DNA from: Acidobacteriota bacterium
GTDB lineage: Bacteria > Acidobacteriota > Holophagae > Thermotomaculales > Thermotomaculaceae
Assembly: GCA_013151025.1 (NCBI GenBank)
Contig: JAADJC010000061.1
Coordinates: 25,419 to 89,418 of the forward strand
Direction of reading: 5' to 3'
Length of the DNA: 64,000 nucleotides
The number at the start of each line of letters is the position of its first letter. Positions within the stretch are counted from its first letter, which is position 1. This document shows, one piece after another, positions 1-64,000 of this stretch. Under the pieces are notes generated by a model. That model searched no databases. It had not been told where the DNA came from and saw nothing but the letters and a program-made list of their open reading frames with translations. Made by a program: the position numbers and the translations under genes.

Positions 1-827
1 TCAGCCCCTATGATGAACGGCTCCACCGGGCCAGAGGATTTTCAGGCTCTGTCCAAAGTGCCGCGAACATCCGGAAATGCGTGGCAGGCAGTGACCTGCT
101 CACCGGCAAATTGAAGGTAAAAGTACAGGACGCGTACTCCATGCGGTCCACTCCCCAGGTTATCGGTGCTGTCAGAGACGCACTGAACTACGCCCGATCC
201 CAGGTGGAAATTGAATTAAACGGTGTCGGGGACAATCCGGTTTTCTTCCCGGATGAGGGAATCCAGATATCCGGCGCTAATTTTCAGGGAACGCCTGTGG
301 CACTGCCGATGGAAATGGTCGGTATGGCCGTCACAATGGTCAGCATCATTTCCGAACGCCGCATGAACCGCTTGAACAACCCGGCATTGAGCGAGGGATT
401 GCCCCCCTTCCTGACCAAAGGCGCCGGCATGTTCTCGGGTCTCATGCTGAGTCAGTACACTGCGGACATGCAGATTGTGGAACAGAAAATTCTCTCCACA
501 CCGGCAGCCATTCAGTCCATTCCCGCAGCGGCAGACCAGGAAGATTTTGTCTCCATGGGCATGAACACAGCACAGAAAAACTTCCAGATTCTGGACAACG
601 CCTACGGTGTGCTGGGAATTGAATTCATGGCAGCGGCCCAGGCACTGGATTTCCGTGATTTCACCTTTGGTCGGGGTGTTCAAAACGCGAAGGACACAAT
701 CCGGAAACACGTGGAATTCCTTGACATTGACCGGCCCCTGTACAAAGACCACAACACCATGAAAAAACTTGTGGAAGAACTGCCTATCCTTCATGCAGTG
801 GAAGCAGTAACCGGAACGCTGAATTAG
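1..827 (+). CDS. hutH: Histidine ammonia-lyase, C-terminal part (5' end outside window)
   Basis: Frame 3 is open from the window edge. The translation (DERLHRARGF..., STPQVIGAVRDAL, GDNPVFFPDEG, GANFQGTPVALPMEM, SIPAAADQEDFVSMG) matches the conserved HAL/PAL family core and C-terminus. Confidence 0.9.
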   Translation, partial: SPYDERLHRARGFSGSVQSAANIRKCVAGSDLLTGKLKVKVQDAYSMRSTPQVIGAVRDALNYARSQVEIELNGVGDNPVFFPDEGIQISGANFQGTPVALPMEMVGMAVTMVSIISERRMNRLNNPALSEGLPPFLTKGAGMFSGLMLSQYTADMQIVEQKILSTPAAIQSIPAAADQEDFVSMGMNTAQKNFQILDNAYGVLGIEFMAAAQALDFRDFTFGRGVQNAKDTIRKHVEFLDIDRPLYKDHNTMKKLVEELPILHAVEAVTGTLN

Positions 828-847
828 GGAAAAATAGAAGGTCGCCT

Positions 848-1792
848 ATGAAGGTTTTTATCACAAAACGAATCCCGGACACAGGAATCCAATTCCTCCG
901 GAACAAGGGATATGAAGTGGTAATTCGGGACAGGGGTGGATTAATTTCTGCAGAAGAGATTGTCCACGGTATACGGGATTTCGACGGCATGATTTCCATG
1001 TTATCCGACCCCATCGGGGCCGACGTACTGGCAGAGGTCAAGAAATGCCGAATTATTGCCAACTACGCGGTGGGAACCAACAACATCGACATAAAAACGG
1101 CAAAAAAACTGGGCATCACCGTAACCAACACACCGGACGTGCTGACAGAAGCAACTGCGGAGCTGGCAATGACATTGCTGCTGACTGCCTCCCGCCGTGT
1201 CGTGGCGGGAGATCGGTTTGCAAGGGAAGGGAACTTTCAGGGCTGGGAGCCCCTCCTTTTCCTTGGAAAAGGACTGGACGGAAAAACCGTGGGGGTTGTC
1301 GGCATGGGCCGCATCGGGCGGGTTTTTGCCCGGATGGTGTCCGGCTTCAAAGCGCATGTGATATACCACTCCCGCACGAAACAGGACGTCTCCTACCCTC
1401 TTGTTGATTTTGACACCCTGCTGAAAGAATCCGACTTCATCTCATTGCATCTGCCATTAGCACTGGAATCCCGTCACATGTTCACTGAACATCAATTCAA
1501 CAAAATGAAAAATGGCGTCGTTTTTATCAACACGGCAAGGGGCCCCATTGTCCGGGAAAAAGACCTTGTGGCAGCACTGAACTCAGGAAAAATCTCCTTC
1601 GCCGGGCTGGATGTCTACGAATTTGAACCGGAAATCACCGAAGAACTGAAAAAAATGGACAACGTCGTACTCCTGCCACATATCGGTTCCGCCACCGAAA
1701 AAGCCCGAAACCACATGGCCATTCTCGCCGCCCGGAACATCGACGCGGTGCTGAAGGGGGAAGCACCGCTCACAGCGGTGCAGGTTGAGTAA
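848..1792 (+). CDS. D-isomer-specific 2-hydroxyacid dehydrogenase (glyoxylate/hydroxypyruvate reductase-like)
   Basis: NAD-binding GVVGMGRIGRVFA motif, NTPDVLTEATAEL, a catalytic PHIGSAT-type motif, and a typical 314-aa length. Confidence 0.85.
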   Translation: MKVFITKRIPDTGIQFLRNKGYEVVIRDRGGLISAEEIVHGIRDFDGMISMLSDPIGADVLAEVKKCRIIANYAVGTNNIDIKTAKKLGITVTNTPDVLTEATAELAMTLLLTASRRVVAGDRFAREGNFQGWEPLLFLGKGLDGKTVGVVGMGRIGRVFARMVSGFKAHVIYHSRTKQDVSYPLVDFDTLLKESDFISLHLPLALESRHMFTEHQFNKMKNGVVFINTARGPIVREKDLVAALNSGKISFAGLDVYEFEPEITEELKKMDNVVLLPHIGSATEKARNHMAILAARNIDAVLKGEAPLTAVQVE

Positions 1793-1952
1793 AGAGTGGG
1801 AATCTTCCAATGATTGCCCATGGCCAACTCCCTGATTTCATACCCTCTTCCCATCCCAGGGAGACACACCCCGAAGTACGTTGAATCTTTTCTTTCCAGA
1901 ATCATGGATTGTGCTAAAATCAGGGAAATTCTTCTGAAGAAAGGAGTGGATT

Positions 1953-2555
1953 ATGAAATCAAGATGGATTATCCCGGCAATTCTGGTTCTTTTCGCGGTA
2001 GTTCCGTCCATTAATGCAATGGATCTGGGTAAAGTTCCAAAAACAGTTCAGCTCTCCGATAAGAAGGGGGGCCGCGTAGACGGTACGCCTTGGTCATCTA
2101 CTGAAATCAAAGGGAAAGTTTATACGTTGATGTATGTGGACCCGGACGCGAAAAACATGAACATTCCCACCGAGAAGGCATTGAAAGCCCAGAATTTCCC
2201 GAAAGATTTGTACGGATCCATTGCCGTCATCAACATGGAGGCAACCTGGAAGCCCAATATCATCATCAACAAGATTCTCAAAGGGAAACAGAAAGACTAC
2301 CCGGACACCATCTATGTCCGTGACATGGATTACTACATTGCCAAGGCATGGGATCTGAAGAAAAACGGAAGCTATGCGATTCTCTGTTTTGACCCGGAAG
2401 GAAAACTGATTTTCCTGAAAGATGGGAAGCTTGCCCCCTCCGACACACAAAAATTGATCGGCATTATCAAAAAAGCACTGGAACCGAAACCTGAAGAAGC
2501 TGCTCCAGCTGAGGAGACAGATGCGGCGCCTATAGAAAAAGACGGAATAAACTGA
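1953..2555 (+). CDS. Secreted YtfJ-family (thioredoxin-fold) protein
   Basis: N-terminal signal peptide. Collinear similarity to E. coli YtfJ as I recall it (GKV..., AWDL, ILCFDPEGKL, KDGKLAPSDTQKL). Confidence 0.7.
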   Translation: MKSRWIIPAILVLFAVVPSINAMDLGKVPKTVQLSDKKGGRVDGTPWSSTEIKGKVYTLMYVDPDAKNMNIPTEKALKAQNFPKDLYGSIAVINMEATWKPNIIINKILKGKQKDYPDTIYVRDMDYYIAKAWDLKKNGSYAILCFDPEGKLIFLKDGKLAPSDTQKLIGIIKKALEPKPEEAAPAEETDAAPIEKDGIN

Positions 2556-2605
2556 GTCAGTAGTGTTGCCTGAGGCAATATTACCGTAAGTTTACCAAAA
2601 AGAGA

Positions 2606-3277
2606 ATGATGGGAGAATGCGTGCAACCTGACACTGTGGTTCTGATTCATGGCCTTGCCCGGACCCATCGTTCCATGTCAAAGATGGGCAAGGCACTCAG
2701 AGCCGAGGGATTTTCGACAGTTTTTCTCAGCCATCCATCCAGAAAACACAACCTGGATATATTGAGTCAACAGTACATTGTCCCTGAGCTTAAAGAAATA
2801 TTGTCCGCCGCCCATGAACCGGTGCATTTTGTAACCCATTCCATGGGCGGCATTCTTCTGCGGCTGGCTCTTCCCCACTTGGCTGTGGAAAATATCAGTA
2901 GAATTGTAATGCTTGCACCGCCGAATCATGGTTCTGAAATTGTGGAGAAAATGTGCAAATTCGCATGGTTTCGGTCATTCTTCGGGCCAGCTGCCCTGGA
3001 ATTGAACACAGCGAACCAGGATTTTCTCAAAAAACTGCCCCCTTTGCCCAATCACTGCGGGATTATTGCCGGTGACCGATCCGCTTTCCATCTCTTTGAC
3101 AAAGTTCTTCCCCGCCCCCACGATGGAACTGTGAGCGTGGCCAGCACGCGGGAAGCGGGGGCCAGTGCATATCTGATACTGCACTTCAGCCATCCTTTTA
3201 TCATGAGAGCAGACAGGGTTATCACAGAAACAATTCATTTCCTTCAGACCGGTAAATTTTCGAATTCTCCTGAATGA
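2606..3277 (+). CDS. Alpha/beta-fold hydrolase (esterase/lipase-like)
   Basis: VVLIHGL oxyanion region, nucleophile elbow HSMGG, and C-terminal D/H candidates. Confidence 0.75.
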   Translation: MMGECVQPDTVVLIHGLARTHRSMSKMGKALRAEGFSTVFLSHPSRKHNLDILSQQYIVPELKEILSAAHEPVHFVTHSMGGILLRLALPHLAVENISRIVMLAPPNHGSEIVEKMCKFAWFRSFFGPAALELNTANQDFLKKLPPLPNHCGIIAGDRSAFHLFDKVLPRPHDGTVSVASTREAGASAYLILHFSHPFIMRADRVITETIHFLQTGKFSNSPE

Positions 3278-3383
3278 AGACAAGTAAATAAACCTCACGG
3301 CAGAAGGAGAAGAGAGTAGAAAAGGTTGAGGAAAGACATAGAACCCGCCATTGGCCGTCCATCATTAACTCTTTCTTTGTTAC

Positions 3384-3427
3384 CTAACATCTAACATCTG
3401 ACATCTGACATCCGGCGCACTGCGCCG
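3384..3427 (-). repeat. Gene-end hairpin plus 4 tandem heptads
   Basis: CGGCGC-ACT-GCGCCG (3413-3427) lies 4 nt downstream of the pilT-like stop. In the transcription direction it is followed by GATGTCA GATGTCA GATGTTA GATGTTA (3384-3411). Confidence 0.8.
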
Positions 3428-3431
3428 CAAA

Positions 3432-4784
3432 CTATCCCAATCCTTTTGTTTTCAAGGTCTTTTTAAGATCATCGGGTTCCGTACTTCGGGCCAATGCATC
3501 CTGCGGGTTCACCAGTCCCTTTTCTATCAAAATCACAAGAGCGTCGTTCATCAATTGCATTCCCAGCACTTTCCCCGTCTGCATGAGAGAGGGTATCTGG
3601 AATGTTTTGCTCTCACGAATCAGATTGGCTACTGACGGCGTCACAATGAGAACTTCATAGGCTGCGATTCTGCCACCGCCTTTTTTCCTGCACAGAACTT
3701 GAGACACAACTCCCACCAATGAATCCGAAAGCATAACCCGAATCTGTGCCTGCTGATCCACCGGAAACTGATCCACAATCCGGTCCACTGTCCCCACAGC
3801 GGTAGCGGTGTGAAGGGTACCCAGAACCAGATGGCCGGTCACCGCCATTTCCACCGCAATAGCTATAGTCTCCAGATCCCGCATCTCACCCACAAGAATC
3901 ACATCCGGGTCCTCCCGGAGGGCTGAACGCAGTGATTTTTTGAAAGATTCGGTATGGGTATGGATCTCCCTCTGGTTCACATGGGATCTTTTATTTTCAT
4001 GGATAAATTCCAGCGGATCTTCAATGGTAATAATGTGTTTACTCTGGGTCTGGTTGATAAAATCCACTAAAGAAGCCAGTGTTGTTGATTTCCCACTGCC
4101 GGTGGGCCCGGTAACCAGAATCAACCCCTTGCTGAGGCTTGTCAATGCCACCACTTCTTTGGGCACACCCAGAGCCTCCAGAGAAAGTATTTCAGAAGGA
4201 ATGACACGAAAGACCACACATGCACCCCGGTGATCCCGGAATATGTTGGTCCGAAACCGCGCCAGCCCCGGCACTGAATAGGCAAGATCCACGTCATTTG
4301 TCTCCCTGAATTGCTCCAGAGCACTTTCCGGCACAATGGACTTCAATTGTTCAAGAAGTTCATTTTCAGTGACAGAACTGTATTCATTCAAAGTTTCAAT
4401 GTCTCCATCCAGACGGATAATCGGCCGACAACCGGAAGACAGGTGCAAATCAGATGCGCCTTTCTCCACAATTAATTTAAGGAGTTTCTTAATGTTGAAT
4501 TCTTTAATTTCCTGAGTAGATGGCTTTTCATATGTAAAAACAAGTTTTCCGCCTTGATTTGACATGCGAAAAACATCCGTGCCTATTTTTACAAAACCCC
4601 GGCCCTCTGAAATCGCCTGCCATTCGGAAAGAAGCATCCCGATTTCCTTTTCGCCAAGAGGTGCCCTGGTCAGGTTTCGAGTTCCCTCACGCACAATTGC
4701 AAACGGGATTTGACCTTTACTGACTTCCAGCCCTGTTCCTTTCAATTGCAGAACAGCTCCCAGCATTTTCTCAATATTTGTCAT
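3432..4784 (-). CDS. pilT: PilT-family type IV pilus retraction-type ATPase with a ~105-aa N-terminal extension
   Basis: ASDLHL, Walker A GPTGSGKST, Asp box, Walker B DVILVGEMRD, His box TGHLVLGTLHT. The start overlaps the upstream gene by 4 nt (ATGA). Confidence 0.85.
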   Translation of the reverse strand: MTNIEKMLGAVLQLKGTGLEVSKGQIPFAIVREGTRNLTRAPLGEKEIGMLLSEWQAISEGRGFVKIGTDVFRMSNQGGKLVFTYEKPSTQEIKEFNIKKLLKLIVEKGASDLHLSSGCRPIIRLDGDIETLNEYSSVTENELLEQLKSIVPESALEQFRETNDVDLAYSVPGLARFRTNIFRDHRGACVVFRVIPSEILSLEALGVPKEVVALTSLSKGLILVTGPTGSGKSTTLASLVDFINQTQSKHIITIEDPLEFIHENKRSHVNQREIHTHTESFKKSLRSALREDPDVILVGEMRDLETIAIAVEMAVTGHLVLGTLHTATAVGTVDRIVDQFPVDQQAQIRVMLSDSLVGVVSQVLCRKKGGGRIAAYEVLIVTPSVANLIRESKTFQIPSLMQTGKVLGMQLMNDALVILIEKGLVNPQDALARSTEPDDLKKTLKTKGLG

Positions 4785-5221
4785 TGATCCGTCGCCGTCG
4801 AAATCATCGTTTTGTTTACAAATAAACGTGCATTTTCAAAAATAAATTCAAGAAAGATGGTGTCAAGGTTGAGATAATCCTGAATTCGGCTGTGACTTTC
4901 CGGAAGCCTCTCTCCCATCTGACACGTAAAGACTTTTCCATCCTTTAACGCCAACACAATGTGCTTTCCCCTTCCGCCGATACTTTCCGAGTCATCCAGG
5001 AAGGCCATGATGCACCCGATGTTGATGATGTCAACTTTTCCATTCAGTTCGACCGGAACGAAATCTAAACCTGAATTGAGAAATTCCAAAACCGTTTCCG
5101 GTCCATGATCATAACGGGATGCGCTACTCAAAAAGAGACGGCAATCTTGAAAATCTGTGTGTCTCTCTCGCATAATTTGGAGTTTGATGGGAATTTTCGG
5201 AACCGTAAAATCCTTATTCAT
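4781..5221 (-). CDS. Hypothetical 146-aa protein, translationally coupled between the cNMP/FHA gene and the PilT-like gene
   Basis: The internal ATG at 5221 overlaps the upstream stop as ATGAATAA. The stop overlaps the pilT-like ATG. I recognised no domain. Confidence 0.6.
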   Translation of the reverse strand: MNKDFTVPKIPIKLQIMRERHTDFQDCRLFLSSASRYDHGPETVLEFLNSGLDFVPVELNGKVDIINIGCIMAFLDDSESIGGRGKHIVLALKDGKVFTCQMGERLPESHSRIQDYLNLDTIFLEFIFENARLFVNKTMISTATDQ

Positions 5222-5954
5222 CAATTCTCTCCGAGTATTCGCAGGCAACCAGGCCAAAATGAATTCTATCTCCATCTGTAACCGGATACCGCCGACCTGA
5301 TTCCAGCTTTTCTCCGTTGAGGTAGGTTCCATTAATCACGCCCATTTCCTCTTCCAGAAAACTTTCGCCATTCTCCCTCAGAACAACCGCATGTTTCCTG
5401 GAAACGGTTTTCTGCGGGTCAAACATACTGATATCAATGTCGGGACAGATACCGATTGTAGGGTCGTATCGGCCAATGAGATTTCGTTTCAGTGCCAGAG
5501 GAAACACCTGGTCGCTCCCCAATACCTTTAAGAGAGCGAACATATCAGATGATTTTCTAAAACCGGTTCGTTTAACCAGTTCATCAATCTTTTGTGTGGC
5601 ATCGCTGAGTCGCTCGGAGAATTTACGAATCATTTTGACCGCAATTTCAGGGTTTTTTCGTATCAGTGTCATGAACATTTCACGGTTAATCACTACGACT
5701 CTGGTATCTTCCATCGCCACCGCACTCTCATAGCGCTTTCCAGCTTTAATCACACCCAGCTCGCCGAAGATGTCCCCTTTCTGGTAGATACCGAGATCAA
5801 TCTGCTGGTCGGTAGAGTCTTTCTTAAAGAGTTTTACTGATCCGCTGGAAACGACGAACATAACAGATGCATTGTTTCCGTCGTTGTAAACCAGTTCCCC
5901 TTTTTTATATTCTACCTGTAAATTTTTGAAAGGATCTGCCAAAAAGTCCCCCAT
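5214..5954 (-). CDS. Cyclic-nucleotide-binding domain + FHA domain protein
   Basis: N-terminal CAP-family cNMP-binding fold (GDIFGELGV..., RYESAVA). C-terminal FHA signature (IGR...VSRKHAVV...NGTYLNGEKL...GDRIHFG). Confidence 0.85.
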   Translation of the reverse strand: MGDFLADPFKNLQVEYKKGELVYNDGNNASVMFVVSSGSVKLFKKDSTDQQIDLGIYQKGDIFGELGVIKAGKRYESAVAMEDTRVVVINREMFMTLIRKNPEIAVKMIRKFSERLSDATQKIDELVKRTGFRKSSDMFALLKVLGSDQVFPLALKRNLIGRYDPTIGICPDIDISMFDPQKTVSRKHAVVLRENGESFLEEEMGVINGTYLNGEKLESGRRYPVTDGDRIHFGLVACEYSERIDE

Positions 5955-6004
5955 ATAAAATAGAAGGGCCGGGAATAAAGCACCCCAGGCCCTGATTTAT
6001 ATCG

Positions 6005-8248
6005 CTACTGGGCTTCCACAACCGTCAATGCCGCCATGTTGAGAATTTCTTTCAATTCCGCATGCTTCTGCAGAATGTTCACCGGCTGCTTGAATCCAAC
6101 CAGCACCGGACCGACTACTGTGGCACCACCAAGGCGCTGTAACAGTTTGTATGAGATATTACCGGCATCCAGATCCGGAAAAATCAGGACATTTGCCCCA
6201 CCCTGCAAAGTGCTGAAGGGATAATGATCTTCCATAATTTCCGGAACTACCGCAGTATCTGCCTGCATCTCCCCGTCAATGAGAATATGCGGTGCTTTTT
6301 TCCGTACCAGTCTAACGGCTTCCCTCATTTTCCTCGCATACTGATGATCCGCACTTCCGAAGTTGGAAAAGGACAGCATCGCCACTTTGGGTTCCACGTT
6401 GAAATTACGCGCATAATCCGACACCTGGATCGCAATGTCGGCCAGCTCTTCCGCATTCGGCGTAATGTTCATGGTCGTATCGGCAAAAAACAGGAGTTTA
6501 CCTTTTACAATCACAATATACAAACCGGCAACCTTGCTTACCCCTTCCTTTCTCTCAATGAGCTCCAGACCTGGCCGCACGATTGTGGGATAATTATGGG
6601 TCAGACCGCCAAGAAGGCCATCTGCCCGGCCTTTCCGAACCATCATGGCCCCAAAGTAATGGGGATCCAGCATCCTTTTCTGCGCATCGGTCGGCGTAAC
6701 TCCTTTTCGTTTTCTGAGATTGTAATACTCGGAAACATAATCGGGATAATCATCATCATTCAGCGGGCAGACAATCTCCACATCCTTCTCAGAAATGCCG
6801 TGATGGTGAAGTATTGCTTTCACCTCTTCATCGTCAACGCTGATAAGAATCGGTTTCAGTACGCCATCCGTAATCAGTTCGCGGCAGGCAGACAGTATCT
6901 GTTCATTGTCACCTTCCGGAAAAGCAATCCGCTTCGGATTTGCCTTTGCCTTGTCAAAAATAACCTGCAGAAACTCCCGTGATTTGTCCAGAAGCATTTC
7001 AAGCCGGGCGCGATATTCATCAAAATCCTTAATCGGTTTCAGTGCGACGCCACTGTCCATGGCTGCTTTGGCAATTGCCGGTGCTTCCCAGTACAGAACA
7101 CGGGGGTCAAATGGCTTCGGGATGATATAATTACGGCCAAACTTGAATTTCTCGCCACCATAAGCGCGGGTCACGTAATCCGGTACCTCTTCTTTGGCAA
7201 GATCAGCCAGTGCATGGACTGCAGCCTTCATTTCTTCATTGATCTGGGTTGCCCGGACATCCAGTGCACCGCGAAAAATAAATGGAAAACCCAGCACATT
7301 ATTCACCTGGTTGGGGTAATCTGAACGCCCGGTGGCCATAATGGCATCATCCCTGATCTCCGCCACCTCTTCCGGAGTGATTTCCGGGTCCGGGTTTGCC
7401 ATTGCGAAGATAATCGGGTCTTTCTCCATTGTTTTGACCATTTCTTTCGTCAAAATTCCCTTGGCAGACACACCAATAAACACATCTGAGCCCTGCATTG
7501 CATCTCCCAGGGTACGAAGATCTGTGTCTCTGGCAAATTCTTCCTTATACGGATTCATCCCCTCCGTACGTCCCTTAAAAATTATACCCTTGCTGTCTGT
7601 CATAAACACATTGTCTTTTCTCACACCCAAATGTACAAACAACTTGGCACATGCAATCCCGGCAGATCCTGCACCGGCAAACACACATTTTACATCCTCA
7701 ATTTTTTTGTCGGTTATCTCCAGCGCGTTGAGAAATGCGGCTGCACAAATAATGGCAGTGCCGTGCTGGTCATCATGAAAAACAGGAATGTCGAGTTTTT
7801 TCTTCAACTCCTCTTCCACATAAAAGCATTCCGGCGCCTTGATATCTTCAAGGTTAATCCCGCCGAAAGTGGGAGCCAGAAGCTGCACTGCTTTAACAAT
7901 CTCATCCGGGTCTTCCGTGTCCAGGTTGATATCATAGACATCCACATCCGCAAAACGTTTGAACAGGACGCCCTTTCCTTCCATAACCGGCTTTCCGGCC
8001 AGAGCCCCTATATTCCCCAGTCCCAGAACTGCCGTTCCATTGGAAACCACACCCACCAGGTTTCCCTTGTTTGTGTATTCGTACGCAAGGCTTGGGTCTT
8101 TCTCAATTTCCAGGCAAGGAACAGCCACGCCCGGAGTATAAGCCAGAGCCAGATCCTTTGATGTTTCGCACGGTTTGCATGGGGTGACTTCCAGTTTGCC
8201 CTTTCGACCTTCCCCGTGGTACGCTAAAGCGTCTTCCCGTAAACCCAT
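6005..8248 (-). CDS. maeB: NADP-dependent malic enzyme with C-terminal phosphotransacetylase-like domain
   Basis: 747 aa. Malic enzyme N-terminal and NAD(P)-binding motifs ([15 protein letters not shown]) followed by a PTA-like domain. Confidence 0.92.
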
Positions 8249-8279
8249 AACATTTCTCCTCGAAAAAATTTACAGGTTC

Positions 8280-8307
8280 ATTGTAACGCATCAGAATTCC
8301 TTTGCAA
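8280..8307 (-). promoter_or_regulatory. Candidate sigma70-type promoter of maeB
   Basis: On the minus strand TTGCAA-N16-TACAAT, 31 nt upstream of the ATG, followed by a GAGGAG Shine-Dalgarno. Confidence 0.4.
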
Positions 8308-8318
8308 CGCTTTTCAAG

Positions 8319-8347
8319 TTGCAGCTATCCCTTTTGTCTTTTACAAT
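8319..8347 (+). promoter_or_regulatory. Candidate sigma70-type promoter of the transketolase-udk-ftsEX operon
   Basis: TTGCAG-N17-TACAAT, about 58 nt upstream of the first in-frame ATG. Confidence 0.4.
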
Positions 8348-8405
8348 GGGTGTACACAAGAAAGGGCGGTCCCGGCACACCGTATGCTTCCTGTTTGCCA
8401 TTTGT

Positions 8406-9266
8406 ATGGGAAAAAGCCTGTTAATTTTCGACGTGGAGGATAGCTTGAATCAAGATGAAGTGAAACGATTAAAAGCATTGGCCCGGAAGTTCAGAAGAGA
8501 AATCGTGGAAATGGTATACACCGCCCAGTCAGGCCACCCCGGCGGATCCCTGTCCATTATTGACATTTTAACCTACCTGTTTTTTCACGAAATGAAATAT
8601 CCGGTAAAAAACCGGGATGTTTTTTCGACAGACCGCCTCGTGATGAGCAAGGGACACGCGACCCCTGCCCTCTATTCCTGCCTCGCGGAAAAAGGGTTTT
8701 TCCCTGAAGCGGAATTGAAACGCTTTCGCCAGATTGATTCCATCCTTCAGGGGCACCCTGAAAATGAATTTGTCCCCGGCGTTGATGTAACCACCGGTTC
8801 CCTTGGGCAGGGATTCCCACAGGCGGTGGGAATGGCACTGGGTATGCGTCTGGCCGGATCCGACAAGCATGTATTTGCCATTATGGGAGACGGCGAATGC
8901 CAGGAAGGCATTATCTGGGAAGCCGCCATGTCCGCCGGCCATTACAAAACCGACAAGCTCACAGCGGTAGTAGATCTCAACGGGCTCCAGATTGACGGTA
9001 ACGTGAAAGATGTGATGAATGTCAACCCCGTTCCGGACAAGTTTGCCGCATCTCACTGGCATGTCCAGGAGATTGACGGCCACGATTTTAACGAAATTGA
9101 CAAAGCGGTCCGGACCGCCCATGCTGTAACAGATAAGCCATCCGTCATTATTGCCCACACCGTTAAAGGAAAAGGAGTTTCCTTTATGGAAAACAACTAT
9201 AAATTCCACGGTTCTCCCCCCAATGACGAACAATTCAAAATCGCCATGAAAGAGCTGGCCCCATGA
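8406..9266 (+). CDS. Transketolase, N-terminal (TPP-binding) subunit
   Basis: SGHPGGSLS, GDGECQEG and GLQIDG motifs. ATG 8406 is the first plausible start. TTG 8445 has a much better SD (GGAGGA, 5-nt spacing) and may be the true start. The ORF-track start at 8175 overlaps maeB. Confidence 0.85.
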   Translation: MGKSLLIFDVEDSLNQDEVKRLKALARKFRREIVEMVYTAQSGHPGGSLSIIDILTYLFFHEMKYPVKNRDVFSTDRLVMSKGHATPALYSCLAEKGFFPEAELKRFRQIDSILQGHPENEFVPGVDVTTGSLGQGFPQAVGMALGMRLAGSDKHVFAIMGDGECQEGIIWEAAMSAGHYKTDKLTAVVDLNGLQIDGNVKDVMNVNPVPDKFAASHWHVQEIDGHDFNEIDKAVRTAHAVTDKPSVIIAHTVKGKGVSFMENNYKFHGSPPNDEQFKIAMKELAP

Positions 9267-9883
9267 AAAACCTGCTTATCGGCATTGCGGGGGGTACCGG
9301 TTCCGGCAAAACCTCCTTCGCGAAAGAAATCATGCGCCGCTTTCCCGGAAACGAAATTGTATTGATGGATCAGGACTCCTACTACAAAGATCTGGGACAC
9401 CTCCCTCTCGAAGACCGGAGAAAAATCAACTTTGACCACCCCAACTCGGTGGATTTTGACATGCTGATTCACCACATGCGGGAACTGAAAAAGGGAAACC
9501 CGGTGGAAAAACCAGTGTACGACTACACCGCACACACCCGCAAGCCCGGCAACTTTCTAAAAATTGAACCCCGTAAAGTTATCATTCTTGAAGGTATCCT
9601 CATTTTCGTATTTCCGGAATTGAGAGAGCTCATTGACATCAAACTATACGTGGATACCGACGCGGATGTCCGGGTTCTCCGACGGATTCTCCGGGACATC
9701 CATGAGCGGGGCCGGGACCTGCAGAACGTAATTGATCAGTACCTGGGACAGGTCAAACTCATGCATGAAGAGTTTGTGGAACCCTCCAAGCGGTGGGCAG
9801 ACATTATCATCCCGGAAGGCGCCCATAACACCACCGCCCTTGATTTTGTTGAAAATCGAATAAAAACACTGTTGACGGAGTAG
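9263..9883 (+). CDS. udk: Uridine kinase
   Basis: P-loop GIAGGTGSGKTS, DSYYKD, NFDHPNSVDFD and ILEGIL motifs. ATGA overlap with the upstream stop. Confidence 0.9.
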   Translation: MKNLLIGIAGGTGSGKTSFAKEIMRRFPGNEIVLMDQDSYYKDLGHLPLEDRRKINFDHPNSVDFDMLIHHMRELKKGNPVEKPVYDYTAHTRKPGNFLKIEPRKVIILEGILIFVFPELRELIDIKLYVDTDADVRVLRRILRDIHERGRDLQNVIDQYLGQVKLMHEEFVEPSKRWADIIIPEGAHNTTALDFVENRIKTLLTE

Positions 9884-9887
9884 AAAA

Positions 9888-10820
9888 ATGGAAAAGAAAG
9901 CCCCCCGTGTCGCCTATGGTGAAACACTTCTGGAACTGGGAAAGGAAAATCCGGATATTGTCGTTCTGGATGCCGACCTCTCCGGTTCTACCAAAACCGC
10001 CTTATTCGCGAAAGAATTTCCGGATCGTTTTTTCAACATGGGAATCGCCGAACAAAACATGATTACCACCGCTGCCGGTCTGGCAACTGTGGGGAAAATT
10101 CCCTTTGCCAGTTCCTTTGCCATCTTCGCTACCGGCAGGGCATGGGAAATGGTCCGACAGGCCGTCTGCCTCGGCAACAAAAACGTTAAAATTGTAGCCA
10201 CCCATGCCGGCCTCACTGTGGGAGAAGACGGAGCTACCCACCAGGCACTGGAAGACATCGCCGTCACCCGGGTACTGCCCCATCTGACAGTCATTGTCCC
10301 CGCAGATTACTACGAAACCGGGAAAGCCATCCGCTTTGCCGCGTCATATAATGGCCCCGTTTACGTGCGGCTTCCCCGATCCGCCACACCGGTTATCTTT
10401 GACGAAACATATGAATTCATTCATGGCAAAGCACGAATTCTGCAAAAAGGAAGTGACGTGTCTATCTTTGCCTGTGGTGTCATGGTAGCAGAAGCCCTGG
10501 CAGCCACTGAATTTCTAAAAAAAGATGGAATTGAAGCCGAAGTAATCAATGTATCCACATTGAAACCGCTGGACACCGAGACCATTCTTAAATCGGTCGC
10601 AAAAACAGGTCATGCAGTCACAGTGGAAGAACACAACATCATCGGTGGTCTGGGTTCGGCTGTGGCGGAAACCCTCTGCGAAGGAGGCCCTGTCCCACTT
10701 CATCGAATCGGTGTAAAAGAAAAATTCGGTCGTTCTGGTAAAGCGGATGACCTGCTGAAAGCATACGGCCTGACGGCTGCAAATATAGCAAAGGAGACAG
10801 GTTCCTTTTTAAACTCATGA
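9888..10820 (+). CDS. Transketolase, C-terminal (pyrimidine-binding) subunit
   Basis: FNMGIAEQNM, THAGLTVGEDGATHQ and STLKPLD motifs. Confidence 0.9.
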   Translation: MEKKAPRVAYGETLLELGKENPDIVVLDADLSGSTKTALFAKEFPDRFFNMGIAEQNMITTAAGLATVGKIPFASSFAIFATGRAWEMVRQAVCLGNKNVKIVATHAGLTVGEDGATHQALEDIAVTRVLPHLTVIVPADYYETGKAIRFAASYNGPVYVRLPRSATPVIFDETYEFIHGKARILQKGSDVSIFACGVMVAEALAATEFLKKDGIEAEVINVSTLKPLDTETILKSVAKTGHAVTVEEHNIIGGLGSAVAETLCEGGPVPLHRIGVKEKFGRSGKADDLLKAYGLTAANIAKETGSFLNS

Positions 10821-11479
10821 TACATTTTTTTCATGTGAGCAAAGTTTACGAAAAGGGAAATCGAGCCCTCCATGAAGTCAATGTTTCCATTGGCAAGGGA
10901 GAGTTTGTCTTCCTGACCGGCCCCAGTGGCGCCGGCAAGACCACTTTTCTTAAACTCATTTTTCGGGAAGAACTCCCTTCCTATGGCCGGGTTGTGGCAA
11001 ATAACCAAAATACCATCGCACTGGGGAAACGCCGGATTCCCGATTTCAGAAAGAAAATCGGCGTCGTTTTCCAGGATTTCAAGCTCCTGGAAAACCGAAC
11101 CGTCTTTGAAAATATCGTTTTCATCTTGAATGTATTGGGGTATCCCGCATCTTTCCTACGGGACCGCGCCTTCTATGTCCTGAAACTTGTGGGCCTCCAA
11201 CACCGGTACGATGACTACCCCCGCCAGCTCTCCGGCGGAGAACAGCAACGAATTGCCATTGCCCGGGCCCTGGTCAATGAACCCCTCATTCTCCTGGCGG
11301 ATGAACCTACAGGAAATCTGGACCCCGATCTGTCCCTGGAAATTATGGCATTGTTTGAAAAAATCAACAGCCGGGGCACCACCGTTCTCATTGCCACCCA
11401 TGACCGGGAGATGATTAAACAGATGCGAAAACGAACCCTCTATCTGGATCATGGGCACCTTCAGGAGCACAGAAAATGA
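10817..11479 (+). CDS. ftsE: Cell division ABC ATPase FtsE
   Basis: Walker [10 protein letters not shown], signature LSGGEQQR, Walker [12 protein letters not shown]. 4-nt overlaps on both sides. Confidence 0.9.
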
Positions 11480-12363
11480 AACTATTTATTGATTTCGGAT
11501 TCTACATCCGGGAAGGCTGGGCCAACTTTACCCGTTCCAGAATGCTCAGTCTTTTTTCCATTCTCATCATCTCCATATCCATTGCAATCATCACATTGTT
11601 TTCCACAGTTTTTTTTAACGTGGATAACTACCTGAGAGAAATGGAAAACAACCCGGTGTATTCCATCTTTCTGACGCCGGACACCTCCGCCAAAGAAGGA
11701 AAAGACCTCGCCCTATACCTGGAAACATTGAAAGGCATATCTGATGTAAAACTGGTAATGCCTGACGAGAGCATGAAAAAACTTGCCCGCCGGTTCCCCC
11801 TTGCCGGAGAAATCCAGAAAACCTTAGAGGGAAATCCCCTCCCCATCAGCATCCGCCTTCGAATTGCCACACCCAGCGTTATCAAGGTGCGACAGGTGTT
11901 GAAACAATACAGTATCGTGGAAAGTATCTACTCCCCCCATTTCTTTCTCTCCCAGTTGAAATCATTATCTTCTGCCGTATCATTCTTCATTGCTCTCATC
12001 GCTGCCATACTGGTACTTGCCTCCGTTTTTACAATCTACAACGTAATTCGCATCACAATCCTCGCCCGTCAAAACGACATCGCAATCATGCAGCTTGTGG
12101 GTGCGGATATGAAATTCATCCGGGCACCATTCACTGTGGAAGGCACCCTCCAGGGCCTCTCCGGCGGCATACTCGGCGCCCTCTTCGGCAGCGGCCTCAT
12201 TTACATTATCAGGACCCACTATCTGGTCCATTTTCAGTATCTCCCTTTCCTGTCCCGTATCACCTCTCTGCCGCCCTCATACTTCGTCGGCATCATTCTC
12301 CTCTCCGTTGCCATGGGCATCTTCGGCAGTACTATGGCCGCCTCCCGCATCGACTACGTCTGA
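11476..12363 (+). CDS. ftsX: Cell division permease-like protein FtsX
   Basis: Follows ftsE. Four-TM FtsX topology with a periplasmic loop, and MQLVGA near TM2. Confidence 0.85.
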   Translation: MKLFIDFGFYIREGWANFTRSRMLSLFSILIISISIAIITLFSTVFFNVDNYLREMENNPVYSIFLTPDTSAKEGKDLALYLETLKGISDVKLVMPDESMKKLARRFPLAGEIQKTLEGNPLPISIRLRIATPSVIKVRQVLKQYSIVESIYSPHFFLSQLKSLSSAVSFFIALIAAILVLASVFTIYNVIRITILARQNDIAIMQLVGADMKFIRAPFTVEGTLQGLSGGILGALFGSGLIYIIRTHYLVHFQYLPFLSRITSLPPSYFVGIILLSVAMGIFGSTMAASRIDYV

Positions 12364-12410
12364 CGGCGCGTTGCGCCGAGTGTTGAATGTTAAATGTTAA
12401 ATGTTAAATG
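12364..12410 (+). repeat. Gene-end hairpin plus tandem heptads
   Basis: CGGCGC-GTT-GCGCCG starts on the nucleotide after the ftsX stop. It is followed by GTGTTGA then AATGTTA x3. Confidence 0.8.
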
Positions 12411-12543
12411 AAAGACAAATCAGAGACAGGGAACCAGAATTGAAGATTGCCGCTTTTCACTTTCCTTTTCCTTCTCCTCTCCCCCATTCATCACTTAACA
12501 CTCAAAATTTTACACTCGATGCTGCGCATTGTCCTGTCGTCCC

Positions 12544-12569
12544 TCAATTCGATTCGGAAATCGAATTGA
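12544..12569 (+). repeat. 11-bp perfect hairpin, copy 1 (TCAATTCGATT-CGGA-AATCGAATTGA)
   Basis: Paralogous to 34717-34742 with two compensatory base-pair changes. The CCC flank upstream and the A-run downstream are conserved. Confidence 0.8.
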
Positions 12570-12572
12570 AAA

Positions 12573-12598
12573 AATCAGGGACTTGGCCATTCCCCGCC
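12573..12598 (+). repeat. AATCAGGGA-loop-TCCCCGCC module
   Basis: AATCAGGGACTTGGCCATTCCCCGCC, near-identical to 53644-53667. Confidence 0.75.
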
Positions 12599-12605
12599 TT
12601 TTGAA

Positions 12606-12646
12606 CCATCCACCATTTACGATTCACTATCCACAAAGGCTATGCC
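12606..12646 (-). repeat. Heptad array (CCATCCA CCATTTA CGATTCA CTATCCA) plus weak GGC-TAT-GCC hairpin
   Basis: Paralogous to 53691-53726, which has 3 heptads. Inverted relative to the 12364-12410 unit. Confidence 0.6.
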
Positions 12647-12763
12647 ACCATCCCCATCACCCTTTCCAAGTCCAGGATTTTCCGTTACAATTGATTTATG
12701 AAATCATGCCAGCCAGCCGGAGACACGACATCATCGTGTTCAGCCCGGTAGTAGGAGGAATCA

Positions 12764-14761
12764 ATGAAGTGTCCGAGATGTCAGGGAACAATTACGGAAC
12801 GTTGTGGTCAGTGTCCCCATTGCGGTGCCGTATTCAGCAAGGAATCATCCGAGAGAATCTCACTCTATTTTGACGTAAAGGAACAGCTCACCTATCTGGA
12901 TACGCTGAAGTCCTATCTCGACACGTCGCTTACCACCCTCTCCGGGAGTCTCAGCCGGATTGAAGTGCTGGTAACAGATTCCATGAATGAAAAAGTCCCG
13001 GAAACCACAGGCAAGTCGGTGGCGGATACTCCGGAAACAAGCCCCGATTCAAACCTGGCAACTGAATTCGCGGACAAACTTCCCACAGAGTTTTATCCCC
13101 ACGAAACCAAAACCGATCAACCCGCCTCTGTAACAGCTCCCACTGAAACTGCCGGCATCGGGGAAGGTGAATTTCGTTTCGGTCAGAAATGGCTCCTCAT
13201 CATCGGCATCATTACCATGGTATTTGCCGTGGGGTATTTTCTGAAATATTCGTTCACAAAGGGATGGGTGGGTCCTGCAGGAAGAATCGGCCTCTCTTAC
13301 TTCTGGGGCATGGCTTTTCTTGGCCTCGGAGAATGGTTCCGCAAAAAGGAATTCCGCAGTTTCGGACTGTCCCTCGCTGGAGGCGGTATCGCGGTCCTCT
13401 ACTTTTCCACTTTTGCCGGTTTTCAACTCTATCACCTGATTCCCATGTGGCTCTCCTTTTCAATCATGATCCTTATCACGGTCTTTTCATGTGTGCTGGC
13501 AGTTGTGTATGATGCCAAATGGCTCGCCGCATTGGGTACACTGGGTGGATTTCTGACACCACTTTTCCTTTCCAACAACCAACCCAACCAGATTGCCCTT
13601 ATGAGTTACATGACCATTCTCAACCTGGGTATACTGGCACTGGCCACAAGAAAAAGCTGGCGTATACTGGAATCACTGGGATTCGTGTTTACATGGCTTC
13701 TGTACACATCGTGGTATGCCGTCTACTACAAAATGACTGTATTCTGGCCTTCTCTTATTTTCCTCATGGTCTTTTTTCTCATCTATGCCGTTCTCCCCGT
13801 TGCAGCAACCCTCTATCGGAAAGAAGCCCGGTCCCTTGGCGGAATGTGGTTTGCCGCTCCCAACGCCCTCATCGCCTTCGGTTTTGCGTTCGGCCTTGTG
13901 GCGGACCGGTACAGTACCCCCTACGTCGCCATTGTTACCCTGTTTATTGCCGTGGTATTCCTCACCCTTTCCAGCTGGCTTTCAGAACACGAATCCGTGG
14001 ATGGCCCTGCATTCTGGTACCTGATCGCCAACGCCGTATTTTTTCTGGTCCTCACGGTTCCCATCCTTTTCTCCTCAAACTGGATTACAATTTTCTGGGC
14101 ACTGGAAGCAGCTCTCCTCCTCTGGATGGGCCTGAAACTGGACAGAAAATGGATGGCAGTCACCGGCATTGTGCTGGCCATTCTTGTTACCGGCAAATTC
14201 TTTCTTTACGACTATCCCGTTGTCTTTCGGTTGGGCAGAAAGTGGTCCTATTTCAAGGTTCCGTACACCCGGGATATCCTTGAACGTTTACTGACCAGTG
14301 CCGCACTCCTTGGCTCGTTATACTGGGCGGGCCGAAAACTCCGCGCCACAGTCGGCGCCACATGGAACAGACTGGGCAGCCTGTTTACCGGCATCTTCGC
14401 CGCCTCTCTCTTTTTAATACTGACTATTGAAACTGCCGCATTTTTCTATCAGCATGCTTCCGTGGCCCGGTTCGCATCTATCTCCGTACTCTGGGCTGTT
14501 TTTGCTTCTATCCTCATGATACAGGGTTTCCGGCAGGAAAACAGCGCAATGCGCAAAACAGCCATCGGCATCTTTCTCGTCACCCTCTTCAAGGTGTTTT
14601 TCATGGACATCTCCCATTTCAGCACACCCTACCGTATTCTTTCCTTTATGGTTCTGGGCCTGCTCCTCATCGGTTCTTCCTGGCTCTACCATCGCTTCAA
14701 TGAAAAGTCGTCGCGGGAAAATCAAACCATGGGAAATGGAGACTCAGATGAACCGGCGTAG
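12764..14761 (+). CDS. DUF2339-like polytopic membrane protein with N-terminal zinc-ribbon
   Basis: CPRC...CPHC ribbon, a coiled/low-complexity linker, then more than 15 predicted TM helices. The family assignment is from memory of that architecture. Confidence 0.7.
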   Translation: MKCPRCQGTITERCGQCPHCGAVFSKESSERISLYFDVKEQLTYLDTLKSYLDTSLTTLSGSLSRIEVLVTDSMNEKVPETTGKSVADTPETSPDSNLATEFADKLPTEFYPHETKTDQPASVTAPTETAGIGEGEFRFGQKWLLIIGIITMVFAVGYFLKYSFTKGWVGPAGRIGLSYFWGMAFLGLGEWFRKKEFRSFGLSLAGGGIAVLYFSTFAGFQLYHLIPMWLSFSIMILITVFSCVLAVVYDAKWLAALGTLGGFLTPLFLSNNQPNQIALMSYMTILNLGILALATRKSWRILESLGFVFTWLLYTSWYAVYYKMTVFWPSLIFLMVFFLIYAVLPVAATLYRKEARSLGGMWFAAPNALIAFGFAFGLVADRYSTPYVAIVTLFIAVVFLTLSSWLSEHESVDGPAFWYLIANAVFFLVLTVPILFSSNWITIFWALEAALLLWMGLKLDRKWMAVTGIVLAILVTGKFFLYDYPVVFRLGRKWSYFKVPYTRDILERLLTSAALLGSLYWAGRKLRATVGATWNRLGSLFTGIFAASLFLILTIETAAFFYQHASVARFASISVLWAVFASILMIQGFRQENSAMRKTAIGIFLVTLFKVFFMDISHFSTPYRILSFMVLGLLLIGSSWLYHRFNEKSSRENQTMGNGDSDEPA

Positions 14762-16079
14762 CTTCATTGTTCCAATACTTCTGGTTCTCAGCTCCATGGC
14801 AATGAGCGCTGATCCATTGAAACCGGAGAATTTTCAGTACTCCAGAACACTTCAGGGGCCGCTAAAGCCCGGAAAGGTTTACAAAGTCGCACTCCCGGGA
14901 GAAGTGCTGGACCATACCGCCATTGACCAAAGGGATGTCCGTATCTTTTCCCCGAAAGATTCCCTGATCCCGTTCACAATTCTGAAAGAACACCGGCCTG
15001 CGATTCCCCGGACCCAGTACAAATTGAACATTCGTGACTTTTCCACGGCAAAAGGCAGCACCACCATGGTACTGGCGGTTCCTGAAGATGCCGAAGCGAT
15101 TCGCATGCTCTACTTTTCCACCCCCAACCGCAACTTCAAAAAATCAATTTCAATCAGCAGCAGCAACGACAAGAACACCTGGACTCCCCTTGTCAACGAG
15201 AGCCTGTTCGATTTCAGCCGGAATGTGGATCTCCGCAAGACATCCGTTTCCTTTGAACCGGTACAATGCCGATGGTTTAAAGTTGTGCTGAAAGACGTCG
15301 ACTTCCCCCCGGAAAACGAAGCTGTTCAACTGAAATACAAGGATCTGGAATTCTCCACCACCGGCAAATCAGCCGTCCCATTCAGAATCAATTCCGTCAC
15401 AGCTTCCACCAGGGCCAAAAACACAAAAACGAATACCACCGACACCATGGAATTGAAGAACTTCACCACCACGACTGATTCCAGGGACAACACCGTGATT
15501 TCATTTTCAACCGGAATTCCGATTTCCAGCATATCCATCGTGACAACCACCCCTGCTTTCTACCGGACTGTGTCATTGAAGGGAGAACAGGTTATACTGG
15601 ACCGCCACGACGTCTCACTGGCCAGTGGCACATTCTACAAATTTTCACTGGGCCCCCGAACCGAACAGCAGTTGAAACTCTCAGCTCGTCCCTCCGACAC
15701 CGGCAACTACAAACTGACCATCTTCAACGGCGACAACACACCGCTTACCATTACCGCACTCCAATTGAACTGGGTTCGAAGGAACCTCTTTCTCGTTCCG
15801 GAACTCGGAACCCTGCAAAGCGCCACCCTCTGCTACGGCAATCCCAAAGTGGCAAAACCTCATTTTGACGTGGCACGCTTTATCCGCCAGGACAACTGGG
15901 AACAGCACAACGCCACAACAATTGAACCGGAGTCATCGGTCAAGAACACTGCCTTCCAACAGGCAGAAAAACCCTGGACCCCGGAATTCTCCCGTATCGC
16001 GCTGCGCCTCCTCGTATTGATGATTGTCGCCGTGCTGGGCATCTGGCTCTACCGCCTGTTAAGTAGAAGACAAGGTTGA
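14748..16079 (+). CDS. DUF3999-like secreted protein with C-terminal membrane anchor
   Basis: Start chosen at ATG 14748 (GGAGA SD), giving a signal peptide MNRRSFIVPILLVLSSMAMSA. C-terminal TM IALRLLVLMIVAVLGIWLY. 14-nt overlap with the DUF2339-like gene. Confidence 0.55.
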   Translation: MNRRSFIVPILLVLSSMAMSADPLKPENFQYSRTLQGPLKPGKVYKVALPGEVLDHTAIDQRDVRIFSPKDSLIPFTILKEHRPAIPRTQYKLNIRDFSTAKGSTTMVLAVPEDAEAIRMLYFSTPNRNFKKSISISSSNDKNTWTPLVNESLFDFSRNVDLRKTSVSFEPVQCRWFKVVLKDVDFPPENEAVQLKYKDLEFSTTGKSAVPFRINSVTASTRAKNTKTNTTDTMELKNFTTTTDSRDNTVISFSTGIPISSISIVTTTPAFYRTVSLKGEQVILDRHDVSLASGTFYKFSLGPRTEQQLKLSARPSDTGNYKLTIFNGDNTPLTITALQLNWVRRNLFLVPELGTLQSATLCYGNPKVAKPHFDVARFIRQDNWEQHNATTIEPESSVKNTAFQQAEKPWTPEFSRIALRLLVLMIVAVLGIWLYRLLSRRQG

Positions 16080-16131
16080 GGTTGAGTGCCGGGAAAGATG
16101 TGAAAAAGCAGGGAACTTGTCATTCCCCACC
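16072..16131 (+). repeat. AAGGTTGAG(GTTGAG)T module fused to a GGGAA-CTTGTCA-TTCCC hairpin module
   Basis: Tandem GGTTGA x2 contains the TGA stop of the preceding gene. Homologous to 18823-18863 and to the reverse complement of 53581-53613. Confidence 0.7.
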
Positions 16132-16215
16132 TTTCGGAAAGCGGGATACAGGCACCTGGGAAGTTGCCAGTCCCCGCTTTCCGAGTTCCAAACTATCCAC
16201 GGCGCCTTTGCCGCC

Positions 16216-17529
16216 TTAGTAATTCCAGAGGAGAACACCGTAGTTGCCCACTGCGATCCACCGGGGGCCATAGATATCTGCTGCCACCGGATATCCCCTG
16301 TCCGCCACAGGGCCATCATCAATGAGATAACCTGTTGCGGCGTTGTAATGGTAGGTGGAGTAGCTGGTGCATACAATGAAGTTCCCTTCCTCAGACATTT
16401 TTGCTGTGAGAAAGTCCCCCAGCCCCATGCCGTCGTACTGAAAAATGTTGTTCAGAAAAATGCCGTCGGTACCCACCGCGATCCAGTCTCCGCTATCATT
16501 GATATCCACCACAACCATTTCCCCCGGTGCAGTGACAGGGTTGAAGCTCTGGTCATCGTTGTAGATGAGGTAATCATCCCCGGATGCCACATAGTCGGTG
16601 TAGTTGTTAATGGCGCAACTGTGATAGACAGCGGCGGCCTTGAGAACCTTTTTCCGTGTTTTGTGAGTCTGAAACCATGCCTTATACTGGCGATTTACAG
16701 TGTATTTCGCATTTTTCGGAGTTTGGGGAACCACAACCGGCACATCGCTTCCCGCAACGTTCACAGTCTTTGCACTTGCTTTTCTTGCCAACTTCGGGGT
16801 AATGTTCTTGGTCCCATTGGTCAGGCCGAGAAGGGTGTTGATTCCCCCGGTTGCGACAAAATCTCCATACCCGTTGATGTCGGTCCATACCGAATCGTTG
16901 GACACGGAAACCGGATCATAACTGGTCAACTGAACCACATTCTGGTCATCAATGTATCCGTAGAGAACCTGAAGGGAACCGGCCGCCACAAATTCATCAT
17001 ATTCGTTGAGGGAGCAGTGGGAAAATTCCCCGACATTATTTACATAGTCCAGAAAAAGCGGTTCAGTCGCCCCGGAACCGATATACACGCCGTCCTCGGA
17101 AGAAACCAGCCAGGTATCGTTGCTGTTGATTGCAACCGAGATGAATGTGCCATTCACATTGTCATAAACCTTTGTCAATGCCCCGCTGATGTCCCCGAAG
17201 TAGATTCCGTTTTCAAACGCCGCAATGAAATTGCCGTTGTCATTCAACGCGATTGCGCGGTCTGAATCCACAGAACCGGTGTTCATTGGGATTATGTTGA
17301 AATCCACCTGGTTTCCACTGCCAAAGGCAATGCCCTGGCTCCCCGTTGCTACCCATTCGCCATAACTGTCAATTGAAGCCCCGACATATGCCGAACCGTT
17401 CGACACGTCCCCGATCAAGTCATCATCTCCGATGTTGAGACCTACGTCCACGTAGCTGTTCGAAGAACAGGACAGTTGCAAGATTGTAAGAATCGCCGCA
17501 AACCCCATCAGAATGAATACTTTTTTCAT
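16216..17529 (-). CDS. Lipoprotein with ~9 degenerate beta-propeller-like repeats
   Basis: ATG 17529 has a GGGAGG SD. Lipobox LQLSC. Recurrent motif D/N-x-x-G-x-W/F-V/I-A-x-G-x-x-G-I (GEWVATGSQGIAFG, GDWIAVGTDGIFL, PRWIAVGNYGVLLW, etc.). Confidence 0.7.
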   Translation of the reverse strand: MKKVFILMGFAAILTILQLSCSSNSYVDVGLNIGDDDLIGDVSNGSAYVGASIDSYGEWVATGSQGIAFGSGNQVDFNIIPMNTGSVDSDRAIALNDNGNFIAAFENGIYFGDISGALTKVYDNVNGTFISVAINSNDTWLVSSEDGVYIGSGATEPLFLDYVNNVGEFSHCSLNEYDEFVAAGSLQVLYGYIDDQNVVQLTSYDPVSVSNDSVWTDINGYGDFVATGGINTLLGLTNGTKNITPKLARKASAKTVNVAGSDVPVVVPQTPKNAKYTVNRQYKAWFQTHKTRKKVLKAAAVYHSCAINNYTDYVASGDDYLIYNDDQSFNPVTAPGEMVVVDINDSGDWIAVGTDGIFLNNIFQYDGMGLGDFLTAKMSEEGNFIVCTSYSTYHYNAATGYLIDDGPVADRGYPVAADIYGPRWIAVGNYGVLLWNY

Positions 17530-17565
17530 GTTCCCTCCCTTAATCCTGTATTTCAATAAATTATT

Positions 17566-17594
17566 TTGCAATATCCGTTCCATGAAACTATACT
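17566..17594 (+). promoter_or_regulatory. Candidate sigma70-type promoter
   Basis: TTGCAA-N17-TATACT, 30 nt upstream of ATG 17624, with a GAGGTGAG SD in between. Confidence 0.45.
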
Positions 17595-17623
17595 ACATCA
17601 TGAAATCTGGTTTGAGGTGAGAT

Positions 17624-18790
17624 ATGTCACGATTCGGATTATTCGGGAAATTGGGTAAAAAAGACTGTAACAAATTGAAATTGAAGGGCGACAAGCAATT
17701 TTCAAAGGGAGAATTTTATCTCGCGCTGGTAGCCTACGAAGACGCTCTGGCTGTTTCCGACTGTCCTATGGAGGTTACAGTTCCGGTTCGGGAAAACATC
17801 CGAATTTGCAAAACAAAGCTCGCTTCCCACAATCTTAGTCTGGCACAGTCTCATTTTGACGCAAAAGATTTTGATACATCCGCAGATTTTGCCACCACCT
17901 GCCTGAATTACGCGGAAAACCCTGAGATTCGTGCTGCTGCGGAAGACATCCTCAACAAAATTGACGAGCATTATGACCAGTTCGAAGAAGTTTTCGGCCC
18001 GGATAAGGCGGAGCAGGAACTTCTCCCTGAGGACGACGATGCCTACGCCGAAATTCTCATTGAAAATTACCCACCCTTTATTCGGGAAGAGGTGGAAAAG
18101 AACAAAGCACTGAAACACGCCATGGCCGCGTTGAACCGACAGGATATGGAAGCGGGGAAAGCGATCCTGGAGATGGAAATTTCACCAGCCGCCCTCTACT
18201 TTCAGGCACTCTATCATTCCCTGAACAACGATGCCAAAACCGCCCTGGAAACCTTTCGCAGCCTTGCCGGAAAATACCCGGATTTACTGGACGATCAGCG
18301 CTGGGCAGAATTCGTCGAATTAATTGCCCGGGCCGAATCCGATGAGCCCATTGATGAAATTCTGGATGAACATCCTTCCCTGATTGTAATCCGTGCTGCC
18401 GCCACCCTCTACATGGCAAGAGGCGAAATGGACAAGGCGAAAGAGCTCCTCGAAGAAACAATGGAAGCCCTGCCCCCCCACCGTCCGGACCCGCAGATTA
18501 TTGCCCTCACCGGCATCTGGAATTTTCAAATGGAACACTTTGAAGATGCTGCGGAATATCTGACAAAATACAAAAACATAATGGCCATGCGCGGCCAATT
18601 CACATTGAGCCCGGAGTACGCTATTCCGCTGGCTGTCTCACTGGAAAAAACAGGGCAAAATGACGAGGCGCTGGAAATGGCACTCCATACCGCGAAAATC
18701 TACGGCATTCCCGAAGCTGTAGAACTGGCCCGCTCCCTTGCCGGCCGTTCCAGCCGGGAAGACCTGAAAAGACTTGCCGAAAAACTGTAG
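17624..18790 (+). CDS. TPR-repeat protein
   Basis: All-helical sequence with repeated TPR-like A/Y/L spacing. No signal peptide. Confidence 0.65.
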   Translation: MSRFGLFGKLGKKDCNKLKLKGDKQFSKGEFYLALVAYEDALAVSDCPMEVTVPVRENIRICKTKLASHNLSLAQSHFDAKDFDTSADFATTCLNYAENPEIRAAAEDILNKIDEHYDQFEEVFGPDKAEQELLPEDDDAYAEILIENYPPFIREEVEKNKALKHAMAALNRQDMEAGKAILEMEISPAALYFQALYHSLNNDAKTALETFRSLAGKYPDLLDDQRWAEFVELIARAESDEPIDEILDEHPSLIVIRAAATLYMARGEMDKAKELLEETMEALPPHRPDPQIIALTGIWNFQMEHFEDAAEYLTKYKNIMAMRGQFTLSPEYAIPLAVSLEKTGQNDEALEMALHTAKIYGIPEAVELARSLAGRSSREDLKRLAEKL

Positions 18791-18822
18791 AAAGAATGCA
18801 AGGTTAAGTAGAAGGCAAGATT

Positions 18823-18863
18823 AAGGTTGAGTCCGGATAAGATTCAGAAAAGGCGGGGAAAGA
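18823..18863 (+). repeat. AAGGTTGAGT module copy
   Basis: AAGGTTGAGTCCGGATAAGATTCAGAAAAGGCGGGGAA. By eye, roughly 80 percent identical to the reverse complement of 53581-53613. Confidence 0.7.
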
Positions 18864-18907
18864 CAGGACATCAGTTATTAGGCACCCATTGCTGACTCTT
18901 TGATTTT

Positions 18908-18951
18908 ACAAATCACAAGTCACTATTCACAAATCACTGCAGCGTTGCTGC
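18908..18951 (-). repeat. Gene-end hairpin plus 4 heptads
   Basis: GCAGC-GTT-GCTGC (18939-18951) encodes the last codons of the TPR gene. AGTGATT TGTGAAT AGTGACT TGTGATT follow, and the stop TGA is part of the first heptad. Confidence 0.75.
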
Positions 18952-20268
18952 CTCCGGCAGCAACGCGTTTAATTTCCTGCAAGCTTTTTCATCTTTGCAT
19001 TGTTCACACAGCATTTTAAGCGCGTCTTTCTGCAGCGGATCAAGATAAAGCACCTTCTGTAAAGCGTCAATGGCTTCTTTTTTTGAACCGGATTTGAGTG
19101 CCTGGACCGCCTTTGCCATGTACAATTCCTTGATTTCCTTCAGGTCCAACGCTGCGTTTGTTCCCTGCTCTCCATTGCTGAACTGATAAAAGGACACAAT
19201 ATCCGCTTTCTCCTGATTTTTCCTTTTTTCTTCCGTTTCATCAGTGCAAAGGGGATGGGTACAATTACATTTTTCGCAACAGAAACGGGCAAGCAGTTTC
19301 GCCTCGCCTGTGATACGGAAAGAGGATATGTAGCTGCTCAGCGTATTCAGCGCATCACCCCATTTTTTCTGCCCTGCATCAACTACCGCACGGTCAAATA
19401 TGACCACCGGCTCTGTTTTCCCACTATCACCTGGAAGTGAGTCCAGAAATGCCGCAGCTTCCACTGGATGTTGCAACGCAACGAGACATCCCGCCACATT
19501 TACTACCGATGCCGTGTTTCGCCTGAACTTCAAGGTCTGAAGAAAGAAGATGAGGCCATCCGCATAGTTCTCAAGCTGCACACAGCACATTCCTGAAAGA
19601 AAAAGCCCATGGGAATCCGTCTCAGGGAGTCGTTTCAGGTATACAAGCGCCATTTCAAAGTGGCCGGTATCAAAGAGCAGGTTCCCCAGATTGCGGTTCA
19701 ACGATTCGTTTTCGGTCACCTTCCCGGCCAACTCGGCAATTTCTTTAAAATCACTGTTTACAACGGCCCGAAGCATCCCTCTGACATAGGCCTCAAACCG
19801 ATGTCCGGTGAAAGTTTGGGGATAGGGATATTTCCCACCGATTTCCTCCCGGATGAAAGGTGCAAGGTTGGCCGGAAAACCAGCCATTTCAACTGTACAC
19901 TTCCCTGTCTTTTGAGTCAGTTTATCTATTTCATACCGGGTAAATTCAATTAAAATCTTGTTCTCAGAAACTTTAAAACTGCCGGTCAACAGATTGTCCG
20001 CCTTCAGCTTCTGCGCAATAATAATACGGGTTGCCAGCGTCAGATTGCCTGTGTCCGGCACATCCATGCTGTCAACAATGTCCAGACGTTCCGCCAGTGG
20101 AACGCCGTTCAAGCTGTCTTCAAACAATGCCTCCAGCCCATAGCCCAACCATTCAACGGTACTGTCGGCAGAACGATTTTCAAAGGGGAATACAACCGTT
20201 TTCCCCTGCGCCTGCAAAAGAGAAGCCGTGAAAAACAACAGAATCGCAAAACTACTCGCTTTCTTCAT
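18934..20268 (-). CDS. Secreted TPR-repeat protein
   Basis: ATG 20268 gives the signal peptide MKKASSFAILLFFTASLLQAQG. TPR-like helices. Cys-rich patch CCEKCNCTHPLC. Confidence 0.65.
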   Translation of the reverse strand: MKKASSFAILLFFTASLLQAQGKTVVFPFENRSADSTVEWLGYGLEALFEDSLNGVPLAERLDIVDSMDVPDTGNLTLATRIIIAQKLKADNLLTGSFKVSENKILIEFTRYEIDKLTQKTGKCTVEMAGFPANLAPFIREEIGGKYPYPQTFTGHRFEAYVRGMLRAVVNSDFKEIAELAGKVTENESLNRNLGNLLFDTGHFEMALVYLKRLPETDSHGLFLSGMCCVQLENYADGLIFFLQTLKFRRNTASVVNVAGCLVALQHPVEAAAFLDSLPGDSGKTEPVVIFDRAVVDAGQKKWGDALNTLSSYISSFRITGEAKLLARFCCEKCNCTHPLCTDETEEKRKNQEKADIVSFYQFSNGEQGTNAALDLKEIKELYMAKAVQALKSGSKKEAIDALQKVLYLDPLQKDALKMLCEQCKDEKACRKLNALLPEAATLQ

Positions 20269-21193
20269 CCGTTGCGACCGTTCCAAAAATCATTTTCCCT
20301 GCCGGATTCTGCAATATACTGGTAATTTTTGTTTGAACTCGATCCCCGATATATTGTTCACCGCCGTCTATTACCACCATTGTGCCATCATCAAGATACC
20401 CAATGCCCTGATCGTCTTCCTTACCCTTTTTGATAATATGAATAGACATGGTTTCACCCGGCAAGGCAACCGGTTTCAGAGCATTGGCCAGTTCATTGAT
20501 ATTCAGAACCTCAATTTCCTCCAGTGAGGCTACCCGGTTCAACGTATAATCGTTGGTTACAATCTTCGCGTTCAGCTTCTTTGCCAGGGAGATGATTCGC
20601 TGATCCACGTCCATTTCCTGGGGAAAATCAATTTCACAGACCTTGAACAGGACGCTTTTCATATTCTGCAATTTTCGGATAAGTTCCAATGCGTGTGCAG
20701 CCCGTTGTTGTTTCAGTTCTTTTCCCGTTTCATAAATTCTTTGAATCTGTTTCAGTACAAAACGCGGTACGAGAATAGTTCCGTCCAGAAAACCGGTTTC
20801 CACAAGATCCAGAATCCGGCCATCCATTAAAATTGAAGCATCCAGAATTTTTTTACATTTTATATTATCAGGAGAATTCAGCAATCCGGGAAAAGCCTCT
20901 CTCGGCCCCGACGGCATCAACATGGCAGAAACAACCGCAAGATAACCCGCGCCAATCAGAATGAAATAACGATTCACCCCTGCAACACCTGACACGAGAA
21001 TCACTACCCAGGCCACAACGGCGAATACCAGCAGTGACATAAGAAATCCATTGATATTCTCCCTCATAAACCGTGAAAACAAGCAGTCTGATATTGCCAG
21101 CACTGCAATAAGGGTTACGGCAAAAACAAAATTTTTCGAAAATACCGAAAAAACCAACACACAAAGATAAAAAAATAACTTTAAATAAACCAT
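20252..21193 (-). CDS. Membrane-anchored PIN + TRAM domain protein (YacL-like)
   Basis: ATG 21193 has a GGAGG SD. Four N-terminal TM helices, a PIN-like core (ILDASILMDGRI...VPRFVL) and a C-terminal TRAM-like beta domain. Confidence 0.75.
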   Translation of the reverse strand: MVYLKLFFYLCVLVFSVFSKNFVFAVTLIAVLAISDCLFSRFMRENINGFLMSLLVFAVVAWVVILVSGVAGVNRYFILIGAGYLAVVSAMLMPSGPREAFPGLLNSPDNIKCKKILDASILMDGRILDLVETGFLDGTILVPRFVLKQIQRIYETGKELKQQRAAHALELIRKLQNMKSVLFKVCEIDFPQEMDVDQRIISLAKKLNAKIVTNDYTLNRVASLEEIEVLNINELANALKPVALPGETMSIHIIKKGKEDDQGIGYLDDGTMVVIDGGEQYIGDRVQTKITSILQNPAGKMIFGTVATDEESE

Positions 21194-21301
21194 TTCGTGA
21201 CCTCCGGTCTCACTTTGGTTTACTATAACGGATAAAGGCATGGAATTGCAACCTATCTTGTGATAGAATGTATTGGTTACTTTTTTGTAAAGGAGCAGCA
21301 G

Positions 21302-22345
21302 ATGAGCAAAATTTCAAGGATTCAAATCTACGATAAACTGGATACCATTCAAATTCCCGGAACCGACATCAGCCCGATTAAATTCAAGGGCGTCAAGGGC
21401 CTGGACATTGGCGAAGACGGCAATGTGGAAGTACGGATTGAACTCCCGTCTCAGGCAAAGGGCCACGAGGAGGGCTTTGAGAAAGCGGTAAAAGACGTGC
21501 TGATGACAGTGGAAGGGGTTCAAACCGTGGCAGTCACCCTGAAGGTACAAGACAAGGCCTACGGACAGGTGGAACAGCAGAACCTCCTGCCCAATGTAAC
21601 GCACCCGATTCTGGTTGGAAGCGGTAAGGGCGGTGTCGGGAAATCAACCGTCACGGTAAACCTTGCCGTTGCACTGGCAAAAGCGGGATATCGTGTCGGC
21701 CTGATGGATGCCGACCTCTACGGCCCGTCCATACCCACAATGTTTGCCATTCATGAACAGCCGTTGAGCAACGAAAAGGGCCAGATTATTCCATTTGAAA
21801 AACAGGGCGTAAAACTAATTTCCATCGGATTCCTGCTGGAAGATGACTCGCCGGTTCTATGGCGGGGTCCCCTGCTCCATAAAGCCATTCAGCAGTTCAT
21901 GAAAGACGTGGATTGGGGTGAGCTGGACTTCCTCCTCATTGACCTTCCCCCCGGAACCGGTGACGTTCAGCTTTCCGTAGCCCAGAGCACCAGGGTGTCT
22001 GGCGCAATTGCCGTAAGTACACCCCAGGATGTCGCATTAATTGACGTGAAAAAAGCCATCACAATGTTCCGAAAACTCCAAATACCGCTTCTCGGTGTTG
22101 TGGAAAATATGAGCTATTTCAGATGCACGGATTGCGGCCATATCCACCACATCTTCGGCGGCAACACCACGATGGATACCGGGGACAAACTGGCAGCAGA
22201 AGTGCTGGGGAAAATTCCCATCACGGTTGCAATCCGGGAAGGCGGAGACGACGGTGTACCCGTTATGATATTGTCACCGGAATCAGAAGCCGCAACAGTT
22301 TTTAATTCCATTGCCAAAAAGATTGCCGAACGGCTCCAGTCATAA
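21302..22345 (+). CDS. apbC: Fe-S cluster carrier ATPase Mrp/ApbC/NBP35 family
   Basis: AAGGAG SD. N-terminal DUF59-like domain, deviant Walker A GSGKGGVGKST, and a CxxC (CTDCGH) cluster-binding motif. Confidence 0.9.
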   Translation: MSKISRIQIYDKLDTIQIPGTDISPIKFKGVKGLDIGEDGNVEVRIELPSQAKGHEEGFEKAVKDVLMTVEGVQTVAVTLKVQDKAYGQVEQQNLLPNVTHPILVGSGKGGVGKSTVTVNLAVALAKAGYRVGLMDADLYGPSIPTMFAIHEQPLSNEKGQIIPFEKQGVKLISIGFLLEDDSPVLWRGPLLHKAIQQFMKDVDWGELDFLLIDLPPGTGDVQLSVAQSTRVSGAIAVSTPQDVALIDVKKAITMFRKLQIPLLGVVENMSYFRCTDCGHIHHIFGGNTTMDTGDKLAAEVLGKIPITVAIREGGDDGVPVMILSPESEAATVFNSIAKKIAERLQS

Positions 22346-22389
22346 TATAATGGCAATTCACCATCATTGTCATTGAAATGATGGCAAAT

Positions 22390-22487
22390 GGAAGCGAATG
22401 GGGGCTGGTGTCTCCCCCGGTCTTCAAAACCGGTGGGCCTTTGCGGAAGTAAAGGTCGGTGGGTTCGATTCCCACACGCTTCCGCCA
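22390..22487 (+). tRNA. selC: tRNA-Sec (anticodon TCA), CCA encoded
   Basis: GGAAGCG.../...CGCTTCC-G-CCA acceptor. 6-bp D stem with a 4-nt TGGT loop. Anticodon loop CTTCAAA. Long variable arm (GGCCTTT...AAAGGTC). T arm GTGGG-TTCGATT-CCCAC. 98 nt. Confidence 0.85.
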
Positions 22488-22514
22488 TTCCCGACCGCAG
22501 GGGCCGGAGAGAGC

Positions 22515-22531
22515 GCAAGTGCGAGTGCGAG
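22515..22531 (+). repeat. GCAAGTGCGAGTGCGAG 17-mer
   Basis: Identical 17-mer at 63854-63870. Confidence 0.7.
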
Positions 22532-22657
22532 AAGGGAAAAAAGAGAAAGAACAGTAAATTCCCTCTCATGCATTCACACGTACTGCTCTGCATACAAAAA
22601 CAACAATAAATAAAAGAAGAACGGCCAATTTGTTACTGAATAGGATAGAAGAAAAAA

Positions 22658-22734
22658 TGGGGTGGGCGAGGAGGCTTGAACTCCCGACCACTGGAGCCAC
22701 AATCCAGTGCTCTACCAACTGAGCTACGCCCACC
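22658..22734 (-). tRNA. tRNA-His (GTG) with G-1
   Basis: The reverse complement is GGTGGGCGTAGCTCAGTTGGTAGAGC...CTGGATTGTGGCTCCAG...CGCCCACCCCA. Confidence 0.95.
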
Positions 22735-22752
22735 ACATGAGATGTCAAAGAA

Positions 22753-22829
<77 letters not shown>

Positions 22830-22847
22830 TCATGTCTTCGGGTCGAA

Positions 22848-22924
<77 letters not shown>

Positions 22925-22936
22925 AAGTCGGAGGGT

Positions 22937-22966
22937 ATAATACCACAGCGGAACTTTTCAAGTCAA
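22937..22966 (-). promoter_or_regulatory. Candidate promoter of the Pro-Arg-His tRNA cluster
   Basis: On the minus strand TTGACT-N18-TATTAT, ending 12 nt before the tRNA-Pro 5' end. Confidence 0.5.
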
Positions 22967-23005
22967 CCGATTTTATTCTGAACTTTCCTCTTAATTGTCT
23001 GGTAA

Positions 23006-24967
23006 TTAACCAATTCCAATCAAGCGCCCCACCTGGAAAATAAGAACGGCAAGCAGATACCCCAGCGTAACGCTGATTCCCACCGAAAGGGCGGCCCATT
23101 TTGTGCCAATTTCACGCCGGATAACAGCAATTGTTGCCACACATGGGATATAGACGAGGGTCATTACCATAAAGCTCATGGCAGACAGGGCGGAAAACTG
23201 GCTTCCGATGGCGGATGTCAGGGCGGTCTGGCCCCCGTACAGAACCCCGAAGGTGCCTACCACCACTTCTTTCGCCAGAAAACCGAAGATCAGGGCCACT
23301 GCCGCCTGCCAGGAGTCAAATCCCGCCGGATGGAAAATCGGGGCGACTGCGGAACCGATTCGGCCGATAACGCTCCCTGCAGAAGCATATTGAACACCCA
23401 CCGGAAGGCTGGCCAGTATCCAGATAACCAGCACGGTACCAAAGATAAATGTACCGGCCTTTTTGATGAAGAATGTCGTTCGAATTCCAGCGGAACGAGC
23501 TGCCGTTTTTAAAGAAGGGACATGATACGCAGGCAATTCCATCACCAATGGGGATACAGCTTTTGTAAAGAAAACCTTGCGCAGCACCCGGGCCACAAGA
23601 ATGGCAATGATAATACCCAGGAGATAGAGGCTGAACACCACAGTGGACTGGTAGCGGGTGAAGAAGATGCCGACGAAGAGCAGGTATACCGGCAGTCGCG
23701 CCGAACAGGACATGTAGGGAATTGCCAGGGCTGTCAGTACCCGGTCTTTTTCATTTTCCAGTGTCCGTACCGCCATCACCGCTGGAATATTACAGCCAAA
23801 TCCAAGGAGCATCGGGATAAAAGACTTACCATGAAGCCCCAGGGCGTGCATGAACCGGTCTGCCACAAAGGCTGCCCGGGAAAGATACCCGGAATCCTCC
23901 ATGATGGCAATCAGGAAAAATAGAATGAAAATGTTGGGAACAAATACCAGCACTGCCCCTACCCCGGAAATCAATCCTTCCCGGACAAAAGAGGTGAATA
24001 AGCCGGTACCCGGAATCAAAAAAGACAGGGCTTCAAATCCGGCATTGATCCAAGCCACAAAGGGATTCCCCACAGTAAAAACCAGGAAAAACAGCAGCCA
24101 CATGGCAAAGAGAAAGAGAGGCCCACCAAGGTATCGATTTGTGACGAATCGGTCAATTCTGTCAGTCAGCGCGACCTTCTGTTCAGTACTCATTCGCCGT
24201 TCCACGCACTCTTTGGCGATGGAGTATACAAATTCATAGCGCTTTTCCGCAATGAGTTCGTCCAGTTCCCCCGCCAGTTCCTCTTCAATTTTTCCCTGCA
24301 GCCCGGCCACGACTTGTCGGAGCTCGTCGTTATCCGGAATCACAATGCCGCTGTCCAGAATCCCCAGCGCCTGGAAGCGGGAAGCAGCCTCTTTCGGAAA
24401 CCGGTTCATCAGGGTTTCAACGGCGGTTTCCACCGGCTTTGGATAGGCCGGAAGGTGAACCGGTTTTTCCAGTTCGCCAACACCCTCCAGCACCTTCCAC
24501 AAATCGGAAACGCCCTTTCCTCTGGACGCAATGGTCTTCACAAAGGGAATGCCGAAAACAGCGGAAAGCCGGTCCGTGTGGAGCGTAATCCCCCGTTTTT
24601 CAGCCATATCTGTCATGTTCAACACCGGAATGACTTTCAGGCCCATTTCCATGACCAGCGTAAAGAGATAGAAATTCCGGTTGAAATTGGCTGAGTCCAG
24701 CACCACAATTACAGCATCGGGACGATCCTTCGTCAAAAAATCCATGGCAATCCGCTCGTCCTCGGACCGGGCGGAAATACCATAGGTTCCCGGAATATCA
24801 ACAAAAGTAAACGTGATATCACCACGAACAACCTTCCCTTCCTTTTTCTCCACTGTCACACCGGGCCAGTTCCCGACTTTCAAGTTTGAACCGGTCAACC
24901 GGTTAAACAGCGAAGTTTTGCCGCTGTTGGGATTCCCCGCCACCGCGACTACATAATTCCTGCCCAT
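23006..24967 (-). CDS. feoB: Ferrous iron transporter FeoB
   Basis: N-terminal G domain (GNPNSGKTSLFN, DIPG), then a polytopic permease with the typical FeoB gate motifs. Confidence 0.95.
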   Translation of the reverse strand: MGRNYVVAVAGNPNSGKTSLFNRLTGSNLKVGNWPGVTVEKKEGKVVRGDITFTFVDIPGTYGISARSEDERIAMDFLTKDRPDAVIVVLDSANFNRNFYLFTLVMEMGLKVIPVLNMTDMAEKRGITLHTDRLSAVFGIPFVKTIASRGKGVSDLWKVLEGVGELEKPVHLPAYPKPVETAVETLMNRFPKEAASRFQALGILDSGIVIPDNDELRQVVAGLQGKIEEELAGELDELIAEKRYEFVYSIAKECVERRMSTEQKVALTDRIDRFVTNRYLGGPLFLFAMWLLFFLVFTVGNPFVAWINAGFEALSFLIPGTGLFTSFVREGLISGVGAVLVFVPNIFILFFLIAIMEDSGYLSRAAFVADRFMHALGLHGKSFIPMLLGFGCNIPAVMAVRTLENEKDRVLTALAIPYMSCSARLPVYLLFVGIFFTRYQSTVVFSLYLLGIIIAILVARVLRKVFFTKAVSPLVMELPAYHVPSLKTAARSAGIRTTFFIKKAGTFIFGTVLVIWILASLPVGVQYASAGSVIGRIGSAVAPIFHPAGFDSWQAAVALIFGFLAKEVVVGTFGVLYGGQTALTSAIGSQFSALSAMSFMVMTLVYIPCVATIAVIRREIGTKWAALSVGISVTLGYLLAVLIFQVGRLIGIG

Positions 24968-24968
24968 G

Positions 24969-25193
24969 TCAAACTTCCCGAACCATGATTTTTATCGCCA
25001 TCCCGGTACCCAGCCCGATACGGCTTTCACCGTTACTCAGTATGAAAGGACTGCCTTTCGCCCCAGAACTGACCCGGTACCGGCACCCTTTCATTATGCC
25101 CAGTTCCCGAAGACGGTAACTGCAATTTCCACCACATCTGAAATCCAGCACTTCCACAAGACTGCCCGGTTCCACAAATGCCAACGGTACCAT
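24969..25193 (-). CDS. feoA: FeoA
   Basis: 74-aa SH3-like FeoA (LRELGIMKG...) immediately upstream of feoB. Confidence 0.85.
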   Translation of the reverse strand: MVPLAFVEPGSLVEVLDFRCGGNCSYRLRELGIMKGCRYRVSSGAKGSPFILSNGESRIGLGTGMAIKIMVREV

Positions 25194-25892
25194 TTAGTTC
25201 CCCCTCACAATCACAGTTTCCGCTTCGTCCTTTCTCAGCGTCAGCACGTACCCCTGGATTAGAATCTCAATGGGAAATCCCAAAGGGCCACGATTTCGTA
25301 TTTCCACCGACTCTCCGGGGATTACCCCCATATCCAACAACCGGCGCTTCACTTCCCGTGATCCATCCAGTTTTAGAATTGTGCAAATGATTCCATCTTT
25401 TACCGCACTGAGGGATTGCGTTTCGCTTTTTTCATCCAGCTTGTCCTTGTCCTTCCCAAGAATTGGCTTCTCCTTCCGAAATTTCCGAAACTCATCCTGA
25501 ATATCAACTCCCTTATCCTTTTTTGCAGTAAGAAAACTGAAAAAATCTTTCATAGCCGCCACTGTCTCAGATGAAATCGAGTGCTCCATTCCACATGCAT
25601 CCGATGAAGCGATATCATCCGGCACGCCGAGAACGAACCGAAGAAAACGATAGCCGGTCTTGTGACGGTCATACACGTCCAGAGCCCGTTCCATTCCCTT
25701 TTCCGAGAGGGTTACGGCGCCGTGCTTCTGATAATGGACAAACCCCTTCTCTTTCAACAGTTTCAATGCTGAAATCACTGAAGGGGTGCGAATGCCGAAT
25801 TCCTTCGCAATATCAGAGCTCTTTATCCGCTCCAGTTTCAGAGAAAGCATGTAAATTCTCTCCAGATAGTCTTCCGCAGTATGGGTCAGCAT
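25194..25892 (-). CDS. DtxR/MntR-family metal-dependent repressor with C-terminal FeoA-like domain
   Basis: EDYLERIY, wHTH, a metal-site region (DACGMEHSIS) and a C-terminal FeoA/SH3-like domain (RRLLDMGVIPG). Confidence 0.85.
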   Translation of the reverse strand: MLTHTAEDYLERIYMLSLKLERIKSSDIAKEFGIRTPSVISALKLLKEKGFVHYQKHGAVTLSEKGMERALDVYDRHKTGYRFLRFVLGVPDDIASSDACGMEHSISSETVAAMKDFFSFLTAKKDKGVDIQDEFRKFRKEKPILGKDKDKLDEKSETQSLSAVKDGIICTILKLDGSREVKRRLLDMGVIPGESVEIRNRGPLGFPIEILIQGYVLTLRKDEAETVIVRGN

Positions 25893-25917
25893 TTCGCCAC
25901 CTCCTTGTCCGCCTCAC

Positions 25918-25946
25918 ATATTATAGGTCTCCCTATTTTTTGTCAA
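25918..25946 (-). promoter_or_regulatory. Promoter of dtxR-feoAB with a palindromic operator in the spacer
   Basis: On the minus strand TTGACA-N17-TAATAT. The spacer contains the inverted repeat ATAGG-N4-CCTAT (25923-25936). Confidence 0.55.
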
Positions 25947-26051
25947 GGGAAACTTATAAAAAAATCCTTTTTCAGGGGAGTGAGTGTTTCTACCAGAAGG
26001 TGCAACCTTATAAATTGTTTGCAAGTTAATAAACATTTCTGGATTTTTACG

Positions 26052-26091
26052 TTGACAAGCCGTGGGGAAGTCGTTATTTTAGGTCTGCCTA
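26052..26091 (+). promoter_or_regulatory. Promoter of the porin-like gene with a DtxR-box-like operator over -10/+1
   Basis: TTGACA-N17-TATTTT followed by TAGGTCTGCCTA (26080-26091). TTAGGTCTGCCTAC matches 11 of 14 positions of the left part of the recalled DtxR/IdeR consensus TTAGGTTAGCCTAA. Confidence 0.5.
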
Positions 26092-26124
26092 CTTTTATAG
26101 GAAAAGGCATTTTTAGGAGGCTAT

Positions 26125-27255
26125 ATGAATTGGAAAAACATCCCGTACCGAGTTATCTCTTTTCTTTCCCTGCTGTCAATGGGGCTATTCCCCGCACTTT
26201 CCCAAGCACAATTTATCTTTTCCTTAAAAGGGATTGCCATACATGGGGCCATCATTACGGATTTTCTGCAAAATCATAACACCGACGATAACTTCGGCCA
26301 CTACGCCACCGATAGCGGCAGCAATTTCGCATCCACCGTAAATGAAAGCTGGTTCAGTGTTTCCGGAGGGCTTGGGGAAATCAACGGCATTGACACAAGT
26401 TTTGAAGCCTCCTTCGACTTCATGGGGGACAATGACTTTGAAATTGTTTCCGCGTGGATTCGCCTCGAAAAGGGGGAATGGTATTTCCTCGCCGGGAAAG
26501 CCGAAAACCTTGTGGCGACCGGGGAAACAACCCTGAACTACGACGGGTTCTACTCGGCAGGGGGGATTCAGACCGGGGCCCACGCAAACCAGAACCAACT
26601 CCAGCTTGGCATCCGGCTGACAGAACATGTCACGCTGGCGGCTTCCCTCACGGACGAGCCGGCACAGAACGGAAGCCTGGACGACCAGACGTTTTCATCC
26701 ACTGATCCCGCAATGGAAGGCGCCCTGTTCTTTGAATTTCCCGGGGGAAGCGGGAAAATCGCCGGACACCGCGGTTTTATGCGGCTTTCTTCCGGTGAAG
26801 CGTTTCATCCCTCCGTGATCATGGCAGAAGTGACCCTTCCCGTCACCGAGTCCCTTTCACTGGTCACCTCCGCTTTCCGTTCAACAGCCGGTTCCCAGTT
26901 TTTCACCACGGACATTCTCTTTGACTGTGCACCGCTCCCTACGGGGCACGTGGGTGAATTTTCCGCAGTCGGGGGATTTGTCGAGATGTTGTTTAAGGCT
27001 GGAAATTTCGAATCATGGGCGGGGATCGGCACTTTCTCCCTGACGAAGCATTCCAAAACACACCTGCTGAACCACCAGCCGGAAGATGCCCTCACTGATA
27101 ATCACCGCTTTTCCGCAGGTACGCGGTACAGCTTCTCGTCTCATCTTAATGGAGGCGTTGAATTCACCCACTACCGGACAACCCACCTCCGGGGCACAGA
27201 AACCCGGGCGTTCACCGCGACCTCCGTTCAACTCCAGTTATCCCTTACCTTTTGA
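26125..27255 (+). CDS. Outer-membrane beta-barrel (porin-like) protein
   Basis: Signal peptide ...ALSQA/Q, alternating beta-strand pattern, and a C-terminal LQLSLTF with terminal Phe. Confidence 0.6.
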   Translation: MNWKNIPYRVISFLSLLSMGLFPALSQAQFIFSLKGIAIHGAIITDFLQNHNTDDNFGHYATDSGSNFASTVNESWFSVSGGLGEINGIDTSFEASFDFMGDNDFEIVSAWIRLEKGEWYFLAGKAENLVATGETTLNYDGFYSAGGIQTGAHANQNQLQLGIRLTEHVTLAASLTDEPAQNGSLDDQTFSSTDPAMEGALFFEFPGGSGKIAGHRGFMRLSSGEAFHPSVIMAEVTLPVTESLSLVTSAFRSTAGSQFFTTDILFDCAPLPTGHVGEFSAVGGFVEMLFKAGNFESWAGIGTFSLTKHSKTHLLNHQPEDALTDNHRFSAGTRYSFSSHLNGGVEFTHYRTTHLRGTETRAFTATSVQLQLSLTF

Positions 27256-27345
27256 CTGAAACGCCGCCTGCACGGATTTCCGGCAGGTGGCAGTGGCCGC
27301 CAATCTGTGGTATTCTTTTTTAAAGCAGACAAGACAGGAGGCGGC

Positions 27346-27789
27346 ATGAATATAAAGGGCTACGAAAAGGGACTGGGCTTACTGGGAAAAGAAAACTTCA
27401 AAGAAGCAAAGAGCGCGTTCGAAAAACTAGCTGAGAAAGCGGCTGACGCCCAATTCCGGGAAAAGTGCAATTCCCATGTTCGTTACTGTAACCGGAAACT
27501 GAATGAACCTGAAGCCCAAATGGCGTTTGATCCATTTGCCAGAGCCGTTTTTCTCATCAATAAGCACCAGTTTGAAGAGCCCCTCGCCCTCCTTCAGCCT
27601 CTTTTGGAAAAAGACCCGAAAAATGACGTAATTCTCTACACAATGGCTGCCGCCTATTCGGTAAAGGGAGAAGAACAGAAGGCAATGGAATTACTGAACA
27701 AAGCTATTTCACTGAATCCGGACAATAAATTCCACGCGCAAAGAGATGAACTTTTAAATCAATTAGAAGAAAACCTGAAAACACTGTAG
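27346..27789 (+). CDS. Small TPR-repeat protein
   Basis: ATG 27346 has an AGGAGG SD. TPR-like helices (AAAYSVKGEEQKAMELLNKAISLNPDN). Confidence 0.65.
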   Translation: MNIKGYEKGLGLLGKENFKEAKSAFEKLAEKAADAQFREKCNSHVRYCNRKLNEPEAQMAFDPFARAVFLINKHQFEEPLALLQPLLEKDPKNDVILYTMAAAYSVKGEEQKAMELLNKAISLNPDNKFHAQRDELLNQLEENLKTL

Positions 27790-27798
27790 AGGTCTTTC

Positions 27799-29187
27799 AT
27801 GAAAACCAGAGCATTGATTCTTGCCGCCGGTGAAGGAACCCGGATGCGATCTCAGCTTCCGAAGGTTTTCCACAAGGTGGCCGGCATCCCGATTCTTTTT
27901 CGTGTTTTGCAAACACTTGCCCCCCTTTCACAGCAGATCGCCGTTGTATTGGGGAGGGATTTTGAACAATCTGCGACAATGCTTCGTTCTGCCTACCCTG
28001 AGACCTCTGTTTTTCACCAGAATAAGCGCATGGGAACCGGCCACGCGGTAAGTTGTGCTCTTTCTTTTTACAAGGATTTTGATGGTTACGTTCTGGTTCT
28101 TCCGGGAGACTTGCCCCTTCTTTGTGCCGAATCTCTCACCTCGTTCCTGAATTTGAGCAAGACTGAAAATGTGGACTGTGCCATTCTGGGCTTTGAACCG
28201 GAAAACCCTTTCGGCTATGGGCGAATTGTCGCAGACAATGACGCGTTTTCTGCAATTGTGGAAGAAAAGGATGCGTCAGAAGAGGAACGGAATATTCGCC
28301 TTGTAAATGGAGGCGTCTATATTTTCAGAGCAAGGCACCTTGTGGAATTCCTCCCTGCAATCGAAAATAACAATGCGCAAAAGGAATATTACCTGACCGA
28401 CCTCCCTGCTATTCTGATGAAAAAGGGATTTGATGTTCGGGTTATCACCGCCAACGACCCCGATGACTTTCTCGGTGTAAACAACCGGGAACAGTTGGCC
28501 TTTGCTGACACAACCGCTTTGAACCGGCAAAAGCGAAACCTGATGCTGTCCGGCGTCACCATCCTGAACCCGGAAAGTGTTCGAATTGAAGATACGGTTG
28601 AGATTGAACCTGACACGACTGTTTATGGACCCGCTCATATTTTCGGCAAAACAACTATTCAAACCGGTTGCGTCCTTCAGCCCGGAGCCGTAATCAGGAA
28701 TGCAATCATCGGAAAAAATTGCGAAGTAAAACCCTATTCTATCATCACGGAATCTACAATCGGCAGCGGTTGCACTATCGGTCCTATGGCTCACCTTAGA
28801 CCCGGAACTGTGTTGAATGCCGGAGTCAAGGTCGGAAATTTCGTGGAGACTAAAAAAGCAATCCTCCATCCAGGTGTCAAAGCTTCCCATTTGAGCTACC
28901 TCGGTGATACCGAAATCGGAGAGGAAACCAATATCGGAGCCGGAACGATTACCTGCAACTATGACGGGGAAAAGAAACATCGGACAGAAATCGGAAAACG
29001 CGTGTTTATCGGCTCCGACAGCCAGCTGGTCGCACCCCTTTCCATCGGGGATGATGCTTATGTCGGCGCAGGTTCCACCATTACCAAGGACGTGCCGCCC
29101 TGCTCTCTTGCCATCTCCCGTGCCAGGCAGACCACTATCCCGGATTGGGCAAAGAAAAAGAAGGGGAAAAAATGCAATCAGAGCTGA
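27799..29187 (+). CDS. glmU: Bifunctional GlcNAc-1-P uridyltransferase / GlcN-1-P acetyltransferase
   Basis: LAAGEGTRMRS nucleotidyltransferase motif and C-terminal left-handed beta-helix hexapeptide repeats. Confidence 0.93.
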   Translation: MKTRALILAAGEGTRMRSQLPKVFHKVAGIPILFRVLQTLAPLSQQIAVVLGRDFEQSATMLRSAYPETSVFHQNKRMGTGHAVSCALSFYKDFDGYVLVLPGDLPLLCAESLTSFLNLSKTENVDCAILGFEPENPFGYGRIVADNDAFSAIVEEKDASEEERNIRLVNGGVYIFRARHLVEFLPAIENNNAQKEYYLTDLPAILMKKGFDVRVITANDPDDFLGVNNREQLAFADTTALNRQKRNLMLSGVTILNPESVRIEDTVEIEPDTTVYGPAHIFGKTTIQTGCVLQPGAVIRNAIIGKNCEVKPYSIITESTIGSGCTIGPMAHLRPGTVLNAGVKVGNFVETKKAILHPGVKASHLSYLGDTEIGEETNIGAGTITCNYDGEKKHRTEIGKRVFIGSDSQLVAPLSIGDDAYVGAGSTITKDVPPCSLAISRARQTTIPDWAKKKKGKKCNQS

Positions 29188-30266
29188 AAGGCACAATCAA
29201 CCTGATGGCCATAGCCGATGTATTGCAGTGGATTCACCATGGCCATAAGACAGGAGCCCTCCATCTGGCTGGAGATCGTTTCAAAAAACAAATTTTCTTC
29301 AAGGACGGGCAAATCGTTGCCACATCCTCCACCAATCCCCGGGAATACCTTGGACAGTTTCTGATCAGCTATGGGAAAATCACCGAAGAAGGGTTGAAAG
29401 AATTGCTGGAAACCCAGGAAAAAAACGAATTGATGCTGGGAAAGCTTCTGGTAGATGAAGGCATTCTTACACTTTCCGAAATCCGGATGTTTCTTGAAAT
29501 CAAGGCACAGGAATCTCTGTTTGATATTTTTCTCTGGGAGTCCGGTGAATTTGAGTTCATGGACGGAGAAAGTCTTGGTAAAGAATTCATTGATATTAAT
29601 CTTGATGTCACTACGATTATTCTGGAAGGGGTCCGCCGGGTAGACGAGTGGGCACGGATACGGAAAATCATCCCAAACGGAGAATATACTCCGATTACAG
29701 ACGCCATCCGGGTCATCAATGCACTCCCTCTTTCATCCAATCTCACAAAGTTGCTCCGCGCTGTGGATGGGAAAAGAAATATTGATGACATCGCAATGGA
29801 GTTCCGATCTTCACGGTTCATTGTTTTCAAGAACCTGTTTGAGTGCCATGAAAATGGCCTTGTTCGAATGAAAAAACCAAAGCAGGCGTTGCAGAATGAA
29901 CTTGCGGAAGAAGTGGCTCCTAAGGTCAAAGCACTGGCGGAATCCGGGTTCATTGAGCCTTATCTCATGGCAGAATCTTTCCTCGTAAAATATCCAGGCT
30001 CCAAACCAATTCAGAAACAACTGAATGTACTGATCCAGAAAGCAGAAAAGGTAATTCGACAAGGTATCGCAGTCCCTCACCTTGCATGTTCCCTGAACGA
30101 TCTTGCAACCCAGAGCCTCTCCCCGGAAGAAGGCTTTCTGGTATCCAGAATCAATGGGAAATGGGATATCAACTCCATTATCAAGATTTCCCCCATTCCG
30201 GAAGAACGCGCAAAAATGATTTTTGCAGAATTGGTAAGCAAGAGTATAATTAAATTCGATGAATGA
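29172..30266 (+). CDS. DUF4388 (PATAN-like) domain protein
   Basis: ATG 29172 overlaps the glmU end. N-terminal GTINLMAIADVLQWI...KTGALHL...IFFKDGQIV is the DUF4388 signature. Confidence 0.75.
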   Translation: MQSELKGTINLMAIADVLQWIHHGHKTGALHLAGDRFKKQIFFKDGQIVATSSTNPREYLGQFLISYGKITEEGLKELLETQEKNELMLGKLLVDEGILTLSEIRMFLEIKAQESLFDIFLWESGEFEFMDGESLGKEFIDINLDVTTIILEGVRRVDEWARIRKIIPNGEYTPITDAIRVINALPLSSNLTKLLRAVDGKRNIDDIAMEFRSSRFIVFKNLFECHENGLVRMKKPKQALQNELAEEVAPKVKALAESGFIEPYLMAESFLVKYPGSKPIQKQLNVLIQKAEKVIRQGIAVPHLACSLNDLATQSLSPEEGFLVSRINGKWDINSIIKISPIPEERAKMIFAELVSKSIIKFDE

Positions 30267-31323
30267 AAAACATACACCACTGGAAGAATTTGAATTCAGG
30301 CAGGCAGCAAAGATACGGACCCCGGAAGAAAAGCGGGAAAGGCCCACACCTCAGAAAAGGTCTGTTCTTTTAACAGTCCTGTTGCTGATTATGCTGGCAG
30401 GAGCGCTTTCAGCCGGTGGTTTTTTATATCACCTGCTACAACTGCAACAGAAGAAAACGGCACAACTGGCGAAGGATCTTGCATCAAGCCGTAAAGAAAA
30501 AACTGAGACAGCGGCCAGGCTGGAGGAAATTCAGCAGAAATTAAAAAAGATGACTCGCCGGATCTCCACCTCCAGCAAAGGGAAAGGTGAGCTTCTGTCT
30601 TCTATTGACCAATTGAAACAGAATATTGACAAGCGGGATCAGGAGATTCGCTCCCAGAAACAGAAAATTCGCAAAAAGGAAACCGCAATAAAACAATCAG
30701 AGAAAGCACGGAAAGCCACCGAAGCAAAATTGGCCAGGGAAAAGACAACCAGTCAGAAACTGAAAACTCAACTCGATGCCGCCAAAATCACCACACGGGG
30801 ATTTCAAGACGAAGTAGAGAAATTGCATAGAACCATTCAGACTCTTCAAAGCAACATGAATCAGGAAGGGAATGCTTCAAGAAAACTCGTTTCCGATATG
30901 CTTAATGCACAAAATGAAGCCGCAACACTGAGAAAAGAGAAAAATACCCTGGAGAACAGCCTGAATTCACTGAAAAATGAAATTAAATTACTGAAGCAGG
31001 TGGCTCCCGGTAAACTGGTGCCATTTTCCGACCTTGTTACACCTGCAAAGCCGATTGTTCACCCCACGGCAACAATAGATAAGAAAAGGTCTTCTGGAAA
31101 AGTGAGGGGCTTCATTCTTGTTAATGCCTACATTGATGAAACCGGTTTCGTGCAAAACGCATTTTATCTTGAAAGTCACCTCCAAAAGGGTGAAAAGAAC
31201 GGTGCTATCATCAGCGAGGCATTGAAAACTGTTCTGAAATGGAGATTCTCTCCAGCCATGTACAATGAAACCATTCCGGTCAAAATATGGCAACCGGTTG
31301 TTATTCCGATAAACAACAAATGA
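30259..31323 (+). CDS. TonB_C-domain protein with N-terminal TM anchor and ~200-aa coiled coil
   Basis: TM VLLTVLLLIMLAGALSAGGFLY, a K/E/Q-rich heptad-like region, and a C-terminus GFILVNAYIDETGFV...LKWRFSPAMYNETIPVK typical of TonB_C. 8-nt overlap with the upstream gene. Confidence 0.7.
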   Translation: MNEKHTPLEEFEFRQAAKIRTPEEKRERPTPQKRSVLLTVLLLIMLAGALSAGGFLYHLLQLQQKKTAQLAKDLASSRKEKTETAARLEEIQQKLKKMTRRISTSSKGKGELLSSIDQLKQNIDKRDQEIRSQKQKIRKKETAIKQSEKARKATEAKLAREKTTSQKLKTQLDAAKITTRGFQDEVEKLHRTIQTLQSNMNQEGNASRKLVSDMLNAQNEAATLRKEKNTLENSLNSLKNEIKLLKQVAPGKLVPFSDLVTPAKPIVHPTATIDKKRSSGKVRGFILVNAYIDETGFVQNAFYLESHLQKGEKNGAIISEALKTVLKWRFSPAMYNETIPVKIWQPVVIPINNK

Positions 31324-31416
31324 CCGATCGAAATCCGACGCAGTCATTTTGTACCGTGAAACATTCCTTTCAATCGGATATAATCACAATTGACTTCAGA
31401 TTCACCCGGAGGCTCC

Positions 31417-31593
31417 ATGGATACTGGATTTTTAATCAATAGCCATATCAAAGACTTTATCGCTCTTTTTATTGATACGGGCGTACTGGGAGATGCCACC
31501 GGGCTCATTTCATTAAACCGGGAACTTCGCAGAAAACACTCACTTACAGTACCGGCTATCCGCTTTATACGAACTGAAATCATACATGAATAA
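31417..31593 (+). CDS. Possible 58-aa ORF (single CBS-like motif) in the permease leader
   Basis: GGAGG SD 4 nt upstream of the ATG. The stop lies 18 nt before the permease GTG. The sequence FIDTGVLGDATGLISLNRELRR resembles one CBS motif. Could be non-coding. Confidence 0.3.
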   Translation: MDTGFLINSHIKDFIALFIDTGVLGDATGLISLNRELRRKHSLTVPAIRFIRTEIIHE

Positions 31594-31611
31594 ATGACCA
31601 AGGAGGGGCAC

Positions 31612-33126
31612 GTGAAACGCCTGATCAGCAAGGGAGACATCAACGCTTTTTTCGGATTGATGCTGGATAACGTGACCAATCTTGTGGTCCTGACAGGCAT
31701 CCTGTATGGAGCTTTTGCCTTCCCCATGGATGTGATCCTGAAAAAAATGATCCCGGGCACTGCCCTGGGGGTTATGTTCGGGGACATTGTATACACCATC
31801 ATGGCATACAGGCTCTCCCGGAAAACCGGAAGCAATACGGTCACTGCCATGCCCCTGGGACTGGATACACCCAGTACGGTGGGAATCGCCCTGACAGTCC
31901 TCGGGCCGGTTTACCTCCAGACCCACGACGCCAACCTTACCCTTTATGTGGGAATGGCAGTGATGGTACTGATGGGCCTGATGAAAGTGGTCTTCTCGTT
32001 TTTTGGAAAGTGGATTCAGGAGAAAATGCCCCGTGCAGGGTTACTGGGCTCCATCGGCGGTATCGGTATCGCCCTTCTGGGACTCTTTCCCATGCTGGAA
32101 GTATTCAAACTGCCGGTGGTCGGGATCACCTCCCTCGGCATCATTATTTATGCGTTTTTCGCAAAGGGGCGGCTCCCTTTCCGGGTTCCCCCTGTGCTGG
32201 CGGCTGTAGCGGTCGGCACCTTACTTTTTTACCTGATTCCCCATACCCATGGATCCATCGCAAGCGGAACGGCACTGGGTATCTATATCCCATATCCATC
32301 ACTTGGTTTCCTGAAGGGAATGAAGCTGGCTCTCAATTACATTCCAATCGCCCTTCCATTCGGTCTTCTGACCATTATCGGTGGGATAAACGTAACGGAA
32401 AGCGCCCGGGTAGCCGGTGACGATTTCAACACCACTCAGATCCTGTTCACAGAAGCCATTGCCACTATCCTTGCCGGGCTCTGCGGCGGTGTAGCACAGA
32501 GCACTCCTTACATCGGCCATCCCGCGTACAAGGATATGGGCGCAAAAGCCGGCTACACCCTCGCCACCGGGCTTTTCATCGGAATAGGCGGTATGCTGGG
32601 AATTATCAGCGGTATAGTCCAGATAATTCCACCTGCTGCGGTTGCTCCGATTCTCATCTTCGTGGGGTTTGAAATTGCCGCCCAATCCATTGAAACGGCG
32701 GAAGGAGATTTATCCGCAGTTCTTCTGGCATTCATTCCATCTATTGCCGATCTGGTATTGATCCAGATGAACTCCCTGCTCGGTTCGCTGGGGAAAGGGA
32801 TTGCTGATTTAAGTATGGACATGGCCAGCACCCTGAAAGCCGTTACAGTCCTTGGAAACGGCTTCATCCTCACCGCAATGCTCTGGGGCAGTGCCGTTTC
32901 CTTCCTGATCCAAAGGAAAATGAAGGGCTTTGCGCTGACAATGGCCGCCACCGTCATCCTGACACTGTTTGGAATTATTCATTCCGTCCGTCCCGATGGC
33001 GGCATTTACCTGCCCGATTTCACACACTACGGATATTCAGACAAAATCGCTCTGGGATACCTTATTTTCGCGGCAATCAGCATGTTGTCATACTGGTGGG
33101 TAAAACGGGAAGAGTTGAATGCCTGA
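31612..33126 (+). CDS. NCS2/AzgA-like nucleobase (xanthine/uracil family) permease
   Basis: Polytopic, with family-like segments (GDINAFFGLMLDNVTN, AMPLGLDTPS, PYIGHPAYKDMGA). GTG 31612 has an AGGAGG SD. ATG 31594 is the alternative start. Confidence 0.7.
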   Translation: MKRLISKGDINAFFGLMLDNVTNLVVLTGILYGAFAFPMDVILKKMIPGTALGVMFGDIVYTIMAYRLSRKTGSNTVTAMPLGLDTPSTVGIALTVLGPVYLQTHDANLTLYVGMAVMVLMGLMKVVFSFFGKWIQEKMPRAGLLGSIGGIGIALLGLFPMLEVFKLPVVGITSLGIIIYAFFAKGRLPFRVPPVLAAVAVGTLLFYLIPHTHGSIASGTALGIYIPYPSLGFLKGMKLALNYIPIALPFGLLTIIGGINVTESARVAGDDFNTTQILFTEAIATILAGLCGGVAQSTPYIGHPAYKDMGAKAGYTLATGLFIGIGGMLGIISGIVQIIPPAAVAPILIFVGFEIAAQSIETAEGDLSAVLLAFIPSIADLVLIQMNSLLGSLGKGIADLSMDMASTLKAVTVLGNGFILTAMLWGSAVSFLIQRKMKGFALTMAATVILTLFGIIHSVRPDGGIYLPDFTHYGYSDKIALGYLIFAAISMLSYWWVKREELNA

Positions 33127-34255
33127 CCGCCGTCAAAGCCCGATGGTCCTGTTTGCGGGGCTTTTTCTGACTTCCATGTTTCTGAACACCATGCCGCCCC
33201 TGATGGTGGAATTCCAGCGGGTGTTCGCTATTTCCATGGGTCATTCCAGTGTCATTCCCTTTGCTCACTCCATGGGTACCATTCTGGCGAACGTGGCGGC
33301 AGCATTAGTATTGTCAAAAATCGGGACCCGAAAGAGTACGGCAATTGCCGTACTTGCCGGAGCTGTGGGGCTCACCTTTGCCGCCACAAGCCACTCCCTC
33401 GTGGGCTTAACAACCGGAATTTTCTTCATCGCGGTGGCATTTGCCATCACCATTACCACTTTTTCCGTTATTTATGCTCATTTCCCTGTCAGCAGACAGA
33501 ATTTTTCCATGTTTCATTCCTTTTTCGGCATGGGCGGGTTAGTCGCACCGGTTTTTGTAAAGTTCTTTCTCAGCCGAAATTTTTCTTATCGCTACGTGTA
33601 CATTACTTACCTTGTCTTGTTAATTCTATTCGGCCTATATATTGCCTTTCGCCCCGTATCGGATTATCGGTCGGACGACTCCCCTTTCCAGGGTGTAAAA
33701 AAAATAATGCACAGTCGCTATCTCATTGTCATCATCCTTCTTGCACTCTACTCCGTATCTGAGATGGCCGTTGTAGTATGGGCAGGAAACTTCTTCAAGT
33801 CCTCCTTCAGTTTTACGGTTGAAACCTCCGCCATGATGCTGTCTGTGTTCTGGATCCTATTCACCCTTGGCCGTTTCTTCGGCGACAGACAGATTCGCAA
33901 ACTCACACCACAGGTGAACTCACGGGCCATGAGCCTGGCATGCCTGGCCCTTTTCTCCGTCTTTATTTTCAGCCCGATGAGATGGTCTGTCAGCGCCTTC
34001 TTCCTGGGGGCGCTTTTTATGGCTACCATTTTCCCATCCATTCATTTTTTCCTGAACAAGATTGCTCCGGACGATGTCCGCGCCCCATTGAATGCCATAC
34101 TCTTCCTCACAGTAAGCACTTTCGGCATGATTGGCGTCCCTGTGATCGGAATTGTCGGTGGAATTAACATCCGCCTGGGTATGTCGCTGATGCTGGTGCC
34201 GTTCTTCCTGATGGCGACCATCCTTCCCTTCCTGTGGAAGGCGGAGAAAGTCTGA
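33119..34255 (+). CDS. MFS transporter
   Basis: 12-TM pattern. The start overlaps the permease stop by 8 nt. Confidence 0.75.
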   Translation: MPDRRQSPMVLFAGLFLTSMFLNTMPPLMVEFQRVFAISMGHSSVIPFAHSMGTILANVAAALVLSKIGTRKSTAIAVLAGAVGLTFAATSHSLVGLTTGIFFIAVAFAITITTFSVIYAHFPVSRQNFSMFHSFFGMGGLVAPVFVKFFLSRNFSYRYVYITYLVLLILFGLYIAFRPVSDYRSDDSPFQGVKKIMHSRYLIVIILLALYSVSEMAVVVWAGNFFKSSFSFTVETSAMMLSVFWILFTLGRFFGDRQIRKLTPQVNSRAMSLACLALFSVFIFSPMRWSVSAFFLGALFMATIFPSIHFFLNKIAPDDVRAPLNAILFLTVSTFGMIGVPVIGIVGGINIRLGMSLMLVPFFLMATILPFLWKAEKV

Positions 34256-34279
34256 GAAACTAAGCTACTGGAGGCCCCA

Positions 34280-34537
34280 ATGAACAAAGAAAAAACAAAC
34301 CTCGAAGAATTTGAAAAATTGAAAGAACAACCGGTCATCTTATTTCACGGCTTCTCCGGTGAACAACTCAACGCCCTGATTGACACACTGAAGCACTCCC
34401 CTGCGTTCGCCGGCAATATCATCATGGCCACTACAACCCCGACATCTGTCCAATGGCGCATAAAAGATCTTCTCCTTGAACTTTCAGAAGAACGTGCCGC
34501 TCTGAAAAAACTGAACCAAACGCGCGAAGACCAGTAG
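34280..34537 (+). CDS. Small DUF3783-like protein
   Basis: ILFHGFSGEQLNALIDTL...TTPTSVQWRIKDLLLELSEERAAL resembles the DUF3783 C-terminal pattern (recalled, not searched). Confidence 0.5.
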   Translation: MNKEKTNLEEFEKLKEQPVILFHGFSGEQLNALIDTLKHSPAFAGNIIMATTTPTSVQWRIKDLLLELSEERAALKKLNQTREDQ

Positions 34538-34560
34538 GGGCCGGCAGACTCGGATTCCCA

Positions 34561-34603
34561 CGGCGTATTGCGCCGGATGATAGATGTTGAGTGTAAGGTG
34601 GAA
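34561..34603 (+). repeat. Gene-end hairpin plus heptads
   Basis: CGGCGT-ATT-GCGCCG lies 23 nt after the stop, then GATGATA GATGTTG AGTGTAA GGTGGAA. Confidence 0.75.
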
Positions 34604-34656
34604 GAAAAATCGGAAAAATAAGAAAAGGATGTATCTTTTACATCTCTGGCATTTCT

Positions 34657-34701
34657 CATCTAACATCTTCCATCTACAATCTAACACCCCACCTTTGGTG
34701 G
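34657..34701 (-). repeat. Inverted partner: heptads plus CCACC-TTT-GGTGG hairpin
   Basis: CATCTAA CATCTTC CATCTAC AATCTAA then the hairpin at 34689-34701. Together with 34561-34603 it brackets a central GATGTA-TCTTT-TACATC hairpin (34628-34644). Confidence 0.7.
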
Positions 34702-34716
34702 CATGTCCGCCATCCC

Positions 34717-34742
34717 TCAATTCCGTTCAGAAACGGAATTGA
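34717..34742 (+). repeat. 11-bp perfect hairpin, copy 2 (TCAATTCCGTT-CAGA-AACGGAATTGA)
   Basis: See 12544-12569. Stem positions 8-9 are swapped together with their pairing partners. Confidence 0.8.
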
Positions 34743-34766
34743 AAAAACACCGGAAAGAAAAAGGAA

Positions 34767-34805
34767 AAATCAGAGGATGGCCCATTAACAGGTCATTTCC
34801 CCACC
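34767..34805 (+). repeat. Diverged AAATCAG...TTTCCCCACC module
   Basis: The termini of the module are conserved. The internal stem is replaced by ATGGCC/GGTCAT. Confidence 0.5.
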
Positions 34806-34921
34806 AAGTACCCGATTTCGAAGCTGTCCATCCCGGTTATTTTTCCTGCCAGTCTTTACTTTTTCAGGCCCGCTTTTTCCTTTCCTGCTTTTCTTCTCCA
34901 CTCTTTTTCTGTCCTTTGTAT

Positions 34922-34977
34922 CTTTTCTGACCTTTGTGGCCTTGTGACTTTGTGTTAAGTTCTGCTCTGCTTCTCTG
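34922..34977 (+). repeat. CTTTGTG-type octamer word array
   Basis: TTTTCTGACCTTTGTGG...CTTTGTGTTAA recurs as the reverse complement of 57901-57965 (identical blocks of 17 and 11 nt). Confidence 0.75.
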
Positions 34978-35134
34978 ATTCTCTCCCTCTGTGCCCTCTG
35001 TGTACTCTGCGGTGAAAATTCCTATCTTTTTTCCTCTTTCCCGACATCGCTGACTTTGTCTTATTGACTGGTGGAAACTATTCAACCACTTGCCCGTATA
35101 ATTTAATCGGATTTGAAAATTCCGGAGGGAGCCA

Positions 35135-36181
35135 TTGAAAAAAACTGTTGTTCTATTACTTATCGCAATTACAGCCCTATCAATTTCCTGTTCAATTAAT
35201 TTTAAGAGCGGAGACAAAGACAAGAAAAAAGACAAGAAAGAAATCATTGTCCCTGTCCGGGTGGAAACTCTTAAGAAAGGCCCGATTTCATCCTTTATTC
35301 TGTCATCCGGTACAGTTGAAGCGGAAATGAGCGTGGATATTGTGGCTGAAACTGCCGGAGTGGTGGAAAAACTCAACGTAGAAGAAGGGGACAAAGTCAA
35401 AAAGGCACAAGTACTTGCTGTGGTTAACTTTGAAGAGCTGAATCTCAGCAAAGATAAAGCGGAAGTCGCTCTGAAAGAGGCGGAGAATACATTCAAACGT
35501 ACGAAAAACATGTTTGACCGCCAATTGGTCAGCCAGGAAGACTATGACAACGCCCGATTCAACTATAACCAGAAAAAACTCGACTTTGATAATGCCAGGG
35601 TAAAATTCAACAAGAGTATGATCAAAGCACCTTTTCCCGGTATCGTTACCGAACGCTTTATAACAGCGGGGCAATTTCTTACCATAAACCAGAAAGCATT
35701 CTCGCTTGTAAACAGAGATGTACTGAAGGTTAACGTGTTTATTCCGGAAGAACGGGTCAGAGAGTTGAAGACAGGAATGTCGGCAAACCTTATCAGCGAA
35801 GCGGCAAAACAAACCTTCAAAGGTAACGTAAAGCGAATTTCCCACGTGGTAGACCCTTCCACCGGTACTGTAAAAGTCACCGTCTATATCAAACATGATT
35901 CGAACATCCGACCCGGAATGTTCGTAAAAGTGAGACTTTTAACCGACACCATTCAGGATGCCCTGCTGGTTCCAAAAAAAGCAGTGGTTTACCAGAATGA
36001 CCGGCAATTCATCTTTATATACGATGCACTTACCCACAAAGCAAAGAAAGTGGAACTGAAAACAGGGTATCAGGATGAAGCATTGTTCCAATCCCTGAAT
36101 AAGGATCTGAAACCGGGAGACCGGGTTATTGTAGCCGGCCAGAACGGACTGAAGGATGGCGCAAAGGTCAGGTTGGGCTGA
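35135..36181 (+). CDS. RND efflux periplasmic adaptor (HlyD/MFP family), lipoprotein
   Basis: TTG start with a GGAGGGAG SD. Lipobox LSISC. Barrel-sandwich/hairpin pattern, and PFPGIVTER. Confidence 0.85.
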   Translation: MKKTVVLLLIAITALSISCSINFKSGDKDKKKDKKEIIVPVRVETLKKGPISSFILSSGTVEAEMSVDIVAETAGVVEKLNVEEGDKVKKAQVLAVVNFEELNLSKDKAEVALKEAENTFKRTKNMFDRQLVSQEDYDNARFNYNQKKLDFDNARVKFNKSMIKAPFPGIVTERFITAGQFLTINQKAFSLVNRDVLKVNVFIPEERVRELKTGMSANLISEAAKQTFKGNVKRISHVVDPSTGTVKVTVYIKHDSNIRPGMFVKVRLLTDTIQDALLVPKKAVVYQNDRQFIFIYDALTHKAKKVELKTGYQDEALFQSLNKDLKPGDRVIVAGQNGLKDGAKVRLG

Positions 36182-36182
36182 C

Positions 36183-39100
36183 ATGACAGAGCATTCCGTG
36201 TTTGGTATTACTGTCCGGCGGCCCGTGGCAATTTTCATGATTGTCATTGCCATTGTGGTTTTCGGCTATGTCTCCTACAAGAGATTGGCACTGAACCTTA
36301 TGCCGGATATCAGTTATCCCACAATCACTGTGCGGACCGAATTTGAAGGGGCAGCTCCGGAAGAAGTTGAGAACAATGTTTCCCGGCGGGTGGAACAAGC
36401 CCTGGCGGTTGTAAACAACCTGGCCACCATCAGTTCCATCTCCAGAGCCGGCATATCTGATGTCATCCTTGAGTTTCGTTGGGGAACCGATATCAACACC
36501 GCCATCCAGGACATACGGGAAAAGCTGGATCAGGTTTTTCTACCAAAAGACGCTGGAAAACCTGTCATCCTGCGTTATGATCCGACATTGGACCCCATCC
36601 TCACCTTCGGCCTCACTTCAAAAAAAGAAAGTTTGATGTACCTGCGAAATTTTTCTGAAGATAATATCAAAATCCGTCTGGATAAAATTCAAGGGGTCGC
36701 GGCGGTTAAAATTCGGGGCGGCCTGGAAGAAGAATTCCATGTGGACATCAACCCGTCCAAATTAACCAGCCTGAACATGGATATCGCTACGGTGAACAGT
36801 CGTCTGGCCAGCGAAAACATAAACCTGGCCGGTGGAACATTGAAAGAAGGCGCAACTGAATATATTGTTCGAACTGTCAACCAATTCCAGAATCTGCAGC
36901 AAATCAGCAACCTCATTGTGGGAACTACCAATGGAGTTGATATTCGGATAAAGGATATCGGCCAGGTTACGCGATCGTTTAAGGACCGGGAAGTTATTAC
37001 CCGTATCAATGGCAGGGAATGTGTCATTCTTGAAATCTACAAAGAAGCAGATGCAAACATTGTGGATGTGGCCAAACGGGTAAAGTTTCAACTCCTCACC
37101 ACAAAGGGGAAAACCATCCGGACATCTCTCCCGGAACATATGAAAGTAAATTTACTTTCCGATCAATCCGTCTTTATTGAAAATGCCCTGAATGAAGTTA
37201 AAAACAACGCTCTGGAGGGTGCAATACTGGCAATTCTCGTCCTTTTTCTCTTCCTGAAAAATATCAAATCAACGCTCATTGTCTCCGTTACCATCCCGTT
37301 GTCCATTGTCACCACATTCGCATTCATGAAATTCTTCGACGTATCATTAAACATTATGTCCCTGGGTGGTATCGCATTGGGGGTCGGTATGCTTGTGGAC
37401 AATGCCATTGTGGTTCTGGAAAGTATCTTCCGATGTCAGGAAGAAGGGGATAAAATCGTAGATGCTGCGGTCCGTGGCACTTCTGAAGTGGGTACGGCCG
37501 TTATTGCCTCCACATTGACCACAATTGCCGTATTCTTCCCCATCGTCTTCGTGGAGGGTATAGCAGGACAAATTTTCAGGGACATGGCCCTCTCCGTCGT
37601 GTTTGCCCTGATTGCATCCCTGATGTTCGCGCTGTTTTTCATCCCCATGCTGGCATCCAGAAAATTCGCCACAGGTAAAACTGCGGATTTCAAGCTTAAG
37701 GCTTCATTGATCCATTTCCAGTCCTTTGCCGGATTTACCGATCCCCTCCCACAAAACTTACTGATGAAAGTGTTCTCAATTCTGTTTCGAGTGATCAGAC
37801 TCTTGTTCTATTTTCCCATGGAGATAATTGGGAAAATATTCGTGCTGATTTATCTGCTCCTTCTTGCAATCGTATGGGTCAGCCGCATTATCTGGAATTC
37901 ACTGGACCAATACTTTCTAAATATGATACTCACTACTTTTAACAACGGGTTCAATTGGGTGCAGTGTGAATGGTACCCGAAAGCCCTGAAGGCCGTAATG
38001 AGTAAGAAACTACTTTCCGTTATCTTGATTCTGGCCGCATTTGCAATTACATTTTTCTCATTTCGAGGACTGGACGCCGAGTTGATTCCCGTCATGCACC
38101 AGGGCCAATTCACCGTAATTGTGAATTTTCCGGTTGGCACACCCATTGAAAAAACAGACTCCCTTCTCAAACCCTATGAATCAAGGTTGTCTGAGATTAA
38201 GGAAATCCGCACCTACTTCACCCGCATCGGAGTGGAAAAGAATTCCTACGCAAAGGCGGATGAAGGAGAATTTTCCGCAAGAATCGGAGTGATTTTGAAA
38301 CCCACTGACAACCTTCTCAAAAGTGAACAGGACACGATTGCCCAAATCCGGAAAATCTTCAGCGGTATCCCAGACGCTGAAATGCGGGTGGAATATCCCA
38401 CCCTGTTCACCTTCAAGGCCCCGGTTGAAGTGGAAGTGCATGGATACAATCTTCAGAAACTGAAAAAATACTCCATGCTCGCATTGGAGAAAATGAAAGA
38501 AATTCCCGACCTGAAAGATATAGAATTAAACATCCGCACCGGGAACCCGGAAACCCAGATTATCTTTGACCGGGACAAACTGGCCAGGCTGAATCTGAAC
38601 ATCGTCAAAGTGGCAGACTTAGTCAGAAACCAGCTTTTAGGCTATGTTCCCACGCGGTTCATCCGGGGTGATAAACGCATCGACATTCGGGTTAAACTGA
38701 AGAACAACACAAATAAGACACTGGAAGACCTGAAAAACATCGTGATCAATCCGGGTCAGAAACCCGCAGTTCCACTCTCCGCAGTGGCGGCATTCAACGT
38801 TGTGGAAGGACCCAGTGAAATTCGCCGGGTGGACCAGCAACGGGTGGGTCTTATCTCCGCCAACGTAACTGGTCTTGGCCTAAAAGCTCTCTCAAAAGAA
38901 ATTCGGGTAAAGCTATCTGCCATTCCTCATCCATCAGACATTGAATTCTTAATCTCCGGCCAGAATCAGGAAATGGAAAAATCCTCCAACTCTCTTCTCT
39001 ACGCTTTGCTGCTTTCCATCTTCCTGGTGTACATTGTTATGGCATCACAGTTTGAATCACTTCTCCATCCCTTTGTCATCATGTTTTCAATTCCCCTGGC

Positions 39101-39509
39101 ATTGTTTGGAGTGGGAATCACTCTCTACATCCTCCATATCCCCATGTCGGTCATTGTTTTCATCGGCCTGATGATGCTTGCCGGTATTGTAGTCAATAAC
39201 GCCATTGTGCTCATTGACTACATCAACCTTTTGAGAAAACGGGGAATGGAGCTGAGAAAAGCAATTCTTCTTGCGGGACAGGTCCGGCTTCGTCCCATTA
39301 TCATGACCACTTTAACTACAGTTCTGGGACTGCTTCCCCTTGCCATGGGACTTGGAGAAGGCGCGGAAATCCGCCAACCCATGGCAATTACCGTAATTGC
39401 CGGATTGATCTTTTCTACCGTTCTTACCCTTATCGTCATCCCCACTCTCTATGAACTGGTAGAGGAGACAAAAGCAAAACTATCCGGCACCCCGCACATG
39501 GAGAAATAG
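36183..39509 (+). CDS. RND efflux inner-membrane transporter (AcrB/HAE family)
   Basis: ~1100 aa, 12 TM, two large periplasmic loops. GGIALGVGMLVDNAIVVLE and MLAGIVVNNAIVLID motifs. Confidence 0.92.
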   Translation: MTEHSVFGITVRRPVAIFMIVIAIVVFGYVSYKRLALNLMPDISYPTITVRTEFEGAAPEEVENNVSRRVEQALAVVNNLATISSISRAGISDVILEFRWGTDINTAIQDIREKLDQVFLPKDAGKPVILRYDPTLDPILTFGLTSKKESLMYLRNFSEDNIKIRLDKIQGVAAVKIRGGLEEEFHVDINPSKLTSLNMDIATVNSRLASENINLAGGTLKEGATEYIVRTVNQFQNLQQISNLIVGTTNGVDIRIKDIGQVTRSFKDREVITRINGRECVILEIYKEADANIVDVAKRVKFQLLTTKGKTIRTSLPEHMKVNLLSDQSVFIENALNEVKNNALEGAILAILVLFLFLKNIKSTLIVSVTIPLSIVTTFAFMKFFDVSLNIMSLGGIALGVGMLVDNAIVVLESIFRCQEEGDKIVDAAVRGTSEVGTAVIASTLTTIAVFFPIVFVEGIAGQIFRDMALSVVFALIASLMFALFFIPMLASRKFATGKTADFKLKASLIHFQSFAGFTDPLPQNLLMKVFSILFRVIRLLFYFPMEIIGKIFVLIYLLLLAIVWVSRIIWNSLDQYFLNMILTTFNNGFNWVQCEWYPKALKAVMSKKLLSVILILAAFAITFFSFRGLDAELIPVMHQGQFTVIVNFPVGTPIEKTDSLLKPYESRLSEIKEIRTYFTRIGVEKNSYAKADEGEFSARIGVILKPTDNLLKSEQDTIAQIRKIFSGIPDAEMRVEYPTLFTFKAPVEVEVHGYNLQKLKKYSMLALEKMKEIPDLKDIELNIRTGNPETQIIFDRDKLARLNLNIVKVADLVRNQLLGYVPTRFIRGDKRIDIRVKLKNNTNKTLEDLKNIVINPGQKPAVPLSAVAAFNVVEGPSEIRRVDQQRVGLISANVTGLGLKALSKEIRVKLSAIPHPSDIEFLISGQNQEMEKSSNSLLYALLLSIFLVYIVMASQFESLLHPFVIMFSIPLALFGVGITLYILHIPMSVIVFIGLMMLAGIVVNNAIVLIDYINLLRKRGMELRKAILLAGQVRLRPIIMTTLTTVLGLLPLAMGLGEGAEIRQPMAITVIAGLIFSTVLTLIVIPTLYELVEETKAKLSGTPHMEK

Positions 39510-39582
39510 GGGTTGGAAGCAGAAAAATCAGGGATTTAGTTAGGCCTGCTCTGGTTTTATATGAACATACACCTTCCTCAAA

Positions 39583-39606
39583 GCGGGGACAGATATCTTC
39601 TGTCCC
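39583..39606 (-). repeat. GGGACAGA-loop-TCTGTCCCCGC hairpin module (inverted copy)
   Basis: 8-bp stem at 39586-39606. The reverse complement ends in ...TCCCCGC like the other copies. Confidence 0.6.
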
Positions 39607-39719
39607 ATCTCTTTCCCCACCAATTACACACGATGCCTTCATTGCAGACACAAATCACGGCGGCGGCTGCGCTGCAGCCACTGCTTGCCAATTACCGCAA
39701 TTCATTCTATGATAGACAT

Positions 39720-40916
39720 ATGAACGGATTTAATCTGAAAGTCATGGCGGCATGGATTTTCTTTTCCGCTTTTGTCATCATATCGGTCTATATCATTGTA
39801 ATCAAGAAACTAAAGCGGGTGGTACGTAGAGAAGGGGAACGGGAAGCACCGGATTTTGTCCTTGAAAATATCCGCCACACTCTGGATCAGCGGAAAGCAC
39901 TCTTCCATGAGCTGGAAGTCCGGGAAAAACTAAATGAAATTGTTCTGAACAACCTCGCAATCGGTGTGGCTGTTTTCGACAAATTCAAACTTCTTAAATC
40001 TGCTAATCCCATGTTCCGAAAATTGTTCCACTTGTCAGAGCAGAACATGAATCAATCCATTGTTCAGTTCCAGAAGCCAAGCCCTGAGCTTTTCCAGTTT
40101 GTTCGGGAGTTAAAGAACACCGGAAGCGGGAAAGATCAGATTGACCAGACTTCAGTACGAGGGAAAATCATAAAATTGCACGCTACACCGGTCAGAGAAC
40201 TTCTCGGCGGGAAAGGCGGATACCTTGTACTTGCTGAAGATATTACAAATATCGAAGCGGCAAAAAGTCAACTGGAATTGAAGAAACGACTGGAAATCAT
40301 CGGAGAAATGTCTGCCGGGCTGGCCCATGAGTTTCGAAACGCCTTATCCACACTGAAAGGATACGCCCAGATGATAGAAAATGAGTCCCCTCCGTCACCT
40401 GTCGCGGAACATAATGCTCAAATTCTCTCTGAAGTGGAGGATATTAACAGCGTGGTGAATCAATTTTTACTCTATGCCAAACCGCTTCAGCCGAACCTGC
40501 AGATCATTTCAGGTACATCCCTCCTGGATGATATTTTAGATTCTTTCCCGGACATTCATAATGTTCTTGAGGTCCGGGTAATTCCTGAGGATTTATCTTT
40601 TAAGACTGATCGGACTCTGCTGAAGCAATGTCTGACAAATTTGATTCGAAACAGTCGGGAGCATCTCTCCCCAGATGGTATGATACATGTTCACCTGGAA
40701 AAACCGGGAAAGAATATCCGAATTACGGTACAGGACAATGGGTCGGGAATGGATACGACAACCCTGGAACATTCCCTGGTTCCATTTTATACTACGAGAA
40801 AAGACGGCACGGGGCTTGGCCTCTCCCTTTGTGAAAAGATTGTGTCCCGCCTGGGTGGAAGCATAAATATTGAGTCCGAACCCGGTGTGGGGACAACTGT
40901 GGTACTTACGTTATGA
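39720..40916 (+). CDS. Sensor histidine kinase (NtrB/AtoS-like)
   Basis: TM, PAS-like region, H box EMSAGLAHEFRNAL, N box, G boxes DNGSGM and GTGLGLS. The start is uncertain (ATG 39720 chosen because 39561-39719 carries repeat modules). Confidence 0.8.
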   Translation: MNGFNLKVMAAWIFFSAFVIISVYIIVIKKLKRVVRREGEREAPDFVLENIRHTLDQRKALFHELEVREKLNEIVLNNLAIGVAVFDKFKLLKSANPMFRKLFHLSEQNMNQSIVQFQKPSPELFQFVRELKNTGSGKDQIDQTSVRGKIIKLHATPVRELLGGKGGYLVLAEDITNIEAAKSQLELKKRLEIIGEMSAGLAHEFRNALSTLKGYAQMIENESPPSPVAEHNAQILSEVEDINSVVNQFLLYAKPLQPNLQIISGTSLLDDILDSFPDIHNVLEVRVIPEDLSFKTDRTLLKQCLTNLIRNSREHLSPDGMIHVHLEKPGKNIRITVQDNGSGMDTTTLEHSLVPFYTTRKDGTGLGLSLCEKIVSRLGGSINIESEPGVGTTVVLTL

Positions 40917-42223
40917 GTCGGATATTAATAATAGAGGATCGGGATTCCCTTCGCGAAATGCTGATAAAATTTCTCTCCGCTCACGAGGTACTCAGTGCCC
41001 CTTCTGCCGAGGAAGCCGAACCACTCCTTGTACACTATCCTGAAATTATACTCTGCGATTTGAAACTACCTGGTATTTCAGGTATTGATTTCATCCGGAA
41101 AACGGCAGGTGATTTCCCGGATACTCTCTTCATCATGATGACCGCCTTCGGGGACATCCCCACTGCTGTGGAGGCCATGAAGGCAGGTGCATACGAGTTC
41201 TTGCCAAAGCCGCTGGATCTGAATCACCTGTCCATTGTTCTGAAACGGGCAAAAGAGATACTGAGACTTCGCCGCATTGCCGCATCTGAATGCGACACTG
41301 TTATCGTAGGGGAAAGCCCCGCCATGATGGAAACACTGAAATTAGCCGCCAAAGTAGCCCCTTTAAATTGCTCCGTACTTTTAAGCGGAGAAAGCGGAAC
41401 CGGAAAAGAAGTTCTGTCCCGATGGATTCACAGCCACTCTCGAATGCGAAACAACACCTTCTGGGCATTGAACTGCGCAGCGATCCCGGAATCCCTCCTT
41501 GAATCAGAACTTTTCGGCCATGAACCCGGCGCGTTCACAGATGCAACACGACTGAAAAAAGGCTACTTTGAACTGGCGGAAGAATCCACTCTGTTTCTTG
41601 ATGAAATTGATAAAACAAGCCCGGCTTTTCAGGCAAAAATTCTGAGAACTGTGGATACAGGCGAATTTTACCGCCTGGGCTCCAACAAGGCATTGAAAAG
41701 CAATGCAAGGTTGATATTTGCTACCAACCGAAATCTGGAAGAACTGGCGTCTGCTGAAAATTTCAGGACAGATCTGTTTCATCGTATCAGTGCCTACACA
41801 ATAAGCATTCCACCCCTTAGAATGCGGCGTAAGGACATCCGGCTTTTAGCCGATCATTTTGCGGACAAGTTGGGACGGCAGATTACCGGGTCGTCCCTCG
41901 CACTCCCGAAATCTTCTGTTCAACTTCTGGAAAATTACCAATGGCCGGGAAACGTCCGTGAGCTTCGAAACACCATTGAGCGATGGGTCATACTGGGCAT
42001 TGACGGTACTTTCGGACCGGGCCGGACTACGAGCCAGGAATCCGGAACCTATATTGACTTTGAAGAGAAAAGCCATGGCGAGGTTCTTGGAGAACTGGAA
42101 GAAAAGCTGTTTCGTTATCAGCTTAAAAAACACAAGGGAAACAAGTTGGCTGCGAGCCAGGAACTTGCAATGAATTATAAAACCCTCCTTTCCAGACTGA
42201 AGAAACTGGGGATTCAAAAATGA
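40913..42223 (+). CDS. Sigma54-dependent response regulator (NtrC family)
   Basis: REC (CDLKLPG), AAA+ Walker A GESGTGKE, ESELFGHEPGAFTDA (variant of GAFTGA), and a C-terminal Fis-type HTH. Confidence 0.9.
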   Translation: MSRILIIEDRDSLREMLIKFLSAHEVLSAPSAEEAEPLLVHYPEIILCDLKLPGISGIDFIRKTAGDFPDTLFIMMTAFGDIPTAVEAMKAGAYEFLPKPLDLNHLSIVLKRAKEILRLRRIAASECDTVIVGESPAMMETLKLAAKVAPLNCSVLLSGESGTGKEVLSRWIHSHSRMRNNTFWALNCAAIPESLLESELFGHEPGAFTDATRLKKGYFELAEESTLFLDEIDKTSPAFQAKILRTVDTGEFYRLGSNKALKSNARLIFATNRNLEELASAENFRTDLFHRISAYTISIPPLRMRRKDIRLLADHFADKLGRQITGSSLALPKSSVQLLENYQWPGNVRELRNTIERWVILGIDGTFGPGRTTSQESGTYIDFEEKSHGEVLGELEEKLFRYQLKKHKGNKLAASQELAMNYKTLLSRLKKLGIQK

Positions 42224-43932
42224 CCGGATTACTTATGCTTCTTATGTTAAGCTATTGGCCCCTTCCCGCCGACTACGGCATCACAGGCACATTTATGGAA
42301 TACAGGAACCAGCACCTTCATGCCGGCTTTGACCTGTCCACCGACGGGGAAGTGGGTTTACCAGTGCGTTGTTTTGACAACGGCAAGATTGTGTTAATCA
42401 AGGTGCAAAAGCGTGGATATGGCAGAGTACTGTATATCCGTCACCCGAAACAGAAATTGGTATCTGTTTACGGACACCTCGATCGGTTCACGCCTCGTTT
42501 GGAAAGACTTGTTTCCCGATACAGCAAACTCCGCCATACCCGCTATCCCGGAACCATTGTCCCCAGTCATCCGATTTCCGTTCAAAAGGGCCAGATCATC
42601 GCTTACTCCGGTGAAAGTGGCGTCGGCTGGCCTCATCTGCATTTTGAATTGAGAAACCTGAACAATGAACCAGTAAATCCGACTGAATTCGGCCTATCCG
42701 TAACCGGGGATATCTCTGCACCTGAATTTCAATTTCTCAACATCTACCCCGAAACACCGTCAAGTACTATCAACGGTAATTGCGCACCGGCACGATTCCC
42801 CATTATACGCACAAAGAAAGGTGTTTTTACAACCCGGCCCTTCTCAATTACCGGACCCGTACTCATGTCGGTAACCATTCGGGATACAGACGGAAGAAAA
42901 GGACCACTGTCCGTTCATGACATCAACGCAACACTGAACCGGCGCCCTTTTTACCACTATCATGCCGATTTTTTTTCTTATGATCGGTTTAAGCGTTCCT
43001 CCGCTGTGTATGATCTTGGCAGAACACGCATCACCCCATCCACCTACAGCTTTAACCTCTTTCGCATACCCGGCTCCAACCTTCGCAGCCAGGAAGAGTT
43101 TCCGGCCACTTTTCAGAAAGGCCCGAACCAGATGCACATTTCCACAATTGATTTCAACCGACATAAAGCCGAATTTGAGTTCACCTTCAACTGGCAGAAA
43201 ATCTCCGGGAAACTCATTCGCCCCACAACATTCACGTCCTCTGCTTTGCTTCTGGGTAAACAGATTGTTCCCGCCGGAACAATTCAGTACCCAGTTTTTG
43301 TCCGAATCTCAGACAATACATGGACCGCAGCGCCCTATAACACCGTGCCGGCCGTCATATCACTTGGCGATATTTCCCTCAAAGCTACTGGCTATAACAC
43401 ATCGCCCAGATTGATTTATACACGTCAACTAACTTCCCTGCACCATGAAACAGGTTTGAAGGCAATACCAGACGCCGGTATAGAGATTCAACCAGGCCTT
43501 GTTTTTTTCTCACAGCTCGATCTTGCATTCCACTGGAAGAAAAGCGATCCCCGGATCGGCTGGTTCCGGTATGACACCGTAAAAAAGAAATGGAAATACA
43601 GAAAAACTGAATTGAATAATGCCAAAAACCGTGCAACTGCAAAAGACTTCAGAAGCGGTCGGTATGCTGTTTTTCTTGATACTGCCGCTCCGGTAATTCA
43701 CAAAAATCCCTACTTCTTTAGAAAGCGGGTTGCCTGGCATATCACGGATATCGGAAAAGGCGTTGATGACTCATCCATATTGATTTCAAGGGGAAAACAG
43801 AGCTGGAAGATGGAATATGATCCTGACCGGAAAATTGCCTGGACTGACCAAACCCTGAAAAAAGGGCGCTACAAGATTTGTGTTACAGATCTTGCCGGAA
43901 ATCGTTCGAGTTCTGTTGGCAGACTTCAGTGA
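42220..43932 (+). CDS. M23 (LytM-type) metallopeptidase domain protein with a ~400-aa C-terminal extension
   Basis: HLHAGFD and GESGVGWPHLHFELR motifs. 4-nt overlap with the response regulator gene. Confidence 0.8.
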   Translation: MTGLLMLLMLSYWPLPADYGITGTFMEYRNQHLHAGFDLSTDGEVGLPVRCFDNGKIVLIKVQKRGYGRVLYIRHPKQKLVSVYGHLDRFTPRLERLVSRYSKLRHTRYPGTIVPSHPISVQKGQIIAYSGESGVGWPHLHFELRNLNNEPVNPTEFGLSVTGDISAPEFQFLNIYPETPSSTINGNCAPARFPIIRTKKGVFTTRPFSITGPVLMSVTIRDTDGRKGPLSVHDINATLNRRPFYHYHADFFSYDRFKRSSAVYDLGRTRITPSTYSFNLFRIPGSNLRSQEEFPATFQKGPNQMHISTIDFNRHKAEFEFTFNWQKISGKLIRPTTFTSSALLLGKQIVPAGTIQYPVFVRISDNTWTAAPYNTVPAVISLGDISLKATGYNTSPRLIYTRQLTSLHHETGLKAIPDAGIEIQPGLVFFSQLDLAFHWKKSDPRIGWFRYDTVKKKWKYRKTELNNAKNRATAKDFRSGRYAVFLDTAAPVIHKNPYFFRKRVAWHITDIGKGVDDSSILISRGKQSWKMEYDPDRKIAWTDQTLKKGRYKICVTDLAGNRSSSVGRLQ

Positions 43933-43973
43933 CAGCTGTTTTCAGTTCAAGAAAAAAAACTAATCTGTTTTGT

Positions 43974-44438
43974 TCACGGCTTCAGCCTTACAACCCATGC
44001 CCCACTACCCCCAAACTTTTTAGGCGCCTCAGCGAACCACAGCAACCATTGGCGCCCTTCACCCCTCAACCATTTCCTCACATAATCCCGTAGCACACCC
44101 TTCTTCTCAGAATGGTGACCCTTCCCTGTAATCACAAGAACTGTTCGGTCTCCAGCACTTGCTGTTTGTTGAAAGAAACTACGAAGTTCCATGATTGACT
44201 CATCTTTTGTTTTCGTATGAAGGTCTAAGGTGGCATCAATTTCTGGAGAAACGGACTTAGGGAAGCTCCGCTGTAAATTTATAGATTTAGCGATTGCATG
44301 CGGCACCGGTTCTTTTATGGCAGATTTCCCCACACCATTCGCCAAAGCCTGCTCAAAAAGTTCTCGGTCTTCACGTTCTTTTTGTTTCTTATCAGCGAGA
44401 AAAATCTCTTCCCATTCGTCATCTGAAATCTGCCTCAT
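43974..44438 (-). CDS. Smr-domain protein
   Basis: LDLH...VLVITGKGHHS...LRDYVRKWL is the Smr/MutS2 C-terminal nuclease fold signature. Confidence 0.8.
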   Translation of the reverse strand: MRQISDDEWEEIFLADKKQKEREDRELFEQALANGVGKSAIKEPVPHAIAKSINLQRSFPKSVSPEIDATLDLHTKTKDESIMELRSFFQQTASAGDRTVLVITGKGHHSEKKGVLRDYVRKWLRGEGRQWLLWFAEAPKKFGGSGAWVVRLKP

Positions 44439-45214
44439 TTCCGCCTCAGAACCAGCACCATCCTCCAGGAATCTCGACTGTTATCCAACGGGTTATCCAG
44501 CTTAAACGAACCTCTGGAATCCACCAGCTCAAACCGTCCGTTGCATTGTATTAACAATCGCATTTCCTGATACAGGTAAATTCGGTATTTGTCGCACATA
44601 TCAATGGAAAGGATTTTCTCTCCATCTTTCACCACAATGTGCGGCGATGATTCTACCTGCTGTGTCAATACGTCCACATCCGTCCGTTCCCGGTCCCAGT
44701 CCACTTCTATCTCAATCTGTCCCCGGGATTCAATCCAGACATTTGTCGTGGATGGCCGATTGGTAATAAAATCCCTGGGATGATTCAGCTCTAAAATATA
44801 AATGCCCCCACTCTCCAGCACGTCTGCAACGTGATCCAGATGAGCGAGGGCATCCTCATTTCGCAACAGATAATTGAAACCTGTTAACAGGTTAATTGCC
44901 GCACCGTACTTTCGGTTGCATGCAAAAGCTACCATGTTATCTATCCAGATGTGTGAATTCAGTTTCTGTGCGTCAACCTTTTCCTTTGCGAACTCAACCA
45001 TTTTCGGGGAAATATCAAAACCATCTACTTCGTACCCGCGAAGCCCAAGCTGCTCCAGATGTGCACCTGTACCGCATGCAATATCCAGCATTGCACTATT
45101 CTCACACAGGCAAAAGAGACTGACCTTCTTTTCTATATAGTCGCATTCAAGATCCACGTCACGATAATTGAACGCAACGTCATAATACTCCGGATAGTCG
45201 TACAGGCTCATCAA
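44435..45214 (-). CDS. Class I SAM-dependent methyltransferase
   Basis: Motif I MLDIACGTG, motif post-I DGFDIS. Confidence 0.8.
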   Translation of the reverse strand: MMSLYDYPEYYDVAFNYRDVDLECDYIEKKVSLFCLCENSAMLDIACGTGAHLEQLGLRGYEVDGFDISPKMVEFAKEKVDAQKLNSHIWIDNMVAFACNRKYGAAINLLTGFNYLLRNEDALAHLDHVADVLESGGIYILELNHPRDFITNRPSTTNVWIESRGQIEIEVDWDRERTDVDVLTQQVESSPHIVVKDGEKILSIDMCDKYRIYLYQEMRLLIQCNGRFELVDSRGSFKLDNPLDNSRDSWRMVLVLRRK

Positions 45215-45243
45215 GTGTTAATTAAAGCGAGAAAGGATGACTT

Positions 45244-45483
45244 CTATTCTTCAATGTCTTCCGATTCTTCTTCCCCTGCCAGATCATTGTCCACATTGAG
45301 ACGATCACATGCGCCGGCATACATTTGCAGTGCAGCTTTTTTGGCCTTTTGCAGGTCTGCAAGTTTTTCTTTTACACGAGCCAATTCTTCTTCCACCTGA
45401 TTCTCGATATCGGCAATTTCATTCCGCAGGTGCTTCCGTGTCTCTTCGTAAAACTTTTTCTGATCATCACTGAGAAATGCCAT
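45244..45483 (-). CDS. Small acidic coiled-coil protein
   Basis: 79 aa, heptad-like E/K pattern, acidic tail EEESEDIEE. Lies 20 nt downstream of the kinase fusion gene. Confidence 0.5.
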   Translation of the reverse strand: MAFLSDDQKKFYEETRKHLRNEIADIENQVEEELARVKEKLADLQKAKKAALQMYAGACDRLNVDNDLAGEEESEDIEE

Positions 45484-45502
45484 AGGTTACCCCCTTAAAT
45501 AA

Positions 45503-48436
45503 TTAAAACACAAACGTATGTGTAAAATAGACTTTAACCCGCACGCCATCTTTCATAGCCGGCGTGAATTTCCATTTACTGAATGCCCGAATCGCTGCCT
45601 TCCCAAAATTGTTGCGTACTTTGACAGAATTCTGAAGTACCCGAACTTCACCGGCAACGACATTACCATTTTCATCAATCAAGCCCTGCACAAGCACTTC
45701 CCCGTGCAGATTCCGCCGCCGATCAATCACAGACGATCTTGCCCTGACTGTTTTTACTGGCGTGGGGAATACGACCTCGCCTTCAATGAGCGCCACCAGG
45801 TCCCCTTCTTTTGTTTTGGGAATAATGGGTTGGGGTATTGGTTTTATTTCTACAGGTTTCTTTACGACCGGTTCAAGGACAGGTTTTTCAACCACCGATT
45901 CTGGCTCCACTGTGGCCGGTTCATTCGTCGTTATACCTGTTGTTTCCTTTGCGGCAGTCTCATTTCCGGATGCCGGCTTCTTTGTAGTTGTTTTACCGGT
46001 ATCAGCTACTTTCGATTCCACTGCTTTAACTTCCGGCTTGGCCGCTTCGACTGCCGCTGGTGTTGTCGAAACAGTCTTTTTCTCTGCAACAACCGTCTTC
46101 TTGACCGGTTTTGGAGTCGATTTTTTCATTTTTTTCTGCTTCTTCAATTTCGCTTCCTCTTCCGCCAACTTCTTCTCCAACAGCTGTTGCACCAACTTTT
46201 CCCTGTCGATGCCCAGCACCGCTGAAGATGTAGTAGAAGCATTCGTCTGTGAGCCTGCAACCCCCTCTCCCTCAGCTTCCTGCCCGGCAGTCGGTGTTGC
46301 TGTCTCACCCTGAACCACAGTCGATGTCGGGGACTCAGGCTCTGTGGCTGTCTGGGTCTGAGGTTTCCGGGTTACCTGCCGGGCCGGAGCCGGTTTACGC
46401 ATCATGGCAAAATAACCGATTACACCAAGTATAATAACCACAACCACAATAGCTACGATTAATCCCGTCTTGTTGCCACCGCTACCACCGCCGAACTGCT
46501 CAATCAATTCGTCCTCATGTTTCTCCACATCTTCCAGATCAGGCATTATCATCGTACCGCTATCCATCTTGACTGTCGCGTTTACGTCCACGTCTTCATT
46601 CAGGTCGTCCAGGGTAAGTGCAGCGGCCGCTTCCTGCTCTGATTTGGGAGTCGGCACTTCAACTTCCTCAGGCTCGACCTCTTCATTCACGGTATACCGT
46701 CGGGAGATCTCTTCAATTGTGTTCATATCCCCCTGGTAGAGCGCATTGACAAACTGAGCAAGTATTCTCTCGTTTACTGCAAAGGGCAAAGATTCCATCA
46801 AGCCGTGAAGTTCTGATTCCATCTCCTTCGCACTCTGGAAACGATTCTCAATTTTTTTGGAAAATGCCTGGCGAATCAGTCGTTCAGTACCCTTGGACAC
46901 ATCCTCGTTCACTTCCTGAATCGGCGTATACTGAACCTTTCTCACTTTTTCCAGGATACTGATTTCACTGTCTGCGAGGAAACATTTTTTCCCGGTGATG
47001 GATTCGTATATCACGGATGCCAGCGAGAAAAGGTCGGAACGGTTGTCAATTGGTTTGCCATAGGCCTGTTCCGGAGACATATAGAGCAACTTGCCTTTCA
47101 GAGCTCCGGCCTGAGTATGGCTGGCTTTTGTGGCTGCCTTCGCAATACCGAAATCTACCAGCTTCACGTCCCCACCCTTTGAAATCAGAATATTCTGTGG
47201 GCTGATATCCCGATGGACAATCTTCAGGTCCTTCATGTCCAGACCTTTTTTCCGGTGCGCGTAATCCAGTGCGCTGAGCATTTTGCTCGCAATAAACAAA
47301 ACAAGCGGCTCTGGAATGCGTATTTTCTTCTTCTTACATTCCTTCAGAACATTACGAAGATCATAGCCTTCTACATATTCCATTGCTATATAGAACGAGT
47401 TTTCAATCTTTCCAAGGTCGTAGATCTGCGCAATATTGGGGTGGTTCAATTGAGCTGCAAGTTTGGCCTCATCAATAAACATCGTTACAAATTCTTCATT
47501 ATCAACAAGATGCGACAAAATTCGCTTAATTGCTACAATTTTTTGAAATCCCTGTACACCCCTTCGTTTCGCCTTGAACAGCTCCGCCATTCCACCTGTA
47601 GCCACTTTTTCCAGAAGCACGTAACTTCCATATTCAATTCCTTCGTTCTTCCCTTTCTTTTTCGATTTGTCTTCTGCTTCTGCTTTTGTTCTTCTTGGCT
47701 CGGGTGTTTCCGACTTTACTTCAACTTCCCGTTTCTTAACTTCAGGCCCCTGATCCAATTCAGGTTTTGGCTTCGGCTCTTCCATGGGCTTCGGAGAAAC
47801 TTCTACAACCGGTTCCTCCTTATGAGTCTCTTTTGCTTCCTTTGCCTTTTCCAGTTCCGCTATTGCCCCTAAATCTCCAGGCGCCTCTTCCACGTCTTTA
47901 ATCACATCACTGAAGATGTCGGATGAAGTAAGTACCGGTTCTTCTGAAGTTTTTTTCTTGTGCGAAATTGATTTCCCACCGGGCATTTTGCCGGACATGG
48001 TTTCTTCAAGGATTTCTTCCAGGCGTCTCCGGGCAGATGCCTTCTTCTTCGGCTTTGCAGGGGGTTCAGACAATTCCATGTACTTCTTAACCAGTGTCTG
48101 GAGTGTTTCATCTTCAAATGGCTCTTCCAGGTATTCCTTTACACCGTACTTGCTTATGGCCTCTGTCCGATAGCGGTTGCCCTTGTACACTGAAGTGACC
48201 ATAATAATGGGCAGGCCGGGATGTTCTGATGTTAATTTCTGAGCCACCTCAAAACCGGACAATTTTGGGAGCATGGGGTCAATAATGGCGAGATCAGGTA
48301 CAAACTCTTCCACAATATCCAATGCTTCAATACCGTTTTTGGCTGTCATAGACTCGTACCCGAGGTCTACGATTAGTTCATTCAGCCTGGAGAGTCGCTT
48401 TGGTTCGTAATTGACAATCAAAACTTTTTTTACCAT
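45503..48436 (-). CDS. REC receiver + Ser/Thr protein kinase + TM + low-complexity spacer + TonB_C domain fusion
   Basis: REC (AIIDPMLP). Hanks kinase motifs (GGMAELFKA, AIKR, HRDISPQNIL, DFGIAKA, SPEQ). TM GLIVAIVVVVIILGVIGYFAMM. P/T/K/E-rich spacer. C-terminus GEVLVQGLIDENGNVV...SKWKFTPAMKDGVRVKV. Confidence 0.85.
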   Translation of the reverse strand: MVKKVLIVNYEPKRLSRLNELIVDLGYESMTAKNGIEALDIVEEFVPDLAIIDPMLPKLSGFEVAQKLTSEHPGLPIIMVTSVYKGNRYRTEAISKYGVKEYLEEPFEDETLQTLVKKYMELSEPPAKPKKKASARRRLEEILEETMSGKMPGGKSISHKKKTSEEPVLTSSDIFSDVIKDVEEAPGDLGAIAELEKAKEAKETHKEEPVVEVSPKPMEEPKPKPELDQGPEVKKREVEVKSETPEPRRTKAEAEDKSKKKGKNEGIEYGSYVLLEKVATGGMAELFKAKRRGVQGFQKIVAIKRILSHLVDNEEFVTMFIDEAKLAAQLNHPNIAQIYDLGKIENSFYIAMEYVEGYDLRNVLKECKKKKIRIPEPLVLFIASKMLSALDYAHRKKGLDMKDLKIVHRDISPQNILISKGGDVKLVDFGIAKAATKASHTQAGALKGKLLYMSPEQAYGKPIDNRSDLFSLASVIYESITGKKCFLADSEISILEKVRKVQYTPIQEVNEDVSKGTERLIRQAFSKKIENRFQSAKEMESELHGLMESLPFAVNERILAQFVNALYQGDMNTIEEISRRYTVNEEVEPEEVEVPTPKSEQEAAAALTLDDLNEDVDVNATVKMDSGTMIMPDLEDVEKHEDELIEQFGGGSGGNKTGLIVAIVVVVIILGVIGYFAMMRKPAPARQVTRKPQTQTATEPESPTSTVVQGETATPTAGQEAEGEGVAGSQTNASTTSSAVLGIDREKLVQQLLEKKLAEEEAKLKKQKKMKKSTPKPVKKTVVAEKKTVSTTPAAVEAAKPEVKAVESKVADTGKTTTKKPASGNETAAKETTGITTNEPATVEPESVVEKPVLEPVVKKPVEIKPIPQPIIPKTKEGDLVALIEGEVVFPTPVKTVRARSSVIDRRRNLHGEVLVQGLIDENGNVVAGEVRVLQNSVKVRNNFGKAAIRAFSKWKFTPAMKDGVRVKVYFTHTFVF

Positions 48437-48610
48437 TTATTACCCCGCCCCAATAAATTGTTTTATTAAATATATCACAGCCCTTCCAAAAATGAAATAA
48501 AAAAAACACACTCACAAGAAAAGGTATCTTTATCCAACTTTTACATTACACAACTAATTGCCTCATCTACTATGGAGTTAATTCTCCGAAGTTTCTGAAC
48601 GCTCTTACTT

Positions 48611-49129
48611 TTACTCTTCCTGCCCACTGGCATACTGAAACAGGCCTCCCGCAGCAACAATATCTGCCTGAACCTTTGAAAAAGAACGCCCATAAAACCG
48701 AGCCCCCTTTTCACCTCTTATCTCTCCTGATTCACTATCCACTTTTACATTGTCCCCGGTTTGGAATCCAGCAACAGATATTCCCGGCGCTTCGAGAATC
48801 GGAAAGGCTGAATTGATCGCATTCCGCTTGTAAATAGCCCCGAATGATTCGGCAATAAGCAAGGCAACCCCCAGTGACTTGAAACAATCCACCGCCTGCT
48901 GACGAGATGACCCCGCACCGAAATTCCGACCTGCAATCACAATGTCCCCGGATCGTGCTTTTTCTGCAAAATCTTTCCACCCGGCCAGGTTGTCCAGCGC
49001 ATATTGCCCCATTTTTGCAATGTCCGTCTCCGCAAGGTAGCGGTTATGGAAAATCATATCTGTATCAATATCATCAATCAATCTGCCATCCTTGTCTGTC
49101 AACACCCAGATTCTTCCCGTAAAGTTCAT
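48611..49129 (-). CDS. Aconitase-family dehydratase small subunit (LeuD/HacB-like)
   Basis: ~170 aa with GRNFGAGSSRQQA (expected GCGSSRE-type), following the large subunit with a 4-nt overlap. Confidence 0.85.
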   Translation of the reverse strand: MNFTGRIWVLTDKDGRLIDDIDTDMIFHNRYLAETDIAKMGQYALDNLAGWKDFAEKARSGDIVIAGRNFGAGSSRQQAVDCFKSLGVALLIAESFGAIYKRNAINSAFPILEAPGISVAGFQTGDNVKVDSESGEIRGEKGARFYGRSFSKVQADIVAAGGLFQYASGQEE

Positions 49130-50403
49130 AAGACCCCCTCCTCGGCCAGAAAATCTACCGGGTCAGTAATCTTTCCCGTTACTGAGCTAACTGCGGCAAC
49201 GACCGGGCTTGCAAGATATGTATCCCCATCTCCCTGCTTACCGCGAAAATTACGGTTTGAGGTGGAAATCTGAACTTCCCCCTTCCCCGTCATCCCAATC
49301 TGCCCCGAGGCACAACCGCCACAGCCGGGGTTGGAGATAATCACTCCCGCATTGTAGAGTGTCGAAATAGTCCCATCCGCGAGAAGCTGCCCGAAGACAC
49401 CTTTTGTTGCCGGTACTGCTTTTACCATAACTCCCTCATGGACTGGAAACCGGGAAAATATTTTTGCTGCTGCGTGAAAATCCTCTACCCTGCCGTTTGT
49501 GCAGGAACCGATAAAAACAGCATCTACCGGCCTTCCTTCAACCTCTTTCACGTTCTTCACATTGTCAGGTTTCGGCGGACAGGCAATCTGAGGCATCAAA
49601 CCGGAAATATCAATTTCCTCCACACGGCTGTACACAGCGTCATTATCCGGGAATGGCATAGAGACATTGTCCTTACCGGTTACCTTTCGAAAATGAGCCA
49701 GAATCTCCTCATTGGGATAAATAAAGCCAATGATACCCCCCATCTCTGTCACCATGCTGGAAAGCGTAATCCTTTCGTGCATCGTCAGGCTTTCAATCAC
49801 ATCCCCGGTAAACTCAACCGCAGACCCCAGCGCCCCACGGGAACCCATGTGGCGCAAAGTCCACAAAGTCAAATCCTTTGCCGTAACCGGGAATTTATAC
49901 GGCTCACCCTTGAACACGACCTTGATCGTTTCCGGCACTTCAAACCAGGTGCGGCCCGTTTTGAACGCAAAGGCAATATCCGCATCACCCATTCCCTGCC
50001 CGAACGAGCCCACTGCACCCAGGATATTCAAATGGCTGTCGGTACCCACATAGATTGAGCCGGGCCAGCACAACCCCTGCTCAATCGCCACATGGGAACC
50101 GATTCCGGAATCCACGTCAAACACCTTCATCCCTTTCTTTCGGCCAAACACCCGGCAAAGTTGTTGATTGTTCGCGTAAGGGATATTGTTTGCGGGAACC
50201 ACACAATCAAAGGTGAAATAGGTCTTTGAAGGATCAGCCAACTGAACATCCTCTCCGTAAATCGACTCCAGTCTTTTCACCACATTGGGGCCACCGAAAT
50301 CGCGAGCTGTTCGGGTATCAATATCCAGCCATATCACATTCCCCGGCTTCACTTCGTCTGATGAATGATTCATGAAAATCTTTTCAATCACCGTATTTCC
50401 CAT
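49126..50403 (-). CDS. Aconitase-family dehydratase large subunit (LeuC/HacA-like, short archaeal-type)
   Basis: ATG 50403 has a GAGGAG SD. Cluster-ligand motifs GSCTNGR and CGGCASG, and GTDSH. Confidence 0.88.
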   Translation of the reverse strand: MGNTVIEKIFMNHSSDEVKPGNVIWLDIDTRTARDFGGPNVVKRLESIYGEDVQLADPSKTYFTFDCVVPANNIPYANNQQLCRVFGRKKGMKVFDVDSGIGSHVAIEQGLCWPGSIYVGTDSHLNILGAVGSFGQGMGDADIAFAFKTGRTWFEVPETIKVVFKGEPYKFPVTAKDLTLWTLRHMGSRGALGSAVEFTGDVIESLTMHERITLSSMVTEMGGIIGFIYPNEEILAHFRKVTGKDNVSMPFPDNDAVYSRVEEIDISGLMPQIACPPKPDNVKNVKEVEGRPVDAVFIGSCTNGRVEDFHAAAKIFSRFPVHEGVMVKAVPATKGVFGQLLADGTISTLYNAGVIISNPGCGGCASGQIGMTGKGEVQISTSNRNFRGKQGDGDTYLASPVVAAVSSVTGKITDPVDFLAEEGVL

Positions 50404-50512
50404 TTTTTCTCCTCTTGTCAGCTTCCAAACTTCAAAATTCACCCACATTCTACAGGAGAAAAAGGTCAAAGGGAAGAAAGTGGGTATTATACGTGGGCAT
50501 CAGCTTGGAAAA

Positions 50513-50538
50513 GACGGGAAAATGACACATTCCCCGCC
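50513..50538 (+). repeat. GGGAA-AATGACACA-TTCCCCGCC hairpin module
   Basis: Same stem and 3' tail as the 12573, 16105 and 53644 copies. Confidence 0.7.
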
Positions 50539-50615
50539 TTTTTTCTTTGCAAGTTCGGAATTAAAAGTTGCATTGGTGTAATGTAGGGGACCGCACACAA
50601 ACTGGCCGGCTCTAT

Positions 50616-52070
50616 TCAACGCTTCCAGAAAACCGGGGTGAACAACACCATGACGGTATAGATTTCAAGACGTCCTATCATCATGGCGAAACTGAGTACC
50701 CACTTGATCCAGTCCGGATAAAACCCGTAATTTTCCGCCGGACCGACCAGACCCAGACCCGGACCGATATTTCCGACCGTTGCCAGCGCCGTTGTCAGTG
50801 AGGTCAGAATGTCGTGTTCAGCTGATGCGACAAGAAGGGTTACGATCAAAACCAGAAAAACGTACAGGAAAAAGAATCCCGAAATGGCAAAGACGATGCT
50901 GTTTTTAACCGATCGGCCACTGAGTTTCAGCGTGAGGACGGCCCGTGGATGTACAAGTTGTTTCATTTCCTTAAAGCCCTGCTTGAAAAGGGTAACGATG
51001 CGGATAACCTTGATGCCGCCGCCTGTAGACCCGGAACAGCCCCCGATAAACATGAGAAAGACGAGAACGGTCTGGGACAGGAATGGCCATTTTTCGAAAT
51101 CGGTGGTGGAGTAGCCTGTAGTGGTCAGAATAGACGCAGACTGGAAGGCGGCATGGCTTACCGTTTCGGACAAAGTCTGAAACAATCCGCCCTTGAATAA
51201 ATCCAGGGTAATAATGATTGTAGCCACAAAGAAAATAAGAAGATACGCCTTCAGTTCACTATCCCTGAAAACAGATTTCCGAGGCCCTGTCAACAACTTG
51301 AAATGAAGAGCGAAGTTCATACCGGCGATGAGCATGAACACGGTGATGACTCCGTTGATATACAGTGAATGGTAGTAACCGATGCTGGTATTTTTCGGGG
51401 AAAAACCCCCCGTAGCAAGAGTACCGAAGGTGTGGGTGGTGGCGTCAAACAGGTTCATGCCGCCAAACAACAGGAGAACGATTTCCAGCAGGGTGAAGGC
51501 CATATACAGATACCAGAGAATCTTGGCGGTTTCCGTGATCCGTGGCGTCAGCCGATCCACCGATGGCCCCGGCGCCTCGGCCCGGATAAGCTGAAGACCG
51601 CCGATTCCCAGCAGTGGCAGTACCGCAACGGTGAGTACCACAATGCCCATGCCCCCCAGCCAATGGGTGAGAGACCGCCAGAACAGCAATGATTTCGGCA
51701 GCAATTCAATCCGGGTGAGGATTGAGGCGCCGGTGGTGGTAAAACCGGACATGGTTTCAAAGAAAGCGTCGGTGTACGTTGACATGCTTCCCGACAAGTA
51801 AAATGGCAGGGCGCCGAACGCGGCGGCAGCAAGCCAGCTCACGCTTACCAGCAAGTAGCCGTCCCTGGGAGTCAATTCCCGTACTTTCAGGTTCCGGGTT
51901 CCAACCAGCACCAAAATTGCCGACGCAGCCATGAAGGCAACCGGTGCAAGAAAGGCAATTATTGTCCGTGAGTTTTCCCCCGCCAATGCCATCATGGCGG
52001 GAATCAGCATGAACGCTGCAATAATGAGCACCAGCGCGGCGGTAATCCTGGCAACCAGCCGTAAATTCAT
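50616..52070 (-). CDS. trkH: Potassium uptake protein TrkH
   Basis: Polytopic, with repeated selectivity-filter-like TTTG/TGG segments. 4-nt overlap with trkA. Confidence 0.9.
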   Translation of the reverse strand: MNLRLVARITAALVLIIAAFMLIPAMMALAGENSRTIIAFLAPVAFMAASAILVLVGTRNLKVRELTPRDGYLLVSVSWLAAAAFGALPFYLSGSMSTYTDAFFETMSGFTTTGASILTRIELLPKSLLFWRSLTHWLGGMGIVVLTVAVLPLLGIGGLQLIRAEAPGPSVDRLTPRITETAKILWYLYMAFTLLEIVLLLFGGMNLFDATTHTFGTLATGGFSPKNTSIGYYHSLYINGVITVFMLIAGMNFALHFKLLTGPRKSVFRDSELKAYLLIFFVATIIITLDLFKGGLFQTLSETVSHAAFQSASILTTTGYSTTDFEKWPFLSQTVLVFLMFIGGCSGSTGGGIKVIRIVTLFKQGFKEMKQLVHPRAVLTLKLSGRSVKNSIVFAISGFFFLYVFLVLIVTLLVASAEHDILTSLTTALATVGNIGPGLGLVGPAENYGFYPDWIKWVLSFAMMIGRLEIYTVMVLFTPVFWKR

Positions 52071-53419
52071 GCTTTTTCTTCCGCAAACAGCCGTTCCAGC
52101 TTTTCAATGGCATTTTTCTTGACGAAGACCATGACCAGATCGTCGGCCTTAAGGACGGTTTGACCGTCCGGGATGAGATCAGAACCATCTCTGCGAATGG
52201 CCAGTACCAGCGCATTTTTCGGTATCCTTAAATCCTTCAGAGCGGTTTCCACAAGTGGATTATTTTCAGACAAGGTAAATTCAATAACCTCGGAACGCCC
52301 GTCAAAGAGTGTGTGAACGCTGCGGATATTCCCCCTGCGAAGGTACTGAACGATGGCGTTAACCGAGCTTAGTTTCGGACTGACTGTGGTATCAATTCCC
52401 AAATTGGCGGCCAGGTTGAGATAGTTGGGCCTGCTGACCAGTGCCAGGGCCCGCCCAGCCCCTTTGCTCTTGGCATAAACACCCGCAAGGATGTTCAGCT
52501 CCTCATTTTCGGTGGCGGTAATAATCAAGTCTGTTTCAGCCAGGCGTTCATCCTGAAAGATAGACTCATTAGAAATGTCGCCGTTCAACACCAGCACATC
52601 AGGCAGGGACTCCGCCAATTCCCGACATTTATCCTCATCCCGATCTACCAGCCGGACGGCATACCGGTTTCCAGCCAGATAACCTGCCACATAGCGCCCA
52701 ATCATACTGCCGCCGACCACGACTACATGATGCAGCCGGGACTTGATCTTACCCGCCTTTTCCAGTACCTGGTTCATTGTGGACTCCTCTGCTACCAGAT
52801 AGATATGATCCTTTTCTTCAATCCGTGTACTGCCTGTGGGCACAATGATGTCGCCATCTCTGATAATTCCGGCAATGAGGAAACTCTCCTGGATATCCCC
52901 CTTGATCCGCTTCAGTGTCTTATCCCTGAAGGACGAATCGGCGTCAATGAACAGCTTGCGCAGTTCGATCCGGGTATTTTCAAATACCGTCACGTCGGTA
53001 ATAGCACCGTGCCGGACAGTGTCCAGTATGGCCTTCGCCGCCTCAGTTTCCTGATTCACTACAAAGTCAATGCCCAGATGAGGGCTGGCGAACAGCGTAG
53101 TTTTCAGATAATAGAGGTTCCTGACTCGGGCGATTTTTTTGATTTTTGGAAATTCGGCACCAACCAGAAAACAAGCAATGATATTGACTTCATCACTGTC
53201 GGTCGCCGCTACAAAATACTGGGTATCGTCCAAATTGGCGGCCCGGATTTCTTCCAGATTGTTACCGTCGGCATGGAGTACGAGGCAATCCAGATGGGAA
53301 GCTGCATATTCAGCTCGGGAAGCATCCTTCTCAATCAGCGCCACGTCCCGTTTTTCCAGAATCAACTGTTCAGCAAGATTGTATCCAACTTGTCCGGCCC
53401 CGACAATAACTGTTTTCAT
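52067..53419 (-). CDS. trkA: Potassium uptake NAD-binding protein TrkA
   Basis: Two RCK_N Rossmann motifs (IVGAGQVG, VVGGSMIG) plus RCK_C domains. Confidence 0.9.
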   Translation of the reverse strand: MKTVIVGAGQVGYNLAEQLILEKRDVALIEKDASRAEYAASHLDCLVLHADGNNLEEIRAANLDDTQYFVAATDSDEVNIIACFLVGAEFPKIKKIARVRNLYYLKTTLFASPHLGIDFVVNQETEAAKAILDTVRHGAITDVTVFENTRIELRKLFIDADSSFRDKTLKRIKGDIQESFLIAGIIRDGDIIVPTGSTRIEEKDHIYLVAEESTMNQVLEKAGKIKSRLHHVVVVGGSMIGRYVAGYLAGNRYAVRLVDRDEDKCRELAESLPDVLVLNGDISNESIFQDERLAETDLIITATENEELNILAGVYAKSKGAGRALALVSRPNYLNLAANLGIDTTVSPKLSSVNAIVQYLRRGNIRSVHTLFDGRSEVIEFTLSENNPLVETALKDLRIPKNALVLAIRRDGSDLIPDGQTVLKADDLVMVFVKKNAIEKLERLFAEEKA

Positions 53420-53591
53420 GGCACCAGTAAACCATGAAACGCCATTTTACTCAAGTTCCAATCAAGGAAAAAAAGTGGGCGTTATGCATTGCGTGGACGG
53501 CAGAGCGGCCCACAAGGCCGCGTGGATGGCGAATGGTGGCTGGTTCACAGAGGGACAAGAAAGGGAATCGCTCAATTCTCTGCCATTTCCC

Positions 53592-53613
53592 AATCTTATC
53601 AGGACTCAACCTT
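53592..53613 (-). repeat. AAGGTTGAGT module copy (inverted)
   Basis: AATCTTATCAGGACTCAACCTT differs at 1 of 22 nt from the reverse complement of the 18823-18844 copy. Confidence 0.75.
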
Positions 53614-53643
53614 TTCCCTTCAGGCTGGAGTAGAAGTAAGACA

Positions 53644-53667
53644 AATCAGGGAATTGGCCATTCCCCG
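53644..53667 (+). repeat. AATCAGGGAAT-TGGCC-ATTCCCCG hairpin module
   Basis: 6-bp stem GGGAAT/ATTCCC. It is preceded by AAGACAAATCAGGG, which also occurs (13 of 14 nt) at 12412-12425. Confidence 0.75.
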
Positions 53668-53690
53668 TATTTTCACCCCTCTTTTTCCAA

Positions 53691-53726
53691 CCATCCACTA
53701 TTCACTATCCACTGCGGCAAAGCCGC
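53691..53726 (-). repeat. Gene-end hairpin plus 3 heptads
   Basis: GCGGC-AAA-GCCGC starts 1 nt after the DciA-like stop. It is followed in the transcription direction by AGTGGAT AGTGAAT AGTGGAT. Confidence 0.8.
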
Positions 53727-53727
53727 A

Positions 53728-54015
53728 TCACGCATCGCGTCGAAGTCGGACTTGAAGGCGGGATAATCGAAGGGGATAACGATTCAAGGCCCGAACAATG
53801 GTATCTGCTTCCGCACGAAACGCAGCAAAGTATTCTCTTGCCTCAATTTCCACTGTCAATGTACCCCCCACCAGACTGACCGGCTTTCCCCAACTGCATA
53901 CCGGCTCCGGTATTACACGGTTCCACATCATCTTGATGAATTCCAGGGGTGGACACCCCCATTTCAGAAGCAGTTCGGGAGAAATGGTCTTGAAGTATTT
54001 ATCCGTCACGCTCAA
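53728..54015 (-). CDS. DUF721 (DciA-like) protein
   Basis: W..V.....S....L..GTLTVEIE....F..F......I...LN pattern typical of DUF721 (recalled). 17-nt overlap with the upstream gene. Confidence 0.5.
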   Translation of the reverse strand: MSVTDKYFKTISPELLLKWGCPPLEFIKMMWNRVIPEPVCSWGKPVSLVGGTLTVEIEAREYFAAFRAEADTIVRALNRYPLRLSRLQVRLRRDA

Positions 54016-54922
54016 AACCGACCACCTTGTTTTTCCCCTCTTGTTTCGCTCTGTACATCATGGAATCAACAGCAACCAACATTTCCTGGGCGGAATTGAA
54101 ATTTTCGTTTTCCAGAGTCACAACCCCGAAACTGGCCGATATGGACAAGGAAATAGCTCCGTATTCAAATTTATGACTTGAAAGTGCATCCCGAAGTATT
54201 TCAGTTTTCTGCATCGCTGCCGGATACTGGGTATTTTTCATTACAATGACCATCTCTTCCCCGCCATACCTGGAAAAAAAGTCAATTTCACGGATTTTCG
54301 TCTTCACCACGTATACCACATCTTTCAACACCATATCTCCACATGTATGTCCGTACTTGTCATTTACCTGTTTAAAGTCATCCAGATCAAAGAACACCAG
54401 ACTTAATGGAAGAGCTGTTCGGTGATGAAAAAGAAATTCCTTTCGAAAATTCTCCTGGAAATACGTACGGTTATAGATCCCGGTCAGAGGATCCCGAGTG
54501 GCCTTGTTAAACAACATCCGGTTGATATCCAGATCAATCTGGTCGGTATAAGCAAATTTGAACGCGCAGATATCTCCGAGAAACACCCGGTCTCCATTCT
54601 TCAGCGCCCGAACCTGCACCTGTTCACCGTTCACAAAAGTCCCGTTGGTGCTGTTCAGATCCCTGACAAACACATTTTTTCCCTGGCGAAACACTGCGCA
54701 ATGCTTTCGGGAAAGCGCAGTAATATCAAGGCAAATATCGCATTCAGGGCTTCGCCCAATTGTCAGTTCCATGGCCACATTTACAGTAACTGTCTTTCCC
54801 AGCATTTCGTTTACCAGCAGCGTAATTGTCGGTGTAATACTGGGTTTCATCAATGCCTGTTTCTTTAACGCTTCAACATTTATAATGTCGGTGGTGTCAA
54901 ACCGCTTTCTCATGTCTGCCAT
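53999..54922 (-). CDS. FHA domain + GGDEF diguanylate cyclase
   Basis: FHA (IGRSPECDICL...LSRKHCAVF...STNGTFVNGE). GGDEF domain with active-site RYGGEEM and the upstream DPLTGIYNR. Confidence 0.85.
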   Translation of the reverse strand: MADMRKRFDTTDIINVEALKKQALMKPSITPTITLLVNEMLGKTVTVNVAMELTIGRSPECDICLDITALSRKHCAVFRQGKNVFVRDLNSTNGTFVNGEQVQVRALKNGDRVFLGDICAFKFAYTDQIDLDINRMLFNKATRDPLTGIYNRTYFQENFRKEFLFHHRTALPLSLVFFDLDDFKQVNDKYGHTCGDMVLKDVVYVVKTKIREIDFFSRYGGEEMVIVMKNTQYPAAMQKTEILRDALSSHKFEYGAISLSISASFGVVTLENENFNSAQEMLVAVDSMMYRAKQEGKNKVVGFERDG

Positions 54923-54955
54923 TTTACCAGAAACCTCAGAAAACTGGAAAATTCT

Positions 54956-55897
54956 TCAAAAATGACACCGGTAAAAGCCTGATTCGGATTCTTTTTCCGG
55001 TGGCACTTCTTTTCTGCAGCACTCCGCGACCTGGGAACAACGGGACCAATATCGGCACATATTCCCTTCTGAAACTTCACCGTTGTCTCGCCCTTTCCTC
55101 ACATTTTTCATCAGATCATCCATGCAATAAGGTGGAACCGCCTGTAAAAGTTCTCGTGTATAGGGATGCCGGGGCCTGGAAAGTACCTCTTCCGTTTTCC
55201 CAATTTCTACAATTTCTCCCTCATACATAATGGCCACACGATCCGCAATTCCTTTGAACAGGAGCAGATCATGGGCAATCAACAGGACGGAAATACCGGA
55301 CTTATTACGAAATTCTCTAAGCAGCGCCAGAATTCCCGCTCTGAGTTCCGCGTCCAGCGCACTTACGGGTTCATCGGCAATCAGAAGTCCGGGGCGAAGG
55401 GCCAGTGCTCTGGCAATACACACTCGTTGCTGTTCACCACCGGATAATTGATCCGGCCGTTTCGCCATACATGAAACAGGCAATCCTACGGTCTCAAGCA
55501 ACTTCTTCACTACACTGCTGTTTCCCTCAGAATCCTTTATCCCTTGAATTTTTAACGGCTCCTCTATAATCTTTCCCACTCGCATAATCGGATTTAAAGA
55601 TGCAAAGGGATCCTGGAAAATCGCCTGAATTTCTCTTCTGATACCCTGCCGTCCTACCCGATCAAGGGATGAAAATTCCATCCCCTCATATCTAACCTCT
55701 CCCTCATCCGGTTGTTCAAGCCCAAGTAAGAGACGTGAAACTGTTGTTTTTCCGGAACCGGACTCTCCCGCAAGCCCCAGAATTTCACCGTGGAAAATCT
55801 TAAAAGAAACATTCCGAACCGCTGTCAGCTCAGACCTTATTCCACCGGAAATATGAAATCGTTTTGTCAAATGGGAAACCGTCAATAACGATGACAT
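54956..55897 (-). CDS. Oligopeptide/dipeptide-type ABC ATPase (OppF/DppF-like)
   Basis: ATG 55897 has a GGAAGGTGAG SD. Walker [18 protein letters not shown], Walker B LLIADEPVSALD, Cys-rich tail. Confidence 0.85.
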   Translation of the reverse strand: MSSLLTVSHLTKRFHISGGIRSELTAVRNVSFKIFHGEILGLAGESGSGKTTVSRLLLGLEQPDEGEVRYEGMEFSSLDRVGRQGIRREIQAIFQDPFASLNPIMRVGKIIEEPLKIQGIKDSEGNSSVVKKLLETVGLPVSCMAKRPDQLSGGEQQRVCIARALALRPGLLIADEPVSALDAELRAGILALLREFRNKSGISVLLIAHDLLLFKGIADRVAIMYEGEIVEIGKTEEVLSRPRHPYTRELLQAVPPYCMDDLMKNVRKGRDNGEVSEGNMCRYWSRCSQVAECCRKEVPPEKESESGFYRCHF

Positions 55898-56802
55898 CTC
55901 ACCTTCCTGCCTTCCACTTCGCGTACATGCGGCAACTGAGCTGCGCATTCTTCCCACGGACTGTCGCATCGGCTGAAAAAAGGACAGCCGCAGGACACAA
56001 CAGATACTCCGAATTCCTGGACTGCAATGGGATCCATATTATCACCGGCACCGAGAAGCGCCTGAGAATAGGCGTGAAGCGGTTTTTTTAATATCAATTC
56101 CGTTGGGCCCGATTCCACAATCACACCGCCATTCATCACCGCCATCTTATCTGTAAGTCCGCCAAGGAGAAGAATATTGTGTGTAATCATCAACAGACTG
56201 GACTTTTCCGCCACCTGAAACAGCAGCCCCAGCATCTCCTTTTCCGTTGTCGAATCCAGCCCGGTGGAAAATTCATCCGCAATCACCAGCTCGGGGTTCA
56301 GCATGAAAACCATAGCGAGATAAACCCGCTGCACCATCCCCCCGCTCAGAGAATGTGGATAGGAAGACAAGATTCGCCGAACTTCAATGAACCCGACCTT
56401 GCCCAGCCAATCGGCTGAGACCTCTATCGCTTCTTCCTGTGAATCTGCGCAATCATTTGCAAGCAGGGTCTCTACCATCTGTTGCTGCACTGTATAAACA
56501 GGATCCAATCCGGAAGCCGTATTCTGAACCAGATAGCCGATTCCATTGCCCCGAATCCTTCGTCTAACCAACTCCTTTGTTTTCAGCCAGTCCAGCCCAT
56601 TATACAAAATCTGTCCACCAGTCACGCTGATTCCACGTGGCAAAAGGCCTGTAATCGAGCGTGCCAGCATGCTTTTCCCCGCTCCGGATGCGCCAACCAA
56701 CCCCCAAGTCTCCCCTTTTTCCATTTCCAGTGATACATCGTATAAAATAGGTCTATTTTGAACGGTCACAGATAGATTTTCCACCTTCAGCAGGGCTGAC
56801 AT
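55882..56802 (-). CDS. Oligopeptide/dipeptide-type ABC ATPase (OppD/DppD-like)
   Basis: Walker A GASGAGKS, LSGGMVQR, Walker B variant VIADEFSTGLD, Cys-rich tail CGCPFFSRC...C...C. Confidence 0.85.
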   Translation of the reverse strand: MSALLKVENLSVTVQNRPILYDVSLEMEKGETWGLVGASGAGKSMLARSITGLLPRGISVTGGQILYNGLDWLKTKELVRRRIRGNGIGYLVQNTASGLDPVYTVQQQMVETLLANDCADSQEEAIEVSADWLGKVGFIEVRRILSSYPHSLSGGMVQRVYLAMVFMLNPELVIADEFSTGLDSTTEKEMLGLLFQVAEKSSLLMITHNILLLGGLTDKMAVMNGGVIVESGPTELILKKPLHAYSQALLGAGDNMDPIAVQEFGVSVVSCGCPFFSRCDSPWEECAAQLPHVREVEGRKVRCHRY

Positions 56803-57812
56803 CAGAAAAGTTTCCTGTCCGGGACGGAAAACCCGAACAGCGTATACGCCTTTCCGGTTACACAGCGCCCCCTTGGTGTACGTTCCAGAAATCCCATTTG
56901 CAGAAGATATGGTTCAACCACATCTTCAATCGTATCTCTATCCTCTGAAATCGCTGCTGACAGCGTTCCCAGTCCCACCGGGCCGCCCCCGTAATTTTCG
57001 ATAATTGTTCTAAGAATTCGACGATCCACTTCATCAAAGCCGTGTTCATCCACCTCCAACTGGCCCAAGCCCATACTGGCTATCTCCCTGTCAACCACAC
57101 CATTGCCCTTCACATCGGCAAAATCACGAAGACGACGTAAAAGCCGGTTGGCAATCCGGGGTGTACCCCGTGAACGCCGGGCAATTTCAAACGCACCCGC
57201 CTCGTCAATGGAAACGTTAAGTATTCCTGCCGAGCGCTTCACAATAATAGACAGCTCTTCAACCGTATAAAAATTCAGTCGGTGCACAACCCCGAAACGA
57301 TCCCTGAGGGGCGCTGTCAGCATACCTGCTCTGGTGGTGGCTCCCACAAGCGTAAAGGGGTTCAACTTAAAGCGAAATGACCGGGCGCCCGGTCCGGTTC
57401 CCGTTATCAGATCCAGTTGAAAATCCTCCATAGCCGGATAGAGGATTTCCTCCACTGAAGCCGGCAACCGATGAATCTCATCAACAAACAATACATCCCC
57501 GGGCGCCAACTTTGTCAGAATCGCCGCAAGATCACCGGCCTTCTCAATGACAGGACCCGATGTAGTTTTAATGTGAACACCCAACTCATTGGCAATAATC
57601 ATACCCAAAGTCGTCTTTCCCAGCCCCGGAGGTCCATAGAACAGACAATGATCCAGAGCTTCACCTCGCCGCTTTGCCGCCTCAATATAGATCGAGAGGT
57701 TTTCCTTTATCCGCTCCTGCCCTACATAATCCGCGAGAATTGCAGGGCGCAACGCCTGTTCAAAACTGGATTCATCATTTAACTGTTCCGAATCGTGCAT
57801 CATATCTTCCAT
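56802..57812 (-). CDS. ruvB: Holliday junction branch-migration helicase RuvB
   Basis: LRP..L.DYVGQ, Walker [10 protein letters not shown], Walker [11 protein letters not shown], sensor motifs. Confidence 0.95.
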
Positions 57813-57900
57813 ACAATCAGTTTACAGCAAAAGACCCCGAGCTTCAATTGGAGAAATGCCGGGAACCAGACCCACCGCTGAGTACGCCGAGGCCGCTGAG

Positions 57901-57965
57901 GAAGAAGAGAAGATCATTTAACACAAAGGCACGGAACCACAAAGGTCAGAAAAATAGGGGAAGAG
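57901..57965 (-). repeat. CTTTGTG-type word array (inverted copy of 34922-34977)
   Basis: The reverse complement reads TTTTCTGACCTTTGTGGTTCCGTGCCTTTGTGTTAA. Confidence 0.75.
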
Positions 57966-57984
57966 AAGTGATGAGTTCAAAAAA

Positions 57985-58006
57985 CACGGTAATGGCAAAC
58001 TCCGTG
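57985..58006 (-). repeat. Hairpin module copy with a covarying stem (CACGG-TAATGGCAAACT-CCGTG)
   Basis: Aligns to the reverse complement of the GGGAA...TTCCC module (AATGGCCAA loop and a ...GTGATT tail), but both stem arms are changed and still pair. Confidence 0.55.
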
Positions 58007-58157
58007 ATTCTTCTGCCGCCCACATTCACTCCCAACGCCCACTCTGCCAATTAAGTCTAAGTTTAAGTAAAGAACAATAGTTGACAGCTTACTCTCTTTC
58101 CGTGCTCAAACTTAAACTCAAACTCAACCTTGACTCCACTTGCATTCAAATTTTCCC

Positions 58158-58186
58158 TTGATTCAATGGATTGAGATGGATATAAT
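58158..58186 (+). promoter_or_regulatory. Promoter of tRNA-Met
   Basis: TTGATT-N17-TATAAT, ending 11 nt before the mature tRNA 5' end. Confidence 0.6.
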
Positions 58187-58197
58187 GGTCGGGCCTT

Positions 58198-58274
58198 GGC
58201 GGTGTAGCTCAGGTGGTTAGAGCATGTGGCTCATATCCGCAGTGTCCGGGGTTCGAGTCCCTGCACCGCCACCA
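58198..58274 (+). tRNA. tRNA with CAT anticodon (elongator Met, or Ile2 if lysidine-modified)
   Basis: GGCGGTGTAGCTCAGGTGGTTAGAGC...anticodon loop CTCATAT...GGTTCGAGTCC...CACCGCCACCA. It lacks the initiator features (C1:A72, GGG/CCC anticodon stem). Confidence 0.9.
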
Positions 58275-58306
58275 TTTCTTACTTTTTGAATTAATACGCA
58301 ATCAAA

Positions 58307-58337
58307 CAAAAAAAAACCCGCCGTACGGCGGGTTTTT
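58307..58337. terminator. Bidirectional intrinsic terminator
   Basis: A-run, CCCGCC-GTAC-GGCGGG, T-run. It can serve tRNA-Met (+) and the Spy-like gene (-). Confidence 0.75.
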
Positions 58338-58358
58338 CTCATTCTATTACAGTTCAGT

Positions 58359-58889
58359 TTACCAGTTGTTTTGCATTCCCTGACGACCGCCTCTTTTCAT
58401 TCCGCGGTCCATTCTACTGCCATGATGATCCTTCATGTTCATGAACTGCTGGCGTTTGTCCTTTGCGATGTCCAGCAGTTTCTGGCGCTGGTCTTTTGTC
58501 AGCAGGTCGTGGAGTGCCTGAATTTTCTGAGTCATGAACTTCTCCACTTCCACCCGTTTCTGATCCCGCATTTTCTCCCTTTCAACCCGAATGGCTTCCG
58601 CATTGAAGGAATCAGAAACAAATTCATCCATACCTTGGTCCTGCCGGCCTTTCATGGCTTTCACCTGACTTTGCCAGTAGCTTTTAACCTCGGTTAGAAG
58701 TGCGTCCAATTTCTGGTTCTGGGTTTCGTTCAATCCCAGTTCCGGTCGAGCAGCTGCTACCAACCGAAAAAGCATTCCAGTTCGATTCTGCCGAATATTC
58801 GGCCGGTTCTGCCGGACACGTCCCTGGGCTGCCATCAGTGTCCCTGCCACCATTACGATTCCCAATACTGCAATAACTGTTCTTTTCAT
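58359..58889 (-). CDS. Periplasmic Spy/CpxP-family (LTxxQ) protein
   Basis: ATG 58889 has a GGGAGGAAAG SD. Signal peptide. Two LTxxQ-type motifs (LNETQNQKL, LTKDQRQKL). Basic/His-rich tail. Confidence 0.75.
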   Translation of the reverse strand: MKRTVIAVLGIVMVAGTLMAAQGRVRQNRPNIRQNRTGMLFRLVAAARPELGLNETQNQKLDALLTEVKSYWQSQVKAMKGRQDQGMDEFVSDSFNAEAIRVEREKMRDQKRVEVEKFMTQKIQALHDLLTKDQRQKLLDIAKDKRQQFMNMKDHHGSRMDRGMKRGGRQGMQNNW

Positions 58890-58970
58890 TCTTTCCTCCC
58901 TGTTGGCCACGGGGCCTTTTGTTTACATATATAAAATACGGGGAGAGTATGTCGCCACGGTTTCCGCCTT

Positions 58971-58990
58971 GTAACAATTTGTAACAATTT
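58971..58990. promoter_or_regulatory. Perfect tandem direct repeat GTAACAATTT x2 (GTAAC-N5-GTAAC)
   Basis: 82-101 nt upstream of the Spy/CpxP-like start. Resembles an OmpR-family (CpxR GTAAA-N5-GTAAA) site. Confidence 0.4.
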
Positions 58991-59009
58991 CACGCCTGAG
59001 AAGAAATAA

Positions 59010-59057
59010 TGGGTGATGGGTGATTTTTCTATCATTTAACATCCAGCGCAAAGCGCC
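59010..59057 (-). repeat. Gene-end hairpin plus heptad words
   Basis: GGCGC-TTT-GCGCT (minus strand, 59045-59057) lies 18 nt after the ftsZ stop. It is followed by GATGTTA AATGATA ... and TCACCCA x2. Confidence 0.65.
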
Positions 59058-59075
59058 GTCCAAGGGCACTTCCCC

Positions 59076-60395
59076 TCAATTCTTTTTGTCCAGATGACCC
59101 GTTTGAACGGCTTTTCTGAGAAACGCCGGGATTTTTCTCACCCTGTCAAGGTCGTCCGAGTTTACCGCCGCCGCAGATGGGGAATGTACGATTTCTTTGT
59201 ATTCATCCGTCTGGAGAAGACGGCTGACGATCCCGGAACAGGGATGTTCTTTGTCCACGCCCTCTGATGGCTCACTTTCCACCTTTATCGTAGGCTCCAG
59301 ATCATCAGATGTAATTTCGGGAACGCCACCTGAAATAGTCCCTTTTGAGAGGTATGTGTCCCGCATTGTACTCGCTCGTTTCATGTCCCGGGGCCCCTGG
59401 CCTTCAATCTTTCCGTAATCAAAACCGGTGGCAATGAGGGTCACACGTAATTTGTCACCGATGCTTTCATCTTCCACAGTACCTTTTATTATATGCACAT
59501 GCTCACCCAGCTCGTTGTTCAGGGTTTGAAGCAGCAAGCGGTTTTCGCCCACAGTCAACTGATGATCTCCGGTTCCTGCCGTTACGTTGACAATAACGCC
59601 CCTGGATTCCATCAGGGAGAAGTTGTCCAGCAGGGGGGATTGCAGGGCCGCTGTCAGCGCTTCCCGTGCCCTGTCCACACCGAAGGCCTCTCCCAATCCC
59701 ATCAGGGCAAAGCCCTTGAAACCGAAGATTGTGCGCATGTCGGCAAAGTCCACATTTTCCGTTCCGGGCACGAACACGATATCAACAATGCCTCTCAGCG
59801 CATTCTTCAATATGGTGTCGATTTCTTCATACGCCATTTTCCAGGGCGTATCATCGGGTAAAATGTCAAAGATTTTGTCGTTCTTAATGGTAATCATGGA
59901 ATCCACATGGTCAATTAACTGACTGTATCCTTCCACAAAATTTCTGAATCGGACATTTTTCTCAAATTCAAAAGGCTGGGTAACAATAGCGACAGTCAGT
60001 ATCCCCAGTTCACTTGCCAATCGTGCAATCACAGGAGCCGCGCCAGTTCCTGTTCCGCCACCGAGGCCTGCAGTGATGAATACCATATGTGCCCCTTCAA
60101 TTGCAGATCTGAGCTTGTCCATGTCTTCGATGGCAGATCGTTCCCCCATTTTGGGGTCCGAACCGGCACCGAGGCCCTCGGTCAGTCTCTCCCCAATCTG
60201 AATCTTAATCGGGGCATGGGAACTGATAAGGGACTGCAAATCGGTATTCACCGCAATGAATTCCACATGTTTCAAGTTGGATTCAATCATACGGTTCACG
60301 GCATTGCACCCGGCACCGCCCACACCAAATACCTTGATAATGGGCCGTGCCATCCTGTTTTCTTCAATCAGAATGGCGCTGTCTCTAATTGGCAT
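59076..60395 (-). CDS. ftsZ: Cell division GTPase FtsZ
   Basis: IKVFGVGGAGCNAV, the GGGTGTGAAPV tubulin signature, a long linker and a conserved C-terminal peptide (IPAFLRK). ATG 60353 is an alternative start. Confidence 0.95.
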   Translation of the reverse strand: MPIRDSAILIEENRMARPIIKVFGVGGAGCNAVNRMIESNLKHVEFIAVNTDLQSLISSHAPIKIQIGERLTEGLGAGSDPKMGERSAIEDMDKLRSAIEGAHMVFITAGLGGGTGTGAAPVIARLASELGILTVAIVTQPFEFEKNVRFRNFVEGYSQLIDHVDSMITIKNDKIFDILPDDTPWKMAYEEIDTILKNALRGIVDIVFVPGTENVDFADMRTIFGFKGFALMGLGEAFGVDRAREALTAALQSPLLDNFSLMESRGVIVNVTAGTGDHQLTVGENRLLLQTLNNELGEHVHIIKGTVEDESIGDKLRVTLIATGFDYGKIEGQGPRDMKRASTMRDTYLSKGTISGGVPEITSDDLEPTIKVESEPSEGVDKEHPCSGIVSRLLQTDEYKEIVHSPSAAAVNSDDLDRVRKIPAFLRKAVQTGHLDKKN

Positions 60396-60397
60396 TC

Positions 60398-61660
60398 TTA
60401 ACCCCTTTTAAATTTTCCGAAAATTTCCCGGATCATGCCCCGGATCCTTCCGCCCCCATTCTCATAGGAACGAAAAACCTTGGACCGTTCATCTCCCAGA
60501 TAATAATAATTGGCCAGCCCATAGGCTGTCACAAATTCCGGTACGTTTATTTCCGCCATCATGTCGTCCCCTGAAATCCAGGGAGTCGCGACGCTGACGG
60601 GCTTTCCGAAACGCCTGCGGCAAAGCTCTGTGATTCCCGCAAATCTTGCGGTTCCACCGGATAAAACCACTTCATCCACTTCGTCGAGAAGCGAGTTCTT
60701 TTCAATGTCACAGGCAACTTCGTCGAAGATTTCATAAAGTCGGTCAACCATTACGGTAACAAACTGTTCCCGGGTCAATGCGGCTTCAGCCCGGCCGGAT
60801 GCGCCCTGCAGTACGATCTCTTCGTCGGCTCTGTCAATTTTCAATTTGTTATAACGCTTTTTCAGCATATCCACCGCATTTAATGTGTTGTAGCTGCTTG
60901 GAACCATGTAGGCCACCAGCAGATCCGATGTCACAAACTTGCCACCGGCGGGGATACTGCCCATATATATGACAGAACCATTCTGGTAAACAGAAAATGT
61001 GGTCAGGGAAGCGCCCATGTCAATATGGACACAACCCTTTTCCCTGGCATATCTGGATACGGCCACTGTCCCGGCTGCAATGGGATTGAGGAAAATGTCT
61101 TCACAGAAGAAACCGGCTTTCTCAATACATTTCCGTGTCACCATAACGGATGAGGACGGTGCCGAACAGATGAGCAGGTTCACGTCCAGACGATTGGCCG
61201 GCATGTCCAATGGGTTCTGCACTCGTTTCGCGTTGTCTATGATGTAATCTTCAACGAGAATGTCGATAATTTCATGGTCACCGGGATAACGGATGTTCTG
61301 GGCGGTTTCAATTGCCTGATGAATATGTTCCCGGGTCACCTGTCCAGGGGCACCTCTCTCATGGGGAATGGAAATAGGACCGGTGGAGTGGTACTGATTG
61401 ATGTCCGTTACCGGCAACCCACATACTACGCAGGAACTGGAAACACCGGCGATATTGCAGGCCTCCTGGATTACGGTAGTAAGGCTCAAGGCAAGGGAAT
61501 TAACGTCGGTAATACGGCCATTTTTGTCTATGTAAAGTGACTCTCCCTTGTGATAGCCCCGGACAGTGGGCTTCCCTGTATCATCGTCAAATCCGCATAC
61601 CAATGCTTTGATTTCACTGGAACCCAAATCCACTGCCACAATGGTGTTACGGTCTGCCAT
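60398..61660 (-). CDS. ftsA: Cell division protein FtsA
   Basis: Actin-fold motifs (VAVDLGSSEIK, HIDMGASLT, VLSGGTARF). dcw cluster context. Confidence 0.92.
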   Translation of the reverse strand: MADRNTIVAVDLGSSEIKALVCGFDDDTGKPTVRGYHKGESLYIDKNGRITDVNSLALSLTTVIQEACNIAGVSSSCVVCGLPVTDINQYHSTGPISIPHERGAPGQVTREHIHQAIETAQNIRYPGDHEIIDILVEDYIIDNAKRVQNPLDMPANRLDVNLLICSAPSSSVMVTRKCIEKAGFFCEDIFLNPIAAGTVAVSRYAREKGCVHIDMGASLTTFSVYQNGSVIYMGSIPAGGKFVTSDLLVAYMVPSSYNTLNAVDMLKKRYNKLKIDRADEEIVLQGASGRAEAALTREQFVTVMVDRLYEIFDEVACDIEKNSLLDEVDEVVLSGGTARFAGITELCRRRFGKPVSVATPWISGDDMMAEINVPEFVTAYGLANYYYLGDERSKVFRSYENGGGRIRGMIREIFGKFKRG

Positions 61661-61670
61661 TCACCACTCC

Positions 61671-62444
61671 TTACTTTGGTTTTACCACAATTTCCCGACG
61701 AAATGATAAATCAATATAATCTACATTATCATACCGTGATTTAATAAAATTCTCTACCCTTAAAAATTGTCTCACATTTTTAAACGAACCGAATGGGTCC
61801 ACATAGATTTTCCACGGAGTATCCCGAAGGTAACAAACCCACTTCTCGTTGCCCTTATGAACCACAAGTTCAGACAATCGGGTATAAAATGTTCCGTTAT
61901 CAAGCGTGCGGATTTTTTCAAGTTTATGCACAATAAATGGCAATTCTTTTTCATCACAGTCTATGATGGGGAAATTTCTATACGAAAAATCCGGGGTAAA
62001 GGGAGCAATGCGACTGCCTGTCCCGTCCACAATCCAGACATCTCCCTTTTGAGTACGATATAGTGCAACAGGCTGCTTCTCCCGTACCACAATGGTTACC
62101 CGGCTCCCGGGCAGAGCCTGAACGGTAACACTGTCTATCCAGGGGATGGCCTCGGCAGTTCTTTTAATTGTTTTTCTGTCCATATCCCAGTATGACTTGC
62201 CCAGATAAGGTGCCAGTGCCTGCTGCAATTCTGCAGAGTTATTGTAGTACACGTTCCGAATCTGAAATTCACGCACCCGGAAAATATCGGTAAAGTAGTA
62301 TTTCAAAGGCGGGAAAATCCACGCTGCAAGTATACCCAGCACAACCACACCCACAAGATACAGGGTGATACGGCCACCGTATTTCTTCAACATACGATGA
62401 GACCGCATTTTGAACCGGACAGTGGCGGGGCTCTTCCTTGTCAT
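61671..62444 (-). CDS. ftsQ: Cell division protein FtsQ (POTRA domain)
   Basis: Single N-terminal TM followed by a POTRA-like domain. Lies between murC and ftsA. Confidence 0.8.
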   Translation of the reverse strand: MTRKSPATVRFKMRSHRMLKKYGGRITLYLVGVVVLGILAAWIFPPLKYYFTDIFRVREFQIRNVYYNNSAELQQALAPYLGKSYWDMDRKTIKRTAEAIPWIDSVTVQALPGSRVTIVVREKQPVALYRTQKGDVWIVDGTGSRIAPFTPDFSYRNFPIIDCDEKELPFIVHKLEKIRTLDNGTFYTRLSELVVHKGNEKWVCYLRDTPWKIYVDPFGSFKNVRQFLRVENFIKSRYDNVDYIDLSFRREIVVKPK

Positions 62445-63817
62445 TTTGTTCCTGCCTCTCTTCCAAATTCCCTCGCGATGGCATCAATTGTACCGGCACC
62501 GAGAAAGACCATCAGGTCTCCTTCCCTTACATTGGCTTTCAGAGACTTAACAAGTGCTTCAGCACTTTCAGCAAGGGTAACGTCACGGTGACCGGATTTG
62601 CGAATCCCCTCCACCAGAGCATCACTGGAAATGCCGTCAATGGGTTCTTCTCCTGCGGAATAAATCGGCAACAACCGGAGAATATCCGACTGATGAAAGG
62701 AAAAACGAAAATTCTCAAACTGGTTCCGGGTTCTTGTGTAGCGATGGGGCTGAAAAGCACATACTATCCGTTTCGGCCGATAATATTCACGCAAAGCACC
62801 AAGGGTTTTTTCAATCTCCACCGGGTGGTGTGCATAGTCTGAAATCACCCGGCATCCCCTGTACTCTCCAACTGTTTCCGAGCGGCGTCTGGTACCGGAG
62901 TAAGCCGCAAGTCCCTCTTGTATTGTATCTGCATTCAGTTCCATTTCCCGTGCCAGCGCAATGACGGAAAGGGCATTGAGAATATTGTGCCGTCCCGGCG
63001 CCCTCAGGACAAAACGACCCAGAAATTGACCATTCTCCCGCACAATAAATCCGTACCCATTATCGCTTATCTGGATATTTTCGGCCTGGTAATCACAATG
63101 GGCTGAAAGACCGTAGGTGATTACCCGGCGGCGAATGTCAGGAATAATGGATTTGATTCTGCTATCTTCGAGGCAGACAATAGCGGCACCGAAAAAAGGT
63201 ACTTTATTGGCAAACTCAGTAAAACTCCGCTTCAGGTTATCCATAGTCCCATAATAGTTCATGTGGTCTTCGTCAATATTGGTAATGACGGCATAGATCG
63301 GACTCAGTCTCAGGAAAGAACCATCGGATTCATCCGCTTCAGCTACAAGATATTTGGAACTTCCCAGCCGTGCGTTGGAACCGTACGCAGAAAAAATGCC
63401 CCCGATAATGACAGTGGGATCCAGACCTCCCCGTGACAACACAGAAGCTGCAATGGAAGTCGTAGTCGTTTTTCCATGTGTACCGGAAATGGCGATTCCC
63501 GCCTTCATGCGCATCAGCTCCGCCAGCATTTCCCCTCTGGGTATCACGGGGATATTCCGATTCTCCGCTTCCTGCCATTCCGGATTCTCTTTATGAATAG
63601 CTGTGGACACCACCACGGCATCTGCGTCCGCCACATTGGCAGCATCATGACCGTAGGCCACAGATATTCCGAGAGATTCCAGCCGTTTCGTATAATCACT
63701 GTGGGCCAGGTCGGATCCGGTCACGTGAAAACCAAGGTTGTGCAACACTTCGGCAATTCCACTCATTCCCGTACCGCCAATGCCGACAAAATGAATTGTC
63801 TTAAACCGTCCGAACAT
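62441..63817 (-). CDS. murC: UDP-N-acetylmuramate--L-alanine ligase
   Basis: HFVGIGGTGMSG and GTHGKTTTT P-loop, Mur ligase middle and C-terminal domains. Confidence 0.95.
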   Translation of the reverse strand: MFGRFKTIHFVGIGGTGMSGIAEVLHNLGFHVTGSDLAHSDYTKRLESLGISVAYGHDAANVADADAVVVSTAIHKENPEWQEAENRNIPVIPRGEMLAELMRMKAGIAISGTHGKTTTTSIAASVLSRGGLDPTVIIGGIFSAYGSNARLGSSKYLVAEADESDGSFLRLSPIYAVITNIDEDHMNYYGTMDNLKRSFTEFANKVPFFGAAIVCLEDSRIKSIIPDIRRRVITYGLSAHCDYQAENIQISDNGYGFIVRENGQFLGRFVLRAPGRHNILNALSVIALAREMELNADTIQEGLAAYSGTRRRSETVGEYRGCRVISDYAHHPVEIEKTLGALREYYRPKRIVCAFQPHRYTRTRNQFENFRFSFHQSDILRLLPIYSAGEEPIDGISSDALVEGIRKSGHRDVTLAESAEALVKSLKANVREGDLMVFLGAGTIDAIAREFGREAGTK

Positions 63818-63830
63818 TTTCTTCTCCTGG

Positions 63831-63849
63831 CTCTGCCCGGCGGGCAGAG
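63831..63849 (-). other. 8-bp hairpin CTCTGCCC-GGC-GGGCAGAG abutting the murC Shine-Dalgarno
   Basis: Perfect stem with a 3-nt loop. On the minus strand it is immediately followed by CCAGGAGAAGAAAATG. Confidence 0.6.
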
Positions 63850-63853
63850 TTGT

Positions 63854-63870
63854 GCAAGTGCGAGTGCGAG
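63854..63870 (+). repeat. GCAAGTGCGAGTGCGAG 17-mer
   Basis: Identical to 22515-22531. Confidence 0.7.
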
Positions 63871-63930
63871 TCAGAAAAAAACCGGACTGCCTGCTCTCTC
63901 TCTTTACTTAAACTCAAACGCGCCTCCTCT

Positions 63931-63970
63931 TCACTCATCACTCATCACCCATCACGCGGCCTCAGGCCGC
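63931..63970 (-). repeat. Hairpin plus heptads (TCACTCA TCACTCA TCACCCA)
   Basis: GCGGCC-TCA-GGCCGC (63956-63970). On the minus strand it is followed by GTGATGG GTGATGA GTGATGA. Presumably the 3' end of the out-of-window gene upstream of murC. Confidence 0.75.
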
Positions 63971-64000
63971 TTCATTCTTCTCCCTTCAGCTTCACAGTCA

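Follow-up and report, generated by a model that had tools for sequence, protein, structure and literature searches.

The core conserved unit at this locus is a pair of genes and not the full triad: one encodes a PilT-family ATPase (g3) and the other a tandem small-beta-barrel protein (g2). Only in a Holophagae-like subclade is this pair joined by a third gene, g1, for a protein with a cyclic-nucleotide-binding (cNMP-binding) and an FHA domain. In the 64,000-nt stretch of DNA analysed here (the window), the three genes lie on the minus strand and overlap end to start, as the initial annotation had claimed and a base-by-base reading confirmed:

5214..5954, minus strand: g1, cNMP-binding and FHA protein, 246 aa
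4781..5221, minus strand: g2, tandem small-beta-barrel protein (remote DUF6812 x2) and conserved PilT partner, 146 aa, ATG at 5221
3432..4784, minus strand: g3, PilT-family ATPase with an extra N-terminal domain, 450 aa
5214..5221, minus strand: ATGAATAA, the 8-nt overlap of the g1 stop by the g2 start (sequence)
4781..4784, minus strand: ATGA, the 4-nt overlap of the g2 stop by the g3 start (sequence)

Within the first overlap the g2 ATG occupies 5221-5219 and the g1 TAA 5216-5214, and within the second the g3 ATG lies at 4784-4782 and the g2 TGA at 4783-4781. The 8-nt g1/g2 overlap is repeated in loci L001-L006 and measures 11 nt in L062; the 4-nt g2/g3 overlap is repeated in L001-L008, L059, L060 and L062. 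Orthologues back the 450-aa start of g3 and the 146-aa start of g2, not its longest open reading frame (183 aa), and begin g1 four codons downstream, at MADPF/MSDPF. When the neighbourhood was checked, the triad held up as a conserved overlapping unit, kept in L006 and, at 61% PilT identity and with a different downstream context, in L062, but the unit conserved at its core was the g2-PilT pair.

The ATPase can be divided into two parts:

3432..4499, minus strand: canonical PilT core of g3, aa 96-450, N-domain plus ATPase domain (alignment to P. aeruginosa and A. aeolicus PilT)
4521..4784, minus strand: extra N-terminal domain of g3, aa 1-88, followed by a short linker, aa 89-95 (homologues, hhalign, PDB profile, AF2)

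Profile scores and intact motifs assign g3 to the PilT family of ATPases. It scores 450.3 bits against the PilT/PilU model TIGR01420 (cutoff 319.1; residues 98-439 on model positions 2-343 of 343) and 170.7 bits against PF00437 (cutoff 24.9), and the PilT structure 3jvu matches residues 97-439 with an E of 3.7e-109. The motifs GPTGSGKST (Walker A), IEDPLEF (Asp box), ILVGEMRD (Walker B) and TGHLVLGTLHT (His box) are all present, align with those of P. aeruginosa and A. aeolicus PilT and are invariant in our alignment (A8). Compared with the PilT/PilU retraction ATPases (3jvu/3jvv; G. metallireducens PilT4 6ojx), the g3 core is 47-50% identical and has the same fold and all four catalytic motifs; its AF2 model (pLDDT 86.7) gave target-normalised TM values of 0.90-0.95 with most of the top PilT chains in Foldseek, over the core only. 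The differences begin with AIRNLIRE, which reads SVANLIRE in g3 and AVSNLIRE in the subfamily consensus, with NLIRE kept and AIR altered. Furthermore, the 450-aa g3 departs from the canonical two-domain PilT of ~345 aa by an additional conserved N-terminal domain of ~88 aa on a variable, often Pro-rich linker, and the extended PilT is always paired with a g2-family gene.

This extension is a genuine domain, conserved among homologues, and represents a degenerate second copy of the N-terminal domain of PilT itself. It is kept in 78 of the 120 best g3 homologues, these covering at least 96% of the query. Alignment by hhalign places it in register with the PilT N-domain (Prob 87%, E 3.7e-6), the N-termini of PilT and PilU are its best PDB profile matches, and AF2 predicts the alpha-beta3-alpha-beta3 order of the PilT N-domain (pLDDT 80-92), which together overturn the earlier view of it as an unknown domain. 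No solved PilT in Foldseek covers the extra domain, and Pfam gave no match to MshEN (PF05157) within it. The initial annotation had counted ~105 aa ahead of ASDLHL; the extension itself is ~95 aa long, because canonical PilT already has ~14 residues before ASDLHL, which in g3 begins at residue 110. Used alone as a query, the 109-aa extension returned no homologues, and this looks like a word-index limit because the full-length query found dozens of extended homologues. In two cases NCBI gene calls cut the extra domain off (377 or 355 aa instead of 450), and four canonical-length relatives nested inside the extended clade may be similarly truncated in annotation. The N-extended architecture may be under-represented in databases, and its duplicated N-domain is a natural variant for structural study.

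The partner protein g2 is built from two repeats:

4994..5197, minus strand: g2 repeat 1, aa 9-76, beta-beta-alpha-beta-beta-beta, motif ETxxEFLN (hhalign, AF2 secondary structure)
4787..4975, minus strand: g2 repeat 2, aa 83-145, motif LPExxSRxxDYLN (hhalign, AF2 model, family alignment)

It had been described as a protein without a recognisable domain, and the window g2 indeed has no Pfam or NCBIfam match, a PDB sequence-profile search that gave noise only and nothing usable in PADLOC. AF2, Foldseek and hhalign nevertheless point to a tandem small beta-barrel. The two halves align with each other (Prob 96.8%, E 2.8e-10, hhalign), R112, D115 and N118 of repeat 2 are invariant in the family, and the AF2 model (pLDDT 76.9; one of five models confident) predicts a ~65-aa small beta-barrel of Hfq/Sm-like fold, duplicated in tandem within the protein. 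Foldseek returned Hfq/Tudor-like matches, and the closest for each half were Hfq hexamer subunits, superposing at ~1.6 Å over 61 residues with a target-normalised TM of 0.6-0.7; across the Hfq chains the rmsd was 1.6-2.0 Å over ~61 residues and the target-normalised TM 0.54-0.70, with a probability of ~1 for g2-Hfq yet a weak E (0.2-0.5; 0.08-0.5 for Sm-like matches overall). Compared with Hfq, g2 has a helix inserted between beta2 and beta3, and hhalign of the g2 alignment (A2) found no sequence similarity to E. coli Hfq (Prob 3.8%). The PilZ motifs RxxxR and D/NxSxxG were absent from g2 on inspection. The family comprises at least 262 clusters at 50% identity in the homologue search and appears from profile matches to be remotely related to DUF6812 (PF20660). 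While the window g2 scores only 12.1 bits (E 0.21) against a gathering cutoff of 27.1, 54 of 66 family members match DUF6812 at E ≤ 0.1, usually once per repeat, and some exceed the cutoff (36.6 bits vs 27.1). Neither g2 nor the g3 extension matches a known pilus accessory domain.

Loci of the g2 family were recovered with a degenerate DNA pattern, which gave 46 matches, 11 of them chance matches without a g2 homologue and 35 genuine. A PilT-core gene lies immediately upstream on the same strand in 32 of the 35 genuine loci, often with a 4-nt overlap; the g2 homologue of L010, by contrast, stands alone, and that of L035 is a half-size orphan. The order PilT then g2 occurs in Desulfuromonadales (including the isolate Pelovirga terrestris), Nitrospirota/Manganitrophus, Aegiribacteria/Fermentibacteria and Gemmatimonadales, and the order g2 then N-extended PilT in Acidobacteriota, an Omnitrophota MAG and others. 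In three loci found via N-extended PilT homologues (L059, L060 and L061) the gene directly upstream belongs to the g2 family (HMM E 1e-48 to 1e-50); it shares 4 nt with PilT in L059 and L060 and stops 7 nt short of it in L061, and the contexts of these loci are otherwise unrelated. The same adjacency is found in L009, L011 and L012, and in L012 the g2-like gene stands first in a cluster that also contains two PilT genes and one for a PilB/MshE-type ATPase. Most g2-PilT pairs occur without any cNMP-FHA gene. In a rough NJ tree the g2-linked PilTs of both orders form one group, which excludes P. aeruginosa and A. aeolicus PilT.

The claim that no other pilus genes are nearby was borne out: Pfam scans covering most open reading frames of at least 150 aa detected no PilB/C/M/N/O/Q component in the 64-kb window, and no prepilin motif of the G-F-T-L-I-E type occurs in any of its frames. 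The sole PilM_2 match in the window is weak and lies inside FtsA. Pilus genes are also absent beside the module in most loci, so it is membership of the PilT family, and that only, which points to a pilus role. A module that is an orphan relative to pilus genes in the window and nearly all other loci could alternatively be a PilT-like motor acting on a process other than T4P, such as nucleic-acid handling, DNA uptake or secretion, with g2 as its RNA- or nucleic-acid-binding partner. However, pilT genes are commonly sited away from pilus clusters. The predicted resemblance of each g2 half to Hfq hexamer subunits would suit such a motor, as would the separation of the g2-linked PilTs from the two reference PilTs and the non-pilus roles that have been proposed for G. 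sulfurreducens PilT paralogues (PMC5065972). We nonetheless consider it unlikely, given that g3 is ~50% identical to bona fide retraction ATPases with every motif present, that g2 combines a lack of Hfq sequence similarity with the beta2-beta3 helix insertion, and that the g2-like gene of L012 clusters with pilus-type ATPase genes.

Two further genes in the window had been singled out as a Hanks kinase (45503-48436) and a second FHA protein (53999-54922). The kinase and FHA domains are present, in a REC + Pkinase + TonB_C protein and an FHA + GGDEF protein respectively, but the genes lie 40-50 kb from the triad and are unlinked to it; a connection was dropped, as nothing beyond shared domain types spoke for one. 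A defence-system reading was also rejected, the PADLOC matches being generic cNMP or P-loop similarities, and Rfam found no RNA element in 3000-6500.

The features of g1 and its upstream gap are as follows:

5652..5915, minus strand: cyclic-nucleotide-binding beta-roll of g1, aa 14-101 (PF00027, E 7.7e-20; cassette FGELGV..GKRYE)
5253..5477, minus strand: FHA domain of g1, aa 160-234 (PF00498, E 4.8e-13)
5969..5988, minus strand: weak terminator-like hairpin in the 50-nt gap between the malic-enzyme gene and g1 (promoter/terminator scan)

Pfam and NCBIfam profile searches agree with the initial annotation that g1 combines cNMP-binding and FHA domains and has no DNA-binding domain. The cNMP_binding score is 71.1 bits against a cutoff of 27.5 and the FHA score 49.8 bits against 20.7; the HTH_Crp domain is absent, the C-terminal half being FHA, and all CRP/FNR matches in NCBIfam fall far below their cutoffs and are confined to the cNMP part. 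Judged by its domains, g1 is a CRP-like cNMP module with FHA in place of the DNA-binding domain. As in CRP/FNR receptors (Thermus CRP 4ev0, E. coli CAP), a long C-helix comes after the cNMP beta-roll, and 4ev0 is the best PDB match (E 3.5e-16, residues 16-146). The Gly-Glu and Arg of the phosphate cassette are kept, G64, E65 and R74 being invariant among orthologues that are 73-95% identical (alignment A9; ungapped alignment to 4ev0). In contrast to these receptors, the HTH is replaced by FHA, and the residue after the cassette Arg, Ser or Thr in canonical cassettes, is Tyr in the window; it is Leu in L001, Thr in L006 and Ser in L062. The phosphothreonine-binding residues G161-R162, S185-R-K-H188 and N208-G-T210 are invariant in the orthologues (A9), so that the FHA assignment has both a score above cutoff and conserved Gly-Arg, Ser-x-x-His and Asn-Gly behind it.

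Genes of cNMP type also lie near the g2-PilT pair in two Aegiribacteria/Fermentibacteria loci (L026 and L034), which we took as coincidence, sister loci being without them. In every g1 locus (the window, L001-L006 and L062) the malic-enzyme gene maeB lies upstream of g1. Because this gene is co-conserved, the g1 linkage is not fully separable from plain synteny and is less synteny-independent than the g2 linkage. The scan of the 50-nt stretch between the two genes revealed no sigma-70-like promoter, and the hairpin there is no evidence of function because such sites are no commoner than in shuffled sequence. The persistent maeB-g1 adjacency, and the fact that most g2-PilT modules work without g1, would fit a g1 that serves another target, the upstream NADP-malic enzyme or unrelated phosphoproteins, and is merely co-transcribed with g2-PilT. 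This seems to us quite improbable, for the overlap of g1 with the g2 start is 8-11 nt throughout, the ~50-nt hairpin-containing gap sets g1 apart from maeB, and g1 was met only alongside g2-PilT within the loci examined. Least credible of all is a housekeeping pilT with neighbours adjacent by local synteny and overlaps that are the usual compact operon punctuation without joint function: ATGA overlaps of 4 nt are frequent in bacterial operons, synteny with the closest relatives (L001-L005) extends over >10 kb and maeB precedes g1 throughout, but for g2-g3 this reading is largely refuted by an adjacency that occurs in both orders, in several phyla and between unrelated flanks, and the triad persists where the downstream context has changed (L062).

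The explanation we favour, with a little more confidence than doubt, sees the locus as coding for a regulated hexameric motor of PilT type, a module consisting of a g2-PilT core with lineage-specific additions that couple cNMP and phosphorylation signals to retraction. In such a module g2 would bind the PilT ATPase, modulating its activity or docking to the pilus platform. The ATPase of Acidobacteriota and several other phyla has acquired a second, degenerate N-domain copy on a flexible linker, and in the Holophagae-like subclade g1 is translationally coupled in front of the pair. Dimerised via its CRP-type C-helix, g1 would reposition its FHA domains upon cNMP binding, and these would dock onto phosphothreonine on g2, g3 or a platform protein, coupling second-messenger and Ser/Thr-kinase signals to pilus retraction. 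We infer the g2-PilT contact, the role in T4P retraction, the binding of cNMP and the phospho-dependent FHA target; gating of g3 by cNMP and Ser/Thr phosphorylation is plausible from domain content.

The triad probably represents a mode of control not yet described for a well-known motor, and we found no description of the module in the literature searched on DUF6812 or on PilT with FHA, cyclic-nucleotide-binding or Sm-like domains. PilT is the strongest known molecular motor, and far less is understood of how its retraction is turned on and off than of PilB regulation. If g2 regulates PilT, it would provide a new testable handle on retraction control across many phyla, the carriers of the pair including Acidobacteriota, Desulfuromonadales, Nitrospirota, Aegiribacteria/Fermentibacteria, Gemmatimonadales and others. 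A cNMP-FHA adaptor would itself be unusual, with a CRP-type sensor re-used for protein-protein and not DNA output. More tentatively, g2 may be an unrecognised, widespread cofactor of a distinct PilT clade, its barrels assembling on the hexamer (three tandem-barrel proteins could make up a pseudo-hexameric ring, for example) to set its conformation or platform engagement, with the Holophagae-like g1 adaptor wiring in cAMP/cGMP and Ser/Thr-kinase input. If true, this would be the first case of cNMP acting post-translationally on a pilus retraction motor.

The proposed module would be analogous in concept to PilZ-FimX-PilB and to the MshEN domain of MshE/PilB, where a pilus motor receives a nucleotide second-messenger signal through a small beta-barrel or an N-terminal domain. 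The signal in those systems is c-di-GMP and the ATPase concerned drives assembly, whereas g2 is without PilZ motifs and the g3 extension resembles the PilT N-domain and not MshEN. A precedent for an Sm-fold protein at a pilus motor is the cyanobacterial Hfq-EbsA-PilB complex (PMC8092324; Schuergers et al., 2014, as cited there), in which Hfq, its RNA substrates unidentified (PMC8092324), binds a T4P motor ATPase together with a lineage-specific small partner. The motor in that complex is PilB, which drives assembly, and its Hfq is a single-domain hexamer with a gene elsewhere; the ATPase of our locus is of PilT type, and g2 is a predicted tandem two-barrel protein with an inserted helix whose gene adjoins that of the ATPase it would bind. 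In the Tad-like Kil system of M. xanthus the KilF ATPase is fused to an N-terminal FHA domain (PMC8460266). As with g1 and g3, an FHA domain is associated with a hexameric ATPase of the secretion superfamily, which suggests Ser/Thr-phospho input. In KilF, however, the FHA domain and a CpaF/TadA-type ATPase form a single protein, encoded in a complete pilus cluster, whereas here the FHA domain is carried by a separate cNMP-fused protein coupled to a PilT-type ATPase.

Judged from sequence comparison across genomes, the conserved functional core of the module is the widespread pair formed by g2, a gene for a small protein, and a PilT-family ATPase gene, and the cNMP-FHA 'gate' encoded by g1 is a local, lineage-specific addition whose gating role is putative. 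In the window, the three genes form a compact unit with overlapping ends:

6005-8248, minus strand: NADP-malic-enzyme gene (malic and PTA_PTB domains), directly upstream of g1
5214-5954, minus strand: g1, ORF of 246 aa
4781-5221, minus strand: g2, ORF of 146 aa counted from the ATG at 5221
3432-4784, minus strand: g3, ORF of 450 aa

The g2 ATG was read base by base at 5221-5219, 8 nt before the end of g1, whose TAA lies at 5216-5214, and the g3 ATG at 4784-4782 overlaps the g2 TGA at 4783-4781. Both overlaps, ATGAATAA and ATGA, are therefore genuine, and the end-to-start arrangement of three minus-strand genes reported in the initial annotation was borne out. The longest ORF in the g2 frame (183 aa) begins within g1. 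The window derives from an Acidobacteria MAG, and the g2 product is identical to 'hypothetical protein GXO70_05645'.

Pfam and NCBIfam scans place a cNMP_binding domain at aa 14-101 of g1 (E 7.7e-20) and an FHA domain at aa 160-234 (E 4.8e-13) and find no HTH, in agreement with the domain composition first proposed. The closest solved structure is Thermus CRP 4ev0 (E 3.5e-16, aa 16-146), and because this alignment runs free of gaps across the beta-roll and long C-helix, g1 resembles a dimeric cNMP sensor of the CRP type carrying an FHA domain in place of the HTH. The missing HTH rules out a CRP/FNR transcription factor. Within the phosphate-binding cassette, Gly-Glu and Arg are invariant among orthologues, and the residue following the Arg is Tyr in the window and Leu, Thr and Ser in the related loci L001, L006 and L062, respectively; cNMP binding is plausible, not assured. 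The phosphothreonine-contacting FHA residues G161-R162, S185/H188 and N208-G209 are invariant.

Among the loci examined, g1 was found only in the window clade, in L001-L006 and in L062, the last having 61% PilT identity and a downstream context unlike that of the window. The start of g2 overlaps g1 by 8-11 nt in every g1 locus, and the malic-enzyme gene maeB lies upstream of g1 in every one (L006 1-465; L062 1-1326), an adjacency kept even where the downstream context differs. Since maeB is always upstream, synteny and function are not fully separable for g1, and action of g1 on another target stands as a rival to a role with g2 and the ATPase. The triad, originally proposed to be cNMP- and phospho-gated, holds as an overlapping unit kept in L001-L006 and L062, but what is conserved beyond them is the g2-PilT pair.

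Two further signaling genes had been cited alongside the gating proposal, and Pfam found the named domains in both:

45503-48436, minus strand: 'Hanks kinase' of 977 aa, REC, Pkinase and C-terminal TonB_C
53999-54922, minus strand: 'second FHA protein', FHA and GGDEF diguanylate cyclase

Both lie 40-50 kb from the triad. A receiver, Ser/Thr protein kinase and TonB_C in one protein is an unusual architecture, and the FHA-GGDEF protein would tie phosphothreonine signaling to c-di-GMP synthesis. Pfam scans of the larger window ORFs, covering most of those of at least 150 aa, contained no PilB/C/M/N/O/P/Q, and a prepilin-type G-[F]-T-L-I-E motif is absent from all frames, so the stated absence of other pilus genes nearby holds for the 64-kb window. 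The scanned genes are otherwise housekeeping and transport, including malic enzyme, a split transketolase, FtsEX, FeoAB, an RND efflux pump, TrkAH, aconitase-type subunits, RuvB, FtsQAZ and MurC. PADLOC and Rfam returned nothing relevant. An uncharacterised pair, DUF2339 (a predicted membrane protein) adjoining DUF3999, is at 12764-16079 (plus strand). A DUF4388/PATAN-domain protein, not adjacent to the triad, is encoded at 29145-30266 (plus strand), and in the related locus L061 a REC-PatA_N gene (7468-8574, minus strand) lies about 1 kb from the g2-PilT pair; PATAN regulators are reported to contact the cyanobacterial pilus motor (bioRxiv 10.1101/2021.06.11.447907).

Both its score (TIGR01420, 450 bits, cutoff 319, aa 98-439) and its motifs assign the ATPase g3 to the PilT/PilU family; it is catalytically complete, but its architecture departs from the canonical one. 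Its nearest solved relatives, P. aeruginosa PilT (E 1e-109) and A. aeolicus PilT (E 1e-107), align from residue 85-97 onward, so the extension, initially put at ~105 aa, is real but closer to 95 aa; no solved PilT structure in the PDB comparison covers it. Of the best 120 homologues, 78 align over at least 96% of its length (48-100% identity, 432-498 aa), with named records from MAGs labelled Chrysiogenales, Omnitrophota, Delongbacteria and Acidobacteriota. Their alignment defines a conserved domain of ~88 aa (M-x-N-I-E-K-L-L-D-A...G-E-x-L-V-I...E-P-P...), joined to the canonical PilT start by a linker of very variable length that is often Pro-rich. The best PDB matches of the extension profile are the extreme N-termini of Thermus PilT2 and P. 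aeruginosa PilU (E about 0.02), and with 60-sequence profiles hhalign aligns its residues 3-42 in register to PilT N-domain residues 97-136 (Prob 87%, E 3.7e-6). An AlphaFold2 model of g3 (pLDDT 86.7, extension mostly 80-92) gives both segments an identical order of elements:

Extension: H3-13, E18-23, E28-31, E34-37, H45-59, E64-67, E70-77, E80-86
Canonical N-domain: H98-108, E112-117, E122-125, E128-131, H140-162, E164-171, E175-184, E187-195

Profile comparison and predicted structure show the extension to be a duplicated PilT N-terminal domain. NCBI calls start the window gene at Met74 (377 aa) and its orthologue in L002 (6438-7790) at residue 96 (355 aa), versus 450 aa for both in JGI/ENA calls; four 'canonical-length' relatives nested within the extended clade of a neighbor-joining tree may be similarly truncated calls.

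No Pfam or NCBIfam model matches g2, in which no domain had been recognised at first, but profiles and structure prediction point to a tandem small beta-barrel remotely related to DUF6812, a 53-position Pfam model of unknown function. A word-index search gave just seven close relatives (58-100% identity). Searching 1.84 billion cluster representatives with a profile gave 262 proteins at E <= 1e-3, of which 50 reach E <= 1e-10; almost all are stand-alone and 145-165 aa long. DUF6812 matches 54 of the 66 aligned members, usually once per protein half; the g2 product of the window gets no better than E 0.21, making it at best a remote member. One half is homologous to the other (hhalign Prob 96.8%, E 2.8e-10, 63 columns), the best-conserved features being two short helices with the motifs ETxxEFLN and LPExxSRxxDYLN, with R112, D115 and N118 invariant across the 66. 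A 70-aa ORF in L035 (4379-4591, plus strand) contains a single (second) repeat with no PilT adjoining, and is a remnant or, alternatively, a DUF6812 protein with one domain.

The AlphaFold2 model of g2 repeats beta-beta-alpha-beta-beta-beta twice (pLDDT 76.9, pTM 0.74); because of the shallow alignment, only one of five models was confident. Foldseek matched the whole model to tandem Tudor domains and each half to many Hfq chains (rmsd 1.6-2.0 Å over ~61 residues, target-normalised TM 0.54-0.70, probability ~1), but at E of only 0.2-0.5. We therefore regard g2, with moderate confidence, as a small barrel of the Sm/SH3-like kind in tandem, and place no confidence in homology to Hfq, for which hhalign found no sequence support (Prob 3.8%, in an alignment where a helix is inserted after Sm strand 2 and before strand 3). 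A less favoured rival reading gives the module a non-pilus role, perhaps related to nucleic acids; the Sm-like predicted fold speaks for it and the PilT membership of g3 against it.

The main new result is a linkage of g2 with PilT that spans phyla and occurs with the two genes in either order, as seen in related loci:

L006, g2 relative 35% identical: cNMP-FHA, g2, N-extended PilT
L008: g2, then an overlapping gene opening with the N-extension motif
L009, Aminicenantes g2 relative: g2, then 494-aa PilT
L010: g2 alone
L011, Geothermobacteraceae-like g2 relative: 357-aa PilT, then g2, overlapping, order reversed
L012: g2, PilT, PilT, MshEN-T2SSE-REC
L059, 1-Mb contig: g2-family gene overlaps PilT gene by 4 nt
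L060, labelled Clostridiales: g2-family gene overlaps PilT gene by 4 nt
L061, Omnitrophota: g2-family gene stops 7 nt ahead of PilT gene

Scanning 185,579 species genomes with the degenerate DNA pattern P-x4-R-V-[KR]-D-[FY]-L-N-[QH] yielded 46 loci, 35 of them genuine g2 homologues by a local HMM. In 32 of these the gene directly upstream, in the same orientation, encodes a PilT core and has canonical length (350-413 aa as called), and the two genes often overlap by 4 nt; of the others, two are cut at an edge and one is a 70-aa half-size remnant. The 35 span Geopsychrobacteraceae, Geothermobacter, Desulfuromusa, Geobacteraceae and Pelovirga (including the cultivable isolate P. terrestris M08fum, with PilT followed by g2 in L056), Nitrospirota/Manganitrophus, Aegiribacteria/Fermentibacteria and Gemmatimonadales. 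When the search began instead at the ATPase, homologues of N-extended PilT led to L059, L060 and L061, each with a g2-family gene of 147-151 aa directly upstream (HMM E 1e-48 to 1e-50); their flanks contain no pilus genes and no cNMP-FHA gene and are otherwise unrelated. In L012 (190-6992), the sole locus seen with the module beside other pilus-type ATPases, REC and REC-PAS genes precede the g2-family gene.

A rough neighbor-joining tree, indicative only given its few outgroups, places the ATPases of the 'PilT then g2' order and those of the 'g2 then extended PilT' order in two sister clades, apart from the PilTs of P. aeruginosa and A. aeolicus. The tandem-barrel partner co-segregates with this PilT clade. 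Because the adjacency survives changed gene order, phylum and flanking genes, comparison argues strongly for a joint function of g2 and PilT, and mere synteny of neighbors is largely excluded for g2 and g3.

We propose that g2 binds the PilT hexamer and would modulate its ATPase cycle or platform engagement; speculatively, a trimer of tandem barrels would fit the three- or six-fold symmetry of the motor. The extra N-domain of g3 could offer an additional docking surface, and g1 may couple cNMP levels and phosphothreonine made by a Ser/Thr kinase to the g2-PilT complex. This mechanism is reasonable given two precedents: Hfq and EbsA are complexed with the pilus ATPase PilB in cyanobacteria (PMC8092324), and an FHA domain is part of KilF, a Tad-type ATPase of Myxococcus (PMC8460266).

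Literature searches on DUF6812, on PilT with FHA and cyclic-nucleotide-binding domains, and on PilT with Sm-like proteins found no description of the module. The PilT motor itself is known; new are a conserved PilT partner, a domain duplication, both undescribed, and an unusual sensor in one lineage. For a type IV pilus specialist, the cross-phylum partner and duplicated domain are unexpected and readily testable, their functions being predictions only. The orphan paralogue pilT2 (GSU0230) of G. sulfurreducens is described as adjoining a hypothetical gene, GSU0231 (PMC5065972). In score and motifs g3 is a PilT/PilU member and differs in architecture; g1 differs from CRP/FNR transcription factors, which have an HTH domain; and g2 may resemble Hfq in fold and is not a homologue of it by sequence.

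Follow-up and report, generated by a model that had tools for sequence, protein, structure and literature searches.

A GC hairpin followed by three to five tandem 7-base words past stop codons is a recurrent feature of this uncultured acidobacterium, and the hairpin and the heptads together form a module pair of a dispersed, fast-turning-over family of intergenic mosaic repeats. The copies found in the 64,000-nt stretch analysed here (the window) are collected in Table 1, with the hairpin designated module A, the heptad array module B and a second, terminator-like hairpin module D. All eight loci for which the initial annotation had proposed a common layout were recovered, in place and in strand, with the hairpin leading into the heptads. 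As had been supposed, the architecture is not random. The window was scanned for perfect stems (5 bp or longer, GC content 80% or higher) with a loop of 3-4 nt, followed by period-7 identity of at least 70% over 21 nt; 6 sites were returned, whereas 100 dinucleotide shuffles gave 0.03 on average and never more than 1. Independently, TRF reported period-7 arrays at 3384, 12381, 18908, 53693, 59009 and 63927. The stems had been described as perfect throughout; this holds for six copies but not for those at 34561 (CGGCGT/GCGCCG) and 59044-59058 (CGGCGC/GCGCTG), which have one G·T wobble each. The polarity is strict, a perfect GC triloop hairpin being found at the 5' edge of 41 of 93 heptad arrays and at the 3' edge of none.

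Table 1. Hairpin-heptad copies and terminator-like hairpins in the window.
Feature	Position	Strand	Sequence and context
Module A, ftsX copy	12364-12378	+	Perfect 6-bp GC hairpin CGGCGC-GTT-GCGCCG, 3-nt loop; 0 nt past ftsX stop
Module B, ftsX copy	12379-12410	+	AGTGTTG, AATGTTA x3, AATG
Module A, T2SSE/PilT-like copy	3413-3427	-	CGGCGC-AGT-GCGCCG; 4 nt past ATPase gene stop
Module B, T2SSE/PilT-like copy	3384-3412	-	GATGTCA x2, GATGTTA x2
Module A, TPR-gene copy	18939-18951	-	GCAGC-AAC-GCTGC; last codons of TPR gene 18934-20286
Module B, TPR-gene copy	18908-18938	-	AGTGATT, TGTGAAT, AGTGACT, TGTGATT
A+B copy, DUF3783	34561-34604	+	CGGCGT-ATT-GCGCCG, one G·T wobble; four diverged heptads; 23 nt past DUF3783 stop
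A+B copy, gene-less	34657-34701	-	CCACC-AAA-GGTGG and 4.5 heptads; no minus-strand gene upstream
Terminator-like hairpin	34612-34644	-	GATGTA-AAAGA-TACATC then CTTTTCTTATTTTTCC; downstream of 34657(-) heptads
Module A, 95-aa ORF copy	53713-53727	-	(T)GCGGC-TTT-GCCGC(A); 0 nt past stop of ORF 53728-54015
Module B, 95-aa ORF copy	53691-53712	-	GTGGATA, GTGAATA, GTGGATG
Module D, 95-aa ORF copy	53636-53666	-	GGGAAT-GGCCA-ATTCCC then TGATTTGTCTTAC; terminator-like
Short A+B copy, ftsZ	59029-59058	-	CGGCGC-TTT-GCGCTG, one G·T wobble; two heptads; 17 nt past ftsZ stop
Inverted heptads behind ftsZ copy	59009-59022		CACCCAT x2
A+B copy, ftsW-like	63929-63970	-	GCGGCC-TGA-GGCCGC and GTGATGG, GTGATGA x2, GTGAAG; 1 nt past stop
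Decayed antisense copy	12568-12634	-	Heptads 12606-12634 GTGGATA, GTGAATC, GTAAATG, GTGGATG; D hairpin and T-tract 12568-12595; no minus-strand gene upstream
Degenerate hairpin	16201-16215	-	GGCGGC-AAA-GGCGCC, single GTGGATA heptad; directly past stop of gene 16216-17583
Stand-alone D-type hairpin and T-tract	50507-50536	-	Past gene 50616-52070
Other D-only site	16109-16135	+	
Other D-only site	1817-1839	+	

For at least six of the eight window copies, the start falls somewhere from 18 nt ahead of the end of a co-oriented gene to 23 nt past its stop codon; with placement restricted to non-coding DNA, the probability that at least 6 of 8 would lie within 25 nt of such a stop is 2.4e-4, which bears out the proposed location at gene 3' ends. 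One hairpin had been read as the last codons of a gene, and this is the case at the TPR gene (18934-18951), where it lies at -18 nt relative to the stop and the TGA stop itself comes from the first heptad. The label "DciA-like" given to the 95-aa ORF finds no Pfam support at E <= 1e-3. The copies had also been placed always on the transcribed strand. Most of them are indeed sense, but 34657(-) and 12606(-) lie between plus-strand genes, facing 34561(+) and 12364(+), respectively, as inverted pairs. The heptad arrays of 34561(+) and its inverted partner are mutually complementary (z = -4.4), and 12606(-) is a paralogue of the copy at 53691. The 63929-63970 copy lies inside the dcw cluster, its ftsW-like gene running off the window, and its heptads can pair with CTCGCA hexamers at 63852-63870.

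The same tendencies are seen in a census of 32 copies in acidobacterial loci. Of these, 17 have a co-oriented and 7 an anti-oriented gene upstream, the distance to the stop being at most 40 nt for 11 of the 17 co-oriented copies; sense copies outnumber antisense ones by 6 to 2 between tandem genes, and convergent-gene gaps hold 7 copies against 1 in divergent-gene gaps. The window has a negative GC skew throughout, yet copies occur on both strands, so that orientation tracks the gene rather than replication, and a replication-driven orientation was rejected on these grounds. The idea that the 7-nt period serves to place stop codons in all three reading frames was discarded, since only 11 of 28 arrays close every frame, about the number expected from column permutation, and a SECIS-like combination of UGA and hairpin was set aside because TAA and TAG stops occur too and read-through would lengthen ftsX by no more than 9 codons. 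Among the genes present in the window is one for tRNA-Sec.

The element had been taken for a self-contained unit of about 45 nt, which proved too short: when window copies are aligned to a composite profile of the copies from the related Guaymas Basin MAG B50_G9, the match can reach ~115 nt and take in the hairpin, an A-rich spacer and a further hairpin that has a U-tract. The best window match of this profile is the ftsX copy (nhmmer 12364-12432, E = 1.5e-11), whose tail, 12411-12453, also aligns to it; the decayed antisense copy at 12568-12634 matches with E = 4.4e-7. The 3384 copy continues with a decayed spacer and second-hairpin tail to ~3323 (model positions 1-115, E = 2.6e-4), and the D module at 53636-53666 is homologous to that of the Guaymas MAG (E = 6.4e-10; z = -2.7). 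The statement that no U-tract is present is correct for the tail of hairpin A, which consists of GAUGUUA-type heptads where U makes up no more than 2-3 of the 7 nt, but a second hairpin with a U-tract stands behind some copies. With an intrinsic terminator taken as a GC-rich stem-loop running directly into a U-tract, module D, which folds as an A-tract, a stem and a U-tract, has this form, as does the hairpin at 58308-58337, whereas hairpin A leads into heptads. Nor is 58308-58337 the one classical terminator of the window, as had been thought, hairpins with a T-tract being found at six further places (the D-type and terminator-like hairpins of Table 1).

The two most variable pairs of the D stem, 13-29 and 14-28, show 13 G·U cells and 2 A·C on the element strand; the variation is thus mostly from G-C to G-U, which indicates pairing at the RNA level. 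In hairpin A the wobbles and mismatches (computed and manual cases) number ~6 G·T and 3 A·C, with neither strand favoured. A full cassette of A, B and D is not the rule: a same-strand match to the D profile lies within 150 nt behind only 9 of 33 A+B copies, and a strict generic scan placed a same-strand hairpin plus T-tract behind 4 of 33, fewer than the 13 of 33 with one on the opposite strand, so that the idea of A+B always being followed by a terminator was abandoned.

The B50_G9 genome carries 26 pattern matches, with near-identical copies, diverged heptads included, and common flanking modules. Among relatives at 84-94% protein identity, orthologous sites differ in the presence or absence of the element, in heptad number and by swaps of subfamily, and the site downstream of ftsZ holds different subfamilies in different relatives. 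Heptad number had been seen to vary among paralogues, and it does so among orthologues too (the pilT-site copy of locus L001 has 5 heptads); L001 also contains a tandem duplication of the element, and inverted pairs occur elsewhere at loci L015, L017, L019 and L035. The hairpin and heptad layout is likewise found 2-14 nt past stops in Vicinamibacterales, Gemmatimonadota, Opitutae and Prevotellaceae; Acidobacteriota are thereby represented by several classes, and Gemmatimonadota, Verrucomicrobiota and Bacteroidota by single loci. A tblastn search of the window and 54 loci (~0.4 Mb of fragments) with an approximate IS200 TnpA query for a Y1 transposase gave nothing better than E = 0.7. No duplicated flank was seen on comparing filled and empty ftsW-murC, pilT, ftsZ and 95-aa ORF sites, and terminal inverted repeats are lacking in copies that stand alone, an inverted appearance being confined to pairs; in both respects the element is unlike a MITE.

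No Rfam covariance model matches any element locus, either at gathering thresholds or at E <= 1, as the initial annotation would lead one to expect; its wider claim that no described family has this layout was too strong, since REP/BIME (PMC3333891) and the heptamers of Xanthomonas and Nostoc (PMC4692102) share most of it. REP/BIME are short GC-rich extragenic palindromes of high copy number, mosaic with other short motifs and frequently in inverted pairs with linkers; they lie at gene 3' ends within transcripts, vary between strains, and have been documented to stabilise mRNA and to serve as terminators and insulators (PMC3333891). The acidobacterial element is likewise a short, multi-copy, GC-rich extragenic palindrome (8-9 window copies, non-coding or overlapping a gene end) with inverted pairs (34561(+)/34657(-) and 12364(+)/12606(-)) and mosaic flanking modules. 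It differs in that hairpin A has 13-15 nt, with a perfect short stem of 5-6 bp and a strict 3-nt loop, whereas REP units have 20-40 nt, and in the tandem heptads behind the hairpin, which REPs lack. REP palindromes have at their foot a conserved GTAG-type tetranucleotide that is used by RAYT, the cognate Y1 transposase (TnpA-REP), whose gene the repeats flank. Hairpin A has no such conserved foot, its 5' bases varying (TCTGA, GTTTG, GTAAG, ATGAG, CCCCG and others); RAYT/TnpA(REP) was not found with the approximate query in the ~0.4 Mb of fragments, and the host phylum differs.

The GGGAATC repeats of Xanthomonas and GGGGA(C/T)T repeats of Nostoc are tandem, mostly of ~4 units, and 89-93% intergenic; they lie a mean of 28 nt from the upstream ORF, much nearer than to the downstream one, some overlap the stop codon, convergent inverted pairs are frequent, array lengths are not conserved among related species, and no function has been assigned (PMC4692102). 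The arrays described here resemble them as tandem 7-mers of ~4 units that are intergenic, near the upstream ORF and in convergent pairs. The Nostoc repeats, which we take to be the cyanobacterial STRR sequences, and those of Xanthomonas have G-tract units explained by G-quadruplex formation, whereas the present units have an R-T-G core and are mostly unable to form quadruplexes; that explanation was rejected here, the units being without G-tracts and no window array having GGG in every unit. Sense and antisense are about equal in Xanthomonas, in contrast to the sense bias seen here, and no adjacent GC hairpin is described for either genus in PMC4692102, whose tables list the repeats without flanks. 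The TAACTGA repeats of marine Beggiatoaceae, cyanobacteria and some Bacteroidetes form intergenic arrays of 2-6 units (PMC4679880). They are similar as TG-containing intergenic heptamer arrays of patchy, cross-phylum distribution, but lie just upstream of start codons and consist of one fixed heptamer, with no adjacent hairpin reported.

Both functions proposed in the initial annotation, a role in 3'-end stability or processing and a loading platform for an oligomeric protein, are plausible candidates. We give about an even chance to the reading in which modules A and B are part of a REP/BIME-like mosaic 3'-UTR cassette exerting its effect as RNA. It builds on the observed anatomy, sense and stop-proximal bias, family membership, turnover and G·U-tolerant pairing of D. 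On the sense strand, a full cassette runs from the stop codon through the GC triloop hairpin (A), 3-5 C-free R-T-G heptads (B) and an A-rich spacer (C) to the second hairpin with its U-tract (D), often with C-rich hexamers beyond. Copies spread and vanish fast in the intergenic DNA of this uncultured Acidobacteriota lineage, often paired face to face in BIME fashion, their heptad number drifting via slippage or unequal recombination. The cassette would be transcribed as 3' UTR; module D, where present, would be an intrinsic terminator, and hairpin A, abutting the stop, would be a stable obstacle setting the 3' boundary of the mRNA and shielding it in the manner of REP stem-loops, with the C-free heptads presumably single-stranded between the two hairpins. 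Against this stand the conserved R-T-G core, which a passive spacer role leaves unexplained, the fact that every terminating ribosome melts a hairpin 0-4 nt past the stop, the scarcity of D behind A+B copies, the wobble counts of hairpin A, and the lack of a mobilising gene or visible target-site duplication in the window and the compared loci.

That core, with four variable positions around it, lends some support to the idea that the heptads offer phased R-U-G triplets, one per 7 nt, to an oligomeric RNA- or ssDNA-binding protein beside the GC stem; such a protein might govern how the stem or the terminator downstream of it folds, or whether exonucleases gain access, as in HutP and TRAP, though we consider this unlikely. 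Over 96 units, positions 2-4 carry 1.1, 1.8 and 1.5 bits, with a purine at position 2 in all 96 and T at position 3 in 94, the T and G columns being partly circular since the arrays were partly gathered with a TG-containing pattern. Within arrays, mismatches fall at positions 1, 5 and 6 (24, 26 and 30) and far less at the T and G (2 and 8; chi-square p = 2e-7). The core is common to the sequence-unrelated subfamilies GATGTTA, AGTGRAT, GTGATGR and GTGAYTT, there are 3-5 units per array, and the phase to the hairpin is fixed, with T-G at +3/+4 past the stem in most copies. CsrA-type GGA, Shine-Dalgarno-like GGTGAT and HutP-type UAG were each set aside as general features, being limited to some subfamilies. 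HutP provides a precedent, binding XAG plus 4 nt at a 7-nt period, three units per protein face, beside a GC-rich terminator stem (PMC2425495). The likeness to HutP and TRAP sites lies in triplets at a fixed period adjoining a stem, with variable spacers (again with the T and G columns partly circular); the triplet here is R-U-G and not the XAG of HutP or GAG/UAG of TRAP, and those sites are single-locus attenuators of 5' leaders whereas these elements are genome-wide and 3'. No candidate protein is known: we know of no HutP or TRAP homologue in this lineage, and no such domain was found among 20 window proteins scanned against Pfam. Outside the lineage, moreover, some hairpin-adjacent heptads are without TG (TAAAGAA, in Prevotellaceae).

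Doubtful to a similar degree is a selfish or neutral repeat, REP/REPIN-like or MITE-like and with no cellular function, whose distribution would reflect tolerated or targeted insertion and whose heptads would be slippage products beside a polymerase-stalling hairpin. The burst of copies in one MAG would fit this, as would the presence/absence and subfamily replacement among close relatives, the L001 duplication, the insertion into the TPR gene end with the element supplying the stop, and the finding that heptamers are the most abundant long simple repeats in most prokaryotic genomes carrying them (Mrazek et al. 2007, as cited in PMC4679880). On the other side, the presence of different subfamilies at the ftsZ site in different relatives looks like upkeep of some element, orientation follows genes rather than replication, position-specific constraint on R-T-G is unexpected from neutral slippage, and no mobilising gene was found, this last being a weak test.

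Least probable is a non-canonical terminator or pause signal. RNA polymerase would pause at the recurring U-G steps, whose likeness is to the consensus elemental pause, Y(-1)G(+1), and the pause would be stabilised by the GC hairpin, with polymerase slowed or released without a U-tract. The sense orientation, the hairpin-first polarity, the placement of T-G at +3/+4 and again at +10/+11 past the stem, and the small number of canonical terminators (34 in the first 20 kb, where 24.5 were expected) speak for it, but strong termination would be harmful for the copy between the ftsW-like gene and murC within the dcw cluster, G at -10 is only weakly enriched (36 of 96 units begin with G), and a terminating ribosome would mask hairpins 0-4 nt past the stop. 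A terminator placed a few bp behind a gene is reported to be almost completely repressed (PMC4824070).

It is also improbable, if slightly worth keeping in view, that the hairpin abutting the stop and the phased R-U-G heptads represent a widespread, undescribed class of bacterial 3' UTR, read by an oligomeric nucleic-acid-binding protein or acting as an RNA polymerase pause array. If so, the fate of transcript 3' ends would be set genome-wide, and the long-unexplained excess of heptamers behind bacterial genes would have an account other than quadruplexes. The lineage offers a heptamer variant that G-quadruplexes cannot explain, with a fixed polarity to hairpin and gene and a triplet-plus-spacer conservation; should the pattern prove to be the code of a binding protein or of polymerase pausing, it would mean that little-studied phyla have a further, new level of control over 3' ends, and would give an experimental handle on the general heptamer puzzle, and should it have no such function it would still be a clear REP/BIME-like mosaic outside the Proteobacteria. 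Repeats of this kind break metagenomic assemblies, and many of the B50_G9 copies are no more than a few hundred nt away from the end of a contig.

Read in the orientation of each copy, the eight copies of the element in the window, at 3384 (-), 12364 (+), 18908 (-), 34561 (+), 34657 (-), 53691 (-), 59010 (-) and 63931 (-), all have the layout proposed for them by the initial annotation: a GC stem of 5-6 bp with a 3-nt loop (hairpin A) comes first, and immediately 3' of it lie 2-5 tandem 7-nt words, nearly C-free and constant in T-G phase. When the window was scanned for perfect stems (5 bp or more, GC 80% or higher) that enclose a loop of 3-4 nt and precede a 21-nt stretch with period-7 identity of 70% or more, 6 sites emerged; 100 shuffles that preserved dinucleotides gave 0.03 on average and never more than 1. 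The stems, all described earlier as perfect, are so at these six sites but have one G·T wobble each in the copies at 34561 and 59044-59058. The period-7 arrays of the window were also listed independently by TRF. In a wider sample, drawn from the window and acidobacterial loci and comprising 93 heptad arrays poor in C, the polarity is absolute: a perfect GC triloop hairpin is found at the 5' edge of 41/93 and at the 3' edge of 0/93. We regard the finding as real, with well-defined limits.

The gene-end location claimed for the element is borne out: with placement confined to non-coding DNA, which makes up 7.3% of the window, the proximity of at least 6/8 copies to a co-oriented stop (25 nt or less) has P=2.4e-4. 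The 95-aa ORF preceding one copy has no match in Pfam, which leaves its former "DciA-like" label without support there. GC skew is negative across the whole window (-0.06 to -0.13) irrespective of gene strand, and copies lie on both strands, in line with their genes, so that their orientation is tied to transcription; an orientation driven by replication is ruled out, the skew being uniform while copies sit on both strands. The whole window lies within one replichore, its + strand having a marked C excess. Two copies break the supposed rule that the element is always on the transcribed strand: 34657 (-) sits between the DUF3783 gene (+) and an HlyD-family gene (+), and a weak copy, 12606 (-), between ftsX (+) and a DUF2339 gene (+). 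Opposite each of them lies a sense copy, which makes the heptad arrays of each pair mutually complementary; region 34555-34705 folds with z-scores of -3.2 and -4.4 on its two strands. Two similar perfect hairpins, CAATTCGATTCGGAAATCGAATTG and CAATTCCGTTCAGAAACGGAATTG, each leading into an A-run, also lie in two long tandem-gene spacers, each beside one antisense copy.

Genes and intergenic features of the window; distances run from the co-oriented stop codon to the start of the hairpin
Feature	Coordinates	Strand	Annotation	Distance (nt)
T2SSE/PilT-like ATPase gene	3432-4784	-	Pfam	4
FtsX gene	11476-12363	+	Pfam	0
TPR protein gene	18934-20286	-	Pfam	-18
DUF3783 gene	34280-34537	+	Pfam	23
95-aa ORF	53728-54015			0
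FtsZ gene	59076-60395	-	Pfam	17
ftsW-like gene				1
MurC gene	62441-63817	-	Pfam	
D modules alone, after other genes	1817-1839, 16109-16135, 50507-50536			
Spacer + D module, upstream of tRNA-Met gene	57957-58022	+		
Perfect hairpins CAATTCGATTCGGAAATCGAATTG and CAATTCCGTTCAGAAACGGAATTG	12520-12560, 34718-34745	+		
Direct repeat TTGTTACAAATTGTTACAA	58969-58987	-		
LTXXQ-family gene	58359-58910			
Long hairpin module GGAAAGCGGGATACAGGCACCTGGGAAGTTGCCAGTCCCCGCTTTCC	16136-16182	+		
AAGGTTAAG/AAGGCAAG words	18798-18831	+		
CTCGCA hexamers	63852-63870	-		
CTTTGTGA, CTCTGATT and CTCAAA units	34932-35009	+		
CTTTGTGA, CTCTGATT and CTCAAA units	58105-58127			
tRNA-Sec gene with tRNA-His, tRNA-Arg, tRNA-Pro cluster	22390-22487	+		
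tRNA-Sec gene with tRNA-His, tRNA-Arg, tRNA-Pro cluster	22658-22924	-		

The extent first given to the element was too small. In an alignment of 140-nt stretches the similarity among copies continues beyond the heptads, and in some of them (53691 (-), 12606 (-), 34657 (-) and the pilT copy of L001, a locus from another genome) an A-rich spacer follows and then a second hairpin with a T-rich tract (module D), for example GGGAAT-GGCCA-ATTCCC and then TGATTTGTCTTAC. The 23 non-identical D copies share an A-tract/stem/U-tract fold whose pairing tolerates G·U: variation is mainly from G-C to G-U on the cassette strand, with 13 G·U cells vs 2 A·C in the two most variable stem pairs, and this bias is the sole strand-specific evidence for pairing at the RNA level. 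The full cassette is not universal, since only 9/33 hairpin-plus-heptad copies have a D-profile match on the same strand within 150 nt, and fewer than 9/33 have a downstream terminator in a strict generic scan. One match to the composite profile from the Guaymas Basin MAG B50_G9 (model positions 51-117, E=6.3e-5) lies upstream of a tRNA-Met gene, without the hairpin-plus-heptad part.

FtsX homologues put the window among the uncultured Acidobacteriota, the nearest named species being Thermotomaculum (39% identity). A search with the pattern CGGCGCNNNGCGCCG(RRTGNNN)x3, one genome per species, yielded 45 stretches, 25 of which, with 26 matches, belong to B50_G9, whose DNA around ftsX is ~82% identical to that of the window. 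Further matches fall in two Acidobacteria/Acidobacteriota MAGs, Holophagae, Thermoanaerobaculia, Vicinamibacterales and Pyrinomonadaceae, with single loci in Gemmatimonadota, Opitutae, Terrimicrobiaceae and Prevotellaceae; some six matches from GC-rich genomes seem to be coincidental. The pattern left three variable bases per unit free and did not demand repetition; the matches in other phyla are true tandem heptads, (AGTGCCG)7, (AATGCGG)4, (AATGAGA)3 and (GGTGTCA)4, with long ORFs that end 2, 2, 14 and 7 nt before them, and three of these four arrays form face-to-face pairs between convergent genes. The B50_G9 copies have even the order of diverged heptads in common (e.g. AATGTTG AGTGATA GGTGTTG AGTGCTA AATG), together with flanking modules of GTGATGR and GTGTTCW heptads, GCACTC and CCTACY hexamers and AAGGTTGAG-type words. 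A profile made from five B50_G9 cassettes matches window copies at E=1.5e-11, 1.6e-11, 4.4e-7 and weaker, one match spanning model positions 1-115. The element belongs to a mosaic family that is dispersed and was amplified recently. Many pattern matches in B50_G9 (QMQE01, L008-L049) and L001 lie at most a few hundred bases from a contig end, the L001 contig ending 13 nt past the ftsX stop codon, and short-read assemblies of these genomes seem to be broken up by the family.

Orthologous sites show turnover. The window has a single post-pilT copy, of 4 heptads, where L001 (94% FtsX identity) carries a tandem pair with 5 heptads in its first member and L003 (84% FtsX identity) has no copy; the post-ftsX copy of the window is absent from L002, L003 and B50_G9. 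The ftsW-like/murC gap holds 3.5 heptads in the window, 5 in L051 (91% FtsZ identity) and none in L003, so heptad number varies between orthologous copies as well as between paralogous ones, for which it had been noted. After ftsZ, where the window has a CGGCGC hairpin with GATGTTA-type heptads, L050-L054 (90-93% FtsZ identity) have another hairpin, GTGGATA-type heptads and a D module; after the 95-aa ORF, L050 has a decayed hairpin at the same position, heptads absent. No target-site duplication is visible at the compared sites (pilT, ftsX, ftsW-murC, ftsZ, 95-aa ORF).

We put at about even the chances of a joint reading in which the element is a module of a REP/BIME-like dispersed cassette and transcripts of the upstream gene carry this cassette as their 3' UTR, terminated by module D where present. 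Hairpin A, next to the stop codon, would form a stable RNA stem that, like a REP stem-loop (PMC3333891), fixes and perhaps protects the 3' limit of the mRNA; the C-free heptads would remain unpaired between both hairpins, their number changing by slippage or unequal recombination, and some mode of spread is presumed for the cassette. The heptads themselves bear on two rivals. Among 96 units from 21 arrays, phased on the hairpin end, position 2 is a purine in 96/96, position 3 T in 94/96 and position 4 G in 88/96, positions 1, 5, 6 and 7 being variable, and units within an array differ 24, 26 and 30 times at positions 1, 5 and 6 against 2 and 8 at T and G (chi-square p=2e-7); there is some circularity in the T and G columns, since part of the arrays had been gathered with a TG-containing pattern. 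In the window arrays, detected by periodicity only, TG is in phase in all full units but one. TRAP and HutP sites have the same triplet-plus-spacer pattern; HutP sites consist of XAG triplets 4 nt apart, three to a face, on the flanks of a GC-rich stem (PMC2425495). The conserved R-T-G core favours a phased R-U-G platform for a hypothetical oligomeric protein, a rival reading that we think improbable. Selfish or neutral repeats, their distribution filtered by tolerated sites, seem equally doubtful, the triplet-plus-spacer pattern not being expected from neutral slippage. That the hairpin stabilises a pause, or that the element is a non-canonical terminator, is very unlikely.

REP/BIME elements have the same mosaic, paired, gene-end lifestyle, but are without heptads. 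Their palindromes have a conserved foot and an associated RAYT gene. A conserved foot 5' of hairpin A was not found among the compared copies, and tblastn with an approximate IS200 TnpA query gave no RAYT match better than E=0.7 in the window and 54 loci (~0.4 Mb of fragments); Rfam has no family match at the element loci, even at E<=1. Much of the layout is shared with the GGGAATC heptamers of Xanthomonas and the GGGGA(C/T)T heptamers of Nostoc, which have about four units per array, are 89-93% intergenic, lie on average 28 nt from the ORF that precedes them, often in convergent pairs, and differ in array length between related species (PMC4692102). These have been attributed to G-quadruplexes (PMC4692102), an explanation that cannot hold for the heptads here. 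The TAACTGA repeats of Beggiatoaceae are positioned before start codons (PMC4679880). The element is thus filed as a variant of dispersed intergenic hairpin-plus-heptamer repeats, a member of neither REP/BIME nor the quadruplex repeats; what makes it of interest is the constant order of hairpin and heptads, the R-T-G core and a layout that recurs right after stops in several phyla.

None of the sites where a UGA is followed by a hairpin is SECIS-like, and a SECIS reading of them was rejected. The window has a tRNA-Sec gene adjoining the cluster of tRNA-His, tRNA-Arg and tRNA-Pro, so that selenoprotein synthesis by the organism is probable. Upstream of the LTXXQ-family gene, the direct repeat is nearly unchanged in L003 and L050 while the surrounding spacer diverges, and the repeat probably serves that gene as an operator or promoter element. 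The long hairpin module, between two convergent genes, is another member of the mosaic repertoire, and the collected loci contain five instances of a related motif, GCGGYGYTGCCAGTCCCC. The intergenic spacers that hold the element are also filled with the other short tandem repeats listed in the table, of which the AAGGTTAAG/AAGGCAAG words and CTCGCA hexamers are modules in B50_G9 as well; the intergenic DNA of this lineage is largely made of such short tandem words.

Follow-up and report, generated by a model that had tools for sequence, protein, structure and literature searches.

A repeat mosaic and a conserved promoter-like region in the spacer upstream of an RND efflux operon in an Acidobacteriota bacterium

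The spacer and its flanking genes

The window, by which we mean the whole 64-kb (64,000-nt) stretch of DNA that was analysed, carries a spacer of 597 nt (34538-35134) between a small DUF3783 gene and the genes of an RND efflux pump (Table 1). As claimed in a preliminary description of this DNA, the spacer is the longest gene-free gap in the window; the gaps that appear larger hold ORFs or tRNAs. Nearly all the features listed in that description were present where it had placed them. The repeat mosaic analysed below sets in directly after the TAG stop codon of the DUF3783 gene.

Table 1. Features of the spacer and its flanks (positions in the window)
Feature	Position	Strand	Basis or remark
DUF3783 gene, 85 aa (upstream flank)	34280-34537	+	Pfam PF12646, E 2.1e-15; congener orthologues at same position
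Module B1: lead-in GGGCCGGCAGACTCGG, GC hairpin CGGCGT-ATT-GCGCCG (34561-34575), four degenerate heptads GATGATA GATGTTG AGTGTAA GGTGGAA (34576-34603), A-rich tail	34538-34612	+	nhmmer; profile match 34560-34611, E 7.5e-13
Central 6-bp hairpin GATGTA-TCTTT-TACATC	34628-34644		Read directly; specific to locus
Module B1-inv: opposite-orientation heptads CATCTAA CATCTTC CATCTAC AATCTAA, then hairpin CCACC-TTT-GGTGG (together 34657-34700), CATGTCCGCC	34655-34706	+	nhmmer; match 34669-34705, E 6.5e-10
Module B2: CCCTCAATTC..GAATTGAAAAA, 11-bp hairpin TCAATTCCGTT-CAGA-AACGGAATTGA (34717-34742), A-rich tail	34711-34760	+	nhmmer, E 2.6e-11
Possible decayed GGGAA..TTCCCC palindrome	34767-34805		By eye only
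Middle segment, no copy elsewhere	34775-34905		Second half opens pyrimidine tract
Pyrimidine-rich tract, ~77-78% C+T on plus strand	34829-35040	+	Composition
Module B3, 92-nt unit, distal part of pyrimidine tract: TTTTCTGACC, CTTTGTG 8-9-mer array, TTAAG, CT-rich linker, CTCTGTG/CTCTGCG nonamer array, GGTGAAAA	34922-35019	+	nhmmer, E 2.2e-16
Promoter-like element: GGAAAC (35073-35078), 16-nt spacer, CGTATAAT (35095-35102)	35073-35102	+
Conserved block AATCGGATTTGAAAATTCCGG, imperfect inverted repeat	35105-35134, including downstream Shine-Dalgarno	+	Nearly invariant in genus
Shine-Dalgarno GGAGGGAG	35124-35131	+	TTG start at 35135
RND pump genes (downstream flank)	35135-39509	+	Pfam
Membrane-fusion protein (MFP) gene	35135-36181	+	Pfam HlyD_3/HlyD_D23
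AcrB-type transporter gene	36156-39509	+	Pfam ACR_tran, E 2.5e-243

Three units make up the left part of the spacer, B1, the central hairpin and B1-inv, and each could be read where it had been claimed. The further claim that together they form an imperfect palindrome of ~141 nt holds approximately: the two heptad arrays are inverted with respect to each other, but the terminal hairpins differ. The B1-inv heptads gave a weak minus-strand match to the B1 profile (E 0.0037 in a search of the spacer only). The central hairpin was not retained in two related composites, C124 and G005:C80, and a hairpin-capable word stands at that position on C93. Folding of the left 156 nt was better than that of 200 of 200 shuffles (z = -3.4).

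The hairpin of B2 had been described as covarying, and this was borne out by compensatory changes over 11 genomic copies, in which 89% of cells were paired and three pairs were changed on both sides, a covariation score reached by 0 of 500 shuffles. The GGGAA/TTCCCC module proposed at 34767-34805 could not be upheld; the profile of the ~50-copy palindrome family CAGGGAATTGGCCAT..ATGGCCAATTCCCTG did not match the spacer, not even when the search filters were switched off, and the likeness is visual only. Searches with the middle ~130 nt by blastn and tblastx matched nothing in the organism's own genome, and the genus and family likewise had no copy. A hidden small gene or pseudogene was rejected, five ORFs of 52-215 aa having no credible Pfam match and tblastx of the middle segment having none. 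Further downstream, the plus-strand tract at 34860-35040 that had been called pyrimidine-rich is real, with 77.9% C+T, and the 180-nt stretch with the highest pyrimidine content anywhere in the 64 kb begins at 34829, at 78.3% compared with a mean of 52% (sd 6%). Tandem Repeats Finder placed 8-9-nt arrays at 34932-35009.

Conservation among relatives and the promoter-like region

The order of the MFS, DUF3783 and RND pump genes is kept in six members of the genus and in two other genera of the family. In the MFS-DUF3783-MFP arrangement the spacer measured 96-100 nt in five members of the genus, 99 nt in the sixth (a metagenome contig) and ~95-100 nt in the two other genera, and spacer length varies six-fold between species with the same genes. 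The preliminary description had called for a comparative alignment of the spacer, and in this alignment the extra ~500 nt were missing from every relative with the same flanking genes (six congeners and two other genera), the aligned portion being 35073-35134 only. A search for a contig from the same species, or in an intermediate state, found none, and the DUF3783 product had no exact-protein record.

A spacer found at this length in one genome could reflect repeat-rich reads misjoined in a metagenome-assembled genome, and copies of the repeat families in the congeners do often lie at contig ends, which indicates that these families disturb assembly. Such an artefact is nevertheless extremely improbable here: on either side the spacer keeps its synteny with all relatives, the contig extends over 110 kb, and the modules are diverged, being 70-88% identical to other copies, an identity at which assemblers do not confuse them.

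Within the conserved portion, GGAAAC and CGTATAA were invariant in eight of eight orthologous spacers from three genera. The TATAAT box that had been reported at 35097-35102 is present and lies within CGTATAAT, which ends 32 nt ahead of the start codon. ECF sigma-W and sigma-E promoters have the form GAAC-N16-17-CGT. Like these, the element has GGAAAC-N16-CGTATA ahead of an envelope/efflux operon, and it shows the ECF motif of a -35 GGAAC/GAAAC and a -10 CGT(A/C), 16-17 nt apart and suitably placed relative to the start codon. Thus the TATAAT looks like the -10 element of an ECF-sigma-type (sigma-W/E-type) promoter, and GGAAAC-N16-CGTATAAT is most likely recognised by an ECF-type sigma factor, a class assignment drawn from the motif and its conservation only. 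Unlike an ECF -10, however, the element doubles as a perfect sigma-70 TATAAT, and it may also be read as a sigma-70 promoter with a poor -35.

No cognate sigma factor emerged and, unlike typical ECF systems, the genome did not yield an ECF gene autoregulated from this motif: of its eleven sigma-70 region-2 matches, not one had the motif at a usable upstream distance, the sole motif match by a sigma gene, on C124, ending 2 nt before the start codon. There were 39 matches to GAAAC-N16-CGTAT against 21 in the reversed control, and the intergenic ones upstream of an ABC ATPase, a SpoIIE-like phosphatase and a lipoprotein gene are no more than suggestive. A sigma-54 promoter, considered on account of a sigma-54-type response regulator gene downstream, was rejected, the GG-GC gap being 19 nt rather than 12 and the TTGC not being conserved. 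Transcription is predicted to start near 35108-35110, and the promoter would thus be followed by a leader of ~25-30 nt with the conserved imperfect inverted repeat and a strong Shine-Dalgarno sequence. The block AATCGGATTTGAAAATTCCGG could be an operator-like or a 5'-UTR element.

The preliminary description had offered two interpretations of the spacer, a long structured 5' leader or small RNA locus controlling the efflux operon, or a hotspot where repeat modules accumulate, and it is the former that was not supported. The position upstream of the pump, the local hairpins and two weak sigma-70-like matches at 34637-34680 would fit such a leader or small RNA, but two matches are no more than chance gives (1.2 +/- 1.0 expected) and the mosaic is unconserved in any relative. 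Its absence from close relatives that have the same flanking genes is one half of what the preliminary description had named as a refutation. No Rfam family reached the gathering threshold in the spacer, two microRNA chance matches being all that appeared at E <= 1, and folding of the whole spacer showed no excess over shuffles (z = -0.25 and -0.87). The mosaic lies upstream of the sole conserved promoter-like element and would therefore fall outside the 5' UTR of the pump. We therefore regard control of the operon by a leader or small RNA in the mosaic as very improbable.

The dispersed repeat families

Copies of the modules were counted in the genome with family profiles, sequence within ORFs of at least 110 aa being taken as genic; random positions were 86% genic and 14% outside such ORFs. 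The B1 family has 88 copies, 85 of them outside these ORFs, and in its alignment the changes in the stem preserve the hairpin and the indels are of exactly 7 nt. B2 is found at ~13 distinct loci (16 of 18 matches outside ORFs of at least 110 aa), and the CTTTGTG / CTCTGCG..GGTGAA unit of B3 has 41 copies, 36 of them outside. Module copies lie at a median of 67 nt from a gene end, and the orientation of B1, B2 and B3 relative to the neighbouring genes is roughly 50:50. Much of the extra DNA belongs to these families; pieces of it recur genome-wide, at 70-90% identity, and other loci carry differing combinations of the same modules. An 11-mer frequency profile was not discriminating in this genome. 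In five congeners the repeat families of the mosaic gave 51, 32, 9, 5 and 3 blast hits; blast found no occurrence in the other genera of the family.

These data bear on the possibility that the ~500 nt entered in one event, as a single composite mobile element or the remnant of an IS or MITE. The insert does start exactly after the stop codon, and other loci repeat parts of the composite without change of order: B1, the centre and B1-inv on C124, and B1-heptads, the centre, B1-inv and B2 on G005:C80, at 73% identity; the B1-inv block also recurs on C93 and C134. Against this, the whole 500 nt had no second copy in any genome searched, the insert as a whole showed no terminal inverted repeats, its middle 130 nt are unique, the module combinations vary from locus to locus, and B3 alone behaves as a separate insertion at ruvB, as described below. 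A single insertion is accordingly improbable.

The region upstream of ruvB offers a parallel, in that ~60 promoter-proximal nt are conserved and species-specific repeat arrays lie further upstream. Here B3 is a discrete 112-nt insert relative to a contiguous empty site in the congener G003, in which CACTTCTC is followed directly by CAATTG, and in the filled site TTCTC stands on both sides of the insert, in this single comparison with G003. Other congeners have different heptad arrays upstream of ruvB. The pump locus does not lend itself to such a comparison of target duplication, its ancestral sequence having diverged too far.

The second interpretation in the preliminary description, a hotspot for repeat modules, is thus supported by the missing ~500 nt in relatives with the same flanks, by the dispersed repeat families and by the ruvB parallel. 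We consider it probable that the spacer has two parts differing in age and meaning, a conserved promoter region and a lineage-specific repeat mosaic. The ~62 nt from 35073 to 35134 would represent the functional, ancestral control region of the RND operon. The ~500 nt from 34538 to ~35040 would be a patchwork of the dispersed intergenic repeat modules of the genus, acquired since the divergence of this species from the congeners that have been sequenced, and, we infer, in steps rather than in a single event. The modules appear to be short polar units with one grammar, a small hairpin or a phased array of 7-9-nt words followed by an A/G-rich tail, and they would behave as selfish or neutral DNA, with insertion and decay taking place in the promoter-distal spacer while the promoter core is spared. 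Their presence in both orientations accounts for the pseudo-palindrome on the left and for the asymmetry of purine-rich and pyrimidine-rich strands. The mosaic presumably has no dedicated role in pump control.

A co-opted role is conceivable in two forms, in that the hairpins could end or stabilise the MFS-DUF3783 transcript and shield the pump promoter, taken to be stress-controlled, from read-through, or the phased arrays could bind a protein that modulates the promoter from upstream. B1 abuts the stop codon and module copies in general lie near gene ends, compensatory changes keep the hairpins, and the left 156 nt fold beyond shuffles. In the congeners, the stop codon lies only ~35 nt upstream of the -35 element with no hairpin seen there, so that read-through seems likely in the congeners. 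There is also a precedent in the REP elements of E. coli, which are reported to affect 3' UTRs in ways that depend on context (bioRxiv 10.64898/2026.03.23.713779). We nevertheless think this role unlikely. The modules have no preferred orientation relative to neighbouring genes, which argues against a function at the transcript level; no terminator-like site was found in the spacer, where 1.5 were expected; the mosaic is dispensable in six congeners; and DNA-level hairpins of a mobile element would explain the compensatory changes equally well.

Two gene families were considered for a link to the repeats and rejected, and no mobilising enzyme emerged. Y1 transposase genes, as in RAYT systems, do not track repeat load: PF01797 had fragmentary matches only in the organism's own genome, two congeners including the repeat-rich G003 had no match and the repeat-rich G005 a weak one only, and in a comparison with the nonamer core the family was present in 7 of 13 high-copy and 4 of 13 zero-copy genomes. 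The four-helix-bundle family (23S rRNA IVS, PF05635) has three genes in the organism's own genome, none of them adjoining a repeat, and none in the repeat-rich G005 and G194.

The nonamer array of B3 has a wider distribution. CGCAGAG nonamer arrays, surveyed in 301 Acidobacteriota genomes, occur patchily across Acidobacteriota and also in other phyla. In other taxa they form palindromic elements, in which inverted arms of two to three tandem NNCGCAGAG units flank an AT-rich core, and in our genome the B3 copies are solo arms, with only 2 of 41 in inverted pairs. One Acidobacteriota genome has 198 copies of these elements and the sister genera within the present family have none; they were also found in Scalindua, Thermodesulfobacteriota and Binatia genomes. 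Plasmid collections held no meaningful match to B3, and phage collections none to the palindromic element. A search of the full-text literature for CGCAGAG/CTCTGCG arrays and Acidobacteria repeats returned papers on heptamer repeats, REPs and MITEs and no description of these arrays or of acidobacterial repeats. We suggest, tentatively, that the nonamer array of the tract (CTCTGYG-NN repeats with GGTGAA at the end) may represent a single arm of small palindromic elements that form an undescribed cross-phylum family. The genus-specific hairpin-plus-heptad modules share with these arrays a grammar of phased short words and a tail, which would point to a shared cause. Candidates for it are a mobilising enzyme with several subterminal recognition sites, of the kind seen for the transposases of Mu and Tn7, and a DNA-binding protein, either conserved or spread by horizontal transfer.

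Likeness to known repeat systems and significance

The closest known analogues of the mosaic are REP/BIME mosaics and heptamer repeats. The REPs and BIMEs of enterobacteria and pseudomonads are described as short palindromic extragenic units of many copies that form mosaics of a few hundred bases (PMC2817692). Like them, the modules are many-copy short imperfect palindromes that are almost strictly extragenic (notably B1 and B2), alternate in orientation with linkers between them, as where B1 (+) faces the inverted heptad unit here and in C124 and G005:C80, and are lineage-specific and variable in copy number. Unlike the bare 20-40-nt palindrome of a REP, however, the units here combine a hairpin with phased 7-9-nt words and an A/G-rich tail, and no RAYT-type Y1 transposase accompanies them. 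The palindrome of a REP also carries a tetranucleotide tag, GTAG or CGTC, on one side (PMC3733652), and the B1 and B2 consensus sequences have no such tag beside the stem.

The cyanobacterial STRRs are intergenic heptamer repeats. Further heptamer repeats are the TAACTGA repeats of Beggiatoaceae, Cyanobacteria and Bacteroidetes (PMC4679880) and the GGGNATC repeats of Xanthomonas and Nostoc (PMC4692102). All of these resemble the modules in being tandem words of 7 nt, in 2-6 units, strongly over-represented intergenically and variable in unit number; here there are four to five phased heptads, and copies differ by exact 7-nt indels. In neither the heptamer systems nor the modules is a mechanism of spread known. 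Whereas those systems consist of a near-perfect single heptamer, the words here are degenerate, attached to hairpins and parts of composite modules, and Tandem Repeats Finder found no period-7 array with a score of at least 30 in the spacer.

MITEs are likewise small, non-coding, intergenic and dispersed. The discrete 112-nt insertion of B3 at ruvB with TTCTC on each side and the inverted arms around an AT-rich core formed by CGCAGAG arrays in other taxa are further likenesses. B3 is single-armed here, however, and without terminal inverted repeats, the terminal hairpins of the left pseudo-palindrome differ, the putative 5-nt duplication comes from a single comparison, and no parent insertion sequence is known, the transposase genes counted being those of Y1_Tnp.

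For this locus the analysis amounts mostly to a correction, in that the real control region of the pump is probably the last ~62 nt of the spacer and the other 500 nt are no place to seek a riboswitch or a small RNA. In an uncultured acidobacterial genus without genetics, it provides a clean natural example of repeats filling the promoter-distal part of a spacer while the promoter core stays intact. The repeats also break the assemblies of this group, many copies lying at contig ends, and so affect the quality of its metagenome-assembled genomes. If the nonamer element is truly cross-phylum, identifying what propagates it or binds to it would place a new kind of small bacterial repeat beside REPs, MITEs and heptamer repeats.

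The spacer and its orthologues

The window corresponds to C95:25419-89418 of a metagenome-assembled genome (MAG; 2.6 Mb, 142 contigs), whose nearest public relatives are MAGs labelled 'Acidobacteria bacterium' from Guaymas Basin sediment and Crystal Geyser groundwater. The spacer (34538-35134), which lies between the DUF3783 gene, itself preceded by an MFS transporter gene, and the RND efflux operon, is indeed the longest gene-free gap in the window, as larger apparent gaps contain ORFs or tRNAs. Elsewhere in the window a tRNA-Sec gene (22390-22483) adjoins three clustered tRNAs, which makes selenocysteine use by this organism probable. The hairpins, heptads and TATAAT box listed in the preliminary description were all found in place.

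Features of the spacer and neighbouring genes (window coordinates)
Feature	Position	Strand	Copies	Remarks
DUF3783 gene, 85 aa	34280-34537	+		directly upstream of spacer
GC hairpin, then four heptads	34561-34575, heptads up to 34603
B1 (GC hairpin and degenerate heptads)	34560-34611		88 copies	consensus ACGGCGC-TTT-GCGCCG GATGTTA GATGTTG GGTGTTA GATGACA GAAAAATC
Hairpin GATGTA-TCTTT-TACATC	34628-34644
Inverted heptads, then CCACC-TTT-GGTGG	34657-34700
B2 (11-bp hairpin unit)	34711-34760		about 13 loci	consensus CCGTCCCTCAATTCGATTCAGAAACCGAATTGAAAGAA..
11-bp hairpin	34717-34742
B3 (nonamer-array unit)	34922-35019		41 copies	consensus, 92 nt: TTTTCTGACC (CTTTGTGCC)n TTAAATTC, CT-rich linker, CTCAGCG-NN-CTCTGCG-NN-CTCTGCGGTGAA
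8-9-nt arrays (Tandem Repeats Finder)	34932-35009
TATAAT	35097-35102
RND membrane-fusion protein (MFP) gene, TTG start	35135-36181	+		directly downstream of spacer
AcrB-type transporter of RND operon	36156-39509	+
Histidine kinase and sigma-54-dependent response regulator (receiver and AAA+ domains)	39561-42223	same as RND genes		3' of RND genes
M23 peptidase-domain protein	42220-43932			next after response regulator

Five same-genus genomes, with MFPs 85-89% identical to that of the window, keep the MFS-DUF3783-MFP order with spacers of 96-100 nt; the spacer measures 99 nt in a sixth congener (a metagenome contig) and ~95-100 nt in two other genera of the family. When eight orthologous spacers were aligned, the one part of the spacer of this genome that could be matched was its final ~62 nt. 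The remaining ~500 nt (34538 to ~35040) are present in this genome only, and by parsimony would have been acquired once the species had diverged from those congeners that have been sequenced.

Repeat modules in the mosaic

Three blocks of the spacer (34560-34612, 34706-34767 and 34921-35017) recur in the same genome at 70-90% identity; no copy of the middle segment, 34775-34905, was found anywhere searched. A census with iterated nhmmer profiles placed 85/88 B1, 16/18 B2 and 36/41 B3 matches outside ORFs of at least 110 aa, within which 86% of random positions fall. Module orientation relative to neighbouring genes was about 50:50, and this lack of bias argues for DNA-level rather than transcript-level elements. 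The covariation claimed for the 11-bp hairpin was confirmed by compensatory changes across 11 copies of B2, with 89% of cells paired, double changes at three pairs and a covariation score reached by 0/500 shuffles. Stem changes in B1 copies likewise preserve the hairpin, and these copies differ by exact 7-nt indels, the kind of difference that slipping heptad arrays should leave. The inverted unit at 34655-34706 is a related yet distinct module, found also on C124, C93 and C134 of this genome and on C80 of a congener (G005), the modules being combined differently from locus to locus.

The supposed 141-nt palindrome holds only approximately, in that it consists of two inverted heptad arrays but its terminal hairpins are unlike. 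A GGGAA/TTCCCC module could not be substantiated: the palindrome CAGGGAATTGGCCAT..ATGGCCAATTCCCTG has ~50 copies, and a profile of them matched nothing in the spacer even when filters were disabled. Nowhere else in the window is a pyrimidine tract as extreme as the one here, whose richest 180 nt, from 34829, have 78.3% C+T (window mean 52%, sd 6%). This strand asymmetry was traced to the orientation of module tails: every module has an A/G-rich tail and the left-hand modules lie mostly in plus orientation, and the orientation of B3 and of its upstream linker words places C+T on the plus strand.

The module families are present in all five congeners, very unevenly (51, 32, 9, 5 and 3 blast hits), and blastn detected none in other genera of the family. 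Many hits fall at contig ends; in congeners G003 and G005, B1 and B3 copies are often no more than 100-300 nt away from one, from which it follows that the modules break short-read assemblies of this genus and that copy numbers are lower bounds. Upstream of ruvB (57813-57990) the promoter-proximal ~60 nt are conserved in all congeners, and directly upstream of this block the species differ, with a B3 copy in this genome, an (ACCCATC)n array in G003, AACTTAG-type arrays in G004 and G002, and none in G001. Compared with G003, B3 is here a discrete 112-nt insertion into CACTTCTC|CAATTG. In this single comparison TTCTC stands on both sides, recurring where the insert ends, as either microhomology or a 5-nt duplication of the target might produce.

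The nonamer core CTCTGCG-NN-CTCTGCGGTGA, with two mismatches allowed, was found in 170/301 sampled Acidobacteriota genomes, a reversed-pattern control giving zero nearly always. It is very patchy, at 0 to 198 copies per genome (high counts include 198, 59, 45 and 42), and was found in none of the sister genera of the family; genomes of other phyla also carry it (Scalindua 8, Thermodesulfobacteriota 9, Binatia 9). At loci in other genomes it usually lies within 70-130-nt palindromic elements, whose arms of 2-3 tandem NNCGCAGAG nonamers flank an AT-rich core and whose ends read TT(C/T/A)ACC...GGT(G/A/T)AA; the NN positions of the arms are not complementary to each other. Copies in this genome include those at 34985-35018 and 57869-57953 of the window. 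No description of the element was found in the papers searched, and no copies in plasmid and phage collections.

The probable pump promoter and the spacer as a candidate RNA

GGAAAC (35073-35078) and CGTATAA (35095-35101) are invariant over three genera in the eight orthologous spacers, and the block AATCGGATTTGAAAATTCCGG and Shine-Dalgarno GGAGGGAG are nearly invariant within the genus. GGAAAC-N16-CGTATA is the classic sigma-W/sigma-E-type ECF promoter pattern. Given this three-genus invariance, including the CG before TATAA, an ECF-type promoter would fit better than an ordinary sigma-70 one, whose -35 would be GAAACT (2/6 positions match). A sigma-54 promoter was dismissed for wrong -24/-12 spacing and poor conservation. 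The predicted ECF-type promoter would start transcription near 35108-35110, and the mosaic would then fall outside the pump's 5' UTR. The AATCGGATTTGAAAATTCCGG block (35105-35125) separates the -10 element from the Shine-Dalgarno. It forms an imperfect inverted repeat (CGGATT..AATTCCG) immediately next to the ribosome-binding site, and may serve as an operator or fold into a small hairpin of the 5' UTR.

Genome-wide, GAAAC/GGAAC-N16-17-CGTAT gave 39 matches vs 21 in the reversed control. Intergenic matches at C5:25061, C68:1088, C95:6885 and C59:2000 lie 29-72 nt upstream of genes (lipoprotein-like, ABC ATPase, HAMP/SpoIIE-like phosphatase and large peptidase-like), and such genes may share a regulon with the pump. 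None of the ECF sigma genes of this genome has the motif at a usable upstream distance. C124 has an ECF sigma gene (41659-42216) with a zinc-finger anti-sigma-like gene behind it; the GAAAC-N16-CGTATT match of the sigma gene ends 2 nt before the start codon, too near to act as promoter for anything but a leaderless mRNA.

The preliminary description had offered two readings, a structured 5' leader or sRNA locus controlling the pump, or a hotspot where repeat modules accumulate. The 156-nt stretch of the pseudo-palindrome out-folded 200/200 shuffles (z = -3.4). On neither strand did the whole spacer fold better than its shuffled versions (z = -0.25 and -0.87), and no Rfam family reached its gathering score there, two microRNA chance matches being the only ones at E <= 1. 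Sigma-70-like sites were no commoner than chance, no terminator-like sites were found, and small ORFs of the spacer had no credible Pfam match. The leader or sRNA reading is thus not supported, given this lack of whole-spacer folding and Rfam family, the lack of conservation, and the conserved promoter-like element downstream. The hotspot reading is supported, the extra DNA being absent from relatives and in large part built of dispersed intergenic repeats.

Relation to known repeats

The closest analogues are REP/BIME mosaics (PMC2817692) and the intergenic heptamer repeats of cyanobacteria, Beggiatoaceae and Xanthomonas (PMC4679880, PMC4692102). The RAYT transposase link that defines REPs was not borne out, this genome having Y1 transposase fragments only. 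PF01797 had no match in two congeners, including repeat-rich G003, and a weak one in repeat-rich G005; for the nonamer core, the Y1 family occurs in 7/13 high-copy and 4/13 zero-copy genomes. The GTAG/CGTC tag of REPs is absent from the module consensus sequences, and the units differ from MITEs in having solo arms and no known parent IS. A link to PF05635 four-helix-bundle genes was tested and ruled out.

The feature noticed at the outset is real and well described, but its nature is ordinary. The locus illustrates well how repeats accrete in nature. We consider it likely, on comparative sequence evidence, that the spacer is a mosaic of dispersed intergenic repeats, peculiar to this lineage, before a short conserved promoter and not a regulatory RNA.
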